NCBI RefSeq assembly: GCF_003217775.1 | Contig: NZ_QJVJ01000012.1 | Coordinates: 1 to 64,000 of the forward strand | From: Paenibacillus flagellatus | GTDB taxonomy: Bacteria; Bacillota; Bacilli; Paenibacillales; NBRC-103111 | DNA: 64,000 nucleotides | Direction: 5' to 3' | Part shown: positions 1 through 64,000 of the stretch, in pieces | Layout of the letters: each line of letters begins with the position of its first letter | How positions within the stretch are numbered: the stretch's first letter is position 1 | The notes under the pieces: generated by a model | What the model was told of the DNA's origin: nothing | Databases searched by the model: none | Seen by the model: the letters and a program-made list of their open reading frames with translations, nothing else | Translations under genes and position numbers: made by a program

Positions 1-147
1 GGGGGGAGTTATCCCCATGTGGATATTGGTTTCAAAATTTCGCTGGTCCCACTCCCACTTATTCACAGTTGTTGATCCGCTCCTGGATGATCGCCACCGC
101 ATTCTTATGCGCTTTCGAAATTCAGGTATAAAGCATATTACGATATA

Positions 148-663
148 TTGATTCAAGGCTACGATAGACAGGATGAAATGATAAGGAAAATTATATCTGG
201 TATCAATAAATTTTTCAATCCTGATGATCATGAGGATGATAAGCTCAAAATCTGGACGACACATAAATACGAGCTTCGCACTTATCCCAGGGTAGCTGTT
301 ACAAGTAAATATGCGTATTCGAATCAAATTGAACTGCTTGTTCCAAGGCTGCCTGCCCATTTGAAGGAAATGGAATACGTTCCCGACCATTTTCTCTTCC
401 GCGTATATAAGTCGAAAGAAAAGGCCTTTGTTGAGCTAAGAATTGACCTAAACCTTTATCGAGTTTTAACGTTAGTTCAAATAGGATATCCATCACAGCT
501 AGTACCTGAACAGCATCAATTTAAGCTGCTTCGTTTTATGAACGAGCTTTCCTCGTTAGAATCGACAAGCAGAGCTAATGAGTTTTTGATCAGGGATATG
601 GATAATCGTTCATTATATCGAGTAAAGGTCAATAATGCACAATATGTATCAAAGCGGAGGTAA
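148..663 (+). CDS. Hypothetical protein, first gene of low-GC island operon (TTG at 148; alternative ATG at 178 with AGGA upstream)
   Basis: 171-aa ORF, low G+C, no recognisable motifs. Stop TAA 661-663 overlaps the RBS GGAGGT of the next gene, which starts 5 nt later. Confidence 0.45.
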   Translation: MIQGYDRQDEMIRKIISGINKFFNPDDHEDDKLKIWTTHKYELRTYPRVAVTSKYAYSNQIELLVPRLPAHLKEMEYVPDHFLFRVYKSKEKAFVELRIDLNLYRVLTLVQIGYPSQLVPEQHQFKLLRFMNELSSLESTSRANEFLIRDMDNRSLYRVKVNNAQYVSKRR

Positions 664-667
664 GAGA

Positions 668-2143
668 ATGGCAAACCGATTGAAGGAATATGGGAATCAG
701 GTATTAAATGATTATATCCAATATAGACCTACTTCATCATCTATTAAACCGGTTCATGTTGCTAATGGCTTATTTAGACTTGTATCTGGAGAAAGCTATA
801 CGGTGGATGCTTTAAATGAATGGATAATTCGCTGGAGGCAAGGTAAGGAGGTAAATCCAGCATCAGAAATAAGGAATAAATACAACGATGCTTTCGATGA
901 GAATGGCTTTGACGATGATGAGATAAATATGCTTCGGTTTTACTTAAATATCATTTTTAATGCCGATAATGCTGCATTCCCAAGTGCAAATAATACTGTA
1001 TTGACAATCAGCAGTAAAACCCAAGTTCGAGGGTCTGTTGCGCTAGAAGCTGGCTTACACAGCTTCTTATACCGCTTACTTACTACAGAGGTAAATGGTC
1101 AGTTTTCACCATGTCTAGGACTAATCAAAGAATATTTAGAAAATGAGAACGATGATCTTAGTAGAATCGCAGCGCCTCTGACCAAGTTTGCAAAAAAGAA
1201 AACTCACGATCAAGCTACCAACTCAAATTTACCTTTGCTGAGTGGGGTGGAGTTTAGATTAAGGGCTTCATTTGATAAGCTAGCTCAAAATGAAATGTCT
1301 TCGGGAAACAAGCTCTTGACCTTGGAAAGGATCATTCTGTTTGGATGTTTTGCTATTATAAATCATTTATCTTCAAAGGTGCTAGACTTATCCTCAGAGT
1401 ATTCTATTGATGATAGGGTTCCCATTCTTTTGGATGCAGATGGTGAGCTTGATTCAGTGAAGTATGCAAGCGAAGAGACCTTGGTGGTAGCTAAGCTGCT
1501 TATTGAACAGTTCTTCGAGAAGGGTTTAGAGGAAATTCTATCACCTGAGAAATATGATACATATACCCATGACGAAATGCTTGCACGAATTAATGATTTG
1601 CGTTTAGAGGAAAGCACGAGAAGAACCTCTAACCGTGAGGAGGAGGAGGAAAAGCGGAAAAGCTACCGAGCACTGTACCTAGGTTACTTTGAGCAACTCC
1701 GAGACCCCTTTCAAGCTTTTATTAAGGCTTCACGCTTTAAGCTCTTTGCCGACGAATATGATACTGATCCTTCAAGCTTCATTTCAACCTTTGGGGGAAG
1801 AATTGCTCTGCTCGCGCCGAGGGCACAGGGTGGAAAGCGAAAGAGATATTCTCCTGATCCACTTATTTTGGAAATCTTACTATTGACTATTCTAGAACCG
1901 GGACGTGGCTTGACTTTAAGCCAACTTGGTCATGAGCTATGGGATAGATACGGCATCATTTTTGGTGCTAACCCTGAGACCGATTTTGAAAAGCTAACTA
2001 CCTGGAAGGTGACCCCAAATACGCCTGGTGATCTGGCTGGAGATTTGGCGAAAAATGCGGAGAAAATCGCTGATACATTAATCTCAATGGGATACGGGAA
2101 GCGCTATGCGGATGGTGTAACTGTTATTTCCTTAAGGAGGTAA
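668..2143 (+). CDS. Hypothetical protein, second gene of island operon (491 aa; no Walker motif seen)
   Basis: ATG at 668 preceded by GGAGGT with 7-nt spacing. Stop TAA 2141-2143 lies within AGGAGGTAAAAAATG of the next gene, indicating translational coupling. The ORF track's 635 start is an upstream extension that overlaps ORF1. Confidence 0.55.
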   Translation: MANRLKEYGNQVLNDYIQYRPTSSSIKPVHVANGLFRLVSGESYTVDALNEWIIRWRQGKEVNPASEIRNKYNDAFDENGFDDDEINMLRFYLNIIFNADNAAFPSANNTVLTISSKTQVRGSVALEAGLHSFLYRLLTTEVNGQFSPCLGLIKEYLENENDDLSRIAAPLTKFAKKKTHDQATNSNLPLLSGVEFRLRASFDKLAQNEMSSGNKLLTLERIILFGCFAIINHLSSKVLDLSSEYSIDDRVPILLDADGELDSVKYASEETLVVAKLLIEQFFEKGLEEILSPEKYDTYTHDEMLARINDLRLEESTRRTSNREEEEEKRKSYRALYLGYFEQLRDPFQAFIKASRFKLFADEYDTDPSSFISTFGGRIALLAPRAQGGKRKRYSPDPLILEILLLTILEPGRGLTLSQLGHELWDRYGIIFGANPETDFEKLTTWKVTPNTPGDLAGDLAKNAEKIADTLISMGYGKRYADGVTVISLRR

Positions 2144-2146
2144 AAA

Positions 2147-5100
2147 ATGTCTTCTGAAATTGTACTTTCTGATATACTTGCTGCTATTGTAAGCAAAAGA
2201 GTATTTAATGAGAGCTATGGTATTCTCCTGAAGGATTTACCAAAATACTCGTATAGTAAATTTATAAATATGCTTGAACTTCGAGTTAGAGAACAAGACC
2301 TAGCAATGCCTAAAGTTTTTTTCGTTGGCTTCACAGACGTTGAGCTTGATGAGCTTCGACTTGAGCTGAGTGGTCAGCTTACCTACCTTTCCCTGTACTA
2401 TTCTGTTGAGGAAGCTGAGGATTTTAGAAATGACGGAGACGTTAATAGCACACGAATTGTAATTGTAAAAAGGGCAGTTCCAAAGCTCTCCTCCCTTCGT
2501 TGGTATGAGCAAATAACCGCAGAAGAGATTTATAAAGAGCTATGTGTCAATGCTGAAAAGCAGCTTGGGGGAATTAATGAGTCGTTAAGGAATATGTGGA
2601 AGTCTCTAAATTCAAAGAGAATAATGGATAGAATTTCACTTGAACGACTGATTGACTATTATCAGCACCTTACGTTAAATGATGAAGATATTCCAAGAGA
2701 TTCTGTAGAGCAACTATTTAGATTAGGTTTGTTAATTGATGATAGTGTATTTGTGAAGAGTAATATAGATTCAATCAGACAGAGGCTAATTGAAAACTCT
2801 AGGATAGTTTCACGAATAAGCAATTTAAATAAAGAGGACCGAAAGGCAATTCAATCAAATCCTGAATCAGATAAATTCCATTCTACTCGTTCAAATATTC
2901 TTCGATACTATAGTACAAGAGATGTTTCTGTTCTCGGAAAAATGAAATACAGCGAGGTACAGGAACTTCTTTCTAAGGTGAAGAATGAGAAGACAAACAA
3001 GAAAAAGCCAGTTGACGTTGATGATGATATAGAAGACTCTGATACTGATAGCATCTCGGGAAAATCAAGAAAAAAGTCAGATTCGCCGGAATCAACCGCG
3101 GTTGATTTAATAATTGAGCATGACACTGATAAGGTAAAAGGACTGCTTGATGAGATTGAGCTAAAATATACTGAGTGGGAAAAAGGTAAAGCAAGCAAAG
3201 TCAATGTTGAGAGTGAAAATGAGAGCACTCGTATTGAATTTATTCCTGAGATCCACAACCTTATTCAAACCTTTGTTGGTGAGAATTCCTTTGGAGGCGT
3301 AATAAAAGCCAATGTTAAAAACCCAATAGATGCATTTCGTTCATTGGAGCAATTTCGAGTTAGAGTGTTTGATAGAGAATATATTGATGGAATTAAGGAA
3401 ATTATCGCTCTATTCGAGGATGAATACGCTGAGGTCAAGGGGTTACTTGAAGTCTTTAATGAACTGTTATCTATCAGAAGCAGCTTAGTAAGCGCGGCTC
3501 ACCGTTTAGCGGATTGTCCAATGCTTAAGATTGTTGAATCCGATGAAATTCTAAAAAGCTGTTCTGAATATGTAGACTTGTACGGGAGAGTTCTTAAGCT
3601 TATTAAGCAGCATTATGGTTTATTAAGCTCCTTCAGCCCCAAAGGCTCGAAGCAATTAATAGCTAGCATTAATTCTTTAGACATGATCTACATCATTGGT
3701 GAGGAAAGCGTTCACGCAACTAGCACACCATTATTTCCATTATATCTTTGGAAATACGTCGAGCTTACGGTCAGATTAAGAGAATCCTCTTCCAGTTTGA
3801 GCGAGATAGATAAAGATTTCCTTGTTCGGGCATCAGGGGAAATTCCAAATCCATTACCTACAGTTTTCGTCAGTAGCTACATCTCAAACAAAGGCGACAG
3901 AGTAATTCCAGAGGTAAGCCTGCTTGGTAAGCTGCCGATTTATTCAAGCGAGCAGCAGGTCAACCAAATGCTTGACGGGCTTCAGGTAATCGAAAAATCT
4001 CTTACGAAGCTCATTAAGGTATATCCTCACAGTTCGTTCGGACTGAGAGTTGCCTTTGTGAATCCTCCAAGCGTTAAGCATGTTTTTGACTTGGTTAAAG
4101 GTATGCTTAGAGCAAAGGATATAAGCCTTCAGGGGGCTCATATACATATATTTAAAACTAAAGAGACTCCTGAAAATTGGTCAAGCTTTGATGATGTGGA
4201 TGATACCATATACAGTAAGTTTGCCCTCTCAAATGATCCAAACTTTTCAATTAAGATCGACACAATTGTATTAGGTTTCGATGCACTAGTTGAATTAGTG
4301 AAAAAGAATCACTTCCATACAGTTGTATTGTTTGATCCATGTGGAAAGTCCGTTTCAAATATTAGAAGAAATCCACTACTTAAAATTCATCCTTTGTGCA
4401 TTCCGAAGGTATTTGAGTATGACCCTATCGCGGATAAAGTAGAGATACTACCTGCTTCAGATGGAAATATATTCTCTGATCATCATGATTTAATTGGTCG
4501 TCTAAACGACAAGCCTCAGGGGTGGCATCACACAATTGTTTTAGAGCTAGAGACAAGTAAACAGGAATTTAATAGGCTGCTTGAAACTGTGCCATGGCTA
4601 ATAATAGCTGATGCCAATTTAAAGAATCTTGAATTGAGCGTTATAGGCTCAGAGAAGTGTATCTTTTATCAGTCAAAGTCCTTTCGTGACGTAGGAATTT
4701 ATTCAAATGACTGGGCAAAGCTTACAAAGGGGATGGACTATACAATTCGATCCATTGGAAATTATGATCCAAGGGAAGAGTGTGTGGGTAAGGTATTAAG
4801 AACAATTCAAGGCTTGAATGAAAGGGGCGTTTTGAGTCTTGCATCTTCAAAGGTAGATAGAACCTTTAATATTAATCATACTAAAGGTGCCCTTGGTACG
4901 GCTATCTCTGCAATTTGGTCAAAGCAAAATTCAAAGAATTTTATTATAGTAAGCTTAGATACAGAGCTTGCACAGAGTTGGCTAGATGAACGTGAAGAAG
5001 GGACTTTCTCTGATCTAATTGGAATCACTTTTGATGAGCATCAAGCAGTAATAGATATCATTGAGGTAAAAACATACGATGGTGCTTATCAAGTTGACCA

Positions 5101-6811
5101 AAATGAGATCACAGGAAAGGCTGTTGAACAGGTTAATTCAGTCAGAAGCATCATTCACGAGATTTTTAATGAGAGGGACAAGATTACAAGCACATCAAGA
5201 AGAGAGCTACTGAGGTTTCAGGCTTTTAGGTCTTTTTATCGGCTTCCATTATCAAAGTCTGAAAAAAAGGAGTGGACATACCAATTAAATCGGCTGTTCG
5301 CAGGGGAGATACCTGTCACAATAAACTCATCAATTCATCATGTCAGGTTTAGCGAGCAAGGAACTTCCACGAGCAGGCAGTTGGACTCAGATTATAAAAT
5401 TAACCTGCTGGAGATACGTGATGATTTTATTAATAAGGTTCTAGTAAATTGTTGTGAGGTCAGCTTCGAAAGTAAGTTCGATTCCTTAAGCTTTAAGGGA
5501 AGCAGAAATCCAACTCAACCTTCAACAGATGCTTTCTCAAATTCTAACATTTCATCTGATGAGAGTACGACCCAGCGGGATGTTGAAAGAGTAATCGAGA
5601 AAATCACTGTTGTATCAGATGCAGCAATAGAAAGAAGTTACAAGGCTGATGGAATCAATATTATTGATGATAAAATTGAAACTGCAGAGGCATTTCAAAA
5701 ACTAGCTGGAGATACAACGGCGGAGTTAAAGGACCTAATTATTAAAAATGCGGGTACATTATTTAGAGCAATGCGTGATTATTCAATCGATGTTTCGTCC
5801 GTTGATCCAGAGTTGGCTTTAGTAGCATCAAGATTTATTAGATTCCGAGTAAGACTAAGGGCTGGCGAAACATTGCAAAAGGTTTTGAGGTATCGTACGG
5901 ATATTACTAGAGAAATAGAAGCAGAATCTGAAATTCTTGTTGGGAACGAACGTGGTACTCAATTTGTTTTTGTTGATGTTCCTCGTAAGAGCAGCGATTC
6001 AATTAGGCTTTTAGATTATCTTAATATGCTGCCGCGCGATACGCCGGTTGGAAATCTAAATGTGGTCATTGGACAAGATCCAAGTGGAGAATTTAAGCTG
6101 CTTAACATTGCCCAGGCTCCTCACATGCTAACTGCTGGCTCTACTGGCTCGGGAAAGACAATTTTCCTTTATAGCTTGATTGTGAGCTTAATTTCTCAGT
6201 ATAGCCACGAACAACTTGAACTTGTAATTATTGACCCAAAGCAAACTGATTTTATATTCTTTGACGGTCTGCCGCATCTTCGGAATAAAGAGGTAATACT
6301 GGATGCGGAGAAGGCAGTCGAAATACTTACTGATTTGACTGAGAATGAATTGGAAAGAAGAACTGAACTACTTCGTCAATCGCGTAGTAGAGATTTGTTT
6401 AGCTACAACCAGAAGAATCCTGAAGCACCATTAAAGCCGATCGTTGTAATAATTGATGAATATGCTGACCTTGTTCAGGTAGCAGACCTTGAAGGTCGAA
6501 AAAAGGATTTTGAGAGACAAATGATACGACTGGCTCAACGCTCTAGAAATGTAGGAATACATTTAGTAGTTGCTACCCAGAGACCAAGCGCTGATATTGT
6601 CACTTCGAATCTAAAAACAAACATCCCTTGCAGGATTTCTTTCAGATTACCAGCGCACCAGGATTCAATGACTATTCTGGATTCGCCGGGTGCTGAGGAT
6701 TTGTTAGGTAAAGGCGATATGCTATTCTCACTTAATGGTGATATGACTAGACTTCAGGGACTGTACATCAGTGAAGAGGAATTAGAGAGCTTTTTAGAGA
6801 AGTATATTTAA
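2147..6811 (+). CDS. Large (1,554-aa) cytoplasmic protein with C-terminal FtsK/SpoIIIE-type DNA-translocase ATPase domain; N-terminal ~1,250 aa of unknown function
   Basis: C-terminal motifs: Walker A GSTGSGKT (6137-6160), Walker B VVIIDEYADL (~6443-6472), LVVATQRPSADIVTSNLKTNIPCRISF (6572-), and GAEDLLGKGDMLF, which closely mirrors FtsK LLGxGDMLY. No hydrophobic TM segments at the N-terminus. RBS GGAGG 4 nt upstream. Confidence 0.75.
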   Translation: MSSEIVLSDILAAIVSKRVFNESYGILLKDLPKYSYSKFINMLELRVREQDLAMPKVFFVGFTDVELDELRLELSGQLTYLSLYYSVEEAEDFRNDGDVNSTRIVIVKRAVPKLSSLRWYEQITAEEIYKELCVNAEKQLGGINESLRNMWKSLNSKRIMDRISLERLIDYYQHLTLNDEDIPRDSVEQLFRLGLLIDDSVFVKSNIDSIRQRLIENSRIVSRISNLNKEDRKAIQSNPESDKFHSTRSNILRYYSTRDVSVLGKMKYSEVQELLSKVKNEKTNKKKPVDVDDDIEDSDTDSISGKSRKKSDSPESTAVDLIIEHDTDKVKGLLDEIELKYTEWEKGKASKVNVESENESTRIEFIPEIHNLIQTFVGENSFGGVIKANVKNPIDAFRSLEQFRVRVFDREYIDGIKEIIALFEDEYAEVKGLLEVFNELLSIRSSLVSAAHRLADCPMLKIVESDEILKSCSEYVDLYGRVLKLIKQHYGLLSSFSPKGSKQLIASINSLDMIYIIGEESVHATSTPLFPLYLWKYVELTVRLRESSSSLSEIDKDFLVRASGEIPNPLPTVFVSSYISNKGDRVIPEVSLLGKLPIYSSEQQVNQMLDGLQVIEKSLTKLIKVYPHSSFGLRVAFVNPPSVKHVFDLVKGMLRAKDISLQGAHIHIFKTKETPENWSSFDDVDDTIYSKFALSNDPNFSIKIDTIVLGFDALVELVKKNHFHTVVLFDPCGKSVSNIRRNPLLKIHPLCIPKVFEYDPIADKVEILPASDGNIFSDHHDLIGRLNDKPQGWHHTIVLELETSKQEFNRLLETVPWLIIADANLKNLELSVIGSEKCIFYQSKSFRDVGIYSNDWAKLTKGMDYTIRSIGNYDPREECVGKVLRTIQGLNERGVLSLASSKVDRTFNINHTKGALGTAISAIWSKQNSKNFIIVSLDTELAQSWLDEREEGTFSDLIGITFDEHQAVIDIIEVKTYDGAYQVDQNEITGKAVEQVNSVRSIIHEIFNERDKITSTSRRELLRFQAFRSFYRLPLSKSEKKEWTYQLNRLFAGEIPVTINSSIHHVRFSEQGTSTSRQLDSDYKINLLEIRDDFINKVLVNCCEVSFESKFDSLSFKGSRNPTQPSTDAFSNSNISSDESTTQRDVERVIEKITVVSDAAIERSYKADGINIIDDKIETAEAFQKLAGDTTAELKDLIIKNAGTLFRAMRDYSIDVSSVDPELALVASRFIRFRVRLRAGETLQKVLRYRTDITREIEAESEILVGNERGTQFVFVDVPRKSSDSIRLLDYLNMLPRDTPVGNLNVVIGQDPSGEFKLLNIAQAPHMLTAGSTGSGKTIFLYSLIVSLISQYSHEQLELVIIDPKQTDFIFFDGLPHLRNKEVILDAEKAVEILTDLTENELERRTELLRQSRSRDLFSYNQKNPEAPLKPIVVIIDEYADLVQVADLEGRKKDFERQMIRLAQRSRNVGIHLVVATQRPSADIVTSNLKTNIPCRISFRLPAHQDSMTILDSPGAEDLLGKGDMLFSLNGDMTRLQGLYISEEELESFLEKYI

Positions 6812-6816
6812 TTATA

Positions 6817-6853
6817 GTACACCGTCAGAAACGAACCTGACGGTGTACTTCTT
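6817..6853 (+). terminator. Rho-independent terminator after the FtsK-domain gene
   Basis: Perfect 12-bp stem GTACACCGTCAG / CTGACGGTGTAC with an 8-nt loop, followed by TTCTT. Confidence 0.7.
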
Positions 6854-6880
6854 AGATGGTAGAAAGAGAGTGTGTGTGGT

Positions 6881-7570
6881 GTGTTTGTAAATGAGACAAT
6901 TAAGGGAATCTTTATTAAAGAAAGTAAAAATAGATTTCTATGTACAGTACTGATTAATGGGCTGGTTAATGAGTGCTACGTACCTAGTTCTTCACGCATT
7001 GAGAATTATTTGGAATTGCACAATCGTGAGGTACTATTAACTAAAAATCAAAGTAAAAAAAAACGAACTGAATATTCATTGTTCGCGGTGAAGTATTACA
7101 ATAAGTATATATTAATTAATTTGAATATGATAAATTCAATCGTTCAATTTATGATTCAGGAAAATAAATTAAAAACATTGAGTGGTTTTAGTATCAAACG
7201 AGAACAATTAATTAACAGATACAAAGCCGATTTATTGTTAGAAAATGAAGAAGGAATTCGGATTGTCATTGAAGTCAAAGGGATAATATCTTCTAAACAA
7301 GAGGTCATGTTTCCAAGTATTTATTCTGAAAGAGCAATTTTACAATTATCGAGGATAAAACAATTGCTTCAGGCAGGTGAAAAAGTTTCATATATTATTG
7401 TCTCATTAAGTCCTACAGTTAGAAGAATTATTCTTGATGATACTTACAGGGAATATTATCATAGTTTCAAAGAGTGTCTTGAATTAGGTATGCAAGTTCA
7501 GGCTTTTTCAGTCAATTTTCATGATGGGGTCATTACATTTGGTAAACGAATAAGGATTATTCCTTTATAG
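6881..7570 (+). CDS. sfsA: SfsA-family protein (OB-fold plus PD-(D/E)xK-like nuclease domain; sugar fermentation stimulation protein A homologue)
   Basis: Colinear similarity to E. coli SfsA from memory: RFL...V near the N-terminus, a KKKR basic patch, LSGFS, RIVIEVKGI (SfsA CYIEVKSV) and a C-terminal GxxVxAF segment. GTG at 6881 is preferred (RBS AGAAAGAGAG 10 nt upstream); GTG at 6872 is also possible. Confidence 0.7.
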   Translation: MFVNETIKGIFIKESKNRFLCTVLINGLVNECYVPSSSRIENYLELHNREVLLTKNQSKKKRTEYSLFAVKYYNKYILINLNMINSIVQFMIQENKLKTLSGFSIKREQLINRYKADLLLENEEGIRIVIEVKGIISSKQEVMFPSIYSERAILQLSRIKQLLQAGEKVSYIIVSLSPTVRRIILDDTYREYYHSFKECLELGMQVQAFSVNFHDGVITFGKRIRIIPL

Positions 7571-7580
7571 TGTGTAAAAG

Positions 7581-7611
7581 AAAGAGGCAGAGGCAGGTAA
7601 CCCAGCCTCTT
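7581..7611. terminator. Hairpin between convergent genes (likely terminator for the minus-strand small ORF)
   Basis: AAAGAGGC...GCCTCTTT stem. On the minus-strand RNA it is followed by CUUUUAC. Confidence 0.4.
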
Positions 7612-7821
7612 TCAGGAGGTCCATTCGGATTCATCAATCTCGATATGAATCCATCCAGTTGGGATGATGTGGAGTTTGTTATCAGCGGTCTTCAAACGGT
7701 GAGTCCCAGAGTCACGAACAATAAGTTCAGTTACATTTAAAAGAACTACTTTCCCACCATTTGGAAAAAAATATGTTCTTGAAGATTCCTTAAGTTGTAT
7801 AGGCTTACCGACCTCAGACAT
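7612..7821 (-). CDS. Small hypothetical protein (69 aa), low G+C
   Basis: ATG at 7821 preceded by a GGGGGG RBS at ~7-nt spacing (GTG at 7839 also in frame). No recognisable motif. Confidence 0.35.
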   Translation of the reverse strand: MSEVGKPIQLKESSRTYFFPNGGKVVLLNVTELIVRDSGTHRLKTADNKLHIIPTGWIHIEIDESEWTS

Positions 7822-7910
7822 AATTGTACCCCCCGACACGTCTATATACTACATTATACATCAAAAAGCAATTGCAGTATATATTTCAAAAACGATCAGA
7901 GGTGTAAGGC

Positions 7911-8894
7911 ATGCTGGCATTTTTTAGTTCAAATCATAGACCCCTTTATAAAGAATCAATTTATCGTGCACTGTCCTATCCTAATGGACATGTAATTCAA
8001 CTAAGATATAGGAAGCAATGGTTACATCAAGATGTTGTCAATAAACTTGAGTATTATAAAAAGAATAAAACCGATTGTATCCTTTTCTTTTATGAAAAAA
8101 ACAATCAGAGTTTTCATTCTATTAGAAAGGCGAAGATAATCGATTATAAAATTAGTCCTGTAACAAAGCAATACCATTTCTATATTGAATTTGAGAAATT
8201 TATTGATATGGAAATCGACATATCTACGGCTCAAGGTAAAACACCACTTGATGGCATACACTTTTCAGACTTGGATTTAAAAAACGGAGCAAAGCATGAA
8301 TGGTTTGAGAGAATAGATAATTTGAAAGCGGAGTTTCCAGATCTCGCTTTTTTTAATATTAATGGCTTTTATAATAAAAGTGGAAAAAAGCGTATTAAAA
8401 GCAAGTTTAAAAACTATGAATCAATCTATGAATTGCGAGATAATAAAGATTACAAAATCGAATTGTCGCTTTATAACACATCTTCAAATGATGAGATTTC
8501 TGAGTATACTCGAGATGTAACTGACCCAAACTTAATATTTGTAAACGAACCTTCAAAAATAATAGTTTCTGGTTCTTTGGATGACAGAGAGATAACATTG
8601 AAGACAAATACATTAGAGTCTTCGTCGCTATATTCTTATGTTACGTACAATGCTACTTCTAAGGACGGAAGTGTACAATATTCGGTTCCATTACAGTTTA
8701 AAATAAAACGAAATAGAACTAAGTCTTTCTATTTTGGGATATTATCTGCGAAAGCTGCGAGTTGTGTTGGAGTAGTAAATTACTTCACCAAGTTCAATTA
8801 CATATTGCCTTGCCATCGTTGGATTATTTGGATAGCGATATTTTTGTTTTTTCTTTCAGTAGCTGAGTTATTCCGTGTTTTCAATAAGAAATAA
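7911..8894 (+). CDS. Hypothetical protein with C-terminal transmembrane anchor (327 aa), low G+C
   Basis: RBS GAGGTG 8 nt upstream of the ATG. C-terminal hydrophobic helix WIIWIAIFLFFLSVAELF. No known motif. Confidence 0.5.
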   Translation: MLAFFSSNHRPLYKESIYRALSYPNGHVIQLRYRKQWLHQDVVNKLEYYKKNKTDCILFFYEKNNQSFHSIRKAKIIDYKISPVTKQYHFYIEFEKFIDMEIDISTAQGKTPLDGIHFSDLDLKNGAKHEWFERIDNLKAEFPDLAFFNINGFYNKSGKKRIKSKFKNYESIYELRDNKDYKIELSLYNTSSNDEISEYTRDVTDPNLIFVNEPSKIIVSGSLDDREITLKTNTLESSSLYSYVTYNATSKDGSVQYSVPLQFKIKRNRTKSFYFGILSAKAASCVGVVNYFTKFNYILPCHRWIIWIAIFLFFLSVAELFRVFNKK

Positions 8895-9231
8895 CCCGAA
8901 AATAAGTTTATTGATACGGTAACAATCATGTAACAAAATGTCGCGAATTTAGCGATAATTGGAAATAATACAAAACGCCGAAAACCCAGTCAGGACAGCA
9001 TGCTACGGTTCGCCGCATTGACGTCCTTACATCAAATTAGGGTATCTTCGCCTAGAGGCATTATTTTAACTCTATTAAATAGGCGAAAAACTAGCCTGGC
9101 ATTATATGAGTCATTGCCTTAAAAACTGCCGCAAAAATTCGTAATAAAGTATGATAAATTAAGAGAATAGTGCGTCACAGAACATTAAGAGCCTTGATTT
9201 TACGTGATTTTGAGGCACTGAGGGGCTTTTT

Positions 9232-9456
9232 CTAACCCTCCACCAAATCCACAATCTCCCGAATATCGCTGATGCCTAGAGCATCGGCGATTTTTTCAAT
9301 ATGCGAGAAGTTGATGTTCGCGCGCTTGCCGTTGGCTAACTCGCTTAAGGCGGCATGGCGGACGTCGGACAAGCGGGAGAGCTCCCTTAAGGAAATACCT
9401 CGTTGTTTCAACAACTCCGGAATTTTCACAACCACTTTCTTGGACATTTGGATCAC
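9232..9456 (-). CDS. XRE-family (Cro/cI-type) helix-turn-helix transcriptional regulator
   Basis: 74-aa protein QRGISLRELSRLSDVRHAALSELANGKR, a typical HTH_XRE. Sits at the island boundary, divergent from the next ORF. Confidence 0.8.
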   Translation of the reverse strand: MIQMSKKVVVKIPELLKQRGISLRELSRLSDVRHAALSELANGKRANINFSHIEKIADALGISDIREIVDLVEG

Positions 9457-9567
9457 CGCTCCACTTTGGAATTGACTATACGCGATAACGTACCATATAA
9501 TTGAAGAAGGGCTGGTACGTATATGCGTAACATCATTTATTCAGTATTCCGCGATTGGAGGAGGCCT

Positions 9568-9855
9568 ATGCATGAATGGATCAATGAAACGATCGTAGAG
9601 AGGTTCCGCCTCTTATCCGGCAACGCCGAACAACTAGAAGAGGTTAAGGTACTACGAGCCCGTACTAGGGAAGCCGAACAACAACTCCTCGCAAACATGC
9701 CGCATGAAAGAGAGCATCTAGACAACCTGCTCAACCTGCTCACAGAACTCGACACCCTACATAACAAGCACTTCTATGCCAAAGGACTACAGGACGGCAT
9801 CCAACTTCTTATCTTTTTCCTGTTTGACGACGGCATTTTGGAGTCCAATAAATAA
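9568..9855 (+). CDS. Hypothetical small protein (95 aa) divergent from the XRE regulator
   Basis: ATG at 9568 preceded by GGAGGAGG. The ORF track's 9523 start is an upstream extension. No known motif. Confidence 0.4.
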   Translation: MHEWINETIVERFRLLSGNAEQLEEVKVLRARTREAEQQLLANMPHEREHLDNLLNLLTELDTLHNKHFYAKGLQDGIQLLIFFLFDDGILESNK

Positions 9856-9892
9856 TGGGTACCTACCATTCCCCGAAAAGAAAGGAGCTTGC

Positions 9893-10180
9893 ATGATCCT
9901 TACCCAAGACATCCCTCTCTGGTGGGTCATCGCCATCGGCGTCCCGGTCATCCTCCTCAACCTGTACTTGGAATTCCGCCACCGCAAAAAGGAGGAGGCG
10001 AAAGCATCGGAAGACGGCGAAAAAGCCAGCGGGTCACGGAGCACAAACGCCCCGATCCAAGACTACGGCTACTGGCGCACGATCACGAAGCCTCGCAAGC
10101 CGGATGCCCCCGCGCCAGATAACCGTTCGGCGATCCCGAACGAGGAAGGAGATCCCCCCAGCAAAACCAGCCGGTCCTGA
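9893..10180 (+). CDS. Small membrane protein (single TM helix, Pro/charged-rich tail)
   Basis: ATG at 9893 with RBS AAAGGAG 6 nt upstream. Sequence MILTQDIPLWWVIAIGVPVILLNLYLEF is a TM helix. Confidence 0.4.
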   Translation: MILTQDIPLWWVIAIGVPVILLNLYLEFRHRKKEEAKASEDGEKASGSRSTNAPIQDYGYWRTITKPRKPDAPAPDNRSAIPNEEGDPPSKTSRS

Positions 10181-10335
10181 CCCGAACTCTTACGTAGCCC
10201 CGCTCAGCCATAGCCGTCCCAATCGGGCGGCTTTCCATTTTCCCCAAACATTTTCCACGTCGTAATACTTTCGCCATGTTCGCGGCGCCTCGGATGAGCG
10301 AATATAGGAGGCAGAGATCAACGAAGCGGAGGCTT

Positions 10336-11763
10336 ATGAGGAACATGGAACGTCAAGCAATCGAGCATGGACACAATCATTACGAGATGGAGCTGCCGCA
10401 CGGCCGGCTGCATCTGTACGCGAGCCCGGACGTGATGCGATCGTTCGAGGCGAAGGTATACGAGATGGCGGACAACAATTTGCGCATTCCGCGCAATGTG
10501 TATATGAGCTATACCCCGGACGCGCATGTGGGTGTCGGGACGTGCATCGGGACGACGGCGGTGTGGCGGATGAAGGACGGCTTCGTGTCGCCGTCGATCG
10601 TCGGGGTGGACATCGGGTGCGGGATGCGGGTGCATCTGACGCCGCTGCATCGTCGTGACATACAGGACCGGGCGGTGCGCCGGGCGCTGATCGAGGCGAT
10701 CGAGCGGTACGTGCCGACGAACGAGCGGACGAATACGCACTATGCGGATATCGACATCATGGACGTCGTGCGGCACGGCTTGAAGGGATTGCCGGAGCGG
10801 TACGTCCCGGATGAACGGTGGCTGACGCACGTGGAGGAGTCGACGTTCAAGTTCGACCATGCGTACCTGGAGCATCTGCCGCCGAAGATTCGCAAGTATG
10901 CTCACGGGCAGCTCGGGACGCTGGGAGGCGGGAATCATTTCATCGAGCTGCAGTATGTGGAGCTGGCGGAGGAGCAGCGGGAGCTGGCGGAACGGTGGGG
11001 CTTGTTCGACGGTCAGGTCGTTGTCATGATCCATTCCGGCTCCCGGGCGTGGGGCGCGATGCTCGGTCAGGCGTACACGAAGGAGCTGCGCGAGGCGATG
11101 TACAGCTGGGGCGTGGAGAACCCGGACCGCAACCTGATCTACGCCCCGATCGCGAGCCGGGAAGGGCAGTCGTACTTGAACCTGATGTACTCGGCGCTGA
11201 ACTTCGCGGTGAGCAACCGCCATATGATCGCCTACGGGGTGCGGGAAGCGTTCCGCGACGTGTTCGGGGCGGAGATGGAGCTGCCGGTGCTCTACGACTT
11301 GATGCACAATTATGCGCTCAAGGAGTTCCACCGCAACGAGCCGATGCTCGTCCATCGCAAAGGCGCGACGCGGGCGCTGCCGCCGGGACACTTCCTGAAC
11401 GCGGCGGCGTACAAGGAGACGGGGCACCCGGCCTTGATCCCCGGCTCGATGGGAACATCGTCGTATATCATGGTCGGTCGGCCGGAGGGGATCAAAAACT
11501 TTTACTCGATCTGCCATGGTGCCGGCCGGGCTCGCTCCCGCAAGGCGACGAAGGAGCTCGTGACGGTCGATCAGTTCGAACGGTCGCTGCGGGTCGGGAC
11601 GGACGACGAGGTTCTGGTCAACCACCGGTCGCTCCAGTCGATTCTCGACGAATGCCCGCAAGCGTACAAGGACGTCGACCAAATCATCGACAGCGTCGTC
11701 GGCGCGTCGCTTGCCGATGTGGTGGCGACATGCAAGCCGATGGCCGCCATCAAGGGCGTATAA
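10336..11763 (+). CDS. rtcB: RNA-splicing ligase RtcB (3'-phosphate/5'-OH RNA ligase)
   Basis: GVDIGCGMR, the GGGNHFIELQ signature, HSGSRAWG and ICHGAGR. Start ATG at 10336 (GGAGG upstream); the 10276 start in the ORF track is probably an extension. Confidence 0.9.
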   Translation: MRNMERQAIEHGHNHYEMELPHGRLHLYASPDVMRSFEAKVYEMADNNLRIPRNVYMSYTPDAHVGVGTCIGTTAVWRMKDGFVSPSIVGVDIGCGMRVHLTPLHRRDIQDRAVRRALIEAIERYVPTNERTNTHYADIDIMDVVRHGLKGLPERYVPDERWLTHVEESTFKFDHAYLEHLPPKIRKYAHGQLGTLGGGNHFIELQYVELAEEQRELAERWGLFDGQVVVMIHSGSRAWGAMLGQAYTKELREAMYSWGVENPDRNLIYAPIASREGQSYLNLMYSALNFAVSNRHMIAYGVREAFRDVFGAEMELPVLYDLMHNYALKEFHRNEPMLVHRKGATRALPPGHFLNAAAYKETGHPALIPGSMGTSSYIMVGRPEGIKNFYSICHGAGRARSRKATKELVTVDQFERSLRVGTDDEVLVNHRSLQSILDECPQAYKDVDQIIDSVVGASLADVVATCKPMAAIKGV

Positions 11764-11957
11764 ACCGAGGCGCCGGGTTTCCCGGCCGCCAAACCTTTCA
11801 CCACTAACGGTGGTTGACGTCCGAAGGACGTTTGATCATACATGGGCTTGATGTACGGGTGGCGTACCCGGGCAGGGACGTCTTCACCGTCCCGCAGTGC
11901 TCGCGCACGCTGTGTGCGGGTATGCTGTACGGCCTCTCCGGCTCTTGCTCCGCCAAT

Positions 11958-11972
11958 GGGGTTCGATTCCCC
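11958..11972 (+). other. tRNA-like T-arm motif (GGGG-TTCGATT-CCCC) in the noncoding gap downstream of rtcB
   Basis: Exact T-loop consensus GGTTCGATTCC flanked by a 4-bp stem. No matching acceptor stem, D-arm or anticodon arm was found, so it is not a complete tRNA or tmRNA. Confidence 0.3.
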
Positions 11973-12307
11973 GCATCGTCTTGACACGATGTCTCTGGTA
12001 GAGAACTCGACTTTCCATCGAGGGATACCTATTAAGCAAACCGACCTTCGCCTGGAATCCTCGGTGGCACCTTACGCACGCTGCGCCGGGGCTCTGCAAT
12101 CCGCGGATACCGAACCGGGCAGGCGGGCCCGACCGTCGAACGGACGGGGAGGGAGGCAGGCTGCAAGCGGGCCGATCCTCCGTTCCCGGCAAGTCCGGCG
12201 AGACGCCTCGGCCTCCCCGGTTCTCAAGCGGGATTCCGCTGCCGACGCAGGAGGATTCCAAGGTTCGGGGTCACCCAACCAACGACTATACAAGGGGGTT
12301 CCATCCC

Positions 12308-13423
12308 ATGTTGAAAACGATAACGATCCAAACGGACGAGCGCGGCTTGCTGTTCCGCCGCGGAAGCTACGAAAGGATGCTGGCGCCGGGCACGTACCGG
12401 TTCTTGTCGTGGTCCGGCTATACGGTCGAGACGCTCTCGATCGTGAAGCCGTTCGAGGTGCCGGGCAAGGAGCTGGCGCTGTTCGCGCACGACGAGAGGC
12501 TGCTGCGCGAGCTGGACGTGATCCACGTGGCCGACCACGAGGTGGCGCTGCACTACGAGGACGGCAAGTTCGCGTCGCTGCTGAAGGCGGGGAGCCATGC
12601 GTTCTGGAACGTGCTGAAAAAGCACGAATTCGTCCGCATCGACATCCGCGAGCCCGAGCTGCCGGCGAGCTTGAACCCGGCGGTGCTGCCGAAGCTGATG
12701 CTGTACTACCAGACGTTCGAGGTGGCGAACCACGAGTCGGGCGTCCTGTTCTACAACCACGTCATGCAGCGGGAGCTGGCGCCGGGCAAGTACTATTTCT
12801 GGAAAGGACCGGTCTCGGTAACGGTGAAGACAGTGGACCTGCGTCAGCAGCAGATCGACATGACCGGCCAGGAGATGATGACGGAGGACAAGGTGACGCT
12901 GCGGCTGAACTTCGTCTGCCAATACCAGATCGCGAACCCGCTGCGGGCGCTGTCGTTCAAGTCGTTCGAGGAGCAGCTGTACATCCAGCTGCAGCTCCAC
13001 CTGCGGGAATACGTCGGCACGATGAAGCTCGACGACCTGCTCCGCATGAAGCAGGAGATCGCGACGTTCGTCCTGTCCCGCTTGAACGCGAAGAGCGAGG
13101 AGTACGGCGTCCGGTTCTTGTCGGCTGGCGTGAAGGACATCATCCTGCCGGGGGACATCAAGGACATCTTGAACACGGTGCTGCTGGCGGAGAAGAAGGC
13201 GCAGGCGAACACGATCACCCGGCGCGAGGAGACGGCGTCGACCCGCAGCCTGTTGAACACGGCGAAGCTGATGGACGAGAACGAGACGCTGTTCCGGCTG
13301 AAGGAGCTGGAATTTCTCGAGAAAATATGCGAGAAAATCGGCACGATCTCGCTCACGGGCGGCGGCAACCTGCTGGAGCAGCTGAACTCGCTGCTCGGCG
13401 AGCGTAACGCGGGGAAGGCGTAG
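12308..13423 (+). CDS. SPFH/band-7 (stomatin/flotillin-like) domain protein
   Basis: SPFH-type pattern QIDMTGQEMMTEDKVTLRLNFVCQYQIANPLRA. Alternating EKKAQA coiled-coil C-terminus. Confidence 0.65.
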   Translation: MLKTITIQTDERGLLFRRGSYERMLAPGTYRFLSWSGYTVETLSIVKPFEVPGKELALFAHDERLLRELDVIHVADHEVALHYEDGKFASLLKAGSHAFWNVLKKHEFVRIDIREPELPASLNPAVLPKLMLYYQTFEVANHESGVLFYNHVMQRELAPGKYYFWKGPVSVTVKTVDLRQQQIDMTGQEMMTEDKVTLRLNFVCQYQIANPLRALSFKSFEEQLYIQLQLHLREYVGTMKLDDLLRMKQEIATFVLSRLNAKSEEYGVRFLSAGVKDIILPGDIKDILNTVLLAEKKAQANTITRREETASTRSLLNTAKLMDENETLFRLKELEFLEKICEKIGTISLTGGGNLLEQLNSLLGERNAGKA

Positions 13424-13462
13424 CGTGGGAGAGTGAGCCTCCTGAATAAATGGGACGATACG

Positions 13463-13502
13463 GGTACGAGGCTGAGCGGTATATGGCTTCGTACCTTTTT
13501 TT
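13463..13502 (+). terminator. Rho-independent terminator after the SPFH gene
   Basis: 10-bp stem GGTACGAGGC / GCTTCGTACC (one G·U pair), followed by TTTTTTT. Confidence 0.7.
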
Positions 13503-14355
13503 GGTAAGGGTGTGTATGTTGATCGTGATCGATCGCGCCCGTAGTGCGAAGAACGATCGAATGCGGTGTGACGATGGAGGGATAGCGGATAACGAGGCTG
13601 CTAGATCGTTGGCGGGATTTTGGGCAATCCTTATATTTGCTTCGGAACAAGGGAGGACCGGAAGTCCTATCCGAAGAAGTAGGTGTCACGGCGACGGAGA
13701 AGGCGGGCACTGGCGGGGATGATCCGGATGTTCCGGAGAAAACACTCAGCGCATTTTTTATAAATCGAGCTGGGCAGCCTCGACGGGCAAGATCATTGAA
13801 CGGCGGTAAATGATGCGCTAGCGTTTCGTTTAGTAGATAGCCCCCAATCGAAGGTATTCGCTGTGTTGCTCCGAGCACCATTGAAGATTGCAGCCGCAAG
13901 CAGGCCTGCGTAAAATACGGAAGGCCAGGGTGGGGCGGGGCGGTTGCCTTGTCGGCACATCTGTCTGCACCGCCCTTGACCGGGGATGTCCGCGAATTGG
14001 ACTGTATCGGTTAGTGAGAAGAGACAACGTGTTATGGGAGGTCCCTTCATTTTTCGGAGTGAGTATTTGAAGGAGGAGCAGCCGATTTGTCGCTATTCCG
14101 GGATCCGAACGTATTGACACTTACGCTGCGTCAACCCTTAAAGTAAGTACATAAAGAAAGGGATTCGCCGCTATACAACATAGATTCCGAGCACCTAGTA
14201 CCCATGATGATTATGAGAAATGGCAAATAAGACCGTTCAGAATGGCGGCATAATGAACGGGGGCACGACTCCAACGCCGAAGCGATAAAAATGAATATAT
14301 GTCCGCAATTGAAGGAAACGCACAACGATATTCGACATAAAGGGGGAAGAATCCG

Positions 14356-15420
14356 ATGCATATTGAGCTTCAAAACACCTTGCCTGCCCTAAAACGTTTT
14401 TTTACGGAACGAATTCCTCCTAATGAACGTTTATCCCGATACTTGGAGTGGGCAGAAAGCGAGCACGGTACGATTACTTTGCTGAAGAAGGTGAAAGGAC
14501 GGAAGCCGTCGTTCCAAGACGCCGATATCCTTTCCGCCGTCCGAAGCGACGGTATCGATATTTTGGAAGCGCAGCAGCAGTACGGTCTGTTTAATCCGTC
14601 GAGGAACCTGGAAGCGACGAAATGGAGCTTTGACCAATCGGAACGGCAGCAGCTGGATACCCGGGTTTTGACGAGGCTGGAAACGTTGGCGAGGGCGCTC
14701 CCGTCCTCTCTGCTGCCGGAACGGCTCGTCGTCGTCGTCCTGCCGGCGGATTGCGCGAACGGAACGCTGATGCTGAACGGTTCCGGGATCAGCTGTTACG
14801 GTCGCGCGCCGGGTTATTTGCTGCTGCGCATCTGGCCTTCTACGGGCAATCTGAGTCGCCTCGATTCCGTTCTCGCGAGGAGCTTCATCCACGGAATTCG
14901 GCGAGGCGTACAGCGGATCGAATCCGCCATCCCGCTCGGCGAAGCCTTTGTTATGGAAGGATTGGCGGCCGCTTTCGTGCAAAGTATGGTTCCCGAAGCA
15001 GCCCATCCGGAGCTGGCAAGCTTCCTTCCGCCGGCGGACTGGGAGGAGCACCTCTCGACTATTGCAAGATACTACGGCGAAGCAAGCTACGACGACGTAT
15101 CGGTCAATATATACGGGACGCCGATCAAGGCCGGCAGCATGCGGCCTCCGAAGGTGGTTCCATTGACGGAAGAGGAGCTGGAGGCGAGTTGCACACGCCT
15201 TGCGCCGCAAGCGTTCCGTCAGGAGGCCAACGTCGTCGCCGCCCATCTTTACGGAGATCCGCTCATCACCGCGCAAGGGCTCCCGTCCTTCGGAATCCCG
15301 CATCTCGGAGGCTTCGAGGCGGGATACCGCATCGTCAGACGATTTTTGCAAAAGACACGCAGCAGCTTGTCGTCGGCGTTGTCCGTACCGTGGGAAGACA
15401 TGGTCCAGGCGGAAAGGTAG
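14356..15420 (+). CDS. Hypothetical protein (possibly DUF2268-like predicted metallopeptidase; family assignment uncertain)
   Basis: 354-aa ORF in high-G+C codon style. No motif I can assign confidently. Confidence 0.45.
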   Translation: MHIELQNTLPALKRFFTERIPPNERLSRYLEWAESEHGTITLLKKVKGRKPSFQDADILSAVRSDGIDILEAQQQYGLFNPSRNLEATKWSFDQSERQQLDTRVLTRLETLARALPSSLLPERLVVVVLPADCANGTLMLNGSGISCYGRAPGYLLLRIWPSTGNLSRLDSVLARSFIHGIRRGVQRIESAIPLGEAFVMEGLAAAFVQSMVPEAAHPELASFLPPADWEEHLSTIARYYGEASYDDVSVNIYGTPIKAGSMRPPKVVPLTEEELEASCTRLAPQAFRQEANVVAAHLYGDPLITAQGLPSFGIPHLGGFEAGYRIVRRFLQKTRSSLSSALSVPWEDMVQAER

Positions 15421-15819
15421 GGAGAACCGAACATCCAAACGACTCGGTGACAACGTTCCTCTGTTGAACCCTAAACCCGGAATGGCAGAGTACGACGCTT
15501 TAGGGCTGTAATGGATCGGCTCTTGCTGGAACAGAACGCTTTTTTTGCTGCTTCGGGCGGGTATACCGCCGGCTCGCCACCCTCCGAAGCCTTCACGTCC
15601 CGATGGTCCACGAAAACGCTCGGTTCACCTTGTCCCAATGCCGTACCAATACCCAAGAGGATGTTGGACATGGAATCGGCATGCTCGCCATTCGACCATC
15701 CGTGTGTAACGATTCCGGTCCATGTGACTTATAGTCGGCTGCAATCGTTCGGATAACCGGGTATTATGGCTTATGGAGCAGCCTATTGCATGCAATTGGG
15801 GAGAAGGGGGATTAGCGCC

Positions 15820-17205
15820 ATGAAGAAGTTTTCCATATTGGTGGTATTCAGCTTAATCGTTTCGGTTTTTGCGTCGCTTACGGCTATGGCGGCCGGCGGG
15901 GTTCGCGTCGATACGAAAAACGGGGGATCCGTATCCGTATCGAATGTCATCGATGAGAAGGAATTTGAGGATGAGGGCGCGGGAGTGGGCAACATCATCT
16001 TCGTTTCGGATACGGCGGTCACGCTTACCATCCAAGGAAACGATCCTCATCCGAATATCAGCTATCGCCCGAAAGCGAGCCTGAACGGGCGGTCTTTCGA
16101 TCTCGGGAGCGAGCGGGAGGACGTCGAAGTGGCCAACCGTGTCGCCACCTTAAGCAAGCCCGGCTACTACGGGGTGAATGTGCGGTTCGGCAGCGACTTC
16201 TCCGCCGATACGGTAGCGGAGTTTGTCGTACAAATTTTGGGTAACGGGTCGAATTCCGAGGGGGATACGAAAACCGAGCGTGCCCCCGCGGACGTACAAG
16301 AGGCGGTGAATGCCGAACCGACGGCTTCGAATGTCAGGGTCGACGGGCATGAAAAATCGTTCGAGGCGTACAACATTAACGGCAATAACTTCTTCAAGCT
16401 GCGGGACCTTGCCGCCGTTTTGAGCGGAACCCGGAAGCAGTTCGAAGTGAGCTGGGACAGCGACAAAAATGCGATCAATCTGATCACCGGAAAAGCCTAT
16501 ACCTCCGTAGGCGGAGAGCTCGCCCTGTCGGACAAGCCGGTTACGCAGAAGGCGTCGTCGACCGCATCCGTTATTTACATCGATGGGAAGCAAACGCAAT
16601 TAACTGCCTACAATATCAACGGCAATAACTATTTCAAATTGCGCGATATCGCCAAAGCGATCAATTTCGGCGTGACTTGGGACGGAACGAGCAACCGGAT
16701 CGGGATGGACTCGGCAGCCGAATACGTGGAGCCGGAAGCGGAGAAGTCTCCTTCGGGTGAAACGGTGCCGGCGGCAAAAGGGTTCCATGTGAAAATCAAC
16801 AACGACACGCAGACGGGGACGGTTCCGGAATTCCAACTCGAGCTTTGGTCCGTGAAGGAAGACAACCTGTTGGGGGCCGTTCAGGCGAATGCAAGTCATT
16901 ACGACCGGAATATCGGCGTCTACAACCTGACTTTCGACTATGAGGGGTACAAAGCCGGGGACGAGCTTGCCCTTGTGTTAAGAGAAGCGGACAGCTCGAT
17001 AGCCTATATCTCCTTTACGTTTACGAAGATCAATGAAGCCGGCGATTTGGAACGGAGTACGTACAAGGTGGAAAAGGGAACGCATGTCAAGCTGAAGATT
17101 GAAGAAAAAACGTACTACCCTGGCGAAGATGAAACCGTAACGGCGACGACGCTGATCGGTTCGGACCTTTATCCGATCGAAGGGTTCCTCAAGAAGGGGA
17201 AATAA
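15820..17205 (+). CDS. Secreted protein with two copper-amine-oxidase N-terminal-like (stalk) domains
   Basis: Signal peptide MKKFSILVVFSLIVSVFASLTAMAA after RBS GAAGGGGGA. Two copies of YNINGNN(F/Y)FKLRD(L/I)A...W(D/N) at ~16350-16500 and ~16590-16720. The ORF track's 15766 start is an extension. Confidence 0.65.
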   Translation: MKKFSILVVFSLIVSVFASLTAMAAGGVRVDTKNGGSVSVSNVIDEKEFEDEGAGVGNIIFVSDTAVTLTIQGNDPHPNISYRPKASLNGRSFDLGSEREDVEVANRVATLSKPGYYGVNVRFGSDFSADTVAEFVVQILGNGSNSEGDTKTERAPADVQEAVNAEPTASNVRVDGHEKSFEAYNINGNNFFKLRDLAAVLSGTRKQFEVSWDSDKNAINLITGKAYTSVGGELALSDKPVTQKASSTASVIYIDGKQTQLTAYNINGNNYFKLRDIAKAINFGVTWDGTSNRIGMDSAAEYVEPEAEKSPSGETVPAAKGFHVKINNDTQTGTVPEFQLELWSVKEDNLLGAVQANASHYDRNIGVYNLTFDYEGYKAGDELALVLREADSSIAYISFTFTKINEAGDLERSTYKVEKGTHVKLKIEEKTYYPGEDETVTATTLIGSDLYPIEGFLKKGK

Positions 17206-17213
17206 TCCGGTAG

Positions 17214-17246
17214 AGATGGTGCCCTATGGGCATCATCTTCTTTTTG
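17214..17246 (+). terminator. Rho-independent terminator for the 15820..17205 gene
   Basis: GATGGTGCCC-TAT-GGGCATCATC stem, followed by TTCTTTTTGTG. Confidence 0.7.
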
Positions 17247-17254
17247 TGTGACAT

Positions 17255-17291
17255 GGAAAACGGGGGCTGGCGATAACGCCATGCCCCCGTT
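17255..17291 (-). terminator. Rho-independent terminator for the minus-strand SLH gene
   Basis: AACGGGGGC / GCCCCCGTT 9-bp stem. On the minus-strand RNA it is followed by UUUUCC. Confidence 0.6.
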
Positions 17292-17304
17292 CGTAGGATG
17301 CGGA

Positions 17305-20300
17305 TCAGTTCATCAATCCGAGCTTCGTCGCGAGCCGTTTCAGCATGACGGCGGCTTGCGCGCGACTCGTATGGTCTTGCGGGGCGAAGACGGAATCGTC
17401 GACGCCGTTCAGAATGCCTTCGCTGACGGCGAGTGCCGCTGCGTCGCGGGCCCAGCCGCTGATCTTGCCGGCGTCCGCGAACGCCTGCAGCGCGGACGGG
17501 CTGCCCGATGCGGCCCGGCCGTCCACGAAGTCGAACGCGCGTGCGGCCAGCACGGCGAGCTCTTCGCGGCTGATCGCTTGGTTCGGACGGAACGTGCCGT
17601 CCTCGTAGCCTTCGATCAGCCCGGCCTTGGAGGCGGTTGCCGCCGCGGACGCGAACCAGTCGGAGGCGCGGACGTCGCCGAACGACGACGAGCCGTCCTG
17701 CGGAGTCAGACCGAGCGCGCGTACGAGCAGTGCGGCGAATTCGGCGCGCGTAATTGATTGGTCGGGGGCGAACGCCGTGTCGGTAACGCCCTTCACGAGC
17801 AGCTTCGACGCGAGGCGCTCGATGTCCGCTTGCGCCCAATGGCCTTTCATGTCGTCAAACGTCTTGCTGTAGGAGACGACGGTATACAGGCTGTTGCCGG
17901 TCCGCTTGATGATGACGGTCGTTTTGCCGTTCGCTTGGATGAAGCGGGCCGGAACGAACGTCATCTCGCCGGTAGCCGGGTCGATGACGACGGCGGTTGC
18001 GGAACCGGATACGTTGCCGGACAGGGTGAGCGAACGCTCCGCATACCGGCTGCCGAAATCGTCGATCGTCCGCGTCTTGCCGCCGGCTTGCACGCGGAGG
18101 CTGAAGTCGTAGACGTCGCCGATCACTTCGCCGCCTTGCTTTTCCACCGCATCGGCGATGGCGTCCGCTTCCGTGCCGGTTATCTTCTCGAGCGTGATCA
18201 GCACTTGCATGTCTCCCGCTTGAACGCCCAATTCACTCGCTATCGCGTCGATGTCGAGCAGGTCGGCCGGCAGGTGATACGTCACGCCGCCGGATCTGAC
18301 GGTCAGCACGGCCCCGTCCACGGAGTCGGCCGCTTGGTTCAGCGACTGTGCGGGAAGCGATACGATCGCGACCGGCTGGGTATCCGACACTTCGACGATC
18401 AGCTGCTTCGACGTCGATCCTTGCTGCCGCAACGAGGAGATCGCTTTGTTCAGCGCGTCCGCGTCGAGCGTCACCTTCATCGCCGGCTTGCCGCTGTCGT
18501 CCGTCGTCTGAACCGGCGTTGCCGGGATCACGACACCGGATTCCGCAGGAGTCGTCGGTGCCGGTTGGTTCGGAGTCGTCACGACCGGGCCGGACGACGG
18601 CGGTGGCGTCGTGGACGAATCGTCGCTGCTCGATTCCGGCGTGTACGTCAATTGAATCGACTTCTCGTTCGTCTTCATGTTGTCTACGTAAACCGCAAAG
18701 GTGACCGTGTTGACGCCTTGCTGCAAGTTCACCCGTCCGGCGAAATCGCCGTTCGGAGCGACGGCGGCCGCGGTTCCGTTCAAGGTGACGTTAACGGTCG
18801 TTCCGGCACCGAGCACCTTGACGTTGCCGCGCAGCTCCGGGTTCGGGGTCGATACGGTTTTGCCGTCGTAGTTCAGGAAGCCCGAGAGAGCCGCGGCCCG
18901 AATGTCGTCGCCGATATTGTACGAGTTGGCGATGAGCTGGCGCTTCGTGCGCACGCCGTTCAGGTCGAGCGCGGAGATGACCATGCCGCCCGGCGGAATG
19001 GCGCTGTTGTTGTCCTGCGGCGCGCTCCAGTTCCAGTTGATCGCCTGCGATTTGTTGGCCATCTTGACGACTTTGCCCGTCGCGTCCGCGACGACTTCGA
19101 CGCCGAACCGGTTCCCGCCGGTCGAGGTGCCGTACTCGTCGTTGTACACGTTCAGGTCGCCGAGGTTGCGGCTGACGTTGTAGAAGTCGCCCTCGATGAA
19201 CGAGGAAGGACTGCCGGGCTTGCTCATGCCGATCTGGTAATCCTTCACGTACGTTTCGTTATCGATCGACGCTTTGATGATCGGCCAGTTGGCGAGCGAG
19301 GCGTCGAACAGCATGAGCCCGTTCGAGCTGCCGAGCGCCGTCTGGAAAATGGTGCGCTGCAGCTCCGGCGACTGCAGGTCCGCGAGCGCCATGCCCGCGT
19401 ACAGCGGCACTTCGCCGTTGGTCACGATCGAGTCGAGCGTAATGTAACGCTGAATTTCTTGCGGCGTGCTGTAATACGTGCCGACCATCAGGAAGTCCAT
19501 ATGGTCGATGTAGCCGGTTTGGTAATAGCCGTCCGTGTAGATCGAATTCGTCGGGAAGTTCAACCGGCTGTCGTACCGGAAGTTTTTGCTGCCCCAATGG
19601 ACGCCGTTCAAGTAGTACGATTCGAACCAGGCGCCGACGTAGGCGGACGTTTCGATTTTCCGTCCCTTCGAGGCCGTGTACCGGTCGACGAGCTGGCGCG
19701 TTTCTTTCACGAAGCTCTCGATCGTGCCGGAACGGAACTCCCACCAATCCTGGATGAGCGGACCGTCTACCCGTCTGCCGTCCTCATAGCGGAAAATATC
19801 TTGAGGCCAAGCGTTCAGCTGCTTGCCGCGCTGCTGCAAAAACGCCTCGAATTTCTGCTTCGTTACGTCGCTGAAATCGGCGGTTTCGTTGTCGTACCGG
19901 CCGCGGTCGAGAATGATGCCGTCGACGTCGTAGTTTTTCAGCACTTCCTCGAACGTCTTCAGCTGGAAGTCGCGCACCTCGTCGTTCGCCGGGTTGACGA
20001 ACAGGACGGCCGCGCCGTTGGCGGCGCCGGACAAGCCGCGCTGGCCGTAGGCGCTCTCGCGAAGCCGCTTGATCTCTCCGCCGTCGTCGACGCGGTAGAC
20101 GCGCTCCTCCCAGTCGAGATGCTGATCGATGATGGCGAAGTCCTTCACGGCGATCGAGCCTTCGGCGAAGACGTTAAACGCCGCGTGCACCTTCAGGCCG
20201 AGCGCATGGCTGTGCGTCAGGAACAGCTCCAGCAGGTCGAGATCGGGGTTGGAGCCCTGCCGATCGACCGCGGTCATCTCGCTGACGTACGGACGATGGG

Positions 20301-21975
20301 TCAGATCGTTTTTCTTGTACGAGACGAAGCCTTCCACGCCTTTGACGTCAAAGGCGACATCGGTAACGCCGGCGTTCTTCGCCTTGGTCAGGAAGTCGAG
20401 GACGGCTTGGCTCGACTGGAATTTCTTCGCGTTCGACGCCTGGTCCACCCACAAAATGACTTGCTTCTCGGCGGGCAGGGACGGCCGGCTGTACACGATG
20501 ACGGACTTCTTGTCGTGCTGGGTGCCGCCCTTCGAAACCGTGACATCGATATAGTTCGGGCCGGCCGTAAGCGCCGCTTGGTGGGAGAACGTGCCGTTCG
20601 CTCCGATGGCGACGGTCGTTCCGCCGATCTGCAGGACGGCGCCGTCCGGGTTCGTCACCTTGCCGGCAATCGTCGCGGTCGTCGACGGCGTCGTGTACAT
20701 GGTCAGGCCGTCCAGCTGCAGGCGCGGAATGGCGCCGAGACCGGTCATGAGCTCGCTGACGGGAACGACGTTGCCGTTTTTGCGCAGCTTGACGACGTCG
20801 CCTACATTGAATTTGGTCGCCAAATATTTTTTGAAATCCAGCGTGGCGTAGCTGTTGTCCTGCGCCATGACGACGTATCCGCCTTGCGGAATGTCGAGCT
20901 CGCCGCCTACCCAGGACGGCGGGCTGGTGCCGTTCGCCTTGTTGATCATCTTCATCACTTTGCCGGACGCGTCGACTTGAATCGCGACGTTGGTAGCCGG
21001 AATCGTAATCTTCGACGCGTATTCGGTCGTGAACAGGGCGATGATGTTCGGGATGCCGGTCACATCTTTGTCGATGTAATTGATCGGCTTCTTCGGCCCT
21101 TCGACGACGATCGTGATGTCCTCCGGCGGCGCCTCGATCTCGATCAGGTCGCCGACGTGATACGTAATCACGACCGATTCGCTCTGCAGCACGTCCGCGT
21201 TGCGGAGCAGCTTGACGGGAATCGTATTGGCGCCCGCGGTCAAGGTGACCGGCTGGCTGAACGAGCCGTCGGGCTGCACGCTAGCGTCCGCGTCGCCCAC
21301 CTTCACCGCAAGGCCGGTGCCGGACACATAGTTCAGCACTTTTCCCTGAATGGTGTACGTAGCCGTCGTCACGGTCGTGCCGGATGCGGTCGAAAGTTGG
21401 AGAGTCGGCTGGGCCGGATCGGGCAAAAAGTCTGCCGCGGTTACCCGTACGCCTCCGCGCTCGAGGGCAATGGTGTCGCCGGCTTGAAACGTATTATAGA
21501 GCGCCTTGCGGAAGTTTTTATCGAGCCAATTGTCATCGGATGCCAGAAGGACGAAACCTCCGGGCGGAATCGTGACATTTTGGTCCGGGTCCCAGCTGTA
21601 CGGTTTATTGTTGCTGGGATTGATGCCTCCCTGGGGGCCGACCATCTTCAATACGTTGCCCTGCGCATCCACTTGGATAGCGGCGTTCGTCGTTTTCACG
21701 AAGACGGCATTGTTGTTGCCGGAGACGTTCGTTACCGACGTACCGCTCGTGAAGAGAGCCACGTAATCTTTCTTCTGCGGCGCAGCGTCCACATTCACGT
21801 TCACATGGTTCAATTTCAGCTTCCTGCTCCCGTCCAACGACACCGCATACACGTCGTCGGTTACGGAGCCGCTCCCGGCATCGGCCGCCAGCGCGCCCGT
21901 CCCGAAAGTCGGGAACAGCGACACCAGCAGACAGACGATCAGGAACACATTCATTCGGTACCGTCCGGTTCTCAT
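17305..21975 (-). CDS. Large cell-surface protein: signal peptide, glycoside-hydrolase-like (GHL10/DUF187, YngK-like) domain, Ig-like domains, three C-terminal SLH domains
   Basis: RBS AGGAGAAGG 6 nt upstream of the ATG at 21975. Signal peptide present. C-terminal SLH repeats (WFASAAATASKAGLIEGYEDGTFRPNQAISREE...). Central VILWVDQASN...VTDVAFDVKG resembles a GHL10 TIM barrel. Confidence 0.7.
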   Translation of the reverse strand: MRTGRYRMNVFLIVCLLVSLFPTFGTGALAADAGSGSVTDDVYAVSLDGSRKLKLNHVNVNVDAAPQKKDYVALFTSGTSVTNVSGNNNAVFVKTTNAAIQVDAQGNVLKMVGPQGGINPSNNKPYSWDPDQNVTIPPGGFVLLASDDNWLDKNFRKALYNTFQAGDTIALERGGVRVTAADFLPDPAQPTLQLSTASGTTVTTATYTIQGKVLNYVSGTGLAVKVGDADASVQPDGSFSQPVTLTAGANTIPVKLLRNADVLQSESVVITYHVGDLIEIEAPPEDITIVVEGPKKPINYIDKDVTGIPNIIALFTTEYASKITIPATNVAIQVDASGKVMKMINKANGTSPPSWVGGELDIPQGGYVVMAQDNSYATLDFKKYLATKFNVGDVVKLRKNGNVVPVSELMTGLGAIPRLQLDGLTMYTTPSTTATIAGKVTNPDGAVLQIGGTTVAIGANGTFSHQAALTAGPNYIDVTVSKGGTQHDKKSVIVYSRPSLPAEKQVILWVDQASNAKKFQSSQAVLDFLTKAKNAGVTDVAFDVKGVEGFVSYKKNDLTHRPYVSEMTAVDRQGSNPDLDLLELFLTHSHALGLKVHAAFNVFAEGSIAVKDFAIIDQHLDWEERVYRVDDGGEIKRLRESAYGQRGLSGAANGAAVLFVNPANDEVRDFQLKTFEEVLKNYDVDGIILDRGRYDNETADFSDVTKQKFEAFLQQRGKQLNAWPQDIFRYEDGRRVDGPLIQDWWEFRSGTIESFVKETRQLVDRYTASKGRKIETSAYVGAWFESYYLNGVHWGSKNFRYDSRLNFPTNSIYTDGYYQTGYIDHMDFLMVGTYYSTPQEIQRYITLDSIVTNGEVPLYAGMALADLQSPELQRTIFQTALGSSNGLMLFDASLANWPIIKASIDNETYVKDYQIGMSKPGSPSSFIEGDFYNVSRNLGDLNVYNDEYGTSTGGNRFGVEVVADATGKVVKMANKSQAINWNWSAPQDNNSAIPPGGMVISALDLNGVRTKRQLIANSYNIGDDIRAAALSGFLNYDGKTVSTPNPELRGNVKVLGAGTTVNVTLNGTAAAVAPNGDFAGRVNLQQGVNTVTFAVYVDNMKTNEKSIQLTYTPESSSDDSSTTPPPSSGPVVTTPNQPAPTTPAESGVVIPATPVQTTDDSGKPAMKVTLDADALNKAISSLRQQGSTSKQLIVEVSDTQPVAIVSLPAQSLNQAADSVDGAVLTVRSGGVTYHLPADLLDIDAIASELGVQAGDMQVLITLEKITGTEADAIADAVEKQGGEVIGDVYDFSLRVQAGGKTRTIDDFGSRYAERSLTLSGNVSGSATAVVIDPATGEMTFVPARFIQANGKTTVIIKRTGNSLYTVVSYSKTFDDMKGHWAQADIERLASKLLVKGVTDTAFAPDQSITRAEFAALLVRALGLTPQDGSSSFGDVRASDWFASAAATASKAGLIEGYEDGTFRPNQAISREELAVLAARAFDFVDGRAASGSPSALQAFADAGKISGWARDAAALAVSEGILNGVDDSVFAPQDHTSRAQAAVMLKRLATKLGLMN

Positions 21976-22230
21976 GATTCACCTTCTCCTATGTAGTAGT
22001 TTGCGAATACGTTTTCATTATAGTTGGGAGCGGTTTCATCAAGTAGGTGCGATGATGACATGTTTTGGGACTATGATGACTTTTCCGGTTGGAGAAGGGG
22101 GGAGAGTTCGGCGAGAATGGGGGCGGTTGTCGGCGGGGCGCTAGGGTGGAAGTCTTTCCGGGAGCGGGATAAGGATGGGGACTTACAGAAGGAATGCGGG
22201 GAAAAGGAGAGGGCGTTTGTCGAGCGAACG

Positions 22231-22303
22231 CAAAAAAGCCTCCGGTTTCGGGAACGAAACGGCGCCGGCGTGCAGCGCATCCCCGCTCCTTTTTTCGGAG
22301 GCT
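22231..22303 (-). terminator. Terminator structure downstream of the DUF4157 toxin-like gene (nested hairpins; U-run on minus RNA)
   Basis: Outer stem AGCCTCCGG/TCGGAGGCT. Inner stem CCGGTTTCG-GGAA-CGAAACGG. The minus-strand RNA ends ...CCGGAGGCUUUUUUG. Confidence 0.55.
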
Positions 22304-22351
22304 TGCGATAGGGCGTCATCCTTGGGCGGTCGGACATCGCGCCGCCGCGGG

Positions 22352-24370
22352 TTACACCCTCGATAATTCCTCGTAAGCAATCTTGTACTTTCTGCCGTTA
22401 CCCGGATAGCTTCTGCGGATCAGTTCTTTCGCTTCTTCTTGTGCGTCCTCGTCCTGCTTGGACCTTGCCTCTACATATTTCAGGAGAATAACGGTGATTT
22501 CCGCCCCGATCTGCAAAACGAGCCCGCCGATCGCGCCACGGAAGTCTTCCGGGTTTTTCCGCTTGCGGATCAGGTCGATCAGCCTCCGGTCGTATTCGTG
22601 CGGCTTCATGCGGCTGTAGGCCAGACCGTGCTTCTTCATCGACTTGAGGAAGCTGCTCGAGTTGAGCTTCTTCTGGTTGGCGCGGATGCTCTGCTGCGCC
22701 GTCTTGTTCCCGCGCGGAACGTAGTCCGGGAGCTCCTGCACCACCTGCTCCTCCGCCATCTCCGTCCGGTAGGGCGACATCGGGGCCCACATCTCCTCGA
22801 CCTCGTCCATTTCGATCGGGTTGACGACCTCGGTTTGTTGAACCGCCTTCAGCTGGTCGGTGAACGACAAGCTCGTATCGACGCTGGACAGTCCGTGGAA
22901 GCCCAGGCTCGCATTAGCGTGCGGGATGGAGGCGGACATCGATTGGTCGCGCTGCTTTTTCAACTCCAGTGCGGCGTTGATCAACTGGATGCACATCTGC
23001 TCCACTCGGACGCGAGGCGCCTCCTCCTGCTCCCAAGCTTCCTTCACGTCGTTCATCAGCGTGGCCGCCTCGCTCGCTTGATAGATCAGCTTATACAGCT
23101 TGTCGGTTTCGGCCATAACGGTTTCGAAGCGCTTCTTGCGCTCTTGCGGAGCGTTTTGCAGCGCCTGGCCCAATTCGGCCGGGAATCCGTAATCGGCCAG
23201 CTGGAGCTTCGTCTCCAGATCCTTCAAAACGTCCAGCTCGCGCTCGATGACGTCGTTGGCATCCTTCTCCTCCGTGCTCAAGGCGGTGGCCTTGGTAATG
23301 GACGTCAAGCTCTTCTTCAAGTCGGCGTCGTTCACGTCGAGCAAGTAGTCGCTCAAGCCCATCTTGTCGAGCACCGCTTGGATCGGCTTCATGACCGCCG
23401 CCGCCGAGCTCAGGTCGTCCGTATTCGTCAGGACGACCTCCTTTCGCGCCACGTGGGTCCAAGCCGCCGCGCCGTCGCGGTCCGACCGGTTCACGCCGGC
23501 TCCGCTCAGGGCCGGAACGTTTCGCAAGCCGGTGCTACCGCCTTTATAGTAGGACGGCGGGGGAATATCGATATCCACTTTGCCGTCGGTGCCCGGTACC
23601 GCGGTTTTCGTGTTCGGGTCCAACTGATGCCACTCGCAATGAATAGCGGACGTATAGTAAGGCTTATGTTGCGCCGCATTATCCCGCAGCTGGTCGGTCC
23701 ATACCTTGTAGTACACCCAGCCGTGATGATCGTTGACGATCGACTTGATCTTGTCTTCGGCTTTCTCCAAATGCTGCGTATTGGCGGCTTTGGGGATGGC
23801 GGCCAGGTTGCGGACGTCGTTGCCGGGACCGCCCAAGTTTTCGTTCAGCAGGTGGCCGGCCACATAGTCCGTTTTGTTGCCGGCGCGTTTTTCCTGGGCT
23901 TTGCGTTTGTCGACCCATTTGCCGCTCGTCCCCGGCTTGCTGCCCAACGGATGGTCCGGTCCGAGCGGGTTGGCGGTCATCTCGGTCCCTTCGTCGCGAG
24001 ATGCGTTCTGCCAAGTTATAGCCGTCGTCCAAGGCGACGTCGGCGAACCGTCGACGGCCGCGCCCCGGCCGACCCCGGTCCGGAACGGCACCCATCGATG
24101 GTGGGTGTTCGGATCGGGAATTTCGTCGTACTTCAGCATGTTGCGCTGGATTCGCGCGCCCGGTCTGCCCGGCGCTTGGCGGTCGCGGAGCAGCGAGCCT
24201 ACGGCCCGGTTGCCGATGGAGCGCTGCAGGTAGCCGACCGTCGCCGGCGACGGGGCGTAGAGTCCGGGAGGCGATTCGGCGATCGCCGACGCGTCTTCCT
24301 TCCGCTCCGGGCTTTTGCCCGCGGACGCTTCCTTCGGTTGCTTGGCGCTTGGCGCCGATTGGCGGGACAT
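22352..24370 (-). CDS. DUF4157-domain (LQRxxGNRA motif) polymorphic-toxin-like protein with a putative HNH/ββα-Me-like nuclease region and long helical C-terminus
   Basis: N-terminal VGYLQRSIGNRAVGSLL, the DUF4157 signature. Middle segment AGHLLNENLGGPGNDVRNLAAIPKAAN has an H..N..N ββα-Me-like pattern. Start ATG at 24370 with RBS AAGGGGGAA (TTG at 24415 also in frame). Confidence 0.6.
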   Translation of the reverse strand: MSRQSAPSAKQPKEASAGKSPERKEDASAIAESPPGLYAPSPATVGYLQRSIGNRAVGSLLRDRQAPGRPGARIQRNMLKYDEIPDPNTHHRWVPFRTGVGRGAAVDGSPTSPWTTAITWQNASRDEGTEMTANPLGPDHPLGSKPGTSGKWVDKRKAQEKRAGNKTDYVAGHLLNENLGGPGNDVRNLAAIPKAANTQHLEKAEDKIKSIVNDHHGWVYYKVWTDQLRDNAAQHKPYYTSAIHCEWHQLDPNTKTAVPGTDGKVDIDIPPPSYYKGGSTGLRNVPALSGAGVNRSDRDGAAAWTHVARKEVVLTNTDDLSSAAAVMKPIQAVLDKMGLSDYLLDVNDADLKKSLTSITKATALSTEEKDANDVIERELDVLKDLETKLQLADYGFPAELGQALQNAPQERKKRFETVMAETDKLYKLIYQASEAATLMNDVKEAWEQEEAPRVRVEQMCIQLINAALELKKQRDQSMSASIPHANASLGFHGLSSVDTSLSFTDQLKAVQQTEVVNPIEMDEVEEMWAPMSPYRTEMAEEQVVQELPDYVPRGNKTAQQSIRANQKKLNSSSFLKSMKKHGLAYSRMKPHEYDRRLIDLIRKRKNPEDFRGAIGGLVLQIGAEITVILLKYVEARSKQDEDAQEEAKELIRRSYPGNGRKYKIAYEELSRV

Positions 24371-24437
24371 GGGCGTTCCCCCTTTGCGGGCGTAATCGAC
24401 CTTTTCTTTTTCCAATATACTACATGTCTAAACGGAA

Positions 24438-24467
24438 TTGACACCCCGAACGGGCTTGTGCTATATA
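24438..24467 (+). promoter_or_regulatory. Sigma-A-type promoter upstream of htpG
   Basis: TTGACA (24438-24443), 18-nt spacer, TATATA (24462-24467). Confidence 0.5.
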
Positions 24468-24477
24468 AAAATTACGA

Positions 24478-24504
24478 TTGGCACTCGTGGCGTATGAGTG
24501 CTAA
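24478..24504 (+). promoter_or_regulatory. CIRCE element (HrcA operator)
   Basis: TTGGCACTC-GTGGCGTAT-GAGTGCTAA matches CIRCE TTAGCACTC-N9-GAGTGCTAA at 17 of 18 positions. Located between the promoter and the htpG start. Confidence 0.75.
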
Positions 24505-24547
24505 AATAGGCGTAACGATATTTTTATAGGCGAAAGGGGATTTACCG

Positions 24548-26428
24548 GTGGCCAAGAAGCAGTTCAAGGCGGAATCGAAGCGATTGCTGGAAATGATGAT
24601 CAACTCCATCTACACGCAGCGGGAAATTTTTCTGCGGGAGCTGATCTCGAACGCAAGCGACGCCATCGACAAAATTTATTACAAGTCGCTGGCCGACGAT
24701 CAGCTGGTATTCGACAAGGACAACTACTACATCAAGATTACGGCCGATAAGGACAAGCGGACGTTGACGATTTCCGATACCGGGATCGGGATGACGAAGG
24801 AGGAGCTCGAGAACAACCTCGGCGTCATCGCGAAGAGCGGCTCGCTCGCGTTCAAGCAGGAGAACGAGCTGAAGGACGGGCACAACATTATCGGCCAGTT
24901 CGGCGTCGGCTTTTACTCCGCCTTCATGGTTGCGGACGTGGTGACGGTGATCAGCCGGGCGCTCGGCAGCGACGAGGCGTACAAGTGGGAGTCCGAAGGC
25001 GCGGACGGCTACACGATCGAGCCGAGCGAGAAGGCGACGGTCGGCACCGACATCATCATGAAGATCAAGCCGAACACCGAGGACGACCGGTACGACGAGT
25101 TTTTGGAGGAATACCGGCTGAAGTCGATCGTCAAGAAATATTCGGACTTCATCCGCTATCCGATCAAGATGGACGTGAAGGGCAAGCGGCCGAAGGAAGG
25201 CAGCGACAACGAATTCGAGGACTACGAGGAAGAGCAGACGATCAACAGCATGGTCCCGATTTGGCGCAAAAACAAGAGCGAGCTGACGGCCGAGGATTAC
25301 GAGAACTTCTACCGCGAGAAACGGTACGGCTTCGACAAGCCGCTGAAGCATCTCCATATCAGCGCGGACGGCGCCGTCGTGTACAACGCGATTTTGTTCA
25401 TCCCGGAGAACACGCCGTTCGACTATTACACGAAGGAATACGAGAAGGGGCTCGAGCTGTACTCCAACGGCGTGCTCATCATGAACAAGTGCGCGGACCT
25501 GCTCCCCGACTACTTCAGCTTCGTGAAAGGGATGGTCGACTCCGAGGACTTGTCGCTCAACATTTCGCGCGAGATGCTGCAGCACGACCGGCAGCTGACG
25601 CTTATCGCGAAGAACATCAAGAGCAAGATCAAGAGCGCGCTGCAAAGCATGCTGAAGGACGAGCGGGAGAAGTACGAGACGTTCTACAAGGCGTTCGGCC
25701 GCCAGCTCAAGTTCGGCGTCTACAGCGACTACGGCGCGAACAAGGAGCTGCTGCAGGACCTGCTGCTGTTCCACTCCTCGAAGGAGAAAAAGCCGGTAAC
25801 GCTCGACGAGTACGTGTCGAGAATGCCGGAGGACCAGAAATATATTTACTACGCGTCCGGCGATTCGATCGAGCGGCTCGAGAAGCTGCCGCAAACCGAG
25901 CTCGTCTTGGATAAGGGCTACGAAATTCTGTACTTCACCGACGATATCGACGAATTCGCGATCAAGATGCTGATGACGTACAAGGAGAAGGAGTTCAAGT
26001 CGGTATCGAGCGGCGATCTCGGAATCGAGGCGGATGCGAACGACAGCGCGTCGGAAGCCGAGGACGGCGACAGCAAGGAGCTGTTCGAGCGGATGAAGGC
26101 GATTCTGGACGGCAAGGTAACGGGCGTCAAGGCGTCGAAGCGGCTCAAGTCGCATCCGGTCTGCCTGTCCACCGAGGGCGAGCTCTCGATCGAGATGGAG
26201 AAAATATTGAAGGCGATGCCGAACGGCCAAGACGTCAAAGCCGACAAGGTGCTCGAAATCAACGTGAACCACGACGTGTTCCGGTCGCTCAAGGCGGCGT
26301 TCAAATCCGACGAGGAGAAGCTGCGGCTGTACACGAACCTGCTGTACCACCAGGCGCTGCTCATCGAAGGGCTGCCGATCCAGGACCCGGTGGAGTTCAC
26401 GAACGACATTTGCAAAGTGATGGTGTGA
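24548..26428 (+). CDS. htpG: Molecular chaperone HtpG (Hsp90)
   Basis: N-terminal [12 protein letters not shown] (ATP-lid), GTIAKSG-like, [12 protein letters not shown]. Length 626 aa. GTG start with an AAAGGGGA RBS. Confidence 0.95.
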
Positions 26429-26440
26429 CGGACCGATCGT

Positions 26441-26473
26441 CTCCGATGCTTACCCGCATCGGAGATTTTTTTT
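26441..26473 (+). terminator. Rho-independent terminator of htpG
   Basis: CTCCGATGC-TTACCC-GCATCGGAG, followed by ATTTTTTTT. Confidence 0.8.
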
Positions 26474-26574
26474 GCGCTTGCGATCCGGGGCTTGCCATAC
26501 TTTCGCCATGTTCGGACGTCGCGGGATAGCGGATAATGCAGGTACGATCGGAGAGAAAAGAAGGGGTGCGGACG

Positions 26575-27888
26575 ATGACGAAGACCGGATATTTGCGATG
26601 CGAGGTGTGCGCCAAAGTGACCCAGGTGAAAATCGAGGTCGGCTACTTGGACGCCTTCCCGCTGTACGTCAACTGCGGCCATTGCGGGACGCTGTTCTCG
26701 GGCCGGTATGCCAAAAACGACGAGGAGGTGACGGCCTCCGCCGTGTTCCGCAATGCGACGGAGATCGACGCTTCGGAGGCGGATACGGTCGATTACTTCT
26801 GCGACGCGTCCGGGGAGCTGATCATGCGAAAGGTCGCCCCGGCGCAGCGCGCGGCGGATTTGATGGTTCCTCCGGTCTGGATGGCGTTCCACCGCCGGCT
26901 TGGACCGAACGGGATGAAGGCGCTGTTCGGCCGGATGGTCGAGCTTCACCGTACCGTCAACGGGCCGGCCGCGCACGAGTGGAGCCGGGTGCTGGACCTA
27001 TGGTTCAACGGCAAGCACGCGTACTTGTCGGCGCAGCTGGCGGACGTGCTGGACGGGACGCCGCTTGCGGGCCCGGTAAGCGCCGGGCGTTACGTGCAGG
27101 CGATCCGCAAGCTGACGCGGACGCTGTTCGCGCCCTTGTACGGGTCGGAGCGGAACGGCGAATTCGTCCGGCGCGTCTCGGCTTCGTTGCGGACGTTGAA
27201 GATTACCCGGGAAGCCGGCTTGAAGGCTTATTTGCGCCGTCTGCACGAGATGGGGTTGTTCGATTCGTGCGAGAAAATCGCCTACGGACAGCTGAGAAAC
27301 GGGCTCGGCCGCTTCGAGCAGCTTATTCCGGCGTTCACGCTGAGCGAGCTGACCGATGCCGAGCGGGCGGCTTTGTTCGCCCCGGATTCCGCATACGGGA
27401 TGACGACGCTGTCGTTCGAGGACATCAAGTTTCTGTACGTCGACCTGTTCGAAAGCGTGGTAAAGGTTTTGCCCGTCATCGTCGGGCTGAACAATTTGCT
27501 CCACCGGGGCAGTCATCACGCGTTCTTGAACGGCGGCGCGACCGGCAAAAAGACGAGCGTCTCGTCGCTGGAGCAGTATGTCGACTTGTATACGGCGGCC
27601 GACAAGATGAAGCTGATCGACTACGGGGAGGCGTTCTCCGTCGCGATGCACGGCGAGCTGAACAACAAGCTGCGCAATGCGATCGGCCATTATGCTTACC
27701 GTTACGACAGCTTGGAGCAGAAGATCGTCTACGACAACGGCCGCAAGGTCATGTCGCTGCTGCAGTTCGGCTACGGCTGCTACGAGCTGATCTTGACGCT
27801 GCTCGACCTGTTCGACCTGACGATGTTTTTGCACGAGGTGCACGACCATTACTTCCCTGACGAAAATGTGTCGAATAACGTGATTTGA
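26575..27888 (+). CDS. Hypothetical protein with N-terminal Zn-ribbon (CEVC...CGHCG) and C-terminal HEPN-like Rx4H motif (KLRNAIGHYAY)
   Basis: ATG at 26575 with an AGAAGGGG RBS. CxxC...CxxC in the first 40 aa. RNAIGH fits the HEPN Rx4-6H catalytic motif. No other assignable family. Confidence 0.45.
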   Translation: MTKTGYLRCEVCAKVTQVKIEVGYLDAFPLYVNCGHCGTLFSGRYAKNDEEVTASAVFRNATEIDASEADTVDYFCDASGELIMRKVAPAQRAADLMVPPVWMAFHRRLGPNGMKALFGRMVELHRTVNGPAAHEWSRVLDLWFNGKHAYLSAQLADVLDGTPLAGPVSAGRYVQAIRKLTRTLFAPLYGSERNGEFVRRVSASLRTLKITREAGLKAYLRRLHEMGLFDSCEKIAYGQLRNGLGRFEQLIPAFTLSELTDAERAALFAPDSAYGMTTLSFEDIKFLYVDLFESVVKVLPVIVGLNNLLHRGSHHAFLNGGATGKKTSVSSLEQYVDLYTAADKMKLIDYGEAFSVAMHGELNNKLRNAIGHYAYRYDSLEQKIVYDNGRKVMSLLQFGYGCYELILTLLDLFDLTMFLHEVHDHYFPDENVSNNVI

Positions 27889-27961
27889 AATAGAATATTG
27901 TCGAAAAGTCACGGCGATGGTACTATGACTTTGTACCTATGACATCGAGAGGAGTAACACA

Positions 27962-30838
27962 ATGAGTCACATGAGGAAGACCGGCAGGGCCATCATCCTG
28001 CTGCTGATCTTGCTGATCGCGGTGCCTTTCCAGGCGTTTGCGGCCGGCGCTCCGTCCGCCGCATCCGATATCGGCGGCCACTGGGCGGAAAAGGAATTGA
28101 GCGGCTGGATCGGCAAAGGGCTGTTGTCCGGCTACGAGGACGGCACGTTCCAGCCGGACCGCAGCATCAGCAGAGCGGAGTTTTTCGCGCTCGTCAATCG
28201 TTCGTTCCGCTTTACGCAGGAGGCTTCCGTTTCGTTTGCCGATCTGGACGCGTCCCATTGGGCGGTTGCCGAGCTGAAGCGCGCGAAGGCGGCGGGCTAT
28301 GCCGACGGGTATCCGGACGGCACGATTCGCCCGGATCGGCCGATCAGCCGGGAAGAGGCGGCCGTCGTGCTCCGCAGCGTGCTGAAGCTGCAGGAGGACG
28401 CCGCGAAGGCGGGCGCGTTCCAAGACGCGGCGCAATTCGCCGACTGGAGCAAGGGCTCGATCGGCGCACTGGCCGCGAAAGGGTATTTGTCCGGCTACGA
28501 GGACGGCACGTACAAGCCGGGCCGGTCGATGACCCGCGCCGAGATGGTCGCGGTGCTCGATCGCGCCGTCGCCGATGCGGTCCCTACGACGGTTTATGAT
28601 GCAAAAGGTACATACGGTCCCGAATCCGGGACGACGACGATCGCGGGCAACGTCACGATCAGCGCTCCGGGCGTCACGCTGCGCAATACGGTTATCGAGG
28701 GCGATCTGCTGCTGGCGGAATCGATCGGCGAAGGCGACGTTTTCCTGAAAAACGTCACCGTCAAAGGCGCTACGACGGTCAACGGCGGCGGCGCGCGCTC
28801 CGTTCACTTCGAGGACTCCGTGCTGCTTACGGTTATCGTGAACAAAGCGGACGGCAGCATCCGGATCGTAGCGGAAGGGTCCACCAGCGTTCAGCAGTTC
28901 ACGGTGCAATCGAGCGCGCTGCTCGAGTCGCGCGGTACGAGCACGATCGCCGACGTCGTTCTGTCCAGTCTGCTTCCTTCAGGGGCTCAAGTCTCGATGG
29001 CCGGTCAGTTCAACTCGGTCGACGTGCAGGCGACGAGCGTCCGGGTCAGCTTGACGGAAGGCGCGATTCAACAGCTGACCGTCTCGCAAGGGGCGGATCG
29101 CTCGACGCTGCAGGTCGGTACGGGAGCGTCGGTCGCGCAGCTCGTGCTGAACGCCGCCGCTTCGGTCGTCGGCCAAGGCTCGATCGGACAGGCGACCGTC
29201 AACGCGAACGGCTCCAGCTTCGAGCGCAATCCCGGCGCGATGACGACCGGCGAAGGCGTGCAAGTGGGAGTGGGCACGGCTGCGCCTTCCGGCGGCGGGT
29301 CCTCCGACGGCGGTTCTTCCGGGGACGGATCGTCCGATGACGACAGCGGATTCGTCACCGGCTTCGGCGGGAAAATCGTCGACGTCTCGAATCAGCCGGT
29401 CGCCGGCATGACCATCCAATTCCGCCGCGGGCTGGACAACAAGGACGGCGACGTCGTCGCGACGGTCGTCACCGACGCCGAAGGACGCTACACCGTCGAC
29501 CTGGCACCCGGCATTTATACGGGCGAGCTGGTCAAGGAAGGATTTATTACAACTTATCTGATCGGCGTCTCGGCTTCGAACGTCCGCAATACCGCCGAGG
29601 ATGCGACCGCGATCCGCGTAGCGGCGGCGAACGAAATCCGTATCGTGCTCTCATGGGGCGAACGTCCTCGCGATCTCGATTCGCATCTCGTCGGGCCGAC
29701 GCCGACGGGCGGCGTGTTCCACACGTGGTACTCGGATAAGGTATACACCGTAGGCTCGGTCGTCTACGACGATCTGGACCATGACGACACGACGTCCTAC
29801 GGACCCGAAACGACGACGATTCGCCATACGGTGGACGGCCTGTACCGCTTCTACGTTCATAACTACTCCGGCGAGACGAACATGCGGGATTCGGGTGCCC
29901 ATATCGAGGTGTACGAAGGCTCCACGACGACGCCGGCCAAGACGTACGATATCCCGACGGGAACGGGGACGGAGCGGTACTGGACCGCATTCGAAATGAC
30001 GATCGCGAACGGCTCGATCGCCTCCTTCACCGACATCAACCAGTTCTATGCCACCGAATCGGCCGCGCAGGGCAGCTTGGGCGCGGGGATGACCGACGCC
30101 ACGGTAACGTCCTCCGTATACGGTATCGATCAAAACGTGCGCGAAATTACGGTACCGGCCAACGTGCCGGCGGAAAGCTTCAAGGCGGGACTTTCCGCCG
30201 CGCCGGGCGCTACGCTCAAGGTGTATCAAGCGGACGGCGTGACGCCGCGTACGGACATCGTAGCGGACGGAGACAAAGTCGTCGTCCGAGCCGCCGACGG
30301 AAGGACGTCCCGGACCTATACGGTACGGGTAAGCTCCGCGCCTACGGTGACGTCGCTCACATACGAGCCGGCGGGTCCGATCGTCTTGTACGATACGACG
30401 TCGCCGATCGGCATCCGGCTTCTGGCGACCGTCGGCACGACCGTGACGGACGTGACGTATCAGGCGACTTATGCGTCCAATCGCCCGGATATTGCGGACA
30501 TCGATCCGAACGGCGTTATTACGGCTGTCACATCCGGCTCGACGGTCGTGAGCGCCGTGTACGGCGGCTTGACGAAGGACATTCCGGTCATCGTTCTGCT
30601 CGCTCCGTCGTTGGCCGTATCGTCGTCGGACGCGTCGACGCTGACGGCGTCCGGACTCGTCTCGGGAGCCGCGGTCGGCCTGTACGACGCAAGCTCCGAT
30701 ACGATCGTCGGCAGCCCTTACACGGCGGGTCAGGACGGTACGGCGACCATACCGGCCGTTCCGGCAGGCACTTATTATATCATCCAGACTTATCAAGGCT
30801 TCGAGAGCGGTCGCTCGGCGACCGTGACCGTCAACTGA
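27962..30838 (+). CDS. S-layer/SLH-domain surface protein (three N-terminal SLH domains, beta-helix and Ig-like regions)
   Basis: Signal peptide. SLH repeats GYEDGTFQPDRSISRAEF, GYPDGTIRPDRPISREEA, GYEDGTYKPGRSMTRAEM. Promoter-like TTGTCG-N17-TACTAT upstream. Confidence 0.8.
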   Translation: MSHMRKTGRAIILLLILLIAVPFQAFAAGAPSAASDIGGHWAEKELSGWIGKGLLSGYEDGTFQPDRSISRAEFFALVNRSFRFTQEASVSFADLDASHWAVAELKRAKAAGYADGYPDGTIRPDRPISREEAAVVLRSVLKLQEDAAKAGAFQDAAQFADWSKGSIGALAAKGYLSGYEDGTYKPGRSMTRAEMVAVLDRAVADAVPTTVYDAKGTYGPESGTTTIAGNVTISAPGVTLRNTVIEGDLLLAESIGEGDVFLKNVTVKGATTVNGGGARSVHFEDSVLLTVIVNKADGSIRIVAEGSTSVQQFTVQSSALLESRGTSTIADVVLSSLLPSGAQVSMAGQFNSVDVQATSVRVSLTEGAIQQLTVSQGADRSTLQVGTGASVAQLVLNAAASVVGQGSIGQATVNANGSSFERNPGAMTTGEGVQVGVGTAAPSGGGSSDGGSSGDGSSDDDSGFVTGFGGKIVDVSNQPVAGMTIQFRRGLDNKDGDVVATVVTDAEGRYTVDLAPGIYTGELVKEGFITTYLIGVSASNVRNTAEDATAIRVAAANEIRIVLSWGERPRDLDSHLVGPTPTGGVFHTWYSDKVYTVGSVVYDDLDHDDTTSYGPETTTIRHTVDGLYRFYVHNYSGETNMRDSGAHIEVYEGSTTTPAKTYDIPTGTGTERYWTAFEMTIANGSIASFTDINQFYATESAAQGSLGAGMTDATVTSSVYGIDQNVREITVPANVPAESFKAGLSAAPGATLKVYQADGVTPRTDIVADGDKVVVRAADGRTSRTYTVRVSSAPTVTSLTYEPAGPIVLYDTTSPIGIRLLATVGTTVTDVTYQATYASNRPDIADIDPNGVITAVTSGSTVVSAVYGGLTKDIPVIVLLAPSLAVSSSDASTLTASGLVSGAAVGLYDASSDTIVGSPYTAGQDGTATIPAVPAGTYYIIQTYQGFESGRSATVTVN

Positions 30839-30870
30839 CGCGACGACGTCGGTCGGCTCGCAGCCTCGCA

Positions 30871-30914
30871 CCTCTGCGCGCGGAAACATCCGCGATCGCA
30901 GGGGTGTTTTTTTT
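30871..30914 (+). terminator. Rho-independent terminator (bidirectional, between convergent genes)
   Basis: GC-rich hairpin CCTCTGCG...CGCAGGGG followed by TGTTTTTTTT. Confidence 0.65.
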
Positions 30915-31917
30915 ATGGGCCGGATAGAAGTGCGGGCCGGATCTGATCGTCGGCGAGCTCCTTCAGCATGCTCAGCGCATCCCGCTGCGTCTTGAACACG
31001 GTGCCCGGCGAAGGGAACGGAACGAGGAACAGATGCAGCGATTTATGGGCGAGCCGGATGTCCGCCCGGTACGATTCGAGTGCCGCTCCCCGCTTCGTCG
31101 TCATATCGGCGAGCCGGAACGTCAGCGGCTTGAAAATGTCCGGCCCGAACATCAGCTCCAGCGCCTGCTTCTTGAAGCCGTTGGCGCCCGCACCGCCGAT
31201 GCCGATGACGACCTTCGCCTTGGAGGCGACGAACAGCGATTTCAAGAGGTCGGCACGCTTCCGCACGTCGCCGCCGAAATCGCTGAATAGCGGCTGCCCG
31301 TACGCCGAGGCGTTAAACGGCTTGGCCGGATGGTTGAACGCGGCCAAATACGGGTTGTTTGCGATCGATTCGGCGATGGCGCCGTACTCCTCGGGGTACC
31401 AGACGTCCTCCTTCTCCCGGGGGAGCGGCCGCCAATCGGCGAGCGCGGTTTGGACGCCGGTCCGGGGCTTGTACAGACTTTCGCCGATAAACCGTTTGAT
31501 GCGGGCCCACGCTCGCGGATTGTCCCGTCCGCTTTCGAACCAGGAGCCGTCCGGCTCTTCGAACGCCAAACAAATCCGGGCGACGGCCGGATTGAAGACG
31601 CCCTTCGTAAAATGCTGCCGCCGCCGCTTCTCGCCGGGCCGCAAATACCGCTCGACCTTGCCGCCTCCCTCGCCGGCGTTGGGCTCATAGAAGCCGCGCG
31701 TCCAGTCGCCCCCGTGGATGCAAAACCGGTAAGCGCCGTCCGGGGCGTCCCGGCCGAAATCGCGCAGGCGCGCCTCCACGTTGGCCCCGACGCTGTAGCC
31801 GCCGGTTCCTTCCTCGTTGCCGAATACGATGATGTCGGCGCCCGGAAAACTTCCGCAGCCTACGTAGGATAAAAGGACGTCGTACTCGGGCTTGGACAGG
31901 CGATTCGATGGATTCAT
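30913..31917 (-). CDS. Hypothetical protein (334 aa)
   Basis: Long ORF with high-G+C third-position bias. No recognisable motif. Confidence 0.5.
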   Translation of the reverse strand: MNPSNRLSKPEYDVLLSYVGCGSFPGADIIVFGNEEGTGGYSVGANVEARLRDFGRDAPDGAYRFCIHGGDWTRGFYEPNAGEGGGKVERYLRPGEKRRRQHFTKGVFNPAVARICLAFEEPDGSWFESGRDNPRAWARIKRFIGESLYKPRTGVQTALADWRPLPREKEDVWYPEEYGAIAESIANNPYLAAFNHPAKPFNASAYGQPLFSDFGGDVRKRADLLKSLFVASKAKVVIGIGGAGANGFKKQALELMFGPDIFKPLTFRLADMTTKRGAALESYRADIRLAHKSLHLFLVPFPSPGTVFKTQRDALSMLKELADDQIRPALLSGP

Positions 31918-32165
31918 TCGGTAACCTCCCGGATGGCATGGATTGTTCCATTGTACGATGCACCGCGGTCGGCTGCCTAGCCGGATCGGTCGGGAACCTT
32001 GGGGCGGGTCGACGGTGTCTGTAAAAAAAGCTTAAAGTAGCATGTCTAGGTTACTAATTAGGGAAATAGCCGTATCGGTGCAAAATTTCAACCAACCTTT
32101 CCACTTGCATAAATGTTGTAGACTTGAATTGTCTACGGGGCGGCGGGGTCGGGGCGAAAGGAGGA

Positions 32166-32195
32166 GAAGGTCCGGGAAGGTCCGGAGAAGGTCCG
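32166..32195 (+). repeat. Three direct repeats of GAAGGTCCG at 10-11-bp spacing upstream of the ABC transporter operon
   Basis: Copies at 32166-32174, 32176-32184 and 32187-32195. An inverted repeat TGTAGAC-N7-GTCTACG lies just upstream at 32117-32137. Confidence 0.6.
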
Positions 32196-32233
32196 ACCGA
32201 GGCCGTTCGTCCAAAATAAGCGAGGAGGCGTTT

Positions 32234-33211
32234 ATGGGTACGTTCGAGCCTGTCATTGAAGTAAGCGGGTTGAGGAAATCGTTCGGGAAGACGGAGGTGC
32301 TGCAGGGGGTCGACCTTCGCGTGGAGCGGGGAACCGTTTTCGCGCTGCTCGGGCCGAACGGGGCGGGGAAGACGACGATCGTCAGCATCCTGTCCACGCT
32401 GCTCGTCCCGGACTCGGGGAAGGTGAACATATGCGGGCACGACGTCGTGCGCGAGGCGGACGCGGTCCGCAGCCGGGTCAGTCTGACCGGCCAGTTCGCG
32501 TCGATCGACGAGGGGATGTCCGGCCGCGACAACTTGGCGATGATCGCGCGCTTGATGGGCTATTCCAAGAAGGAGGCCGTCGTTCGCGCGAACGAGCTGC
32601 TGGACGCGTTCGACCTGACGGAGGCGGCGGGCCGCCCGGCGAGCGCCTACTCGGGAGGGATGCGGCGCCGGCTCGACATCGCGGCCAGCCTCGTCGTGAC
32701 GCCGGACCTGCTGTTTCTCGACGAGCCGACGACCGGACTCGATCCCCGCAGCCGCAACCAGGTGTGGGACATCGTCCGGACGCTGGTCGCCCAAGGGACG
32801 ACGGTGCTGCTGACGACGCAATACTTGGAGGAGGCGGACCAGCTGGCCGACCGGATCGCCGTCATCGACCACGGCAAGGTGATCGCCGAAGGGACCGCAA
32901 GCGCGCTGAAGGCGTCGGTCGGCTCGGGCACCGTGCAGGTGAGGCTGGATAAGCCGGAGCAGCGCCCGGAGGCGGAGCGGATCCTGTCCCGCACGCTAGG
33001 CGCGGAGGTACGCCCGGATTCCGATCCGGCGGCGCTGTCGGCGCGCGTGTCCGATCCGGGGCTGGCCGCACGGGCGTTGACCGAGCTGCTGCAGGCCGGC
33101 ATCCCGACGACTCATTTTTCGCTCGGCCAGCCCAGCCTTGACGAAGTGTTCTTGGCTTTGACCGGCCGACCGGCCGAAGAAGCCGCCGAGAACGGAGGGG
33201 GATCGATATGA
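32234..33211 (+). CDS. ABC transporter ATP-binding protein (DrrA-like)
   Basis: RBS GAGGAGG 5 nt upstream of the ATG at 32234. [11 protein letters not shown] Walker [10 protein letters not shown] signature, [12 protein letters not shown] Walker B. The ORF track's 32042 start is a spurious extension. Confidence 0.85.
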
Positions 33212-34062
33212 ACGCAACGATGCAGGGGCAAGGGCAAGTCCGTACGGCCGCCGACCGGAAGCTGACGCAGGCGCTGTCCGCCCGCGTCCGGCCGAAACGT
33301 CCAAGCGCGCTTTCCGCTACGATGACGTTCGTCTGGAGGACGGTGCAGAAGACGAAAGCGTACGGCTGGACCGCCTTGGTCGACATCCTGCTGTTCCCCG
33401 CGCTGTTCCTGCTCATCTTCACCTTTTTGTTCGGGGGCGCCATCTCCGGGTCGACCGGCGATTATTTGCAGTTTCTGCTTCCGGGGATGCTCGTGTATAC
33501 GGTGACGTCGATGACGGTATATACCGGGGTGGCGATCAACACGGACATCACGAAAGGAGTGTTCAACCGGTTCCGAACGCTGCCGTTCTGGCAATCGGCG
33601 GCGATTCTCGGCTCGGTGGCGGTCGATATCGTTCGGTACGCCGCGGCGGTCGTCGCCACCGCTGGCATCGGGACGCTGCTCGGCTTCCGCCCGGAGGCGG
33701 GGTGGACGGGCGCCGCGCTCGCCGTGCTGACCGTCGTCCTGTTCGCCTTCAGCGTCAGCTGGATCTTCGCCTGGCTCGGCGTCGTCGTGAAGAAAACCGA
33801 ATCGCTCACAACGACGAGCTACCTGGCGCTGTATCCGCTTATGTTCGCGAGCAACGTGTTCGTCGATTCGTCCACGATGCCCGGCTGGCTCCGCGGCTTC
33901 GTCGACCTGAATCCGCTCAGCCTCGCCTCGACGGCGGTCCGGGGGCTGATGCACGGCACGGCCGCCGCCGGCGACGTCGCTTGGGCGTTGGCGGGATGCG
34001 CCGTTCTCGTCGCGGTGTTCGCGCCGCTGACGTTTTACGGGTATCGACGCAAAGCGGTTTGA
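33208..34062 (+). CDS. ABC-2 family transporter permease (DrrB-like)
   Basis: Overlaps the ATPase stop by 4 nt. Six predicted TM helices. ABC-2 type. Confidence 0.75.
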
Positions 34063-34187
34063 AGCCGTGCTTTTGAAAATGGCATAACCGAACCTAACAA
34101 AGGATGCTTCCTTCGGGACGGGAGCCGTCGGCGTTACGAAGACCGGCTCCTCCTTTCGGGGGAGCATCGCAAAAAGGAGGAAGTCGT

Positions 34188-36707
34188 CTGAACGACAAGA
34201 TCGTTATCCGCGGCGCTCGCGAAAACAATTTGAAGCACGTCTCCCTGGACATTCCGAAGCATAAGCTGGTCGTCCTGACCGGACCTTCCGGCTCCGGCAA
34301 GTCGACGCTCGCGATGGATACGCTTCAGCGGGAATGCCAGCGCCAGTATATGGAATCGATGGGGATGGCGGCCGATCAGGTCGGCAAGCCGAAGGTGGAC
34401 TCCATCGTCGGACTGTCTCCGTCGATCAGCGTAGGGCAGCACGTCACGAACCGCAATCCGAGATCGACGGTCGGCACCGTGACCGACATCTATACGTACT
34501 TGCGCGTCGTCTACGAGAAGCTGGGCGAGCGCCCGTGCTCGAGCTGCGGCAGGACGGTTCCGCCGTCCCCCGCGAAGGATGCGGAAAGCCCCGCGATCGG
34601 GGACGAGGACGGCGGCGGGTTCCAGAAGTACGTCGATTGCCCGCATTGCGGCCATACGATGAAGAAGCTGGAACGGAGCCACTTCTCGTTCAACAAGCCG
34701 GAGGGCGCCTGCGAGACGTGCAGCGGGCTCGGCAGCGTGGCCAGCCTCGATTTGGACGCCGTGTTCAATCCGGAGCGGAGCCTGCTCGACGGCGGCGTGA
34801 CGTTCTGGTTCGAGATGCTCGCGAAGTACCAAGTCTCGACCCTTGCCGCGGCGGCCAGCCATTACGGCATTCCGTTCGACCCCGACAAGCCTTTGAAGGA
34901 ATTCGCCCCCGCCCTGCGCGATTTGCTGTACTACGGCGTGGAGAGCGAGGAGTTCGTACGGCACGTTCCCGGCGTGAAGCCGCCGAAGGCGGTCGGCCAA
35001 GGGAAGTTCGAGGGCGTCGTCACGGGCATATGGCGGCGGTACAAGGAAAAAAACGGCGAATCCGGCGAGGCGGCGCTGTTCCATGAGGAGATATGCCCCG
35101 ATTGCCGCGGGGCGAGGCTGAAGCGGGAAAGCTTGCTCGTCCGGGTGAACGGGGCGTCGATCGCCGACGTATCCGGCTGGTCGCTGGAAACGGCGTTTGC
35201 CTGGCTGAACCGTCTCCTGCAAGGGCTCGGCCCCGACGACAAATCGATCGCGGAGGCGCTGCTGCACGACTTGCTCGTTCGCCTGAGGCGGATTACGGAT
35301 GTCGGCCTCGGCTACTTGTCGCTGGACCGGCAGGCGGTGACGCTGTCCGGCGGCGAAGCGCAGCGGCTCCGGCTCGCCTCGATTCTCGGCTCGGGCCTGA
35401 CCGGCGTCCTGTACATTCTCGACGAGCCGACGGCCGGACTTCATCCGCGCGATACGGCCGGGCTCATCCAGGTGCTGAAGCAGCTACGCGATCTCGGCAA
35501 TACGGTGCTCGTCATCGAGCACGACGTCGAGATGATGCGTGCCGCCGACCACGTCATCGACATGGGGCCCGGAGCGGGCAGCTTCGGCGGACGCGTCGTC
35601 GGGCAAGGGACGCTGGACGATCTGGTCGCAAGCCCGGAGTCGGTGACGGGCGCGTACCTTCGGGACGAGCTCGCCCGGGCGGTGGAGCCGCGCCGGAGAC
35701 GGCCGGGCAACGGGCGATGGCTGACGATTCACGACGCCTACGAGCGGAACTTGAAGCATATTACCGTGTCGTTCCCGCTCGGCTGCCTCGTCTCGGTAAC
35801 CGGGGTGTCGGGCTCGGGCAAGTCGACGCTGCTGTTCGACCTGCTGGCGGCCGGCGGGCGCGACGGGCAGAAGCGGCGCGGCTGCGAGCGTATTACCGGA
35901 CTCGACGCCATCGGCCAGATGGTCACCGTCGACCAGTCCCCGATCGGGCGGATGAGCCGGTCGAACGTCGCCACGTATACGGACGTGTTCACGCTGCTGC
36001 GCAGCTTGTTCGCCGGACTGCCGGAAGCGAAGAGCGCGAAGCTGACGTCGAAGCATTTCTCGTTCAACACGCCCGGCGGGCGGTGCGAGACGTGCCAAGG
36101 TCTCGGCGTCGTGTCCATGAACATGCATTTTCTTCCCGACCTCGAGGTTCGCTGTCCCGATTGCCGCGGCCGGCGGTTCAAGGACGAGGTGCTGCGGGTA
36201 ATTTATAAAGGCTTCACGATATCCGACCTGCTGGACATGACCGTGCAGGAGAGCTTGCCGCTGCTGCAGGATCAGGACAAGATCGCCGGCATCATCGGGC
36301 TGCTGTGCGAGGTCGGGCTCGGCTACCTGCAATGGGGGCAGTCGGTGAGGACACTGTCGGGCGGGGAGGGGCAGCGGCTCCGGCTCGCCAAGGAATTGAG
36401 CGGCAGAACGAAGAACCATACGCTGTACTTGCTGGACGAGCCGTCCACCGGCCTGCATCCGGCCGATACGCGGCAGCTGGTCGTGCTGCTGAACAAGCTC
36501 GTCGATGCCGGCAACACCGTCATCGTCGTCGAGCATAACGTCGACGTCATCCGCGAATCGGACTGGGTCGTCGACATCGGCCCGGAAGGGGGAGAGGCGG
36601 GCGGCTCGGTCGTGGCGGCGGGGACGCCGGAGACGGTCGCAGCCGTGGACGCTTCGCACACGGGGCGTTACCTGAAGACGGCGCTCGCGGGAGCGGGGAC
36701 CGTGTAA
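34188..36707 (+). CDS. UvrA-family protein (excinuclease ABC subunit A paralogue; short, DrrC/UvrA2-like)
   Basis: N-terminus IRGARENNLKHVSLDIPKHKLVVLTGPSGSGKSTLAMDTL aligns to the UvrA N-terminus. Second ABC module GVSGSGKSTLL, with Zn-finger CxxC motifs. The aligned start is a CTG at 34188, 7 nt after AAAGGAGG; no ATG/GTG/TTG is available there. The ORF track's 34104 start is an extension. Confidence 0.8.
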   Translation: MNDKIVIRGARENNLKHVSLDIPKHKLVVLTGPSGSGKSTLAMDTLQRECQRQYMESMGMAADQVGKPKVDSIVGLSPSISVGQHVTNRNPRSTVGTVTDIYTYLRVVYEKLGERPCSSCGRTVPPSPAKDAESPAIGDEDGGGFQKYVDCPHCGHTMKKLERSHFSFNKPEGACETCSGLGSVASLDLDAVFNPERSLLDGGVTFWFEMLAKYQVSTLAAAASHYGIPFDPDKPLKEFAPALRDLLYYGVESEEFVRHVPGVKPPKAVGQGKFEGVVTGIWRRYKEKNGESGEAALFHEEICPDCRGARLKRESLLVRVNGASIADVSGWSLETAFAWLNRLLQGLGPDDKSIAEALLHDLLVRLRRITDVGLGYLSLDRQAVTLSGGEAQRLRLASILGSGLTGVLYILDEPTAGLHPRDTAGLIQVLKQLRDLGNTVLVIEHDVEMMRAADHVIDMGPGAGSFGGRVVGQGTLDDLVASPESVTGAYLRDELARAVEPRRRRPGNGRWLTIHDAYERNLKHITVSFPLGCLVSVTGVSGSGKSTLLFDLLAAGGRDGQKRRGCERITGLDAIGQMVTVDQSPIGRMSRSNVATYTDVFTLLRSLFAGLPEAKSAKLTSKHFSFNTPGGRCETCQGLGVVSMNMHFLPDLEVRCPDCRGRRFKDEVLRVIYKGFTISDLLDMTVQESLPLLQDQDKIAGIIGLLCEVGLGYLQWGQSVRTLSGGEGQRLRLAKELSGRTKNHTLYLLDEPSTGLHPADTRQLVVLLNKLVDAGNTVIVVEHNVDVIRESDWVVDIGPEGGEAGGSVVAAGTPETVAAVDASHTGRYLKTALAGAGTV

Positions 36708-36833
36708 AGCGAACGAAAGCGTCGCCCGGGCGGGCGGCGCTTTCGTGCTGCACCCGTGCGGTGCGGCTCTTGCACGAGTGGTTCCATATCCGCAACGTTT
36801 CCCGTGTCCGATGGCCGATGGCCGATTCAACCT

Positions 36834-37634
36834 TCAACCGCCGAAAAATTCGATCAGCAGCGGCGCCAGCGCTTCGGGTGCGACATCGTGGCCTTGTCCC
36901 GCCAACACTTGATGCTTCGCCCTGGCGAGGCGGTGTACCAGCGTCTTCGCGGCATCGTGGAAAAACGGTTCGCTGAGCTCGCCGCTGACCACGAAGGTGT
37001 CGGACGTTACGCCGGCCCATTTCCCGGGCGGCAACGGCCTTCCGGCCATGACGTCTCGCGACACCATTCCGTCATAGGCGAGCGTGTGCGCCACAGCCAA
37101 GAGATCGCTCCATATCGGACTTTCTTTCATCGGGGCCAAATATTCGTCCGGAATGAGCAGTGCCTGCGTCATAAAAATTTCCAAAGCTTGCTCGCGCCGG
37201 CCGGCCTCGACGGCTTCGCCGATCCGCTCGACGTAATCCCGGGGAAGCGGCGGACGGCTGCCGTCGAGGATGAGGGGCGGTTCGTACAAGGCCAGCTTCG
37301 GGATCTTGCCCGCCAGCTTTTCGGCGGCTTCCAGGGAAAGAATCGCGCCGGACGACATGCCGTAAAGGAAGGCGCTTCCGCCGGCGGCCTCGATTAAAGC
37401 CGCAATATCCTCTATCTCGCGCTCGACCGCGTAGGGCATGGTGTCGCCGCTATCGCCCCTCCCCCGGCGATCGTAATTGAACACGGTGAAACGATCAGAG
37501 AGCAAGTCGGCCATTTGCGTTTGCGCAGGGAACGCGCGATAACCGAGGGCGCCGGTAACCATAATGACCGCCGGACCGCTGCCGTACCGATCGAATGCGA
37601 TGCTCGTACCGTCTTTCGAGATGATGTTGTTCAT
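36834..37634 (-). CDS. Alpha/beta-hydrolase fold protein
   Basis: GPAVIMVTGALGYRAF...NYDRRGRGDSGD pattern. Start at MNNIISK (37634) overlaps the next gene's stop. Confidence 0.7.
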   Translation of the reverse strand: MNNIISKDGTSIAFDRYGSGPAVIMVTGALGYRAFPAQTQMADLLSDRFTVFNYDRRGRGDSGDTMPYAVEREIEDIAALIEAAGGSAFLYGMSSGAILSLEAAEKLAGKIPKLALYEPPLILDGSRPPLPRDYVERIGEAVEAGRREQALEIFMTQALLIPDEYLAPMKESPIWSDLLAVAHTLAYDGMVSRDVMAGRPLPPGKWAGVTSDTFVVSGELSEPFFHDAAKTLVHRLARAKHQVLAGQGHDVAPEALAPLLIEFFGG

Positions 37635-38203
37635 GTCCCCGTCTCCGATTTTTGGTAATGTAATCCGATGACGCCATTGCCATACGTTTTGCTGCCGGTG
37701 AGACGGAGAGGCTGCTGCCGCTCGGCGAGGGAGAATAACCGCTCGCCGTGGGAGGCGACGACGGGATGGACGAGCAGCCACAGCTCGTCGTACAGATCAT
37801 GCCGGATAAACGATTGCCATGTCTTTACTCCGCTTTCGACCGAAATGCGGTTCGCCCGCCGCTTCAACGCTTCCAGCTCCGCGGCCAGCGACCGCTCGTC
37901 CTTGACGACGAGCTGCTGCGAATTTCTCCATACCAAATCGACTTCGGCATGAGAAACGACCACTTTGGGAATTTCATTCATCCGTCGGGCGATCGCCCGC
38001 TCCAGCGAATTGGACGAATTTTCGGCCCGCTGCCAATGCTCGGCGAGTGAAGCATACGAGTTTCGGCCGACGACGATCGTATCTACCGAATTGTAATACT
38101 CCAAATAATCCTCAAAAATTTGTTCGCTTAGCGTCATCCATCGATATTCGTCCGAAACGACCCCGTCCAGCGAAAGTTGCATCGTCAGAATCACGCTTCC
38201 CAT
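37631..38203 (-). CDS. Dihydrofolate-reductase-like protein (RibD C-terminal domain family)
   Basis: MGSVILTMQLSLDGVV...TIVVGRNSY, typical of the RibD_C/DHFR-like family. The ORF track's N-terminal extension to 38365 was rejected. Confidence 0.65.
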   Translation of the reverse strand: MGSVILTMQLSLDGVVSDEYRWMTLSEQIFEDYLEYYNSVDTIVVGRNSYASLAEHWQRAENSSNSLERAIARRMNEIPKVVVSHAEVDLVWRNSQQLVVKDERSLAAELEALKRRANRISVESGVKTWQSFIRHDLYDELWLLVHPVVASHGERLFSLAERQQPLRLTGSKTYGNGVIGLHYQKSETGT

Positions 38204-38540
38204 TTTTGGCAACAGCTCCTGTCCTGATATAGGTATCAACGACATAATAGCACCCATGCGGCGGCGACATTTCTTACGGATTGCTGATTTCGGCGACGCC
38301 CGAATAAGCCCCCGGGAGGCAGTAACACGGCCCCGCTCTCCCTTGCATCCGTTGCGGCCTCCCATGATCGCTTCCGTACCCCGTCACGCTCTCCACGTCA
38401 ACAGCGCATCGACGATTTGGCTTCGACCGAGAGGCGACCCGACCAAGAGTGCCGCCTTTGTTTAGCGTTTGTTCAGTGGGATTTGCTAGGATGGGTACAA
38501 CAATGGGCATTTCGCCTCAAAGACGGGGGTACCGGGTACT

Positions 38541-48492: not shown

Positions 48493-49803
48493 TTGGGAGG
48501 GTCATCGATGGATATCATTTTCTGGATCGCCACGAACGTATTCGGGACGCCGGCCATCCTGCTCGGCGCGATCGTCCTGCTCGGCCTGCTGCTGCAGCGC
48601 AAGACGACGAGCCAAGTGATCAGCGGCACGTTCAAGGCCATTATCGGCTTCCTGATCATCGGCGCTGGCGCTGGCGTCATCGTAGGGGCGCTGAACGTGT
48701 TCGAGCCGATGTGGAAGGAAGTGTTCGGGCTCGAGTCGGAGTCGCTCGGCCAGTTTCTCGGGCAAGAGAAATTCAATGCGCAGTACGGCAGCGCCGTGAC
48801 GCTGGCGATGTTCCTCGGGTTTCTGATCAACGTCCTGCTCGCACGCTTTACGAAGTTCAAGTACATTTATTTGACGGGTCATATGATGTTCTGGACGTCC
48901 ACGGTGTTCGCCGGCGTCGTCGTCCATACGGCCGGAGACGTGCCGTTCTGGAAGCTGGTCGTGTTCCTGTCGGTCATTCTCGGCCTGTACTGGACGTTCC
49001 AGCCCGCGCTGACGCAGCCGATCATGCGCAAAATTACGGGCAACGACAACATCGCCCTCGGCCACACGTCCGCGTCGGTCGCCCTGCTCGGCGGCTTGCT
49101 CGGCAAAGCGTTCGGCAACCGCGCCAACGATTCGGAACGGATTAAGGTGCCGAAAGGGCTGGAATTCCTCCGTGACTCGAACGTCATTACGGCGCTCAGC
49201 ATGGGCGCGCTGTTCCTCATCGGGGCGATCGTCGTCTCGCTGAAAGGAACGCCCGGAGCGGAGGCGCTCGTGAAGAAGGCGGGCGACCAAAACTTCATCA
49301 TATACTCGATCGTGCAATCGTTTACATTCGCCGGCGGCATCGCCATTGTGCTGATGGGCGTGCGGATGTTCATCGGGGAGCTGGTGCCCGCGTTCAACGG
49401 GATCGCCACCAAGCTCGTGCCGGGCGCGAAGCCGGCGCTCGACTGTCCGGTCACGTTCCCGTACGCGCCGAACGCGGTCATTCTCGGCTTTATCGGCGGC
49501 TTCGCCGGGGCGCTCATCTGGCTCGTCGTGCTCGGCAATACGGTGTCGTACATTTTCGTGCCGACGATGATCGTGCTGTTTTTCCACGGCGCGACGGCGG
49601 GGGTGTTCGGCAATGCGACCGGCGGGACGCGCGGGGCGCTGCTCGGCGGCTTCGCTACGGCGACGGTCGTCGCATGGGGGCAATTCGTCATGGTGAAATT
49701 CCTCCTCTCGTCGACGATTCCGGATACGGCGATGTGGGCGGCCGACTCGGATATGTTCATCATCGGACCGGTGATCCGGCTGCTGGCGCAGCTGCTGTTC
49801 TAA
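48493..49803 (+). CDS. PTS EIIC permease (ascorbate-family, UlaA/SgaT-like)
   Basis: 436-aa polytopic membrane protein with UlaA-type helices. Operon position directly after EIIA/EIIB. Confidence 0.8.
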   Translation: MGGSSMDIIFWIATNVFGTPAILLGAIVLLGLLLQRKTTSQVISGTFKAIIGFLIIGAGAGVIVGALNVFEPMWKEVFGLESESLGQFLGQEKFNAQYGSAVTLAMFLGFLINVLLARFTKFKYIYLTGHMMFWTSTVFAGVVVHTAGDVPFWKLVVFLSVILGLYWTFQPALTQPIMRKITGNDNIALGHTSASVALLGGLLGKAFGNRANDSERIKVPKGLEFLRDSNVITALSMGALFLIGAIVVSLKGTPGAEALVKKAGDQNFIIYSIVQSFTFAGGIAIVLMGVRMFIGELVPAFNGIATKLVPGAKPALDCPVTFPYAPNAVILGFIGGFAGALIWLVVLGNTVSYIFVPTMIVLFFHGATAGVFGNATGGTRGALLGGFATATVVAWGQFVMVKFLLSSTIPDTAMWAADSDMFIIGPVIRLLAQLLF

Positions 49804-49832
49804 CCGTTTAACCAGGGAAGGAGACCAGAGAG

Positions 49833-50825
49833 ATGAGCTTCATTCGGACATTGGACGGAGACATACGGCCGGAGCAGCTCGGGTTCACGTACTCGCACGA
49901 GCATATCGTATGCCGGCCGGCCTACTGGGCGGAGCGGGGCGAGGACGATCTGCTGCTGGACGACCCGGAGAAGTCCCGCCGGGACGTCGAAGATTTCAAG
50001 GCTTGCGGCGGCCGGGCGATCGTGGATGCGACGGCGGTCGATTACGGCCGGGACGTTCCCGCGGTTTACCGGATCGGGCGTGAAACGGGCGTCCGCATCG
50101 TCGGGACGGCGGGCTTCAACAAGAGCTTTCTATGGAACGCCCGGATCAAGGAGGAGCTGAAGCCGGTCATCGGCGATTACGGGACGTATGCGGAATGGAT
50201 CGAGAGCCGGTCGATCAACGAGCTGGCCGAGTTCGTCGTCCGCGAGGTGGAGGAAGGGCTGGAAGGGACGCCGCACAAAGCCGGCCAGGTGAAGTTCGGC
50301 ACCGGCTACAACCGGATTACGCCGCTCGAGGAGAAGACGCTTCGGGCGGTCGCCCGGGCCCATCACGAGACGAAGGCGCCGATCCATTCGCATACGGAGG
50401 CCGGTACGATGGCGCTCGAGCAGCTCGAGCTGCTGCGCAGCGAGAAGGTCGACCTGCGCCATGTGAGCCTGGGGCACATGGACCGCAATCCGGATCCGTA
50501 CTTGCATGAGCAGCTGGCCAAGACAGGCGTCTACCTGTGCTTCGACGGCATCGGCAAAATCAAATACGCGCCGGAGAGCGCCCGCATCGCGCTCATTCTC
50601 GAGCTCGTGCGCAAAGGGTACGAGGACCAAATCCTGATCAGCGGCGACACGGCGCGCAAATCGTACTACAAGCATTACGACTACGGCCTCGGGCTGGAGT
50701 ATATCGCGGCGAAATGGCTGCCGCGGTTCAAGAACGAAGCGGAGCGGGCGGGCTTCGACGGCGAGGCGCTGGCGGAAAAGTTTTTCGTGCGCAATCCGGC
50801 GGCTTGCTTCGCCTTCAAAAGGTGA
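49833..50825 (+). CDS. php: Phosphotriesterase-homology protein (Php; amidohydrolase superfamily, probable lactonase)
   Basis: GFTYSHEHI metal-binding HxH at the N-terminus. PTE family length and pattern. Confidence 0.8.
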   Translation: MSFIRTLDGDIRPEQLGFTYSHEHIVCRPAYWAERGEDDLLLDDPEKSRRDVEDFKACGGRAIVDATAVDYGRDVPAVYRIGRETGVRIVGTAGFNKSFLWNARIKEELKPVIGDYGTYAEWIESRSINELAEFVVREVEEGLEGTPHKAGQVKFGTGYNRITPLEEKTLRAVARAHHETKAPIHSHTEAGTMALEQLELLRSEKVDLRHVSLGHMDRNPDPYLHEQLAKTGVYLCFDGIGKIKYAPESARIALILELVRKGYEDQILISGDTARKSYYKHYDYGLGLEYIAAKWLPRFKNEAERAGFDGEALAEKFFVRNPAACFAFKR

Positions 50826-50839
50826 AGGGGGACGGGGCG

Positions 50840-51574
50840 ATGCAGTTCCAATACGAGAACGCGTACGACGTCAAGGAGCGCATCCGATCGAAGCGGGCCG
50901 CGATCCTGCCGATCGGCGCGGTCGAGGCGCACGGCCCCCATCTGCCGCTCGGCACCGACAACGTGCTGGCGGAGCGGCTCGCGGCGAAGCTGGCCGAGCG
51001 GACGGATAGCTATTTGCTGCCGACGCTGCCGTACGGGCAAGTATGGAGCTTGCGGAGCTTTCCCGGCAGCCTGAGCGTGTCGAACGAGGCGCTCGTCCTG
51101 CTGCTGTGCGATATCGGGGAAAGCCTGCACCGCCAAGGGTTCCGCGTGTTCGCGATGGTCAACGGCCACCTCGGCAACGGGACGGCGCTGAAGGAAGCGG
51201 CGAGGCGGCTTGCGGAGTCGGTGCCGGAGCTGAAGGTGTATCATTTCTTCTACCCCGGCTCCAAGGACACGATCGCCCGCGTCCGCGAGTCGCCCCCGGT
51301 CCACGGCGCGTACTTCCACGCCTGCGAGATCGAGACGTCCTACATGCTGTACTTGGCGGGGGAGCTGGTTGACATGGACAAAGCGATTTGCGATATTCCG
51401 AATATCGGCGACGAGGCGGACTGCACGCCGACGCCCTGGGAAACGTTCACGGAGACGGCGGTGCTGGGCGATGCGACGCTCGCCACGAAGGAGAAGGGCG
51501 AAGCGATCGTGGAGGCGAGCCTGGCCGTCATGGCGGAGATGGTGAACCGGGCGAAGGAGCGTGCGTCCGGATAA
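50840..51574 (+). CDS. Creatininase-family amidohydrolase
   Basis: ILPIGAVEAHGPHLPLGTD, the creatininase-family signature. ATG at 50840; the ORF track's 50537 start is an extension. Confidence 0.75.
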   Translation: MQFQYENAYDVKERIRSKRAAILPIGAVEAHGPHLPLGTDNVLAERLAAKLAERTDSYLLPTLPYGQVWSLRSFPGSLSVSNEALVLLLCDIGESLHRQGFRVFAMVNGHLGNGTALKEAARRLAESVPELKVYHFFYPGSKDTIARVRESPPVHGAYFHACEIETSYMLYLAGELVDMDKAICDIPNIGDEADCTPTPWETFTETAVLGDATLATKEKGEAIVEASLAVMAEMVNRAKERASG

Positions 51575-51654
51575 GGCGACTCCGGGTCGGGAAGGTCGAT
51601 TAGAGAAAATCACGGATGGCGAACATCCGGATCGGGAAGGAATGAGGGAGAACC

Positions 51655-52389
51655 ATGATTGAAACGTATTTCCGTACGATCGGGACGATGCTCGAAGACG
51701 TGCTTGCGGCCGAAGCCGGCCGGATGAAGCAAGCCGCCGTCAAGGTGGCGGACTGCATCGAAGCGGGAGGCGTCGTCCACTTGTTCGGCTGCGGCCACTC
51801 GCACCTTTTGACGGAGGAAGTGTTTTATCGAGCCGGGGGACTCGTTCCCGTACGGCCGATCTTTTACGAGCCGCTCATGCTGCATGAAGGGGCGGTCCGC
51901 TCGTCGGAGCTGGAGCGGATGAACGGGCTGGCCGGCGCGTTCATGGACGGTCAGGACATCCGCGAGGGCGAAGTCATGTTCGTGCTGTCCACGTCCGGGC
52001 GCAACCCGGTTCCGGTCGACGTCGCGCTCGCGGCCAAGGCGAAGGGCGCGTATACGATCGGCATTACGTCGATCGCCTATTCGCACAGCCAGCTGTCGCG
52101 CCACGAGAGCGGCAAGCGGCTGTCCGACGCGGTCGATCTCGCGATCGACAACCGCGCGGTGAAGGGCGACGCCGTTCTGACGCACGAGCGGGTGAAGGTG
52201 CCGTTCACGCCGACGTCGACAGTGATCGGAGCGGCGATCCTGAACGCCGTTCTCGCGCAGGCGATCGTCGCGCTGGCCGAGCGCGGCGTGGAGCCGCCGG
52301 TCTTTTTGAGCGGAAATATCGACGGAGCGGATGCGCACAATGAGGCGCTCATCGCGAAGTATCGCGGGCGCATCCCGCTTCTGTCTTGA
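51655..52389 (+). CDS. SIS (sugar isomerase) domain protein
   Basis: VHLFGCGHSHLL...VLSTSGRN, an SIS phosphosugar-binding pattern. Confidence 0.6.
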   Translation: MIETYFRTIGTMLEDVLAAEAGRMKQAAVKVADCIEAGGVVHLFGCGHSHLLTEEVFYRAGGLVPVRPIFYEPLMLHEGAVRSSELERMNGLAGAFMDGQDIREGEVMFVLSTSGRNPVPVDVALAAKAKGAYTIGITSIAYSHSQLSRHESGKRLSDAVDLAIDNRAVKGDAVLTHERVKVPFTPTSTVIGAAILNAVLAQAIVALAERGVEPPVFLSGNIDGADAHNEALIAKYRGRIPLLS

Positions 52390-52406
52390 GATAGGAGGGC
52401 GACATC

Positions 52407-52673
52407 ATGATAGTCCGAACGGTGACGGTGCAAAACGAGCAAGGGTTCCACGTCCGCCCGGCGCAGCTGTTCGTCGAGAAGGCGGGGGCGTTCGAAGCCC
52501 GCATCCGGGTGCGCGGCGGCGCCGGCGAGGCGGACGGCAAAAGCATGCTGGAGCTGATGACGCTCGGGCTGGAAAAGGGATCGGCGCTGACGATCGAAGC
52601 GGACGGCCCGGACGAGGCCGAGGCGGTACGCACGCTGGCCGAGCTTGTCGACGGCCGGTTCGGTGAAGCGTGA
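52407..52673 (+). CDS. HPr-family phosphocarrier protein
   Basis: 88 aa. GFHVRPA contains the active-site His. Confidence 0.8.
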   Translation: MIVRTVTVQNEQGFHVRPAQLFVEKAGAFEARIRVRGGAGEADGKSMLELMTLGLEKGSALTIEADGPDEAEAVRTLAELVDGRFGEA

Positions 52674-54454
52674 TGGCGGCGATGCTGAGGATCGAGGCGA
52701 TCGGCGCATCCGACGGCATCCGCATCGGCCGCGCGTTCCGGCTCGACGAGCCGGAGGCAGCGGCGTCGGCGCCGTGGGCGAGCGAGGGCGCGGCGGCGAG
52801 GGAGCCGCTCGACGAGGCAGCCGAGCTGCGCCGGCTCGAGCGGGCGCGCGACTGCAGCGCGGAGCAACTCGCGGCGCTCGCGGAGAAGGCGCGCGCCGAG
52901 CTCGGCGACGACAAGGCGGCGATTCTCGCCGGCCAGCGCGGCTTCCTGAGCGACCCGGCCTTCTACCCGCCCATCGCGAAGCGGGTGCGGGAGGAGGGTC
53001 GGTCGGCGGAGGAAGCGGTGCGCGACGTCGTCGAGGCGCTCGCCGCGAAGTTCGAGGCGCTCGGCAGCGCGTACATGCGCGAGCGCGCGGCCGACGTCCG
53101 CGACGTCGGCAAGCGGCTGCTGGGCGCGCTGCGCGGCGGCGCGGACGATGCGGCGGGCGGGCCGGCCGGGCTGGCGGCGCTGCGCGAGCCGGCGATTCTC
53201 GTGGCGGCCGACTTGTCGCCGTCCGAGACGGTGCAGCTGGACAAGCGCCGCGTGCTCGCGTTCGTCACCCGCACCGGCGGGAAGACGTCGCACACGGCGA
53301 TCTTGTCGCGCTCGCTCGGCATCCCGGCCGTCGTCGGCGCCGGCGAGCCGCTCGACGCGGTGCGCACCGGCGACACGCTCATCGTCGACGGGGCGGCCGG
53401 CGTCTGCCTCGTCCGGCCGGACGAGGCGACGATTCGCGCCTACAAGGCGCGCCTGGCCGCCGAGCTCGACCGGCTCGCCGCCGAGCGCGAGAGCCGGTTC
53501 CGCCCGGCGGCGTCGGCCGACGGACGGCGCGTCGAGATCGGCGCCAACATCGGCTCGGCGGCCGACGCCGAGACGGCGGCCGACAGCGGGGCGGACGGCG
53601 TTGGGCTGTTCCGCACGGAGTTTCTGTTCATGCAGGCCGACCGGCTGCCGGACGAGGACGAGCAGTACCGCGCGTACCGCGAGGCGGCGGAGCGGATGGG
53701 CGGACGCCCGGTCGTCATCCGCACGATGGATATCGGCGGGGACAAGGCGCTGCCGTACTTGCGGCTGCCGGAGGAGGCGAACCCGTTCCTCGGCTACCGC
53801 GCCATCCGGATCGGTCTCGACCGCGAGGAATGGCTGCGCGTCCAGCTGCGCGCCATCGCGCGGGCGAGCGCCCACGGGACGGTCAAGGCGCTGTTCCCGA
53901 TGATATCTGGGCTCGGCGAATGGCGCCGGGCGAAGCGGCTGCTCGAGGAGGAGCACGCCCGGCTGCGGGACGAGGGACATCCGGTCGCCGAACGGATCGA
54001 AGCCGGCATTATGGTCGAGGTGCCGTCGGCGGCGCTGCTCGCCGACCGGTTCGCCCGCGAGGTCGACTTTTTCAGCATCGGCACGAACGATCTCGTCCAA
54101 TATACGCTTGCCGTCGACCGGATGAACGAGAAGGTGGCGCCGCTGTACGATTACTTCCATCCGGCGGTGCTGCAGCTCGTCCGCCGCGTCATCGACGCGT
54201 CCCATGCCTGCGGCAAATGGACGGGCATGTGCGGCGGGATGGCCGGCGATCCGCTCGCCGCGCCGCTTCTGCTCGGCTTCGGGCTGGACGAATGGAGCAT
54301 GGAGGCGGGGGCGATCCCGAAGGTGAAGGCCGCGCTGTCCCGGCTCGACAGCGGACGATGCCGCGAGCTGGCCGATCGGGCGGTCGCGCTCGATACGCCG
54401 GAGGAAGTAAGGGCGGAGCTGGAACGATTCGTGCGTGTTGGAGGCGGGGAATGA
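52670..54454 (+). CDS. ptsI: Phosphoenolpyruvate-protein phosphotransferase (PTS enzyme I)
   Basis: GGKTSHTAILSR phosphohistidine site. PEP-utilising C-terminal TIM barrel with GTNDLVQY. 4-nt overlap with the HPr gene. Confidence 0.9.
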   Translation: MMAAMLRIEAIGASDGIRIGRAFRLDEPEAAASAPWASEGAAAREPLDEAAELRRLERARDCSAEQLAALAEKARAELGDDKAAILAGQRGFLSDPAFYPPIAKRVREEGRSAEEAVRDVVEALAAKFEALGSAYMRERAADVRDVGKRLLGALRGGADDAAGGPAGLAALREPAILVAADLSPSETVQLDKRRVLAFVTRTGGKTSHTAILSRSLGIPAVVGAGEPLDAVRTGDTLIVDGAAGVCLVRPDEATIRAYKARLAAELDRLAAERESRFRPAASADGRRVEIGANIGSAADAETAADSGADGVGLFRTEFLFMQADRLPDEDEQYRAYREAAERMGGRPVVIRTMDIGGDKALPYLRLPEEANPFLGYRAIRIGLDREEWLRVQLRAIARASAHGTVKALFPMISGLGEWRRAKRLLEEEHARLRDEGHPVAERIEAGIMVEVPSAALLADRFAREVDFFSIGTNDLVQYTLAVDRMNEKVAPLYDYFHPAVLQLVRRVIDASHACGKWTGMCGGMAGDPLAAPLLLGFGLDEWSMEAGAIPKVKAALSRLDSGRCRELADRAVALDTPEEVRAELERFVRVGGGE

Positions 54455-54498
54455 GCGACGAGGGAAGCGGCTGCGGCCGCTTCCCTCGTTTGCCTGCT

Positions 54499-55167
54499 TT
54501 ACGTTTCTCGGCCTCGGCCCGCGCCCAATTCCCGCAGGATGTCGTCCGTCGCCAGCTGGCGGCAGAAGCCGCTCATCGCCTTCAGCGCGTTGTCGTGCTG
54601 CTCGGCCGAATACGTGACGCAGGCGTCGACGGCGAGCGTTACGTCGTAGTTCAAGTCGCAGGCGTCGCGGACCGCGGATTCGACGCATTGGTCGGTCAGC
54701 AAGCCGCAGACGATCAGATGGCGGATGCCGAGATTGCGGAGAATATAGTCGATGTGCGTGGCGATGAACACGTTCGTCGCCGTCTTCGGGAGGACGATTT
54801 CGTCGCCGATCGGCGCAATGTCGGCCAGCACCTGGGCGTCCCACGATCCTTTGGGCACGTGGATGCCGGCCAGCTTATGATCGCGGCTGCGGTCGCGTCC
54901 GTCGAGCGTCAAGCTTTCGATGACCGTGTACAGCACTTCGACGCCGGATTGCCGGCAGCCGTGCAGCAGCCGCCGCATGCCGGGCAGCGCTCTCGCATGC
55001 AGCTGCTCGAAAAAATACCCGTACTGCCGCTCGAGCTCGTCGTCGCTCAAATGCCGGAACTCGCCGCCCTGGCGGTGAGCGGCGTAATGCTGCACGTCCA
55101 CGATCAGGAGGGCGGTATCGCGCCTTGCGGGAGCGGTTCCGGGAAGTTCGTCCGTCGAATGTTCCAT
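54499..55167 (-). CDS. Isochorismatase-family (cysteine hydrolase) protein
   Basis: ALLIVDVQHY at the N-terminus. LIVCGLLTDQCVESAV contains the catalytic Cys. Confidence 0.75.
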   Translation of the reverse strand: MEHSTDELPGTAPARRDTALLIVDVQHYAAHRQGGEFRHLSDDELERQYGYFFEQLHARALPGMRRLLHGCRQSGVEVLYTVIESLTLDGRDRSRDHKLAGIHVPKGSWDAQVLADIAPIGDEIVLPKTATNVFIATHIDYILRNLGIRHLIVCGLLTDQCVESAVRDACDLNYDVTLAVDACVTYSAEQHDNALKAMSGFCRQLATDDILRELGAGRGRET

Positions 55168-55326
55168 GTCGGGGCCTCCGTTGGATGGATTTTCATCCCA
55201 TTTTCCTGAATTTTACATCGTTCGATTGGCGGTTGCAACCTGCCGGCCGTTCACAAAGTGCTCATTAGGAGTCGGACCGCCGCTTCGCTATAATAAACGT
55301 ATCATAACGTAAACGGGGTAGGGCGT

Positions 55327-56469
55327 GTGGCGATGCGGCGGGAACGGTTACGGGAGGAAGCCGAGCGGTTTATCCGCGCGTGCGGCGGCGAGCTGGGGTG
55401 GAGCCGGGAGGCGACGGAGAGTCGGGTGCGCGACGTGCGGGAGGCGATCGCTTCGGCCGGACGGTACGAGCATACGGCGGAGGAGCTGCGCCACGGCGCG
55501 CGGATGGCTTGGCGCAACAGCAACCGGTGCATCGGCCGGCTGTTCTGGGAGACGCTGGAGGTGCGCGACGCGCGCCATCTCGATACGGAGGAAGCGATCT
55601 TCGAGTCGCTGCTCGGGCATATCGAATACGCGACGAACGGCGGCAAAGTCCGCCCGGCCATTACGGTTTTTCCGGCCGACCGGAGTCCCGAGGAGCGGGT
55701 GCGCCTTTGGAACTACCAGCTGATCCGGTACGCCGGCTACGAGACGGAGCACGGCATCGTCGGCGATCCCGACTCGGTGGCGATGACGAACGTGTGCCGG
55801 AAGCTGGGCTGGAGCGGCGAAGGGACGGCGTTCGACGTGCTTCCGCTCGTCGTGCAGGTCGGGGGACGGGAGCCGAAGCTGTTCCCGATTCCGCGGGAGC
55901 TCGTGCTCGAAGTGCCGATCGCGCATCCCGAGCTGGCCGGGTTCGCGGAGCTGGGCTTGAAATGGTACGCCGTACCGATCGTCTCCAACATGCGGCTCGA
56001 CATCGGGGGCGTTTCCTATTCGGCGGCGCCGTTCAACGGCTGGTACATGGGGACGGAGATCGCGGCGCGCAACTTCGCGGACGCGGGACGGTACGACATG
56101 CTGCCGCGCGTCGCTTCGCTGATGGGGCTCGATACGTCGCGGGAATCGTCCTTGTGGCGGGATAGGGCGCTCGTGGAGCTAAACATTGCCGTGCTTCATT
56201 CGTACAAGCGGCAGGGGGTGTCGATCGTCGACCATCATACGGCGGCGCGGCAGTTCGTCCAGTTCGAGGAACGGGAACGGACATGCGGCCGCGACGTGAC
56301 GGGAGAGTGGACGTGGCTCATTCCGCCGGTTTCGCCGGCGGCGACGCCCGTCTTCCACCGGCATTACGACAACCGGACGGTGACGCCGAATTTCTTTTAT
56401 CCGGACGAGGCGGCGCCGCCCGAGAGTCGGACCTGCCCGTTCTCCGCGGGAGCGGCGGCTACATCATAG
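55327..56469 (+). CDS. nos: Bacterial nitric oxide synthase, oxygenase domain only (bNOS)
   Basis: WRNSNRCIGRLFWETLEVRD, the heme-thiolate signature. Also WYAVPIVSNM and GWYMGTEIA. No reductase domain present. Confidence 0.85.
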   Translation: MAMRRERLREEAERFIRACGGELGWSREATESRVRDVREAIASAGRYEHTAEELRHGARMAWRNSNRCIGRLFWETLEVRDARHLDTEEAIFESLLGHIEYATNGGKVRPAITVFPADRSPEERVRLWNYQLIRYAGYETEHGIVGDPDSVAMTNVCRKLGWSGEGTAFDVLPLVVQVGGREPKLFPIPRELVLEVPIAHPELAGFAELGLKWYAVPIVSNMRLDIGGVSYSAAPFNGWYMGTEIAARNFADAGRYDMLPRVASLMGLDTSRESSLWRDRALVELNIAVLHSYKRQGVSIVDHHTAARQFVQFEERERTCGRDVTGEWTWLIPPVSPAATPVFHRHYDNRTVTPNFFYPDEAAPPESRTCPFSAGAAATS

Positions 56470-56480
56470 TGTGAGGGGCA

Positions 56481-57206
56481 TTACGGCGACGCCGACGGGG
56501 GAGACTCCGCAAGCGTCGCCGGCTGCGTTTGCCCCGCGTCTCGTCGACTGTTATCCTCGATCGTCTGCTCGACGATGTGCAGATGGTACGCGATTTTATT
56601 GCGGTGTGCGGTCCGGTACCAGGTATGTACCAGAGCGACGAAAAAAAGCGTAATCACCGTCGTCGTAATCGGGGCGAGCGAGCCGATGACGGCGCCGAAT
56701 AGATCGCCGGCCGAGCCGCTTTCCGACCCCGTTGTTGAAGCTGGGCGGTTTACGACAAACGCGAGCAGGTTGTTCGACGTCGTCACGAGAATCCCGAGCA
56801 TGAACGTGAAGACGGGGAGAACGAACCTCGTCAGCAGCTCGAACGCGCCTTGAAAGTAGGATAGGCGGCCGCCGCGAACGGTCAATTGCAAGCGGATTCC
56901 TTTCAGTTCGGTCTCGTCCAAACGGCCGTAAGCGTAGCACAGCCGCCGGAGCTCGACGTCCCGCTTGCGATTCCTCCGGACTCTGCCGGGAAGACGCTCC
57001 CATTCCCGCATATACGAAGCAAGCGGGTGCTCCAGCTCGTCTTTCAACAGGTGAAGCCGAACCGCTTCCACGAAGACGTATACGAAAAAAACGGCTAATG
57101 CTATGTAAACCAAAGCCTCATTCCATCCGATTGTCGTAACCCCCCCGAACCGATCCTTCCGGCAAGTACTTCCATTATAACGCAAAGCCCGTCCGGCAGG
57201 TTTCAA
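56481..57206 (-). CDS. Hypothetical membrane protein (start uncertain)
   Basis: Several TM helices. No convincing RBS at the ORF-track start. An internal TATAAT suggests the true start is downstream. Confidence 0.35.
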   Translation of the reverse strand: MKPAGRALRYNGSTCRKDRFGGVTTIGWNEALVYIALAVFFVYVFVEAVRLHLLKDELEHPLASYMREWERLPGRVRRNRKRDVELRRLCYAYGRLDETELKGIRLQLTVRGGRLSYFQGAFELLTRFVLPVFTFMLGILVTTSNNLLAFVVNRPASTTGSESGSAGDLFGAVIGSLAPITTTVITLFFVALVHTWYRTAHRNKIAYHLHIVEQTIEDNSRRDAGQTQPATLAESPPSASP

Positions 57207-57284
57207 AAATAATCGGCTGCCGCGCGAAACCGCGTGGCCGCATCCTCCGGAATGACGTTCGTTCGAGGACGCCCCCGATTCCGG

Positions 57285-57677
57285 CTATTCGGTTTTGCCG
57301 GCCAGCGCGGTTTTCGACCGGTACGTTTCGCCCCATTCCTTCATTTTCAAAATGATCGGGACGAGCGTCTGGCCGAACGGCGTGAGCGAATATTCCACTT
57401 TGGGGGGAACCTGGTGATAGACCTCGCGATGGACGATGCCGTCCTCCTCCAATTCCCGGAGCTGCAGCGTCAACATCCGCTGCGTGATCGCGGGGCATAT
57501 TTTCCGAAACTCGTTGAATCGGACCGGCCCTCGGATCATATGAAACAGCAGCACGCCCTTCCACTTGCCTCCGATGACATCCAGCGTATATTCCACCGGA
57601 CACCCTTGCTCGTTCGGACAATGACCGTATCCGCTTTTGCGATCGCGCATTCCCGCTTCCTCCTTCACAGTATACAA
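57285..57677 (-). CDS. HxlR-family transcriptional regulator
   Basis: [22 protein letters not shown]...RFNEF...[19 protein letters not shown], a canonical HxlR pattern. Confidence 0.85.
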
Positions 57678-57778
57678 ATGGATACTATATCACATTCATG
57701 TGCGTACTTACTATTCTAAAACGATTGCGATAAGATAACAACCAAGAACGCAAAGAAGGAAACAGGAGGAATGGGAAT

Positions 57779-58813
57779 ATGACGCCAAACACGATGAAAG
57801 CGGTCGGGCTGTACCGTTATTTGCCGATCGGCCATGCGGAGAGCTTGATGGACGTCGAGATCGAGAAGCCGGTTCCGGCAGGCCGGGACGTGCTGGTCCG
57901 GGTGAAGGCGATTTCCGTCAATCCGGTCGACGTCAAAGTCCGGTCGCCGAAAGACCGGGAGGAACGCACGCCGAGAGTGCTCGGCTGGGACGTCGCGGGC
58001 GTGGTGGAGCAGATCGGGCCGGAGTGCGTGCTGTTCCAGCCCGGCGACGACGTGTACTACGCCGGCAGCATCGATCGTCCGGGAGGCAACAGCGAGTTCC
58101 ATCTCGTCGACGAGCGAATCGTCGGCAGGAAGCCGGCCTCGCTCGATTTCGCGCAAGCGGCGGCGCTGCCGTTAACGTCCATCACCGCTTGGGAAGGGCT
58201 GTTCGACCGTCTCGGCGTTTCATCCGACCCCGCCGAAAATGCGGGCAAATCGATCTTGATCATCGGCGCCGCGGGCGGCGTCGGCTCGGTTGCGACACAG
58301 CTGGCCCGATACGCCGGACTGACGGTCGTCGGCACGGCCTCCCGTCCCGAATCGGTCGAGTGGGTGAAGAGCCTCGGCGCGGACTACACGATCAATCATT
58401 ATGAGGAGTTCGTGCCACAGCTCCAGGCGATCGGCTTGCAGCAGGTCGACTACATCTTTTGCTTGAACAGCATGGAGAAGCATTGGAGCAGGATGGCCGA
58501 AGCGATTGCGCCGCAAGGCAAAATATGCGCGATCGCCGAGACGGGCGGCCCGTTGGATCTCCTGCCGCTGAAAAACAAAAGCGTCACGTTCGTCTGGGAG
58601 CTGATGTTTACCCGGCCGATGTTCCGGACCGAGGATATGATCGAGCAGCACAACCTGCTGAACGCGGTAGCGGACTTGGTCGATCGGAACATCGTCCGGA
58701 CGACGGTAACCGAGAAGCTGGAGCCGATCGACGCCGCCAATCTGCGCAAAGCCCACGCCATGGTGGAAACGGGCCGTATGATGGGAAAGGTCGTGCTGGA
58801 GCGTTTCCGTTAA
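57779..58813 (+). CDS. Zinc-binding alcohol dehydrogenase-family/quinone oxidoreductase (MDR superfamily)
   Basis: GAAGGVGSVATQLA Rossmann motif. MDR layout, 344 aa. Confidence 0.8.
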   Translation: MTPNTMKAVGLYRYLPIGHAESLMDVEIEKPVPAGRDVLVRVKAISVNPVDVKVRSPKDREERTPRVLGWDVAGVVEQIGPECVLFQPGDDVYYAGSIDRPGGNSEFHLVDERIVGRKPASLDFAQAAALPLTSITAWEGLFDRLGVSSDPAENAGKSILIIGAAGGVGSVATQLARYAGLTVVGTASRPESVEWVKSLGADYTINHYEEFVPQLQAIGLQQVDYIFCLNSMEKHWSRMAEAIAPQGKICAIAETGGPLDLLPLKNKSVTFVWELMFTRPMFRTEDMIEQHNLLNAVADLVDRNIVRTTVTEKLEPIDAANLRKAHAMVETGRMMGKVVLERFR

Positions 58814-58820
58814 TCGGCAA

Positions 58821-64000: not shown

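Follow-up and report, generated by a model that had tools for sequence, protein, structure and literature searches.

A probable horizontally acquired, IS-cut cassette of SspFGH/DndFGH-like genes in the chromosome of Paenibacillus flagellatus

Our analysis of a 64,000-nucleotide stretch of the Paenibacillus flagellatus chromosome (hereafter the window) indicates, with good confidence, that positions 127-8943 are a horizontally acquired cassette of defence type that is interrupted by an insertion sequence (IS) and whose defence function is presumed by analogy (Table 1). Under this reading, a block of low-G+C, Bacillota-type DNA would have entered the chromosome horizontally, and the window would hold the distal five-sixths of a six-gene cassette. 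In its intact form, the F-G-H complex may bind DNA, translocate along it and nick or cut foreign DNA, in the manner of SspFGH/DndFGH, with the SfsA-like protein as a putative second nuclease. An IS1380-family insertion into gene F would later have separated or removed the Walker-A half of F along with the gene DruA. As a genomic island it is of an ordinary kind; its cargo, a rare Ssp/Dnd-like cassette, is moderately unusual.

Table 1. Features of the left part of the window and of the gene H product (aa, residues of the protein)
Feature	Position	Strand	Evidence or remark
IS1380-family right-hand terminus	1-126	+	IS coordinates 1461-1586 of a 1586-bp element
15-bp terminal inverted repeat CTTTCGAAATTCAGG	112-126		IS right end
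Gene F 3' remnant, codons 340-517, SspF/DndF-like P-loop protein	127-663	+	Listed ORF 148-663
Gene G, 491 aa, intact	668-2143	+	Distant SspG relative; PADLOC SspG E about 1e-6 (26 bits)
Gene H, 1554 aa, intact	2147-6811	+	
H, N-terminal part			Alpha/beta plus helical region
H, methyltransferase-like Rossmann fold	about aa 610-860		Invariant NPP[S/T/D] at 639-642
H, PD-(D/E)xK nuclease domain	about aa 880-1100		D956, E973, K975 (window 5012-5071)
H, variable linker	between nuclease domain and FtsK motor		
H, FtsK alpha+beta motor	aa 1194-1550		Walker A GSTGSGKT
SfsA-like nuclease, OB and PD-(D/E)xK domains, 229-232 aa	6872-7570	+	Pfam SfsA 4.5e-14, SfsA_N 8.3e-11
327-aa protein, one C-terminal transmembrane helix	7911-8894	+	Helix at about 297-325, hydropathy
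End of collinear acquired block	8895-8943		Homology to L016-L018 ends at 8943
XRE/Cro-type HTH regulator, 51% G+C	9232-9456	-	Pfam HTH_26 3.6e-12, HTH_3 3.3e-10
Promoter-like site	9472-9501		11/12 consensus positions
Small divergent operon	9523-10232	+	Promoter-like site, DUF6809-like ORF, membrane protein, terminator-like hairpin
DUF6809-like ORF	9523/9568-9855		Pfam DUF6809 1.5e-4, under cut-off
95-aa membrane protein	9893-10180		Hydropathy
Terminator-like hairpin	10212-10232		
Conserved Paenibacillus chromosomal backbone begins	10251-11763	+	blastn to P. hemerocallicola
RtcB RNA ligase	10345-11763		Pfam RtcB 1e-120; annotated P. flagellatus RtcB, 472 aa
Band-7/SPFH gene	12308-13423		After RtcB

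The first-pass annotation had described a compositional change at the end of an AT-rich stretch, and tiled G+C, GC3 and tetranucleotide profiles show a sharp step where it had been drawn. The G+C content is 37.4% in positions 1-9230, 51.5% in 9231-10200 and 61.8% in 10201-64000; the change noted across the XRE regulator and small ORFs (9232-10180) is thereby borne out, whereas the contrast of 30-35% with 65-70% was overstated, the actual step being about 24 points and not about 35. In 1-kb tiles, the AT-rich block (0.33-0.42) does not overlap with the remainder (0.50-0.73). The predicted shift in codon usage is likewise present, with GC3 values of 0.25-0.37 in the island ORFs against about 0.7-0.9 (around 0.8) in the correctly framed genes to the right. 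In tetranucleotide profile, the first two 4-kb tiles correlate negatively with the remaining window (r = -0.34 and -0.45), whereas all tiles past 12 kb give r = 0.88-0.98. The right-hand 54 kb consists of ordinary chromosomal genes (HtpG, PTS, NOS, ABC transporters and SLH proteins). Only the right-hand boundary of the AT-rich DNA is visible within the window, which therefore does not by itself bear out the earlier description "embedded"; its left edge, at 126/127, is an insertion-sequence junction, overlooked in the first-pass annotation, and not an island boundary.

The first 126 bp of the window are identical (100%) to positions 5814-5939 of locus L023, which carries a full copy of the IS, flanked by a 5-bp target duplication (TTTAT), ending in perfect 15-bp inverted repeats and encoding a transposase of 433 aa that is matched by PF13701 (8e-54) and by the NCBIfam model NF033539, "IS1380 family transposase" (275.6 bits; cut-off 180). 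Copies at least 99% identical are found on 7 metagenome contigs, with divergence in all of them exactly past ...CGAAATTCAGG. The window's own element would have its transposase gene further upstream, with the stop codon 50 nt before position 1. In length (1586 bp), its single DDE transposase, 15-bp inverted repeats starting with CC, 5-bp target duplication and AT-rich insertion sites, the element resembles the IS1380 family (e.g., ISEcp1); however, just its last 126 bp are inside the window, and mobilisation of adjoining DNA by it is unsupported by a scan of positions 8700-10300 for sequences resembling its right inverted repeat (IRR).

Beyond the IS, positions 127-8943 form one block that is collinear with loci of other Paenibacillus at 83-90% nucleotide identity, namely P. 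mucilaginosus, P. doosanensis, P. curdlanolyticus and one more Paenibacillus sp.; against positions 2236-11032 of L017, blastn gave 85.6% over 8830 columns, and pairwise identity across 6.7 kb is 87-89% to the three named species and L017. Diverged copies are present in Brevibacillus, Neobacillus, Lutispora and a Nitrospiraceae MAG. We counted 13 distinct relative loci (L001-L007, L009-L012, L016 and L018), treating L002 and L008 as one P. doosanensis contig and L016 and L017 as one sequence. The order DruA-F-G-H is kept in all 13, with H identities of 33-93%, while the flanking genes differ at each locus and the block remains at about 38% G+C even in hosts whose flanks are at 53-61%. In the conserved host genes to the right, blastn against P. 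hemerocallicola (L013) begins at 10251 (82%) and against P. sedimenti (L015) covers 10355-13392 (73%). Judged by RtcB, no available genomes are closer than these two, and in both the block is absent beside RtcB. Horizontal acquisition, as proposed in the first-pass annotation, is supported by this absence, by the unrelated contexts of the copies and by H proteins that are 90% identical between P. flagellatus and P. mucilaginosus, whereas the conserved RtcB is 78% identical. The qualifier "recent", however, holds in a relative sense alone: even the nearest copies sampled stand at a dS of 0.4-0.6, so the actual donor is unsampled.

On the right, the foreign DNA ends somewhere in 8943-10250, an interval that includes the 1.3-kb XRE/DUF6809 module of intermediate composition. 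The XRE regulator probably starts at the ATG at 9447, and tblastn returned no match to it in any locus of the cassette relatives or the chromosomal relatives.

Intact copies of the cassette are ordered DruA (DUF4338; PADLOC DruA1, 476 bits), F, G, H and SfsA-like, to which the closest copy adds the 327-aa membrane protein. The G protein, which is probably a DNA-binding subunit, is 92% identical to those of P. mucilaginosus and P. doosanensis (dN/dS 0.07-0.09). Among 1.84 billion representatives, its family accounts for 213 clusters, whose members match the SspG model weakly (35-58 bits); the family is a sister group of SspG and not SspG proper. NCBIfam searches of F and G yielded nothing except weak generic P-loop matches for F, and those of H no match besides FtsK-, type VII secretion- and HerA-type ATPase models. 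The motor of H is of the cellular FtsK type, including the alpha domain. The SfsA-like gene, whose product scores 78 bits against NCBIfam sfsA (under the cut-off of 126), is a conserved fifth gene of the cassette, being 3' of H in all 12 loci that reach past H (L012 stops inside H and was left unscored). The 327-aa protein matches no family in Pfam, PADLOC or NCBIfam; nevertheless, its gene recurs next to the cassette, with a 79% identical homologue at the same place after SfsA in L016-L018 and distant relatives adjoining the cassette in L005, L007 and L011.

The three-gene core recalls SspFGH, a phosphorothioate-dependent restriction module of Vibrio anguillarum FF-93 that damages unmodified DNA (PMC8092258). 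The order is the same, the sizes are similar (about 520, 490 and 1550 aa), the first protein bears a Walker-A motif and the third an FtsK/SpoIIIE-like C-terminus, and in PADLOC, F, G and H each match SspFGH models best. However, these matches are weak for F (intact proteins of relatives: SspF 1e-20, 72 bits; DndF 5.5e-13, 46 bits) and G (26 bits) and confined to the C-terminal 350 residues of H (SspH, 236 bits); no copy of the cassette adjoins sspBCD, and DruA, SfsA (where the sequence passes H) and, in the closest copy, the 327-aa protein are additions. DndFGH/DptFGH has been proposed to be a standalone "HerA/FtsK capture" counter-invader system, in which DndH joins an inactive methyltransferase to a restriction nuclease and a HerA/FtsK motor, some DndF proteins being fusions with a DUF4338 GNAT domain (Rakesh, Aravind and Krishnan 2024, PMC10853773). 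H has the same succession of methyltransferase-like fold, PD-(D/E)xK nuclease and HerA/FtsK-class motor, and the cassette is likewise unlinked to modification genes; its DUF4338 GNAT is a separate upstream gene, DruA. It differs in that NCBIfam gives no Dnd-associated match for F, G or H and PADLOC DndF reaches just the above score, in that H, at 1554 aa, is shorter than the DndH mean of about 1700, and in its extra SfsA nuclease and membrane protein. Among systems of the standalone DndFGH/SspFGH kind, the cassette would seem to be an undescribed variant. With Druantia type I (DruA-E) it shares the full-length DruA that heads intact copies, and P. mucilaginosus L001 and Neobacillus mesonae L010 additionally encode a DruE helicase just 5' (PADLOC DruE1, 1951 bits in L010); however, there are no matches to DruB, DruC or DruD, DruE is missing from most loci, and the window itself lacks both DruA and DruE. 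The earlier suggestion of defence cargo is supported by the PADLOC matches; of the companion statement that everything but an FtsK-type motor and an SfsA nuclease was of unknown function, the two exceptions were matched, while the unknown genes can be named as parts of an SspFGH/DndFGH-like cassette.

In its deviant G+C, codon usage and tetranucleotides, patchy species distribution, defence-type cargo and IS activity, the block resembles genomic and defence islands in general. It may be part of a larger mobile island (an ICE, a prophage remnant or an integrase-borne defence island) with its mobility genes and true left boundary upstream, beyond the IS, which we hold to be a real possibility, if somewhat short of an even chance. 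The cassettes of relatives are set amid further genes of defence type, namely DruE helicase, NERD, McrBC-like AAA_5 with DUF2357/PDDEXK_7, Mrr and ArdA, and a simple insertion of the IS would leave no less than 3.1 kb of further AT-rich DNA (F codons 1-339 and DruA) beyond it. However, the 64-kb window contains no integrase, tRNA or att-like flanking direct repeats, and no integrase was seen in those flanks of relatives that were read. A larger island is compatible with the acquisition of an IS-cut cassette and bears on its vehicle.

The copy in the window is most likely inactive. Homology to the F gene of every relative starts precisely at position 127, the remnant aligning to positions 469-546 of the 548 of the PADLOC DndF model. 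Comparison with intact copies places the IS1380-family element within F, after codon 339; hence the Walker-A half of F (GNPGDGKT, residues 54-61 of intact F), missing from the remnant, and DruA would be displaced beyond the IS or deleted. Our expectation of inactivity follows from the requirement of SspFGH defence for each of sspF, sspG and sspH, deletion of sspF abolishing it (PMC8092258). That the truncated cassette still works, either as G-H-SfsA-327-aa protein without F or with F in two pieces or supplied from elsewhere, possibly from an outward promoter of the IS, is unlikely. The four ORFs after F are full length with dN/dS of 0.07-0.16, and the changes private to the window are not enriched in non-synonymous ones (in H, 11 against 45 synonymous, a ratio similar to other lineages); with these genes intact and showing no sign of relaxed selection, either the disruption is very recent or the remainder is still useful. 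Set against this, purifying selection between copies largely records the time prior to insertion, full-length F with Walker A is kept in 13/13 relative loci, and DndF is present in all 1798 DndFGH taxa, compared with 96% for DndG and 93% for DndH (PMC10853773).

It is more doubtful still that the cassette supplies the restriction side of a phosphorothioate (Dnd/Ssp) restriction-modification system whose modification genes are elsewhere in the genome. All PADLOC matches of F, G and H are indeed to Ssp and Dnd restriction models, and SspFGH is toxic in the absence of phosphorothioate modification (PMC8092258); however, no dnd or ssp modification gene occurs in the roughly 5-10 kb of flank retrieved at the 13 relative loci, where DruA and SfsA consistently accompany the cassette instead, and modules of the DndFGH type are reported to be often decoupled from modification (PMC10853773).

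Import of the block by the IS itself, through one-ended transposition from the left end of the IS to a surrogate end at about 8943, appears distinctly improbable. ISEcp1 lies upstream of blaCTX-M in the same geometry; here too, the IS is upstream, its transposase gene is co-oriented with the cassette genes, and the collinear block stops abruptly at 8943. However, no IRR-like sequence is found near 8943 or throughout 8700-10300 (the best match, at 9/15 positions, is under the typical best score of shuffled sequence), the element interrupts a cassette gene, as expected of a secondary insertion, and its remaining copies adjoin unrelated DNA.

Finally, it is barely credible that the AT-rich stretch is ancestral and kept so by selection, which could explain why private substitutions show no drift to high G+C in any host (52 AT to GC against 47 GC to AT in the window lineage), or that it is an assembly chimera with a low-G+C contaminant, even if the window starts within a repeated element, a typical spot for misassembly: the block is missing from the RtcB locus of the two nearest relatives and is present in unrelated contexts in other genera, the transition to GC-rich DNA at 8.9-10.3 kb is not at a repeat, and public P. 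flagellatus entries from a contig of one and the same length (255,957 bp) include H, 327-aa and RtcB proteins that are 100% identical.

Across the window, G+C rises from 37.4% in positions 1–9230 through 51.5% in 9231–10200 to 61.8% in 10201–64000. The 1-kb tiles of the left block (0.33–0.42) and of the rest of the window (0.50–0.73) form disjoint ranges, and the five left-hand ORFs have a GC3 of 0.25–0.37 as against about 0.7–0.9 in the correctly framed genes to the right. Tetranucleotide profiles divide the sequence in the same manner: the first 8 kb are anticorrelated with the remainder (r = −0.34, −0.45), in contrast to r = 0.88–0.98 for all tiles beyond 12 kb. Thus, the compositional step lies where the first-pass annotation had placed it, as does the gradient across the XRE regulator gene and the small ORFs; its estimates of 30–35% and 65–70% G+C capture the step and overstate the contrast by about ten points. 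The accompanying proposal of horizontal acquisition is supported by the deviant composition, by the lack of the block at the RtcB locus of two relatives and by the presence of copies in unrelated contexts, and that of a defence-type cargo by cassette genes resembling SspFGH and DndFGH.

On the right-hand side, the window becomes homologous to the P. hemerocallicola RtcB locus at position 10251 (82%, with RtcB itself 88% identical), and homology to P. sedimenti covers 10355–13392, comprising RtcB (86% identical) and the Band-7 gene. The block is absent from the RtcB locus in both of these relatives, the two that were compared, and the genes 5' of RtcB differ between them; the comparison with related genomes envisaged earlier therefore finds the insert missing without defining an empty site, because it draws on two relatives only and gene order on the 5' side of RtcB differs. 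The intervening 8944–10250 is specific to P. flagellatus with respect to the fetched relatives, and no homologues of its XRE, DUF6809 and small membrane genes were found in any fetched locus. Scanning 1–10400 for promoters and terminators yielded overall no enrichment over shuffles. The left boundary of the island falls outside the window; within the window, which is what these searches covered, there is no tRNA gene in the 64 kb, no integrase among the ORFs examined, and, on either side of the block, only short chance matches, none significant, as att-like repeats in direct or inverted orientation.

Features located in the window, with strand and distinguishing matches
Feature	Position	Strand	Remarks
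End of IS1380-family element	1–126		100% identity to the final 126 bp of the element
Open frame	100–1	−	open from about 100 past the left edge; probably fortuitous
ORF spanning the IS/F junction	17–148	+	44 codons, GGGGGGAG Shine-Dalgarno-like sequence; probably fortuitous
F remnant ORF	148–663	+	matches the PADLOC DndF model in its last 80 positions only
G ORF	635/668–2143	+	weak SspG match
H ORF	2147–6811	+	SspH match confined to the C-terminal 350 residues, the FtsK/SpoIIIE motor
SfsA-like nuclease ORF	6872–7570	+
327-aa protein ORF	7911–8894	+	without family match
XRE regulator	within 8944–10250	−
Strong promoter-like site, DUF6809-like ORF, 95-aa membrane protein	within 8944–10250
Terminator-like hairpin	within 8944–10250		ends 19 bp short of chromosomal homology
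DinB/mycothiol-S-transferase-family gene	40810–41337	+	175 aa; 41% G+C, GC3 0.41
Longest ORF at the G+C maximum	52645–55209		GC1 > GC2 > GC3

All genes of the AT-rich block lie on the forward strand. Using homologues of H, we retrieved loci from P. mucilaginosus, P. doosanensis, Brevibacillus, Paenibacillus sp. G2S3 and a metagenome. Further loci, from P. curdlanolyticus, Neobacillus mesonae, Lutispora saccharofermentans and a Nitrospiraceae MAG, came from a scan in which each species was represented by a single genome. Every relative locus displays a co-directional operon with the genes DruA-F-G-H in the same order, and the SfsA-like gene follows H in every locus that reaches past H (one, L012, stops inside it). 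DruA of these relatives is a PF14236/DUF4338 protein (476 bits with PADLOC DruA1). Intact F is 514–521 aa long, is recovered by SspF (1e-20) and DndF (5.5e-13; 46 bits with PADLOC DndF) and bears a Walker A motif, GNPGDGKT, at residues 54–61; G and H measure about 490 and 1540 aa, respectively. The window keeps codons 340–517 of F only, and the Walker A motif is not among them. The nearest homologue of the 327-aa protein (79% identity) is encoded directly 3' of a complete operon in a further Paenibacillus sp. (L016–L018), and more distant relatives flank the operon in three other loci. The SfsA allele of the window is near that of L017 (dN 0.11) and far from the P. mucilaginosus and P. doosanensis alleles (dN 0.31–0.35, dS saturated); this contrasts with the ~90% identity of the upstream genes and indicates a mosaic SfsA gene.

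Positions 127–8943 align collinearly with L017 (85.6% identity, 8830 alignment columns), and the window copy is 87–89% identical to its four closest counterparts over 6.7 kb. The copies of four other Paenibacillus species share 83–90% nucleotide identity and have different flanks each time; diverged copies occur in four other genera, and several of the loci sit among other defence-type genes. In P. mucilaginosus and P. curdlanolyticus the operon, at about 38% G+C, lies between flanks that reach 53–61%; in lower-G+C hosts it has 32–35%. Nucleotide homology of the window to P. mucilaginosus and P. doosanensis breaks at about 7250–7340, which suggests that recombination has affected the cassette at its 3' end.

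The H protein, 1554 aa long in the window, presents the parts, in order, of a methyltransferase-like fold, a restriction nuclease and a HerA/FtsK motor. Its C-terminal part can be aligned with E. coli FtsK across both the alpha and the beta domain (2.4e-71 in a profile search of PDB sequences, which otherwise recovered only EssC and TraB-type motors) and matches Pfam FtsK_SpoIIIE at 1.6e-37. In fifteen homologues with 33–100% identity the Walker A sequence GSTGSGKT, the nuclease signature (P/S)D956 ... E973-V-K975 and an NPP[S/T/D] tetrapeptide at 639–642 are invariant. The last of these (window 4061–4072) resembles motif IV (NPPY) of the N6-adenine methyltransferases but lacks its aromatic residue; no clear SAM-binding GxG motif was seen in the methyltransferase-like domain, and a Foldseek search of a 1110-residue model of H against the PDB returned methyltransferase matches at marginal levels only. 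The same order of a methyltransferase-like fold, restriction nuclease and HerA/FtsK ATPase is reported for DndH, the methyltransferase domain of which has been proposed to be inactive (PMC10853773). The corresponding domain of H may likewise be inactive, or may bind adenine.

By analogy, the cassette would work like SspFGH or DndFGH, yet it fails sequence-level membership for both, because the matches of F and G are weak, H is matched through its motor only and no Dnd-associated NCBIfam model matches. With respect to SspFGH, H shares the FtsK/SpoIIIE-like C-terminus of the large subunit (236 bits with PADLOC SspH, residues 1198–1550 only), whereas G matches SspG at 26 bits over its C-terminal part, so that neither shows full-length similarity; the Walker A motif typical of SspF is seen in the intact relatives and is missing from the F codons of the window; and the retrieved flanks of the relative loci show no linkage to sspBCD. 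The roughly 5–10 kb of flanking sequence retrieved for each relative locus contain neither dnd nor ssp modification genes. With respect to DndFGH, H agrees in domain order, and none of F, G and H has an NCBIfam match that would place it in the DptF, DptG or DptH families. DndFGH has been argued to be a standalone system, commonly decoupled from phosphorothioate modification, and some DndF proteins are fused to a DUF4338 GNAT domain (PMC10853773). The wider members of the G family match SspG at 35–58 bits, and in a set of 1.84 billion representatives the family as a whole numbers 213 clusters (E ≤ 1e-3).

With respect to Druantia type I, DruA is common to the relative loci and a DruE-like helicase lies immediately upstream of it in two only, those of P. 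mucilaginosus (L001, 1–4298) and N. mesonae (L010, 13–5148; 1951 bits with the PADLOC type I model DruE1), but the window has none of DruA to DruE, and DruB, DruC and DruD have no PADLOC match in the window or the relatives. This distribution suggests that the cassette can pair with, or replace, the DruBCD part of Druantia type I. Neither these three proteins nor any other PADLOC candidate system matched as the identity of F, G, H, SfsA or the 327-aa protein. Full-text literature searches (DruA with FtsK, DUF4338, SfsA in defence, DruB/C/D) returned no description of a DruA-SspFGH-like-SfsA cassette. Given the weak family matches, the small G family and the lack of a published description, we class the cargo as a variant of the SspFGH/DndFGH kind that we have not found described; the island itself is an ordinary horizontal acquisition with an IS-disrupted gene.

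The disruption is apparent at the left edge. Homology of every relative begins at position 127, which is codon 340 of F. A 35-nt probe from the preceding sequence (55–89) detected copies at least 99% identical in seven metagenome contigs, several at contig ends; all these copies diverge into unrelated AT-rich DNA exactly after ...CGAAATTCAGG, corresponding to position 126. One of the contigs (L023) carries the whole 1586-bp element, bounded by perfect terminal inverted repeats of 15 bp (CCTGAATTTCGAAAG), with a 5-bp target duplication and a single 433-aa DDE transposase that matches PF13701 and scores 275.6 bits with NF033539, the NCBIfam IS1380-family model (cut-off 180); thus, the transposase type, terminal inverted repeats and short target duplication of the IS1380 family are all present in the full copy. 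As the IS ends at position 126 and F homology begins at 127, an IS1380-family element interrupts F. The idea that this element mobilised the block from one end, in the manner of ISEcp1, finds no support, since no surrogate IRR-like end exists near 8943 (the best match, 9/15, is below the shuffled background). The element occurs at 99–100% identity in at least seven contigs (L019–L025), with flanks of 38–59% G+C and often at contig ends, and therefore looks active and recently spread; its insertion sites all start with a short AT-rich sequence, e.g., ATAAT, TTAAA or TTTAT. The two short frames at the IS end are probably fortuitous, as they fall on IS terminal sequence.

The history of the copy may be read from its substitutions. 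A dS of 0.4–0.6 to the nearest sampled copies indicates an unsampled donor. Among window-private changes, 52 are AT to GC versus 47 GC to AT, with no drift towards the host G+C; this fits an AT-rich sequence at its own compositional equilibrium, without pull towards 62% G+C, and a recent arrival, and since the same balance holds in other high-G+C hosts it is equally compatible with selection for AT-richness. The genes G, H, SfsA and that for the 327-aa protein are full length, with dN/dS of 0.07–0.16, and the private non-synonymous/synonymous counts (7/22 in G, 11/45 in H, 4/10 in SfsA) do not exceed those of lineages with intact cassettes, a comparison that for the time after IS insertion is uninformative on inactivation. 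These observations imply either that the IS inserted recently or that what is left of the cassette still has some use. Defence by SspFGH requires all three of its genes, and DNA without the modification is damaged by the module (PMC8092258); with F split from its P-loop, the P. flagellatus copy is by analogy probably inactive. The IS-cut copy illustrates the silencing of potentially self-toxic modules after transfer.

Taking gene content, conservation, domain folds and catalytic motifs as the starting point, the action of the intact cassette may be sketched after SspFGH and DndFGH. F, as an NTP-binding sensor or kinase-like subunit, G, as a DNA-binding subunit, and H would assemble into a complex that moves along DNA by its FtsK motor, the PD-(D/E)xK domain serving to nick or cleave foreign DNA; SfsA might provide a second nuclease, and the GNAT-like DruA and the membrane protein could have accessory or back-up roles. 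We consider it possible, if somewhat short of probable, that DruA-F-G-H-SfsA, sometimes with a 5' DruE helicase and sometimes with the 3' 327-aa membrane protein, is an undescribed, modification-independent anti-phage or anti-plasmid system linking Druantia type I (DruA, DruE) to the Ssp/Dnd restriction modules, in which the methyltransferase-like domain of H with its invariant NPP[S/T/D] may read or block adenine methylation, and of which P. flagellatus carries a natural IS knock-out of the P-loop subunit. As an AT-rich acquisition of defence-type genes by a Paenibacillus with a high-G+C chromosome, the island is routine; what it carries amounts to a rare gene set (about 200 G clusters among the 1.84 billion representatives). 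In every copy examined the F-G-H trio travels with DruA and not with phosphorothioate-modification genes, which supports the standalone proposal for FtsK-motor restriction complexes and suggests a functional link to Druantia type I. To our knowledge the accessory proteins of Druantia type I are uncharacterised. The cassette family is a reasonable candidate for a restriction system that is powered by an FtsK motor, does without DNA modification and is linked to Druantia type I, the present copy being probably dead.

The right-hand 54 kb encode ordinary chromosomal functions, namely RtcB, the Band-7 protein, HtpG, SLH-domain wall proteins, ABC transporters, a UvrA-like ATPase, a PTS EIIC component, a creatininase, a bacterial NO synthase, a dehydrogenase and a polysaccharide deacetylase. 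P. sedimenti has, 3' of its syntenic RtcB and Band-7 genes, a cluster absent from the window (L015, 13517–18102) with a second RtcB paralogue (58% identical), RlaP, an AAA ATPase and an HD-domain protein. The DinB/mycothiol-S-transferase-family gene, set in the high-G+C chromosome within a 38.5–42 kb stretch of 52–57% G+C, constitutes a second and much smaller compositional anomaly. The G+C maximum of the window (0.75, 53001–54000) falls within 52645–55209; the codon-position order of the longest ORF there suggests that the true gene lies in another frame or on the opposite strand.

Follow-up and report, generated by a model that had tools for sequence, protein, structure and literature searches.

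The window analysed here is the whole 64,000-nt stretch from positions 1 to 64,000 of contig NZ_QJVJ01000012.1 of Paenibacillus flagellatus (assembly GCF_003217775.1). Close to its start, a predicted nuclease gene of the SfsA family follows a run of three genes on the same strand, referred to here as F, G, and H. The features of this region are as follows.

1-124, no strand: sequence unrelated to F, marking the 5' breakpoint of the cassette
125-663, plus strand: remnant of F (SspF/DndF-like), about the last 180 of approximately 516 codons, with the part carrying the Walker A P-loop gone
635-2143, plus strand: G (SspG/DndG-like), 502 aa, intact
2147-6811, plus strand: H, 1,554 aa, with a restriction-endonuclease motif and a C-terminal FtsK/HerA translocase
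5012-5014, 5063-5065, and 5069-5071, plus strand: D956, E973, and K975 of the H nuclease motif
6137-6157 and 6455-6460, plus strand: Walker A and Walker B ATPase motifs of H
6816-6849, plus strand: perfect 13-bp hairpin between H and the SfsA-like gene (dG, -25.1 kcal/mol; z, -4.4 versus shuffles)
6881-7570, plus strand: predicted SfsA-like nuclease gene, 229 aa, GTG start at 6881 with an alternative GTG at 6872; OB domain at about residues 1-80 and PD-(D/E)xK domain at about residues 85-215
7229-7231, 7271-7273, and 7277-7279, plus strand: predicted catalytic triad D117, E131, and K133 of the SfsA-like protein
7580-7613, no strand: hairpin between the convergent SfsA-like gene and 69-aa open reading frame (ORF) (dG, -16 kcal/mol; z, -2.5)
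7615-7821, minus strand: ORF of 69 aa without a family match, which travels with the SfsA-like gene in the closest relatives

The initial annotation described the SfsA-like gene as AT-rich, island-borne, and preceded by a giant translocase gene, and all three points were borne out. The gene has a GC content of 29.4% within an island (window positions 1 to 10200) of 38.8% GC, compared to 61.8% for the remaining window, and the stop codon of the FtsK-type H gene lies 69 nt upstream of its start. When the window DNA is aligned with F of loci L081 and L002, homology starts at about nt 125, and farther upstream the F frame is interrupted by stop codons at 73-75 and 88-90. The sequence at 1-124 has no second copy in the window or in the compared loci. 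The F remnant is 95 to 96% identical to the C terminus of F in L001 and L002 and matches the PADLOC DndF model at 2e-6; the full-length F of L081 matches SspF (7e-19) and DndF (2e-12) and carries the P-loop GNPGDGKT. L081, from Paenibacillus curdlanolyticus YK9 (AEDD01000006.1, about 228.7-249.5 kb), holds an intact cassette, with its genes at locus positions 205-10723. G shares 91 to 92% identity with its counterparts in L001 and L002 and matches PADLOC SspG (9e-7). H matches Pfam FtsK_SpoIIIE (1.6e-37) and, over residues 1198 to 1550, PADLOC SspH (1.6e-70), and 30 of 30 H proteins share its D956, E973, K975, and Walker sequence motifs without variation. Judged from these alignments, the window cassette is truncated at its 5' end, with DruA (the first gene of intact relatives) and most of F, the first 345 or so codons, missing. 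Because of this loss, G, H, and the SfsA-like gene in the window may be a recent remnant that is no longer a full working system. The truncation of the upstream system had not featured in the initial annotation. On the downstream side, DNA identity between the window and L001 is about 85% up to approximately nt 7850 and then falls. The 69-aa ORF is 68 to 69% identical to ORFs beside the SfsA-like gene in L001 and L027, and its membership in the cassette is uncertain. An inhibitor or immunity gene adjacent to the nuclease was considered and rejected, as the 69-aa ORF is common only to L001 and L027 and a 327-aa ORF only to four loci.

The SfsA-like reading frame is open across 6872-7570, and the GTG start at 6881 agrees with NCBI model P0001 (P. 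flagellatus, 100% identity) and with the starts of homologues. The similarity to SfsA, with an OB fold and a PD-(D/E)xK-like domain, that had been read from the sequence at the outset proved sound at the level of both domains and structure. The window protein matches Pfam SfsA_N (PF17746, the OB domain) at 8.3e-11 (42.3 bits; cutoff, 25) and Pfam SfsA (PF03749, the restriction-endonuclease domain) at 4.5e-14 (52.9 bits; cutoff, 22.8). A profile built from the SfsA-like clade found two solved SfsA structures, 4DA2 and 4DAP, with E values of about 1e-13, and D117, E131, and K133 are invariant across 40 clade members and align to the D...ExK motif of 4DA2. The AlphaFold model of the protein has a pLDDT of 94.8 and a beta-barrel at residues 6 to 78; when this predicted model was submitted to Foldseek, 4DAV (E, 7.7e-21; TM score, 0.88) and 4DAP (E, 5.5e-20; TM score, 0.89) were recovered, with rmsd values of 2.0 to 2.2 over about 230 columns. 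We conclude that the window gene is a genuine but divergent SfsA-type putative nuclease gene in which the predicted catalytic triad is intact.

The assignment of an own terminator to this gene held only in part. The hairpin at 6816-6849 is strong, but its tail is only UUCUU, a consensus terminator scan did not call it, and such structures are confined to few branches, mostly of Bacilli. No promoter-like site was found from the hairpin to the SfsA start codon. Hairpins of comparable strength lie between H and the SfsA-like gene in the Bacilli loci L001, L002, L009, and L027, as well as in L013/L088, of which L013 belongs to a Candidatus Frackibacter genome, outside the Bacilli. The element probably acts as a leaky terminator or stabilizes RNA, and we rejected it as a general cassette feature, since most loci have gaps of 0 to 20 nt or overlaps at this junction. 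The second hairpin, at 7580-7613, is possibly a two-way terminator.

The initial annotation had allowed for a typical housekeeping SfsA orthologue, and this possibility failed on several grounds. The window protein scored 78.1 bits against the NCBIfam equivalog model TIGR00230, below its cutoff of 126.45, and five further clade members scored 59 to 88 bits, compared to 352.8 bits for Escherichia coli SfsA. In the tree, the window protein sits on a long branch apart from E. coli SfsA, and it shares only 17 to 21% identity with the solved SfsA proteins. The E. coli gene lies in a dksA-sfsA-thpR neighborhood; the window gene lies instead in a low-GC island behind an FtsK-type gene, and a housekeeping-type setting was found in none of the SfsA clade loci with readable flanks. 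Across the 80, 80, and 6 loci surveyed, the neighbors of the clade are defense or mobile-element genes. That an ordinary housekeeping orthologue came to lie by chance beside a defense system in P. flagellatus is hardly credible and already contradicted: it would account for the SfsA fold and for the NCBI name of the gene, "DNA/RNA nuclease SfsA," but not for the subequivalog scores, the low identity, a gene of 29% GC within a genome of 62% GC, the setting different from that in E. coli, or a defense-gene linkage repeated in dozens of independent lineages. We likewise dismissed plasmids and phages as the source of the clade, since tblastn against them gave only distant canonical SfsA genes (21 to 29% identity).

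In intact relatives, the SfsA-like gene is the last member of a mobile cassette in the order DruA (DUF4338), F, G, H, and SfsA, with PADLOC matches of 5e-149 for DruA, 7e-19 for SspF, 2e-12 for DndF, 4e-8 for SspG, and 1e-72 for SspH. Besides its restriction-endonuclease and translocase parts, H has DNA-binding modules. H lies directly upstream of the SfsA-like gene in 62 of the 80 genomic loci of the clade, and the complete colinear cassette is present in 52 of them. At E values of 1e-10 or lower, the clade numbers roughly 226 representatives. A metagenome search was anchored on gene G, with an alignment of 10 closer sequences; DruA precedes in all 69 evaluable loci, and the SfsA-like gene follows H in 48 of 54. 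The cassette was also found in four of the five evaluable IMG/VR loci of the clade. The recurrence of SfsA-like genes beside homologues of H, left to be checked by the initial annotation, is therefore well established in both genomic and metagenomic loci. Its description of the pairing as unusual has to be reversed, as the pairing is the rule within this clade. Grouped by H, the 88 complete cassettes fall into 53 clusters at a divergence of 10% and into 26 at 30%, and the SfsA-like gene persists even where H identity between cassettes is down to 23 to 25%. A median of 11 nt separates H from the SfsA-like gene, and some pairs overlap (-1, -4, and -8); the overlapping or nearly touching frames in most lineages indicate cotranscription. 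Reduced forms that retain the pair include a DruA::FtsK fusion protein followed by SfsA in L072, a 1,694-aa FtsK-domain protein followed by SfsA in L061, and DruA with a shortened H and SfsA in L046. A conserved modification partner was sought in the flanks of 38 nonredundant cassettes and discounted: among 141 flanking ORFs (only 44 of them upstream, so that this side is thinly sampled), each family occurred in 5 ORFs at most, and the top 25 included no phosphorothioate (PT) modification family. No description of SfsA linkage to an FGH cassette was found in the literature on SfsA with phosphorothioate, Druantia, DndH, SspH, and NACHT systems.

The association of SfsA with the other four genes is looser than theirs with one another. 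Evolutionary distances among DruA, F, G, and H correlate at r = 0.98 to 0.99, compared to about 0.71 for SfsA versus this core. Near-identical H genes are paired with SfsA genes that differ by 29 to 45%, and recombination breakpoints fall within the 5' end of the SfsA gene. Six of the 54 evaluable G-anchored metagenomic cassettes have no SfsA gene, and in some SfsA-less cassettes the slot is otherwise filled, by T5orf172 in L127 and by Fic in L130. Members of the same SfsA clade likewise sit behind DISARM, Druantia I, Pbe-like, BREX-like, and methylase genes, with spacers of 130 to 390 nt from some of these non-FGH systems. SfsA is paired with DNA methylases in L012 and L168 and is fused to an Eco57I/N6_Mtase/TaqI_C module in P0144, which supports its reading as a nuclease module of the restriction type. 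Such patterns of sequence and gene order suggest that SfsA is an exchangeable accessory and not a fixed core subunit.

Since the clade resides in antiphage loci, mostly as the last of five genes, it probably represents an exchangeable accessory nuclease and not a housekeeping enzyme. We accordingly favor, with a probability of roughly 0.6, the reading that this divergent SfsA clade has specialized as an accessory nuclease of antiphage and antiplasmid systems. As H has a nuclease motif of its own, SfsA would be a second nuclease. DndFGH has been described as a nickase and translocase (PMC11662687), and SspFGH, which has no SfsA, caused DNA damage without visible degradation (PMC8092258). In the mechanism we propose, foreign DNA would be recognized by a complex of DruA, F, G, and H, and H would track along it, nicking or cutting. 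The OB domain of the SfsA-like protein could then bind the exposed nicked, gapped, or single-stranded DNA, and its nuclease would turn the damage made by H into irreversible breakage or degradation. A protein that finishes H-made damage in this way would be a second, replaceable effector. Within the Paenibacillus branch, read-through from H into SfsA is probably reduced by the intervening hairpin, and less nuclease than motor would then probably be made. Several observations count against an accessory role. Six of 54 cassettes are without SfsA, its distances follow those of the core less closely, near-identical H genes carry divergent SfsA genes, and the clade also sits beside unrelated systems. 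In addition, no PADLOC model matches the SfsA-like protein, the hairpin at 6816-6849 could isolate SfsA from H transcription in the window, where the cassette is also truncated, and with the nuclease motif of H intact, a second nuclease is not obviously needed. The replacement by SfsA of a nuclease lost from H was a separate candidate, which the invariant D...ExK motif of H (30 of 30) led us to reject.

The occurrence of the clade beside unrelated systems, sometimes at a distance of 130 to 390 nt, would also fit an autonomous defense or restriction nuclease, either a one-gene module or the nuclease half of a small restriction-modification pair, that acts independently of A-F-G-H and lodges at the 3' ends of defense operons because of recombination hot spots in defense islands. 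Its appeal lies in the six or more unrelated systems that SfsA accompanies, the methylase and specificity module fused to it in P0144, the swapping of SfsA without the core genes, at breakpoints inside its 5' end, the 11% of cassettes without it, the spacers from non-FGH systems, and the hairpin that separates it from H in the window. We nevertheless regard this reading as unlikely, if far from negligible. In most A-F-G-H cassettes, SfsA starts within the end of H or almost at its stop codon, leaving no room for a promoter; it is retained where H proteins have diverged to 23 to 25% identity, and it stays with an FtsK-domain protein when F, G, or DruA is lost or fused. Moreover, an unregulated, nonspecific nuclease without a modification partner would be toxic, and no conserved methylase lies in the flanks.

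Variable backup co-effectors have been proposed for DndFGH, in the form of DndF fusions to HEPN, NERD, kinase, and GNAT domains (Rakesh et al., PMC10853773), and by analogy the SfsA-like protein could be a backup suicide effector that the A-F-G-H complex holds inactive. Once a phage had blocked or overwhelmed the main restriction activity, the effector would be set free to break down the nucleic acid of host and phage alike. The variability and exchange of SfsA are those that an arms-race component should have, and T5orf172 or Fic takes its place in some cassettes, but SfsA has no conserved neighbor that would be its inhibitor or antitoxin, and a suicide effector cannot be separated by sequence data from a nuclease that finishes damage directly. 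We consider the suicide effector improbable and retain the accessory nuclease as the preferred interpretation.

The solved structure and predicted nuclease site of SfsA have long been in hand, and to our knowledge, no clear cellular role is known for the protein. A clade confined to defense loci offers a direct route to testing what SfsA-type nucleases cut. A broader joint reading, which we hold tentatively and at somewhat below even odds, is that DruA-F-G-H-SfsA constitutes a distinct, modification-independent defense system that combines a Druantia component with an SspFGH-like motor-nuclease, and that the SfsA clade is a general plug-in nuclease. The system would occur mainly in Bacillota and in scattered genomes of other phyla, and no fewer than six systems built on helicases or translocases would have taken up SfsA in trans (the FGH-like cassette, Druantia I, DISARM, BREX-like and Pbe-like systems, and methylase pairs). 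If true, this would be the first physiological role of an SfsA-family protein. The conserved second nuclease suggests how FGH damage could become lethal to an invader in Bacillota, and the five-gene architecture shows that DruA is not specific to Druantia. Current tools would break the cassette up into incomplete Druantia and Ssp systems plus a "housekeeping" sfsA gene, because PADLOC has no SfsA model and the NCBI name is that of SfsA itself. The allele swaps of SfsA between near-identical cassettes also present a clean case of effector exchange in defense islands.

Compared to canonical SfsA (E. coli b0146, PDB 4DAP; Pyrococcus furiosus 4DA2/4DAV), the window clade shares the two-domain fold, the D...ExK motif, and a similar length. 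However, it occupies mobile defense settings, recombines between cassettes, and differs from these proteins at about four of every five residues (17 to 21% identity). The F, G, and H genes resemble SspFGH of Vibrio anguillarum FF-93 (PMC8092258) and DndFGH/DptFGH in being three colinear genes of similar sizes, in the Walker A P-loop of F in intact relatives, in the weak SspG match of G, and in an H protein of about 1,550 aa with a nuclease motif, recognized from sequence, and a C-terminal FtsK/HerA translocase. They differ in that the hidden Markov model matches are weak or limited to the C-terminal 350 aa of H; against NCBIfam DptF, F reached 26 bits (cutoff, 50), and G and H had no Dpt matches. 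PT modification genes of the sspABCD or dndABCDE type do not recur in the surveyed flanks (141 ORFs, with the 44 upstream ones a thin sample), although standalone DndFGH without modification genes has already been described as common (PMC10853773). The published three-gene SspFGH and DndFGH systems are without the two extra conserved genes of the cassette, DruA at the front and SfsA at the rear. Deletion of sspF, sspG, or sspH abolished SspFGH protection (PMC8092258), and the window copy differs from SspFGH in having no intact F.

Intact cassettes open with a gene that strongly matches DruA of Druantia type I (5e-149), and the SfsA clade stands behind DruC-DruD-DruE-DruA in L003 and L006. Only these two loci gave DruE, DruC, and DruD matches, and none came from A-F-G-H-SfsA loci, where the motor is an FtsK-type translocase in place of a DruE helicase and DruB to DruD are absent. 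In P. flagellatus, DruA would lie upstream of the truncation and outside the window. A GNAT-like DUF4338 domain fused to DndF has been described as an occasional add-on (Rakesh, Aravind, and Krishnan 2024; PMC10853773). DruA is similarly joined here to a DndF-type F, as adjacent genes 15 to 30 nt apart (r = 0.98), but all 69 evaluable cassettes carry it, in contrast to an occasional add-on, and the text and supplement of that study do not mention an SfsA gene. A functional parallel comes from Pseudomonas aeruginosa, in which NACHT proteins with an SfsA-type nuclease domain are reported to be antiphage (Van den Berg et al. 2024, as summarized in the review PMC13276650). As described there, an SfsA-type nuclease serves as a defense effector within a single-protein STAND NTPase fusion, whereas the window SfsA is a free-standing OB and nuclease protein that accompanies motor-based, multigene systems.

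The open reading frame at 6872-7570 encodes a 229-aa protein from a GTG at 6881, a start that is the same as in the NCBI model for Paenibacillus flagellatus (100% identity) and is backed by homologues. Both Pfam domains of SfsA passed threshold (SfsA_N, the OB domain, 8.3e-11; SfsA, the RE domain, 4.5e-14). A profile of 40 members of the clade, i.e., the divergent SfsA-type relatives of this protein, matched solved SfsA proteins (4DA2, 4.4e-13; 4DAP, 2.2e-12) with the D...ExK motif aligned, and the AlphaFold model (pLDDT 94.8, pTM 0.90) resembled 4DAV (P. furiosus SfsA-DNA) and 4DAP (E. coli SfsA) with TM scores of 0.88 to 0.89. The nuclease site looks intact, since D117, E131, and K133 are invariant across the clade alignment. 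These results bear out the initial annotation of the gene as SfsA and also its description as AT rich and island-borne, with a GC content of 29.4% compared to 38.8% for the first 10.2 kb of the window and 61.8% for the remainder.

The comparison with housekeeping SfsA came out against a typical orthologue. TIGR00230, the NCBIfam equivalog model for SfsA (cut-off, 126.45 bits), scored the window protein at 78.1 bits and five further clade members at 59 to 88 bits, compared to 352.8 bits for E. coli SfsA. Identity to solved SfsA proteins was 17 to 21%, and a long branch separated the entire clade from E. coli SfsA in a neighbor-joining tree. Searched exhaustively with phmmer, 1.84 billion cluster representatives gave only 778 matches at E <= 1e-3 and 226 at E <= 1e-10, indicating that the clade is small and separate. 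In E. coli, sfsA is flanked by dksA and thpR, and no such setting was found among the clade loci with readable flanks. The window gene is not a housekeeping SfsA, and the contrary view has hardly any probability left.

SfsA follows three genes of a cassette with the order DruA (DUF4338), F (SspF/DndF-like), G (SspG/DndG-like), H (FtsK-type), and SfsA:

Upstream of G and H: F fragment (PADLOC DndF, 2e-6)
Upstream of H: G (PADLOC SspG, 9e-7)
Upstream of SfsA: H, 1554 aa (FtsK_SpoIIIE, 1.6e-37; SspH, 1.6e-70, in the C-terminal 350 aa)
6881-7570, + strand: SfsA, 229 aa

The giant translocase gene previously noted ahead of SfsA is H. H carries a nuclease motif of its own, which makes SfsA the second nuclease of the cassette. 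In Paenibacillus curdlanolyticus YK9 the gene calls are DruA (689 aa; PADLOC DruA model, 5e-149), F (516 aa; SspF, 7e-19, and DndF, 2e-12), G (491 aa), H (1548 aa), and SfsA, with G and H 89 to 91% identical to those of the window. In the window, alignment with F from the nearest relatives shows an abrupt onset of homology at about nt 125, and nt 1 to 124 are unrelated to F and contain stops in its frame. The cassette here therefore has DruA and the P-loop-bearing part of F, about 345 codons, missing or displaced. Full-length open reading frames are still present for G, H, and SfsA. Because all three genes of SspFGH are required (PMC8092258) and F is cut off here, the G-H-SfsA set may, by analogy, be a recent remnant.

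The pairing of SfsA with H homologues, which had been proposed as something to look for elsewhere, recurs widely. Scanning one genome per species from SfsA gave 80 loci, with neighbors identified by tblastn; H ends directly upstream of SfsA in 62, and 52 of these have the full colinear DruA-F-G-H. The hosts of SfsA loci include Paenibacillus, Neobacillus, Halobacillus, many Clostridia, Negativicutes, Fusobacterium, and Treponema, and the cassette was present in four of five evaluable IMG/VR loci. A metagenome scan from G, independent of SfsA, also gave 80 loci, with DruA upstream in 69/69 evaluable cases and SfsA downstream of H in 48/54. At 10% divergence the 88 complete cassettes give 53 H clusters, and at 30% they give 26; the linkage is therefore not a near-duplicate effect. 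With this conserved linkage and a divergent, non-housekeeping clade, both objections foreseen beforehand (no linkage, housekeeping orthology) fail. The median H-SfsA spacer of 11 nt and the frequent overlaps of 1, 4, or 8 nt point to one transcript and possibly to coupled translation. Reduced architectures retain the pair of FtsK protein and SfsA: a 1472-aa DruA::FtsK fusion protein (L072, 5532-9950), DruA with a shortened H (L046, 4302-9977), and a 1694-aa HTH...FtsK-domain protein (L061, 4880-9964), each followed by SfsA. A 396-aa FtsK-domain protein and SfsA occur in L042 (8760-9950).

SfsA had also been placed behind its own terminator. A strong hairpin is indeed present at 6816-6849 (perfect, 13 bp, dG -25.1 kcal/mol, z -4.4, then UUCUU), but the consensus scan for terminators passed over it and also showed no promoter-like site before 6881. 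Hairpins of comparable strength, in some cases with a better T-tract, are present in the Bacilli genomes of L001, L002, L009, and L027 and in L013/L088 (L013, Candidatus Frackibacter genome). In the branches bearing it, the hairpin probably acts as a leaky terminator or as a stabiliser and would reduce the expression of SfsA relative to H.

The pairwise distances of DruA, F, G, and H were correlated with one another at r = 0.98 to 0.99, compared to about 0.71 for SfsA versus each (Mantel p = 0.001), and in 6 of 53 H clusters SfsA is of more than one type. Between L113 and L114, DNA identity is about 100% across H and as far as the first ~75 nt of SfsA; it drops to 56 to 75% in the rest of SfsA, and past the gene the two are unrelated. 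The same break was seen for L001/L002 and L116/L122; all three breakpoints are in the first ~100 nt of the SfsA gene, with ~100% identity upstream and 55 to 75% downstream. This N-terminal coding stretch is the most conserved of SfsA. SfsA is absent from 6 of 54 G-anchored metagenomic cassettes, and in two of these the position behind H is taken by a gene for a T5orf172/MUG113 protein (L127, 10403-11269) or for a Fic protein containing a VbhA-like segment (L130, 10723-11859). These comparisons argue that SfsA is an exchangeable accessory rather than a fixed core subunit.

Clade SfsA genes also follow DrmA-DrmB-DrmC (DISARM; L004, L008), PglZ-BrxA-DrmD (L005), MTaX1-PbeA-PbeC (L014, L031, L032, L050, L077), DruC-DruD-DruE-DruA (L003, L006), and DNA methylases (L012, L021, L168), and in the SfsA tree these defence contexts are intermingled. 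L003/L084 (Paenibacillus brevis) and L006 (Bacillus sp. T33-2) are Druantia type I with DruA on the 3' side, adjoining SfsA; in the canonical type I order, DruA is first. In L004 (10001-12164), the SfsA gene runs at its stop into the start of the next gene, for a 492-aa protein with an Mrr_cat restriction endonuclease domain, giving two nucleases in a row after DrmA-B-C. In the representative P0144 (707 aa), Eco57I/N6_Mtase and a TaqI_C specificity domain are joined to the OB and nuclease domains of SfsA, and this predicted make-up is that of a type IIG-like enzyme whose nuclease is SfsA. In P0193, an HTH_3 domain precedes SfsA.

We additionally surveyed by Pfam scan 141 open reading frames (180 aa or longer) located no more than 6 kb from 38 non-redundant cassettes; the upstream flanks came from metagenomic loci only (44 ORFs), so that side was covered less well. 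Integrases, recombinases, resolvases, ParA, Fic, and relaxases were the commonest families, the most frequent in no more than 5 of the 141. No phosphorothioation family was among the top 25 of this survey, and DNA methylases appeared twice. In these flanks the cassette is without a conserved modification partner, in agreement with the argument of Rakesh, Aravind and Krishnan that DndFGH is usually standalone (PMC10853773). The window itself has the following downstream of SfsA:

7615-7821, - strand: 69-aa ORF, convergent to SfsA, no family match
7911-8894, + strand: 327-aa ORF, hydrophobic C-terminus, no family match
9523-9855: 110-aa ORF close to the right end of the low-GC island, DUF6809 below threshold (22.9 vs 27 bits)

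Copies of the 69-aa ORF, 68 to 69% identical, adjoin SfsA in P. curdlanolyticus (L001) and Halobacillus (L027), and the window-L001 DNA homology stops at about nt 7850, just past it. The 327-aa ORF has a full-length copy (27% identity) directly after SfsA in L027, and its N-terminal 60 to 86 aa resemble ORFs directly 3' of SfsA in L010, L011, and L039. The ORF at 10276-11763, where GC returns to ~62%, looks like RtcB, judged from translation alone.

What is established for SfsA is its fold and catalytic motif, its place in the operon, the conserved linkage, the modular exchange, and the tie to motor-based systems. The DndFGH complex is reported to be both a nickase and a translocase (PMC11662687); SspFGH causes TUNEL-positive damage, with phage DNA not visibly degraded (PMC8092258), and the SfsA protein of E. 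coli is a non-specific DNA binder that was predicted to be a nuclease (PMC1189080). We propose, as the most likely mechanism, that DruA-F-G-H would find foreign DNA, that H would translocate on it, nicking or cutting, and that the OB domain of SfsA would bind the nicked or single-stranded product, with SfsA completing its destruction. With the varied contexts on one side and the recurrence behind H on the other, an autonomous nuclease gene merely lodging at operon ends is an unlikely explanation that still carries some weight. A backup suicide effector, another role for a second nuclease, is considerably less probable.

The cassette core is similar to SspFGH/DndFGH, yet it falls below the curated DptF threshold and its G and H have no Dpt matches. 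It has the Druantia type I hallmark DruA but lacks DruE. Rakesh et al. describe some DndF proteins fused to DUF4338, and their text and its available supplement do not mention SfsA (PMC10853773). No PADLOC-DB 2.0 model matches the SfsA-like protein, and the searchable literature, which leaves out most subscription journals, contains no description of the SfsA-cassette linkage. SfsA-type nuclease domains are known in defence from a NACHT fusion, as summarised in PMC13276650, and from a distant pAgo-associated nuclease (PMC2743648), and an SfsA gene lies near restriction genes in Dehalococcoides (PMC1189080). The component parts are familiar. No earlier description seems to exist of the five-gene arrangement or of this swappable SfsA clade dedicated to defence, and both are directly testable.

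Follow-up and report, generated by a model that had tools for sequence, protein, structure and literature searches.

A leader-bearing orphan nuclease of Paenibacillus flagellatus as a candidate effector of phage-tail-like injection systems

The locus and its gene product

The gene studied here lies on the minus strand of a 64-kb window, i.e., the whole stretch of Paenibacillus flagellatus DNA that was analyzed, and encodes a protein in which an N-terminal leader, a nuclease domain and a long helical tail follow each other (Table 1). The product is 100% identical to the hypothetical protein WP_110842608.1 of P. flagellatus (NCBI), and the GC content at the three codon positions (0.60/0.43/0.80) is coding-like. 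When delimited mechanically, the open reading frame reaches upstream to a TTG at 24415. The ATG at 24370 is favored over this triplet as the start of the 672-aa protein because it is preceded at a distance of 7 nt by the ribosome-binding site AAGGGGG. A terminator-like element follows the stop codon, and a hairpin scan located its inner hairpin at 22278-22262. According to the list of open reading frames, there is no immunity gene for the encoded protein, i.e., no reading frame downstream of it before the terminator. Neither this list nor codon-position GC revealed a coding-like reading frame between the terminator-like hairpin and position 21975, where the next gene begins. The gene appears to be monocistronic. 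A scan of viral contigs did not return any relative.

Table 1 Features of the leader-nuclease gene and of the second leader-bearing gene in the window.
Feature	Position	Strand	Remarks
Ribosome-binding site AAGGGGG	24378..24384	-	Read from sequence; 7 nt upstream of ATG 24370
Complete CDS, orphan leader-nuclease-helical-tail protein	22352..24370	-	ORF list; 672 aa + stop
N-terminal leader, aa 1-75	24146..24370	-	Hydrophilic, net charge +6, predicted disordered
Leader motif V45-GYLQRSIGNRAVGSLL-61	24188..24238	-	Core L48 Q49 R50 x x G53 N54 x A56
Second short conserved motif R73-I-Q-R76	24140..24151	-	Leader/cargo boundary
ββα-Me DNA/RNA non-specific endonuclease domain, aa ~80-290	23501..24133	-	
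Predicted catalytic ββα core, aa 169-214	23729..23866	-	Invariant residues and predicted secondary structure
All-helical C-terminal tail, aa 317-672 (~350 aa)	22355..23422	-	
Stop codon of the 672-aa CDS	22352-22354	-	
Terminator-like hairpin GCCTCCG...CGGAGGC, then TTTTTT	22232..22302	-	~50 nt past the stop codon; read from sequence
Second orphan protein, same leader, unrelated cargo	38541..40694	+	LQRTVGNRAI at aa 55-64; EEP-like middle, OTU-like C-terminus

The N-terminal leader and its relation to DUF4157

In the AF2 model of the protein, residues 1-75 have pLDDT values below 50. The highest hydropathy over 19 residues amounts to only 0.37 within the first 80 residues, and the protein therefore has no signal peptide. 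The sequence VGYLQRSIGNRAV occupies residues 45-57, with its LQRSIGNRAV part at residues 48-57. In the leader-bearing homologues, the Q, R, G, N and A residues of this motif are invariant. The [IV]QR at the boundary between leader and cargo is kept in nearly all members of the family, including those that bear DUF4157.

The initial annotation had labeled the protein as DUF4157-type and had regarded LQRSIGNRAV as the hallmark of that domain. The label fails because the PF13699 HMM gave no match even at E ≤ 1 (the gathering score is 22 bits), the very outcome that the annotation itself had named as refuting it; positive controls in the same library scored 101-106 bits. The HExxH zinc-binding motif, which was seen in 10 of the 26 homologues, is likewise absent from the 672-aa protein. 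As regards the hallmark, the motif is indeed present and often precedes DUF4157, but it lies outside the PF13699 model. Genuine eCIS core proteins have it about 35 aa upstream of PF13699, and in the P. elgii core protein L024 the motif occupies residues 39-47 and PF13699 residues 83-155. Judged from these sequences, the LQRxIGNxAV motif forms a leader of its own at the N-terminus, separate from DUF4157. At the N-termini of the nuclease family, the motif occurs in ten members and HExxH also in ten, with P0013 counted in both. As far as sequence comparison goes, the motif and DUF4157-type N-termini are mostly alternatives within this family.

An exhaustive HMM search with a profile of the leader motif yielded at least 1,811 cluster representatives (E ≤ 1e-3, clusters at 50% identity), and in the best 144 of these 1,811 the motif starts at a median position of residue 53. 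PF13699 was present in 36 of 91 motif-bearing proteins tested (~40%), so that the majority is devoid of it; the other domains in this set include Endonuclea_NS_2, EndoU, ADP-ribosyltransferase, Peptidase_M91, kinase and OTU. P0062 carries a kinase of the HopBF1 type. Note that a word-index search of 5.8 billion proteins with a 45-aa leader alignment resulted in 85 candidates and a single match, and the exhaustive HMM search was used instead. No description of the motif strings was found in the literature searched.

The nuclease domain and the helical tail

A segment following the leader (AGHLLNENLGG...N...AIPKAAN) had initially been described as HNH-like with a ββα-Me nuclease pattern. The ββα-Me pattern holds and forms the invariant core of the family, but the domain is not an HNH domain proper: PF01844 did not match, and PF13930 was the only nuclease family found at E ≤ 1. 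The nuclease is of the EndA/NucA type, a 'DNA/RNA non-specific endonuclease' (PF13930). In the P. flagellatus protein, the PF13930 score of 24.7 bits (E 2.9e-5) stays below the gathering cut-off of 27 bits, which is exceeded in the relatives P0014 (28.2) and L032 (28.5), and many homologues have a precomputed PF13930 match. Upon fold comparison, the whole domain matches ββα-Me nucleases.

The AF2 model is confident, with a mean pLDDT of 80, and shows strands at residues 169-173 and 189-193 that are followed by a helix at residues 194-214. Residues Y169, G172-H173-L-L-N176, G180-G181, N188, N197, E205 and N213 of the core are invariant across 25 homologues. In Serratia nuclease, the catalytic and metal-binding residues are H89, N119 and E127. 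Because the spacing in our protein resembles this arrangement, H173 is by analogy likely to be the general base and N197 and E205 are likely to be metal-site residues. We infer nuclease activity and toxicity for the 672-aa protein, the activity being only putative because AGH takes the place of the RGH carried by EndA and Serratia nuclease. Sequence searches of the PDB with full-family and nuclease-domain profiles returned no nuclease; the matches obtained were compositional helical ones and a chance match to OspC3.

The C-terminal tail had initially been described as a long coiled coil. Its helices comprise up to 60 residues in the AF2 model, and its last ~170 residues are predicted to form many short helices and not one long coil. 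A comparison of the tail with tape-measure proteins did not reveal significant similarity. The tail might be an inhibitor in cis that stands in for an immunity protein.

A second leader-bearing protein in the window

A window-wide scan for the motif identified two proteins only, the nuclease and the product of 38541..40694, whose genes lie about 14 kb apart. The leader is the sole part that the two proteins share. In the second protein, the OTU match is weak (20.1 bits versus a gathering cut-off of 23.3) and the EEP match is faint, with an SDHRP motif in the translation. Contractile-injection-system genes do not occur in the 64-kb window; here, domain searches confirmed the earlier statement that it is devoid of injection or secretion genes. 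A 1,554-aa FtsK-like protein encoded in the window was considered as EssC and ruled out, as it is SspH-like (236 bits) and scores 91 with the EssC model, for which the cut-off is 778.

Homologues and their eCIS context

The nuclease family is sparse and patchy, with 26 relatives among 5.8 billion sequences. Its closest homologues, from P. ginsengarvi (63% identity) and P. ferrarius (48%), are both encoded by orphan genes, and an eCIS sheath locus is present in each of these two organisms. Orphan contexts, seen for P0010, P0015 and P0004, make up the majority of the homologue contexts examined. Other family members and leader-bearing relatives reside next to the injection machinery. The gene for P0014 from P. 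turpanensis, which has the same leader, directly precedes an operon with AAA, Pvc16_N, sheath and tube genes, that for L032 from P. methanolicus, which combines the leader with PF13930, starts about 5.5 kb upstream of a sheath gene, and that for the DUF4157-type homologue P0024 directly follows several consecutive genes for baseplate and spike proteins. The eCIS loci of P. elgii, P. tyrfis, Brevibacillus and Cohnella encode the same leader as well, here as part of small DUF4157 core proteins. In 1.6 Mb of eCIS flanks, eight N-terminally placed motif matches were detected in seven loci, and none in the reversed-sequence control. Note that a leader-bearing reading frame within 10 kb of a sheath gene was present in only seven of the best 80 eCIS loci listed.

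Among Paenibacillus genomes, 26 of 262 are eCIS-positive (PMC8213781 and its supplement). None of the 120 best relatives listed for the P. ginsengarvi sheath (≥71% identity) stems from P. flagellatus, the organism does not appear among the best 80 sheath loci listed in a contig scan with the P. turpanensis sheath, and it is absent from the supplements of the published eCIS surveys searched.

Comparison with known systems

DUF4157 marks toxins of eCIS (EATs), many of which are without immunity genes (PMC8213781). These EATs and the AlgoCIS cargo proteins Cgo1/Cgo2 (PMC8213781; PMC8894135; bioRxiv 10.64898/2026.05.27.728243) resemble the P. flagellatus nuclease in that a disordered hydrophilic leader precedes a variable toxin region and an immunity gene is often missing; relatives of our protein, too, are found beside eCIS operons. 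In contrast to them, the protein does not contain DUF4157, its gene is not located near an eCIS, its nuclease domain resides in the N-terminal third and is followed by the 350-aa tail instead of being C-terminal, and its leader has a sharply conserved motif. The same three papers on eCIS toxins and AlgoCIS do not report a conserved leader sequence. [quoted passage not shown] It speaks against an effector model that an active nuclease in the cytoplasm would have no immunity partner.

In Streptomyces davawensis, the CIS effector Tme is an active, DUF4157-linked EndA-like nuclease, the toxicity of which depends on one histidine (PMC11126660). It resembles the P. flagellatus protein in having an EndA-like ββα-Me nuclease and long helical or coiled regions. 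Unlike the latter, Tme comprises more than 2,200 aa, contains DUF4157, transmembrane helices and a tape-measure-like region, has its nuclease at the C-terminus and is encoded in a CIS cluster. As regards EndA, NucA, Spd1 and Serratia nuclease (PF13930, PF01223; PDB 3owv, 4qgo, 2xh3, 1g8t), sequence similarity of our protein to any solved structure was not detectable, and it differs by AGH in the place of RGH, by lacking a signal peptide and by an extra conserved PLGPDH element at residues 135-140.

Interpretation and alternatives

These findings support the initial description in so far as the protein is modular and toxin-like and belongs to a kind that has been tied to contractile injection systems. 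We lean towards the view that the product of 22352..24370 is a nuclease effector of the eCIS type, an orphan 'eCIS-associated toxin' serving a phage-tail-like extracellular contractile injection system. It would then be a three-part effector consisting of a disordered, positively charged leader of about 75 aa (LQRxIGNRAVxxLL), an Mg2+-dependent ββα-Me nuclease and the helical tail of about 350 aa. The leader would be recognized by the loading machinery, i.e., the AAA+ ATPase, the spike/DUF4157 core protein or both, and the effector would be packed into the inner tube of the eCIS. Contraction would expel it into a target cell, where it would degrade nucleic acids. The loading role of the leader is proposed by analogy with AlgoCIS, the cargo of which belongs to another phylum, and P. 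flagellatus itself would possess an eCIS.

In principle, such a protein could also resemble EndA, NucA and Serratia nuclease in function, i.e., be a secreted or housekeeping nuclease with which the cell scavenges nutrients, becomes competent or repairs DNA. Its nearest structural neighbors are indeed secreted or competence nucleases; a role of this kind is nevertheless highly improbable for a protein that has neither a signal peptide nor a hydrophobic N-terminus and that belongs to a very sparse, patchy family, whose modular N-termini are swapped with DUF4157 and some members of which adjoin eCIS operons. We also regard it as improbable that the protein is a polymorphic toxin traveling by another route, be it a type VII secretion system (T7SS) as for EsaD from Staphylococcus aureus or release by lysis, with a leader unrelated to contractile systems. 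T7SSb systems are common in the Bacillota, the phylum to which Paenibacillus belongs, and one source gives the distant homologue P0019 the name 'Type VII secretion system protein'. Delivery of EsaD by its T7SS involves the chaperone EsaE together with EsaG, the immunity protein. All of these features of EsaD/EssD (PDB 8gun) are absent in our case: searches for the T7SS N-terminal domains LXG and WXG100 in the 672-aa protein gave no Pfam or NCBIfam match, nor is there any other T7SS N-terminal domain, an EsaG-like immunity gene or any downstream reading frame is missing, the FtsK-like protein of the window is not EssC, and it is PF13699 and eCIS operons, and not T7SS genes, that accompany the leader.

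The protein may, finally, be directed against its own producer as a cytoplasmic death or DNA-degradation factor, for instance when the cell lyses, sporulates or undergoes regulated death. A cytoplasmic CIS of the kind known from Streptomyces might then take part. Alternatively, it may be an orphan relic left after loss of an eCIS. Both would agree with an apparently monocistronic gene that has its own terminator and no immunity gene, and with the absence of a P. flagellatus sheath from the best 120 proteins and best 80 loci listed. A self-directed function would also be in line with Streptomyces CIS, which act in the cytoplasm of the producer and release DNA via an EndA-like effector (PMC11126660), and with Geller et al., who propose that a toxin lacking an immunity gene may be produced shortly before the cell lyses (PMC8213781). 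However, a decaying relic is disfavored because the reading frame is intact, its coding bias is strong and all catalytic residues are retained. Self-direction is countered by the OTU-like and EEP-like domains of the neighboring leader-bearing protein and the HopBF1-type kinase of P0062, which indicate foreign, possibly eukaryotic, targets. Taken together, we consider a self-directed factor or a relic unlikely.

With regard to the favored reading as an eCIS effector, it is the leader that matters; apart from it, the protein is of an ordinary toxin type, a non-specific nuclease. Of all steps in CIS function, the recognition of cargo is understood least, and it is the most important one for the engineering of protein delivery. 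According to published surveys, there is no conserved leader sequence. The conserved leader motif ties together the orphan nuclease, the second orphan effector, the DUF4157 core proteins of Paenibacillaceae eCIS and hundreds of proteins with toxin domains. If the motif were a tag for loading, a genome sequence would suffice to list the effectors, including those whose genes are distant from the machine, and a short portable tag would be available for loading engineered cargo. Tentatively, and with rather less confidence than we place in the effector assignment itself, we propose that LQRxIGNxAVxxLL may be a portable tag that addresses proteins to one large CIS lineage independently of DUF4157, and would therefore flag chromosomal 'orphan' effectors, two of them in this window. 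AQRRLxxxANxS may be a parallel leader for proteobacterial/Bacteroidetes systems.

A genuine gene for a putative nuclease

The target gene is genuine and intact. An AAGGGGG sequence stands 7 nt ahead of the ATG at 24370, the 672-residue product read from there is identical to a hypothetical protein of P. flagellatus (WP_110842608.1/PYI51486.1), and GC by codon position (0.60/0.43/0.80) shows the pattern that real genes have at this genome's GC content of 60%. No candidate immunity ORF was seen beside it in the ORF list or the downstream sequence; many toxins of extracellular contractile injection systems (eCIS) lack an immunity gene (PMC8213781). The N-terminus contains no hydrophobic stretch. 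By domain searches, the remainder of the 64-kb window is ordinary chromosome (RtcB, an SPFH-domain protein, ABC transporters, a UvrA-like protein, PTS genes, NOS and SLH proteins). The earlier statement that a delivery system is absent from the window holds.

Coordinates of the features discussed (window positions, or residues where stated)
Feature	Position	Strand	Remarks
Target ORF, longest form	22352..24415	-	TTG start
Motif VGYLQRSIGNRAV	target residues 45-57		translated ORF
AGHLLNENLGG...N...AIPKAAN segment	target residues 171-197		translated ORF
[IV]QR motif (RIQR)	24140-24151; residues 73-76	-	~20 residues past leader motif, leader/cargo boundary
htpG	24548-26428		divergent from target gene
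Hairpin and T-run	22302-22232	-	~50 nt past target stop codon
Large SLH-domain protein gene	17305-21975	-	next after hairpin, directly downstream of target
Other large SLH-domain proteins	27962-30838; 41399-45385; 60149-62917	+; -; -
Second leader-bearing orphan, 717 aa	38541-40694	+	LQRTVGNRAI at residues 55-64
DinB/MST-like gene	40810-41337		next after second orphan
450-aa ORF	26536-27888	+	just downstream of htpG
Low-GC island	148-8894		GC 0.36-0.40, ~0.6 elsewhere
FtsK/HerA-like protein, 1,554 aa	2147-6811		in island
SfsA-type nuclease	6872-7570		in island

Both sequence elements named in the initial annotation, the N-terminal motif and the AGHLLNENLGG segment, were recovered in the translation. 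The sole relevant Pfam match was Endonuclea_NS_2 (PF13930) at residues 154-216, with 24.7 bits just below the 27-bit cut-off, and no solved structure was detectable by sequence search. In an AlphaFold2 model calculated with 25 homologues (mean pLDDT 80), residues 1-75 show no structure apart from a low-confidence helix across the motif, residues ~80-290 form a confident α/β domain, and residues 317-671 consist of helices alone, one of them 60 residues long (432-491). The top-ranked Foldseek matches, against the PDB and also against viral models, are nucleases. Invariant in the family are L136-GPDH140, Y169, G172-H173-L-L-N176, G180-G181, N188, N197, E205 and N213; in the model H173 lies at the end of strand 169-173, and N197 and E205 lie within helix 194-214. 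Their spacing presumably agrees with that of H89/N119/E127 in Serratia nuclease. The catalytic apparatus of the predicted nuclease looks intact, and the reading of the segment as ββα-Me was right. The active effector of one Streptomyces CIS is a DUF4157-linked EndA-like nuclease (PMC11126660).

One group of homologues (P0011-P0014; L004 10130-11950), including the eCIS-adjacent P. turpanensis protein, carries two tandem nuclease-like domains, of which the first is degenerate and lacks the GHLLN histidine while the second is intact.

The leader motif and DUF4157

DUF4157 marks eCIS toxins (PMC8213781), and the initial annotation had assigned the target to this domain, naming a missing profile match as grounds for giving the label up. 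No match to PF13699 (now eCIS_core) was obtained with Pfam even at E ≤ 1, NCBIfam added nothing further, and an HExxH motif is absent; the label was therefore abandoned. Among 26 target homologues, ten have LQRxxGN and ten the DUF4157 HExxH domain (P0013 is in both counts), and both types of N-terminus hold the same place before the same nuclease. With a profile spanning 45 columns around the motif, an exhaustive search of 1.84 billion cluster representatives matched 1,811 proteins at E ≤ 1e-3. For the best 144 of these the median motif start is residue 53 (range 9-188), and the consensus is (P.DVL.)LQRTIGNRAVGRLL. PF13699 occurred in 36 of 91 sampled motif-bearing proteins of at least 250 residues (40%); the same 91 also yielded Endonuclea_NS_2 (5), EndoU, ADP-ribosyltransferases, Peptidase_M91, an actin-fragmin-type kinase, OTU and peptidoglycan-binding domains. 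P. elgii has a 201-residue eCIS core protein with the motif at residues 39-47 and PF13699 at residues 83-155. Because of this N-terminal alternation, the partial co-occurrence and the P. elgii layout, the motif is, on the sequences compared, a leader in its own right, frequently but not invariably followed by DUF4157.

In the Proteobacterial/Bacteroidetes-type homologues P0010, P0023, P0025 and P0026, a repeated AQRRLxxxANxS...LQ leader replaces LQRxIGNxAV before the same nuclease. Leader type seems to track host lineage and not cargo, and differing leaders on one nuclease fit a system-specific leader. The [IV]QR motif, kept in nearly all family members including the DUF4157 ones, may serve for processing or docking. 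In AlgoCIS, a disordered N-terminal domain is needed for tube loading while DUF4157 is dispensable (bioRxiv 10.64898/2026.05.27.728243). A conserved leader sequence has been stated as not known (PMC11297309; bioRxiv 10.64898/2026.05.27.728243), and a literature text search for the motif strings gave no match.

One leader-bearing orphan from a spore-forming Bacillota genome (P0062, 1,168 aa; L087 10001-13507) carries a HopBF1-type kinase domain. A domain of this kind is known in an effector of a plant pathogen, a hint that proteins with this leader may have targets in eukaryotes.

Neighbourhood links to injection systems

The P. turpanensis homologue P0014, which has the same leader and lacks DUF4157, is encoded immediately upstream of an AAA+ ATPase/Pvc16_N/sheath/tube operon, and the DUF4157-type P0024 directly downstream of several spike and baseplate genes in a row. 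In the best 80 eCIS loci listed for the P. turpanensis sheath (Paenibacillaceae and other Bacillota), eight leader motifs in N-terminal position lie no more than 10 kb from the sheath gene, spread over seven loci; a reversed-sequence control of 1.6 Mb contained none. In P. elgii, P. tyrfis, Brevibacillus and Cohnella these ORFs encode small DUF4157 core proteins; Cohnella also contributes a 664-residue effector of unknown type, and P. methanolicus a leader-PF13930 nuclease.

The closest target homologues come from P. ginsengarvi (63% identity) and P. ferrarius (48%), both of which possess an eCIS sheath locus; no eCIS gene was seen within 10 kb of the P. ferrarius homologue, and further homologues are orphans as well. 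P. flagellatus was found neither among the best 80 sheath loci listed nor among the top 120 proteins related to the P. ginsengarvi sheath (at least 71% identity). Published counts give 26 eCIS-positive genomes among 262 from Paenibacillus (PMC8213781).

We lean towards the target being a leader-nuclease-tail candidate effector of the eCIS-associated toxin kind, in keeping with the toxin-like nature proposed initially. As a protein the target is modestly interesting. Of greater interest is a by-product of the analysis, the conserved leader motif, as a feature that would tie orphan effectors to an injection system.

Other features of the window

The second leader-bearing orphan resembles the target in the leader only; its middle is EEP-like and includes an SDHRP motif, and its end weakly resembles an OTU cysteine protease. 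The DinB/MST-like gene after it has unusually low GC3. The ORF downstream of htpG has strong coding bias and an N-terminal CxxC...CxxC zinc-ribbon-like segment, with no Pfam or NCBIfam match. Very large SLH-domain surface proteins number four in the window. The low-GC island encodes SspF/SspG/SspH-like defence proteins besides the SfsA-type nuclease; for its FtsK/HerA-like protein, identity as EssC was rejected (91 bits, cut-off 778), and it is SspH-like (236 bits). Probably the island was acquired horizontally and is a module for defence that senses phosphorothioate DNA modification.

Follow-up and report, generated by a model that had tools for sequence, protein, structure and literature searches.

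Three adjoining genes on the + strand of the genome of the soil bacterium Paenibacillus flagellatus, encoding a DrrA-like ABC ATPase, an ABC-2 type permease and a UvrA paralogue, form a single operon unit together with a conserved promoter/operator and a terminal hairpin. The genes occupy positions 32234-36707 of the window, the 64-kb stretch of DNA analysed here. We lean modestly towards the interpretation of this unit as an inducible resistance operon of a non-producer, directed against small molecules that bind DNA by intercalation or adduct formation; what induces it, what the pump exports and that the UvrA paralogue clears drug from DNA are all inferred.

The drrA-like gene (32234..33211, + strand) runs from ATG 32234 to TGA 33211 and encodes 325 aa, with GAGGAGG located 5 nt 5' of its start codon. 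The permease gene (33208..34062, + strand; 284 aa) starts with an ATG at 33208 and overlaps the end of the drrA-like gene, stop codon included, by 4 nt (ATGA). The gene of the UvrA paralogue (34188..36707, + strand; 839 aa) begins with CTG, ends with TAA at 36707, and is separated from drrB by 125 nt, in which no terminator-like site was found. The first-pass annotation of this DNA had described the ATPase, permease and UvrA-like genes as contiguous and co-oriented, and every coordinate was confirmed. Just 3' of the last stop codon, folding reveals a GC-rich stem-loop of 15 bp (36713..36746, + strand); the region 36700-36775 folds at -47 kcal/mol (z = -4.6), and none of 200 shuffled sequences folded equally well. 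The stem-loop has no U-tract; it likely marks the end of the operon, presumably as a terminator.

The promoter/operator AACCTTTCCACTTGCATAAATGTTGTAGACT (32094..32124, + strand) is a conserved motif of the family to which the UvrA paralogue belongs; within it TAGACT, which follows the pattern TAnnAT seen across the family, probably serves as the -10 element. The core of the motif, TTGCATnAATGTwrTA, has a single occurrence in the window, where 0.09 would be expected by chance. We surveyed the gene neighbourhoods of the 80 closest loci together with the window (81 loci), 62 of which carry the motif. In loci lacking drrAB it is found immediately 5' of the UvrA-like gene; in all six loci with DrrAB it lies 1.84-2.08 kb 5' of this gene, which puts it ahead of drrA. 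Since the window motif sits 5' of drrA, all three genes belong to one unit. A divergently oriented gene for a tandem-MerR regulator accompanies the motif in 38 of these 62 loci versus none of the 19 loci devoid of it, which mostly have MarR; divergent MarR genes are present in 17 of the 81 loci overall. A second upstream element, CTTAAAGTAGCATGT (32031..32045, + strand), recurs across the motif loci: allowing for up to 2 mismatches, it appears in 25 of the 62 and in no control region, at a fixed distance of 62-63 or 72-74 nt 5' of the TTGCAT core, and in other genomes it adjoins the point where the divergent tandem-MerR gene starts. The co-occurrence of motif and gene points to the tandem-MerR protein as the putative regulator acting at 32094-32124; the spacing of the motif does not match the classic 19-bp MerR promoter. 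No tandem-MerR gene was found in the 64-kb window. The P. flagellatus protein of this type (P0410), 67% identical to the Cohnella one, is encoded on another contig, and this separation of the regulator gene from the operon counts against the resistance interpretation.

The family of the UvrA paralogue is recurrently linked to exporters and drug-type regulators. An exporter is located within 2.5 kb of the gene, on the same strand, in 33 of the 81 loci (~40%), and the adjacent exporters belong to three unrelated types: DrrAB, ABC half-transporters (TMD-NBD) and MFS. Exporter density, counted on both strands, is 0.097/kb near the gene versus 0.035/kb in the distal flanks. Across the 80 relatives it is regulators and exporters that are conserved beside the gene, rather than biosynthetic genes. 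That an exporter stands beside only this ~40% of relatives, and DrrAB in just 6 of the 81 loci, counts against the resistance interpretation. Other neighbours seen in the family include genes of glyoxalase/bleomycin-resistance-like proteins, SDR enzymes and rhomboid proteases.

The order drrA-drrB-uvrA-like recurs in five other genomes (L009, L014, L015, L020 and L022), and remnants persist in two more, drrB in L005 and the N-terminus of drrA in L007. This recurrence argues that the contiguity is not due to chance, and the two remnants show that the unit is ancestral in the subclade and has been repeatedly lost. All three genes have diverged to a similar extent, under purifying selection, across the six genomes keeping the order. 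Alternatively, a DrrAB-type pump serving an unrelated substrate might have become inserted downstream of the promoter and ahead of the UvrA-like gene, with no functional tie between pump and paralogue. Such incidental adjacency would agree with the lack of drrAB in the closest relative (L001, 82% identity), with the several losses of drrAB, and with the breadth of the DrrA subfamily, few of whose substrates are established. We nevertheless consider it improbable, in view of the order and selection shared by the six genomes and the independent recruitment of other exporter types at the same locus.

The drrA-like protein passes the threshold of the drrA subfamily model TIGR01188 (355 bits, cut-off 312) and contains PF00005 and the DrrA C-terminal domain PF13732 (DrrA1-3_C; score 33.4, cut-off 27.4). 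Its identity with the Cohnella orthologues is 73%, with dN/dS of ~0.15. The permease matches PF01061 (ABC2_membrane; E = 4.5e-24) and falls below the cut-offs of both DrrB models (45 vs 223 bits for TIGR01247, 68 vs 147 for TIGR00025), which rules it out as a member of the curated DrrB family; it is an ABC-2 permease and only distantly DrrB-like, which counts against the resistance interpretation. The pair resembles the DrrAB doxorubicin exporter of S. peucetius in the DrrA-subfamily ATPase with its DrrA C-terminal domain, in the ABC-2 type permease and in the translational coupling of the two genes, and differs from it in the sub-threshold scores of the permease. The predicted function of this DrrAB-type pump is the expulsion of a DNA-binding compound.

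The UvrA paralogue is a member of a large family of proteins of ~820-850 aa from Bacillales and related Bacillota. In both ATPase modules the Walker A/B, signature and H-loop motifs (GPSGSGKST at 32-40, GVSGSGKST at 539-547, LSGGE, DEP and IEHD/VEHN) show no variation across 60-120 homologues. All three zinc modules are kept, and their twelve cysteines (C117, C120, C151, C154; C175, C178, C303, C306; C633, C636, C656, C659) are 100% conserved among 120 homologues. The insertion domain (PF17755) is present, the AlphaFold model (pLDDT 82) displays a UvrA fold with TM of 0.79-0.81 to 2r6f and 2vf7, and dN/dS against the orthologue that also starts with CTG is 0.13, a sign of purifying selection. 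Sequence and model together predict a likely active protein.

Signature domain I of the paralogue carries a linker of 30 residues in place of the ~120-residue UvrB-binding domain. The linker is enclosed by zinc module 1 (C117, C120 ... C151, C154; 34536..34649, + strand, placed by alignment), and its residues 129-144 are disordered in the AlphaFold model (pLDDT <50). Between the flanking alignment blocks, members of the family have 15-32 residues versus 120-123 in the UvrA of E. coli and Streptomyces. The first-pass annotation had regarded the presence of a UvrB-binding domain as evidence against its reading; the domain is absent by alignment, and a profile search of the protein with PF17760 (UvrB-interaction domain) gave no match. 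Because this domain is missing, the paralogue is, as judged from its sequence, not a nucleotide excision repair (NER) UvrA. Public annotation names it 'excinuclease ABC subunit UvrA', in line with its score against TIGR00630 (947 bits in two stretches, skipping profile positions ~118-248; cut-off 730) and with canonical UvrAs being its best matches among solved structures. A genuine role in NER is hardly credible in the light of the missing domain, the NF001503 score of 962 (below the cut-off of 1147), the lack of an adjacent uvrB, and the multiple copies of the family in several Paenibacillus species, e.g. P. harenae and P. eucommiae, in a genus where canonical UvrA fragments with PF17760 also exist.

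The start codon of the paralogue is CTG 34188-34190, as the first-pass annotation had proposed. The UvrA homology starts at exactly this codon, in the same frame, and the Shine-Dalgarno sequence AAAGGAGG (34173..34180, + strand) precedes the codon with a 7-nt spacer. We compared the start sites of 79 related loci and the window, leaving out L079, which has no N-terminal anchor. The start codon lies 8 codons 5' of the conserved GA.ENNL motif in all 79 anchorable relatives and in the window, and the homologous starts in relatives follow a GGAGG-like Shine-Dalgarno sequence, mostly with a 4-5/5 match. An identical protein of 839 aa, beginning with MNDKIVIRG, is recorded at NCBI for Paenibacillus flagellatus. 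The codon is unusual, as had been remarked: ATG, TTG, GTG and CTG are used in 31, 28, 19 and 2 of the compared loci, the two CTG starts being those of the window and of P. hemerocallicola, its closest relative. CTG 34188 already stands in the RefSeq annotation. The CTG start may result in very low expression of the paralogue, a point against the resistance interpretation.

The class I UvrAs (B. stearothermophilus 2R6F, C. thermocellum 9GXK) are the closest to the paralogue by sequence; like it, they have three zinc modules, an insertion domain and two ATPase modules. They differ in having the UvrB-binding domain, whereas the family has its short loop and, in several species, multiple copies, and the paralogue has no uvrB neighbour and no LexA box; a search of both upstream regions for a Cheo-type LexA box (SOS box) found none. 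Against PDB sequences the paralogue scores 761 bits with B. stearothermophilus UvrA, 538 with the Deinococcus radiodurans UvrA2 (DrUvrA2) and 458 with Ecm16, and it is 38-42% identical to Ecm16 versus 47-51% to class I. The phylogeny called for by the first-pass annotation, a small neighbour-joining tree of 17 sequences and 740 columns, groups the family with class I UvrA and splits it from both class IIa lineages at 100% bootstrap. Class IIa UvrAs lack zinc module 1 by definition (PMC9328131, PMC10192343), and both of its CxxC pairs are missing from DrUvrA2-type and Ecm16-type proteins in our alignment (reference proteins L081, 1506 bits to 2vf7, and L082, 1320 bits to 7sh1). The retained module, the tree and the bit scores rule out membership in class IIa (DrrC/Ecm16/DrUvrA2); the absence of the UvrB-binding domain is a trait that the paralogue does share with this class. 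Assignment to the DrrC/Ecm16 type, as first suggested, is thereby not upheld; in the tree the family sits beside class I. Sequence comparison places the paralogue in a lineage that differs from the known Streptomyces resistance proteins.

With Ecm16 and DrrC (class IIa; PDB 7SH1) the paralogue nevertheless shares the UvrA fold, two ABC ATPase modules, an insertion domain and the missing UvrB-binding domain, and differs from Ecm16 in the four cysteines of zinc module 1, absent there and invariant in the family. The echinomycin resistance that Ecm16 provides does not depend on UvrA, UvrB, UvrC or UvrD; it requires ATP hydrolysis and the insertion domain of Ecm16 (PMC9328131, PMC10192343). Given the absent UvrB-binding domain, NER-independent and ATP-dependent action would be expected of the paralogue, as of Ecm16 and DrrC.

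The best structural superposition of the paralogue is with DrUvrA2 (PDB 2VF7; TM 0.81), which differs in lacking zinc module 1 and in its clade, shared with Acinetobacter plasmid paralogues. We know of no exporter or MerR linkage of DrUvrA2. This protein, another UvrA without a UvrB-binding domain, has no clear drug phenotype (PMC9328131), which speaks against the resistance interpretation. In the manner of DrUvrA2, the paralogue might be a UvrB-independent DNA-damage sensor or an accessory repair or tolerance factor, part of a general xenobiotic-stress regulon in which a common regulator serves it and the pump against different compounds, without any displacement of drug from DNA. The domain logic shared with DrUvrA2, a protein whose role is described as not yet clear (PMC9328131), the greater proximity of the family to class I repair UvrA than to resistance proteins, the glyoxalase, SDR and rhomboid neighbours, and the loci without an adjacent exporter, more than half of the total, would all be compatible with this role. 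It is still an unlikely one, though the least so of the alternatives, as three unrelated exporter types have been repeatedly recruited beside the gene under the same promoter, the 81-locus survey shows no conserved nuclease or other repair protein near the family genes, and the SOS box is absent.

An ABC pump combined with a UvrA paralogue devoid of the UvrB-binding domain has precedents in drug-resistance loci (PMC6804068), as the first-pass annotation had noted. The architecture of the DrrAB plus DrrC or Ecm16 loci, which it had named as the model, is not the closest: ecm16 of S. lasaliensis has no adjacent transporter genes (PMC6804068). The best architectural match is offered by mtrA-mtrB-mtrX and cmrA-cmrB-cmrX of Streptomyces, which comprise an ABC transporter pair and a UvrA-like protein for mithramycin and chromomycin, respectively, and are read as two-layer resistance by efflux and DNA protection; gene order and orientation are not given in that review (PMC6804068). 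The Streptomyces sets differ in being located at the ends of the biosynthetic clusters of producers. The operon also differs from them by the lineage of its UvrA paralogue, with zinc module 1 kept, and by its conserved motif associated with a tandem-MerR regulator. In S. peucetius, drrC is not known to lie next to drrAB.

We scanned 20 further large ORFs of the window and the immediate neighbours of the operon with Pfam, these ORFs lying within ~32 kb upstream and ~27 kb downstream. The larger ORFs encode SLH surface proteins, HtpG, RtcB, PTS components, NOS and similar proteins, and no PKS, NRPS, tailoring or other obvious biosynthetic genes were found among them. The earlier proposal of a self-resistance cassette belonging to a DNA-intercalator biosynthetic cluster of P. 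flagellatus is therefore not borne out. Its likeness to mtrABX and cmrABX (PMC6804068) and the use of UvrA-like genes as markers for such clusters (PMC10413001) speak in its favour; the lack of biosynthetic genes among the larger ORFs around the operon, the regulators and exporters conserved beside the gene in the 80 relatives, and the position of the paralogue outside the Ecm16/DrrC clade make it very unlikely.

In an inducible resistance operon of a non-producer, the tandem-MerR regulator, encoded elsewhere in the P. flagellatus genome, would bind the promoter/operator at 32094-32124, and the DrrAB-type ABC-2 pump would expel the DNA-binding compound. The UvrA paralogue, as a low-level product of the CTG start, would scan DNA as an ATP-driven dimer, recognising and clearing drug-distorted DNA as has been shown for Ecm16 and proposed for DrrC; being unable to recruit UvrB, it would do so outside nucleotide excision repair. 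The mechanism suggested by analogy with Ecm16 and DrrC crosses lineages, and the literature searched yielded no functional data on any member of the lineage of the paralogue. If this interpretation is true, the operon would represent a resistance pairing of pump and UvrA built on a UvrA lineage other than that of the Streptomyces resistance proteins.

The interval 32234-36707 is filled by three plus-strand open reading frames, which bears out the contiguous and co-oriented arrangement of ATPase, permease and UvrA-like genes described in the first-pass annotation. The first gene (32234-33211, +) encodes an ABC ATPase of 325 amino acids and carries GAGGAGG 5 nt before its ATG. The ATPase, which contains the DrrA C-terminal domain PF13732, belongs to the DrrA subfamily (TIGR01188, 355 bits; cut-off 312). 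The second gene (33208-34062, +), drrB, starts with an ATG that shares bases with the stop codon of the first gene (ATGA) and encodes a membrane protein of 284 amino acids assigned to the ABC-2 family (PF01061), with matches to the DrrB models falling under their cut-offs. The third gene (34188-36707, +) begins after a gap of 125 nt, and its product, a UvrA homologue of 839 amino acids, is identical to an NCBI protein of Paenibacillus flagellatus. The drrB-uvrA spacer contains no terminator-like site. Hairpins in this spacer (z = -1.8) and in the drrA 5' UTR (z = -1.1) are no better than those of shuffled sequences, and attenuation is therefore not claimed; a 15-bp stem with z = -4.6 lies directly past the stop codon of the UvrA-like gene. 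Scanning the operon for sigma-70 and terminator consensus sequences gave nothing useful, an Rfam scan of 31800-37000 at E <= 1 returned no match and hence no known riboswitch or leader, and a search for the Cheo-box of LexA found none near the operon. The drrA 5' UTR displays a triple direct repeat (G)AAGGTCCGG at 32163-32195, with an apparently orphaned AAAGGAGG before it and the functional GAGGAGG Shine-Dalgarno sequence of drrA after it; orthologous leaders in Cohnella do not have the triple repeat. An anti-phage function was considered and rejected, as PADLOC gave generic ABC-ATPase similarity only (mad3, mad8).

The third protein of the operon matches the UvrA model TIGR00630 with 947 bits; the match is split in two, and profile positions ~118-248 are left out. 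The Pfam search found the insertion (DNA-binding) domain PF17755 but not the UvrB-interaction domain PF17760, which the first-pass annotation had named as one mark of a genuine repair protein. Both Walker A, Walker B and signature motifs and the H-loops are invariant in an alignment of 120 homologues, as are the twelve cysteines of the three zinc modules, including C117, C120, C151 and C154 of module 1. Between the alignment blocks flanking the CxxC pairs of zinc module 1, the family has 15-32 residues, against 120-123 residues, representing the UvrB-binding domain, in the UvrA of E. coli and Streptomyces. Both CxxC pairs are absent from a verified Ecm16-type protein (1320 bits to 7SH1, the Ecm16 structure) and a verified DrUvrA2-type protein (1506 bits to 2VF7, the Deinococcus UvrA2 structure), each taken from a plasmid record. 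Class IIa is defined by the loss of both the UvrB-binding domain and zinc module 1 (PMC9328131, PMC10192343); the family displays the first loss and retains module 1. The best sequence matches among solved structures are the canonical UvrAs of B. stearothermophilus (761 bits) and C. thermocellum (756 bits), with lower scores for Deinococcus UvrA2 (538) and Ecm16 (458), and the family shares 47-51% identity with class I against 38-42% with class IIa. A small neighbour-joining tree of 17 sequences and 740 columns, with four more distant relatives of ~840-856 amino acids included in the family and class I represented by E. coli and Streptomyces rather than by Bacillales, sets the family beside class I and apart from both class IIa lineages with 100% bootstrap. 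For a Bacillales class I sequence, a search with the N-terminus of B. stearothermophilus UvrA had yielded fragments only. The AlphaFold model (pLDDT 82) has a UvrA fold with disordered linker residues 129-144, and Foldseek aligns it with 2VF7 and the B. stearothermophilus UvrA structure 2R6F at TM 0.79-0.81. The earlier comparison to DrrC and Ecm16 thus holds for the missing UvrB-binding domain but not for zinc module 1 or for the phylogeny, and the family forms a lineage separate from the actinomycete UvrA-like resistance proteins. No paper describing this Firmicutes lineage was found in the literature searched. Class II was reportedly split into IIa and IIb by Marszalkowska in 2013 (cited in PMC9328131), and this published subdivision may already name the lineage.

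Database searches also revealed many duplicated UvrAs of ~1600-2300 amino acids with two UvrA units per chain. The scores of their halves add up, and these proteins outrank single-length relatives and dominate the top 150 of the protein-representative search, which left four single-length relatives of use. UvrA-like matches were found in 920 plasmid records. Plasmids from lactic acid bacteria and from clinical Acinetobacter, Klebsiella and Enterobacter commonly carry paralogues of the Ecm16 and DrUvrA2 lineages without the UvrB-binding domain, examples being L083 of Enterococcus durans and L085 of Acinetobacter pittii.

The proposed CTG start of the UvrA-like gene is upheld by homology, which begins exactly at CTG 34188 (LNDKIVIRGARENNL in the query against MDKIIVKGARAHNL in B. 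stearothermophilus UvrA), and by the Shine-Dalgarno sequence AAAGGAGG at 34173-34180, 7 nt before the codon; the same start is already used in RefSeq. The start site was compared between the window and 79 related loci with an anchorable N-terminus, locus L079 giving no anchor. In every compared locus the GA.ENNL anchor comes exactly 8 codons after the start codon, and each start is preceded by a GGAGG-like Shine-Dalgarno sequence, mostly with a 4-5/5 match. The start codons are ATG in 31 cases, TTG in 28, GTG in 19 and CTG in 2. The in-frame ATG at 34104, the only canonical alternative, was rejected: no suitably spaced Shine-Dalgarno sequence precedes it, and the protein would be extended by 28 residues that are not conserved. 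One CTG start is that of the window and the other that of P. hemerocallicola, its closest relative (82% identity), and the codon is therefore most likely inherited rather than a sequencing error. The dN/dS ratio of 0.13 between these two genes indicates purifying selection. Non-ATG starts make up 61% of the family, which may reflect selection for low-level translation.

The best 120 database matches of the UvrA-like protein are all 818-876 amino acids long. Most of them belong to Paenibacillaceae, and some to Bacillaceae, Sporosarcina, Thermoactinomycetaceae and Symbiobacteriaceae. Several species carry more than one copy. When one genome per species was scanned, 269 loci were confirmed; neighbourhood statistics were calculated for the best 80 of these and the window (81 loci), and thus describe the closest relatives only. 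By ORF-cluster assignment, a same-strand exporter adjoins the UvrA-like gene in 37 of the 81 loci: DrrAB upstream in 6, ABC half-transporters (TMD-NBD) downstream in 19 and MFS transporters in 12. A tblastn count places a same-strand exporter within 2.5 kb in 33 of the 81. With both strands counted, exporter density is 0.097 per kb close to the gene and 0.035 per kb in distal flanks. Remnants of drrB in locus L005 and of the drrA N-terminus in locus L007 are preserved between the promoter motif and the UvrA-like gene, and the three-gene unit is therefore ancestral in the subclade, with several losses since. The closest relative, which has no drrAB, is probably among the losses.

The promoter motif, AACCTTnnCAyTTGCATnAATGTwrTAnnAT, is present in 62 of the 81 loci. 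Where the UvrA-like gene comes first, the motif precedes it by 50-320 nt; in all six DrrAB loci, the window among them, the motif stands ahead of drrA, 1.84-2.08 kb upstream of the UvrA-like gene. The window copy occupies 32094-32124, and the motif core occurs once in the window against 0.09 occurrences expected by chance. In 25 loci (32031-32045 in the window) a second element, CTTAAAGTnnnATGA, precedes the core by 62-63 or 72-74 nt; it was found in none of the control regions. A divergent gene of ~240 amino acids with two MerR helix-turn-helix domains in one chain accompanies the motif in 38 of its 62 loci and is absent from the remaining 19 loci; in 17 of these 19, the divergent gene is of the MarR type and the promoter region differs. 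This tandem-MerR family, seen across loci L004-L079 (for example, L034 6996-7730 and L009 5279-5989), displays no recognisable effector domain and is distant from CueR, BmrR and MtaN; its presumed operator, with TTGCA and TTGTA 11 bp apart, is not a palindrome. No tandem-MerR gene was found in the window, and the position it holds in relatives is taken by a minus-strand ORF of 334 amino acids (30913-31917) with no Pfam, NCBIfam or PADLOC match. P. flagellatus does encode a tandem-MerR protein, P0410, on another contig, 67% identical to the one in Cohnella. With both cis elements kept as well, control of the window operon in trans is plausible.

The first-pass annotation had interpreted the operon as a self-resistance cassette. 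To look for biosynthetic genes, we scanned another 20 large ORFs of the 64 kb with Pfam and found no PKS, NRPS or tailoring enzymes among them. The scanned ORFs include SLH surface proteins, an FtsK/SpoIIIE-domain protein, HtpG, RtcB, a PRD/PTS regulator, a PTS permease, a phosphotriesterase-family protein, a nitric oxide synthase oxygenase and a zinc alcohol dehydrogenase. Regulators and pumps make up the conserved neighbours of the family. The self-resistance reading is thus unsupported within the 64-kb window covered, although a cluster might lie elsewhere in the genome.

Several other features of the window were recorded. Positions 1-10000 form a block of 36-40% GC, against ~60-65% in the rest, and look like a horizontally acquired island; genes of this block encode a 1554-amino acid FtsK/SpoIIIE-domain protein (2147-6811) and an SfsA-like protein (6872-7570). 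A lower-GC patch (52-56%) at 38-42 kb holds an ORF of 717 amino acids (38541-40694, +) with weak matches to C-terminal OTU cysteine protease and N-terminal endonuclease/exonuclease/phosphatase domains, which may be a secreted effector or toxin. The bacterial nitric oxide synthase oxygenase domain protein (PF02898, 562 bits) is encoded at 55327-56469 (+). Four ORFs encode very large surface proteins: 17305-21975 (-), 27962-30838 (+), 41399-45385 (-) and 60149-62917 (-). Three of them have SLH-domain matches, and 27962-30838 was judged SLH-like from sequence alone.

With the architecture, domain content, conservation and associations observed here, the best-supported reading of the operon is an inducible two-layer resistance system of a non-producer. 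The pump would take the compound away, and the UvrA paralogue, devoid of the UvrB dock and retaining its DNA-binding, zinc and ATPase elements, would handle the compound bound to DNA. Ecm16 provides a precedent for a UvrA paralogue acting on DNA-bound compound: it works without UvrA, UvrB, UvrC and UvrD and depends on hydrolysing ATP and on its own insertion domain (PMC9328131, PMC10192343). Known sets of pump and UvrA-like genes are mtrA-mtrB-mtrX and cmrA-cmrB-cmrX (PMC6804068). The pairing of a pump with a UvrA that lacks the UvrB-binding domain follows a familiar logic, whereas the UvrA lineage, the non-producer setting and the conserved motif associated with tandem-MerR are different here. 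The inducer, substrate and clearing activity would be those suggested by analogy across lineages. The main rival takes the association with exporters to reflect merely a shared stress regulon, and the protein to be a UvrB-independent damage sensor similar to DrUvrA2. Within the resistance reading, a more elaborate proposal is possible, though we regard it as rather doubtful: the family would be a third, independently derived Bacillales UvrA lineage that lost only the UvrB-binding domain and kept its zinc module, and around it would be built a widespread inducible 'DNA-drug clearance' module under a single-chain tandem-MerR, with exporters of three types plugged in repeatedly. The tandem-MerR, lacking a recognisable ligand domain, would bind the non-palindromic operator through TTGCA/TTGTA half-sites 11 bp apart, with the second element in phase 62-63 or 72-74 nt further upstream, and the regulator or the promoter might sense intercalator-induced changes in DNA rather than free drug.

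UvrA-like proteins are now seen as markers of actinomycete intercalator biosynthetic clusters and as a curiosity of self-resistance. Among soil and environmental Bacillales the separate lineage is apparently very common, with 269 loci among the genome representatives scanned, and the annotation of hundreds of its proteins as 'excinuclease ABC subunit UvrA' is misleading. The family amounts to a natural experiment on the UvrA mechanism: all elements, including zinc module 1, are kept and only the UvrB dock is gone, which isolates the sensing of damage or distortion from the hand-off step. If the lineage does the same job under a dedicated drug-type regulator, ATP-driven clearing of toxins from DNA would be a general form of intrinsic resistance in non-producers, and this strategy, if true, could also mobilise.
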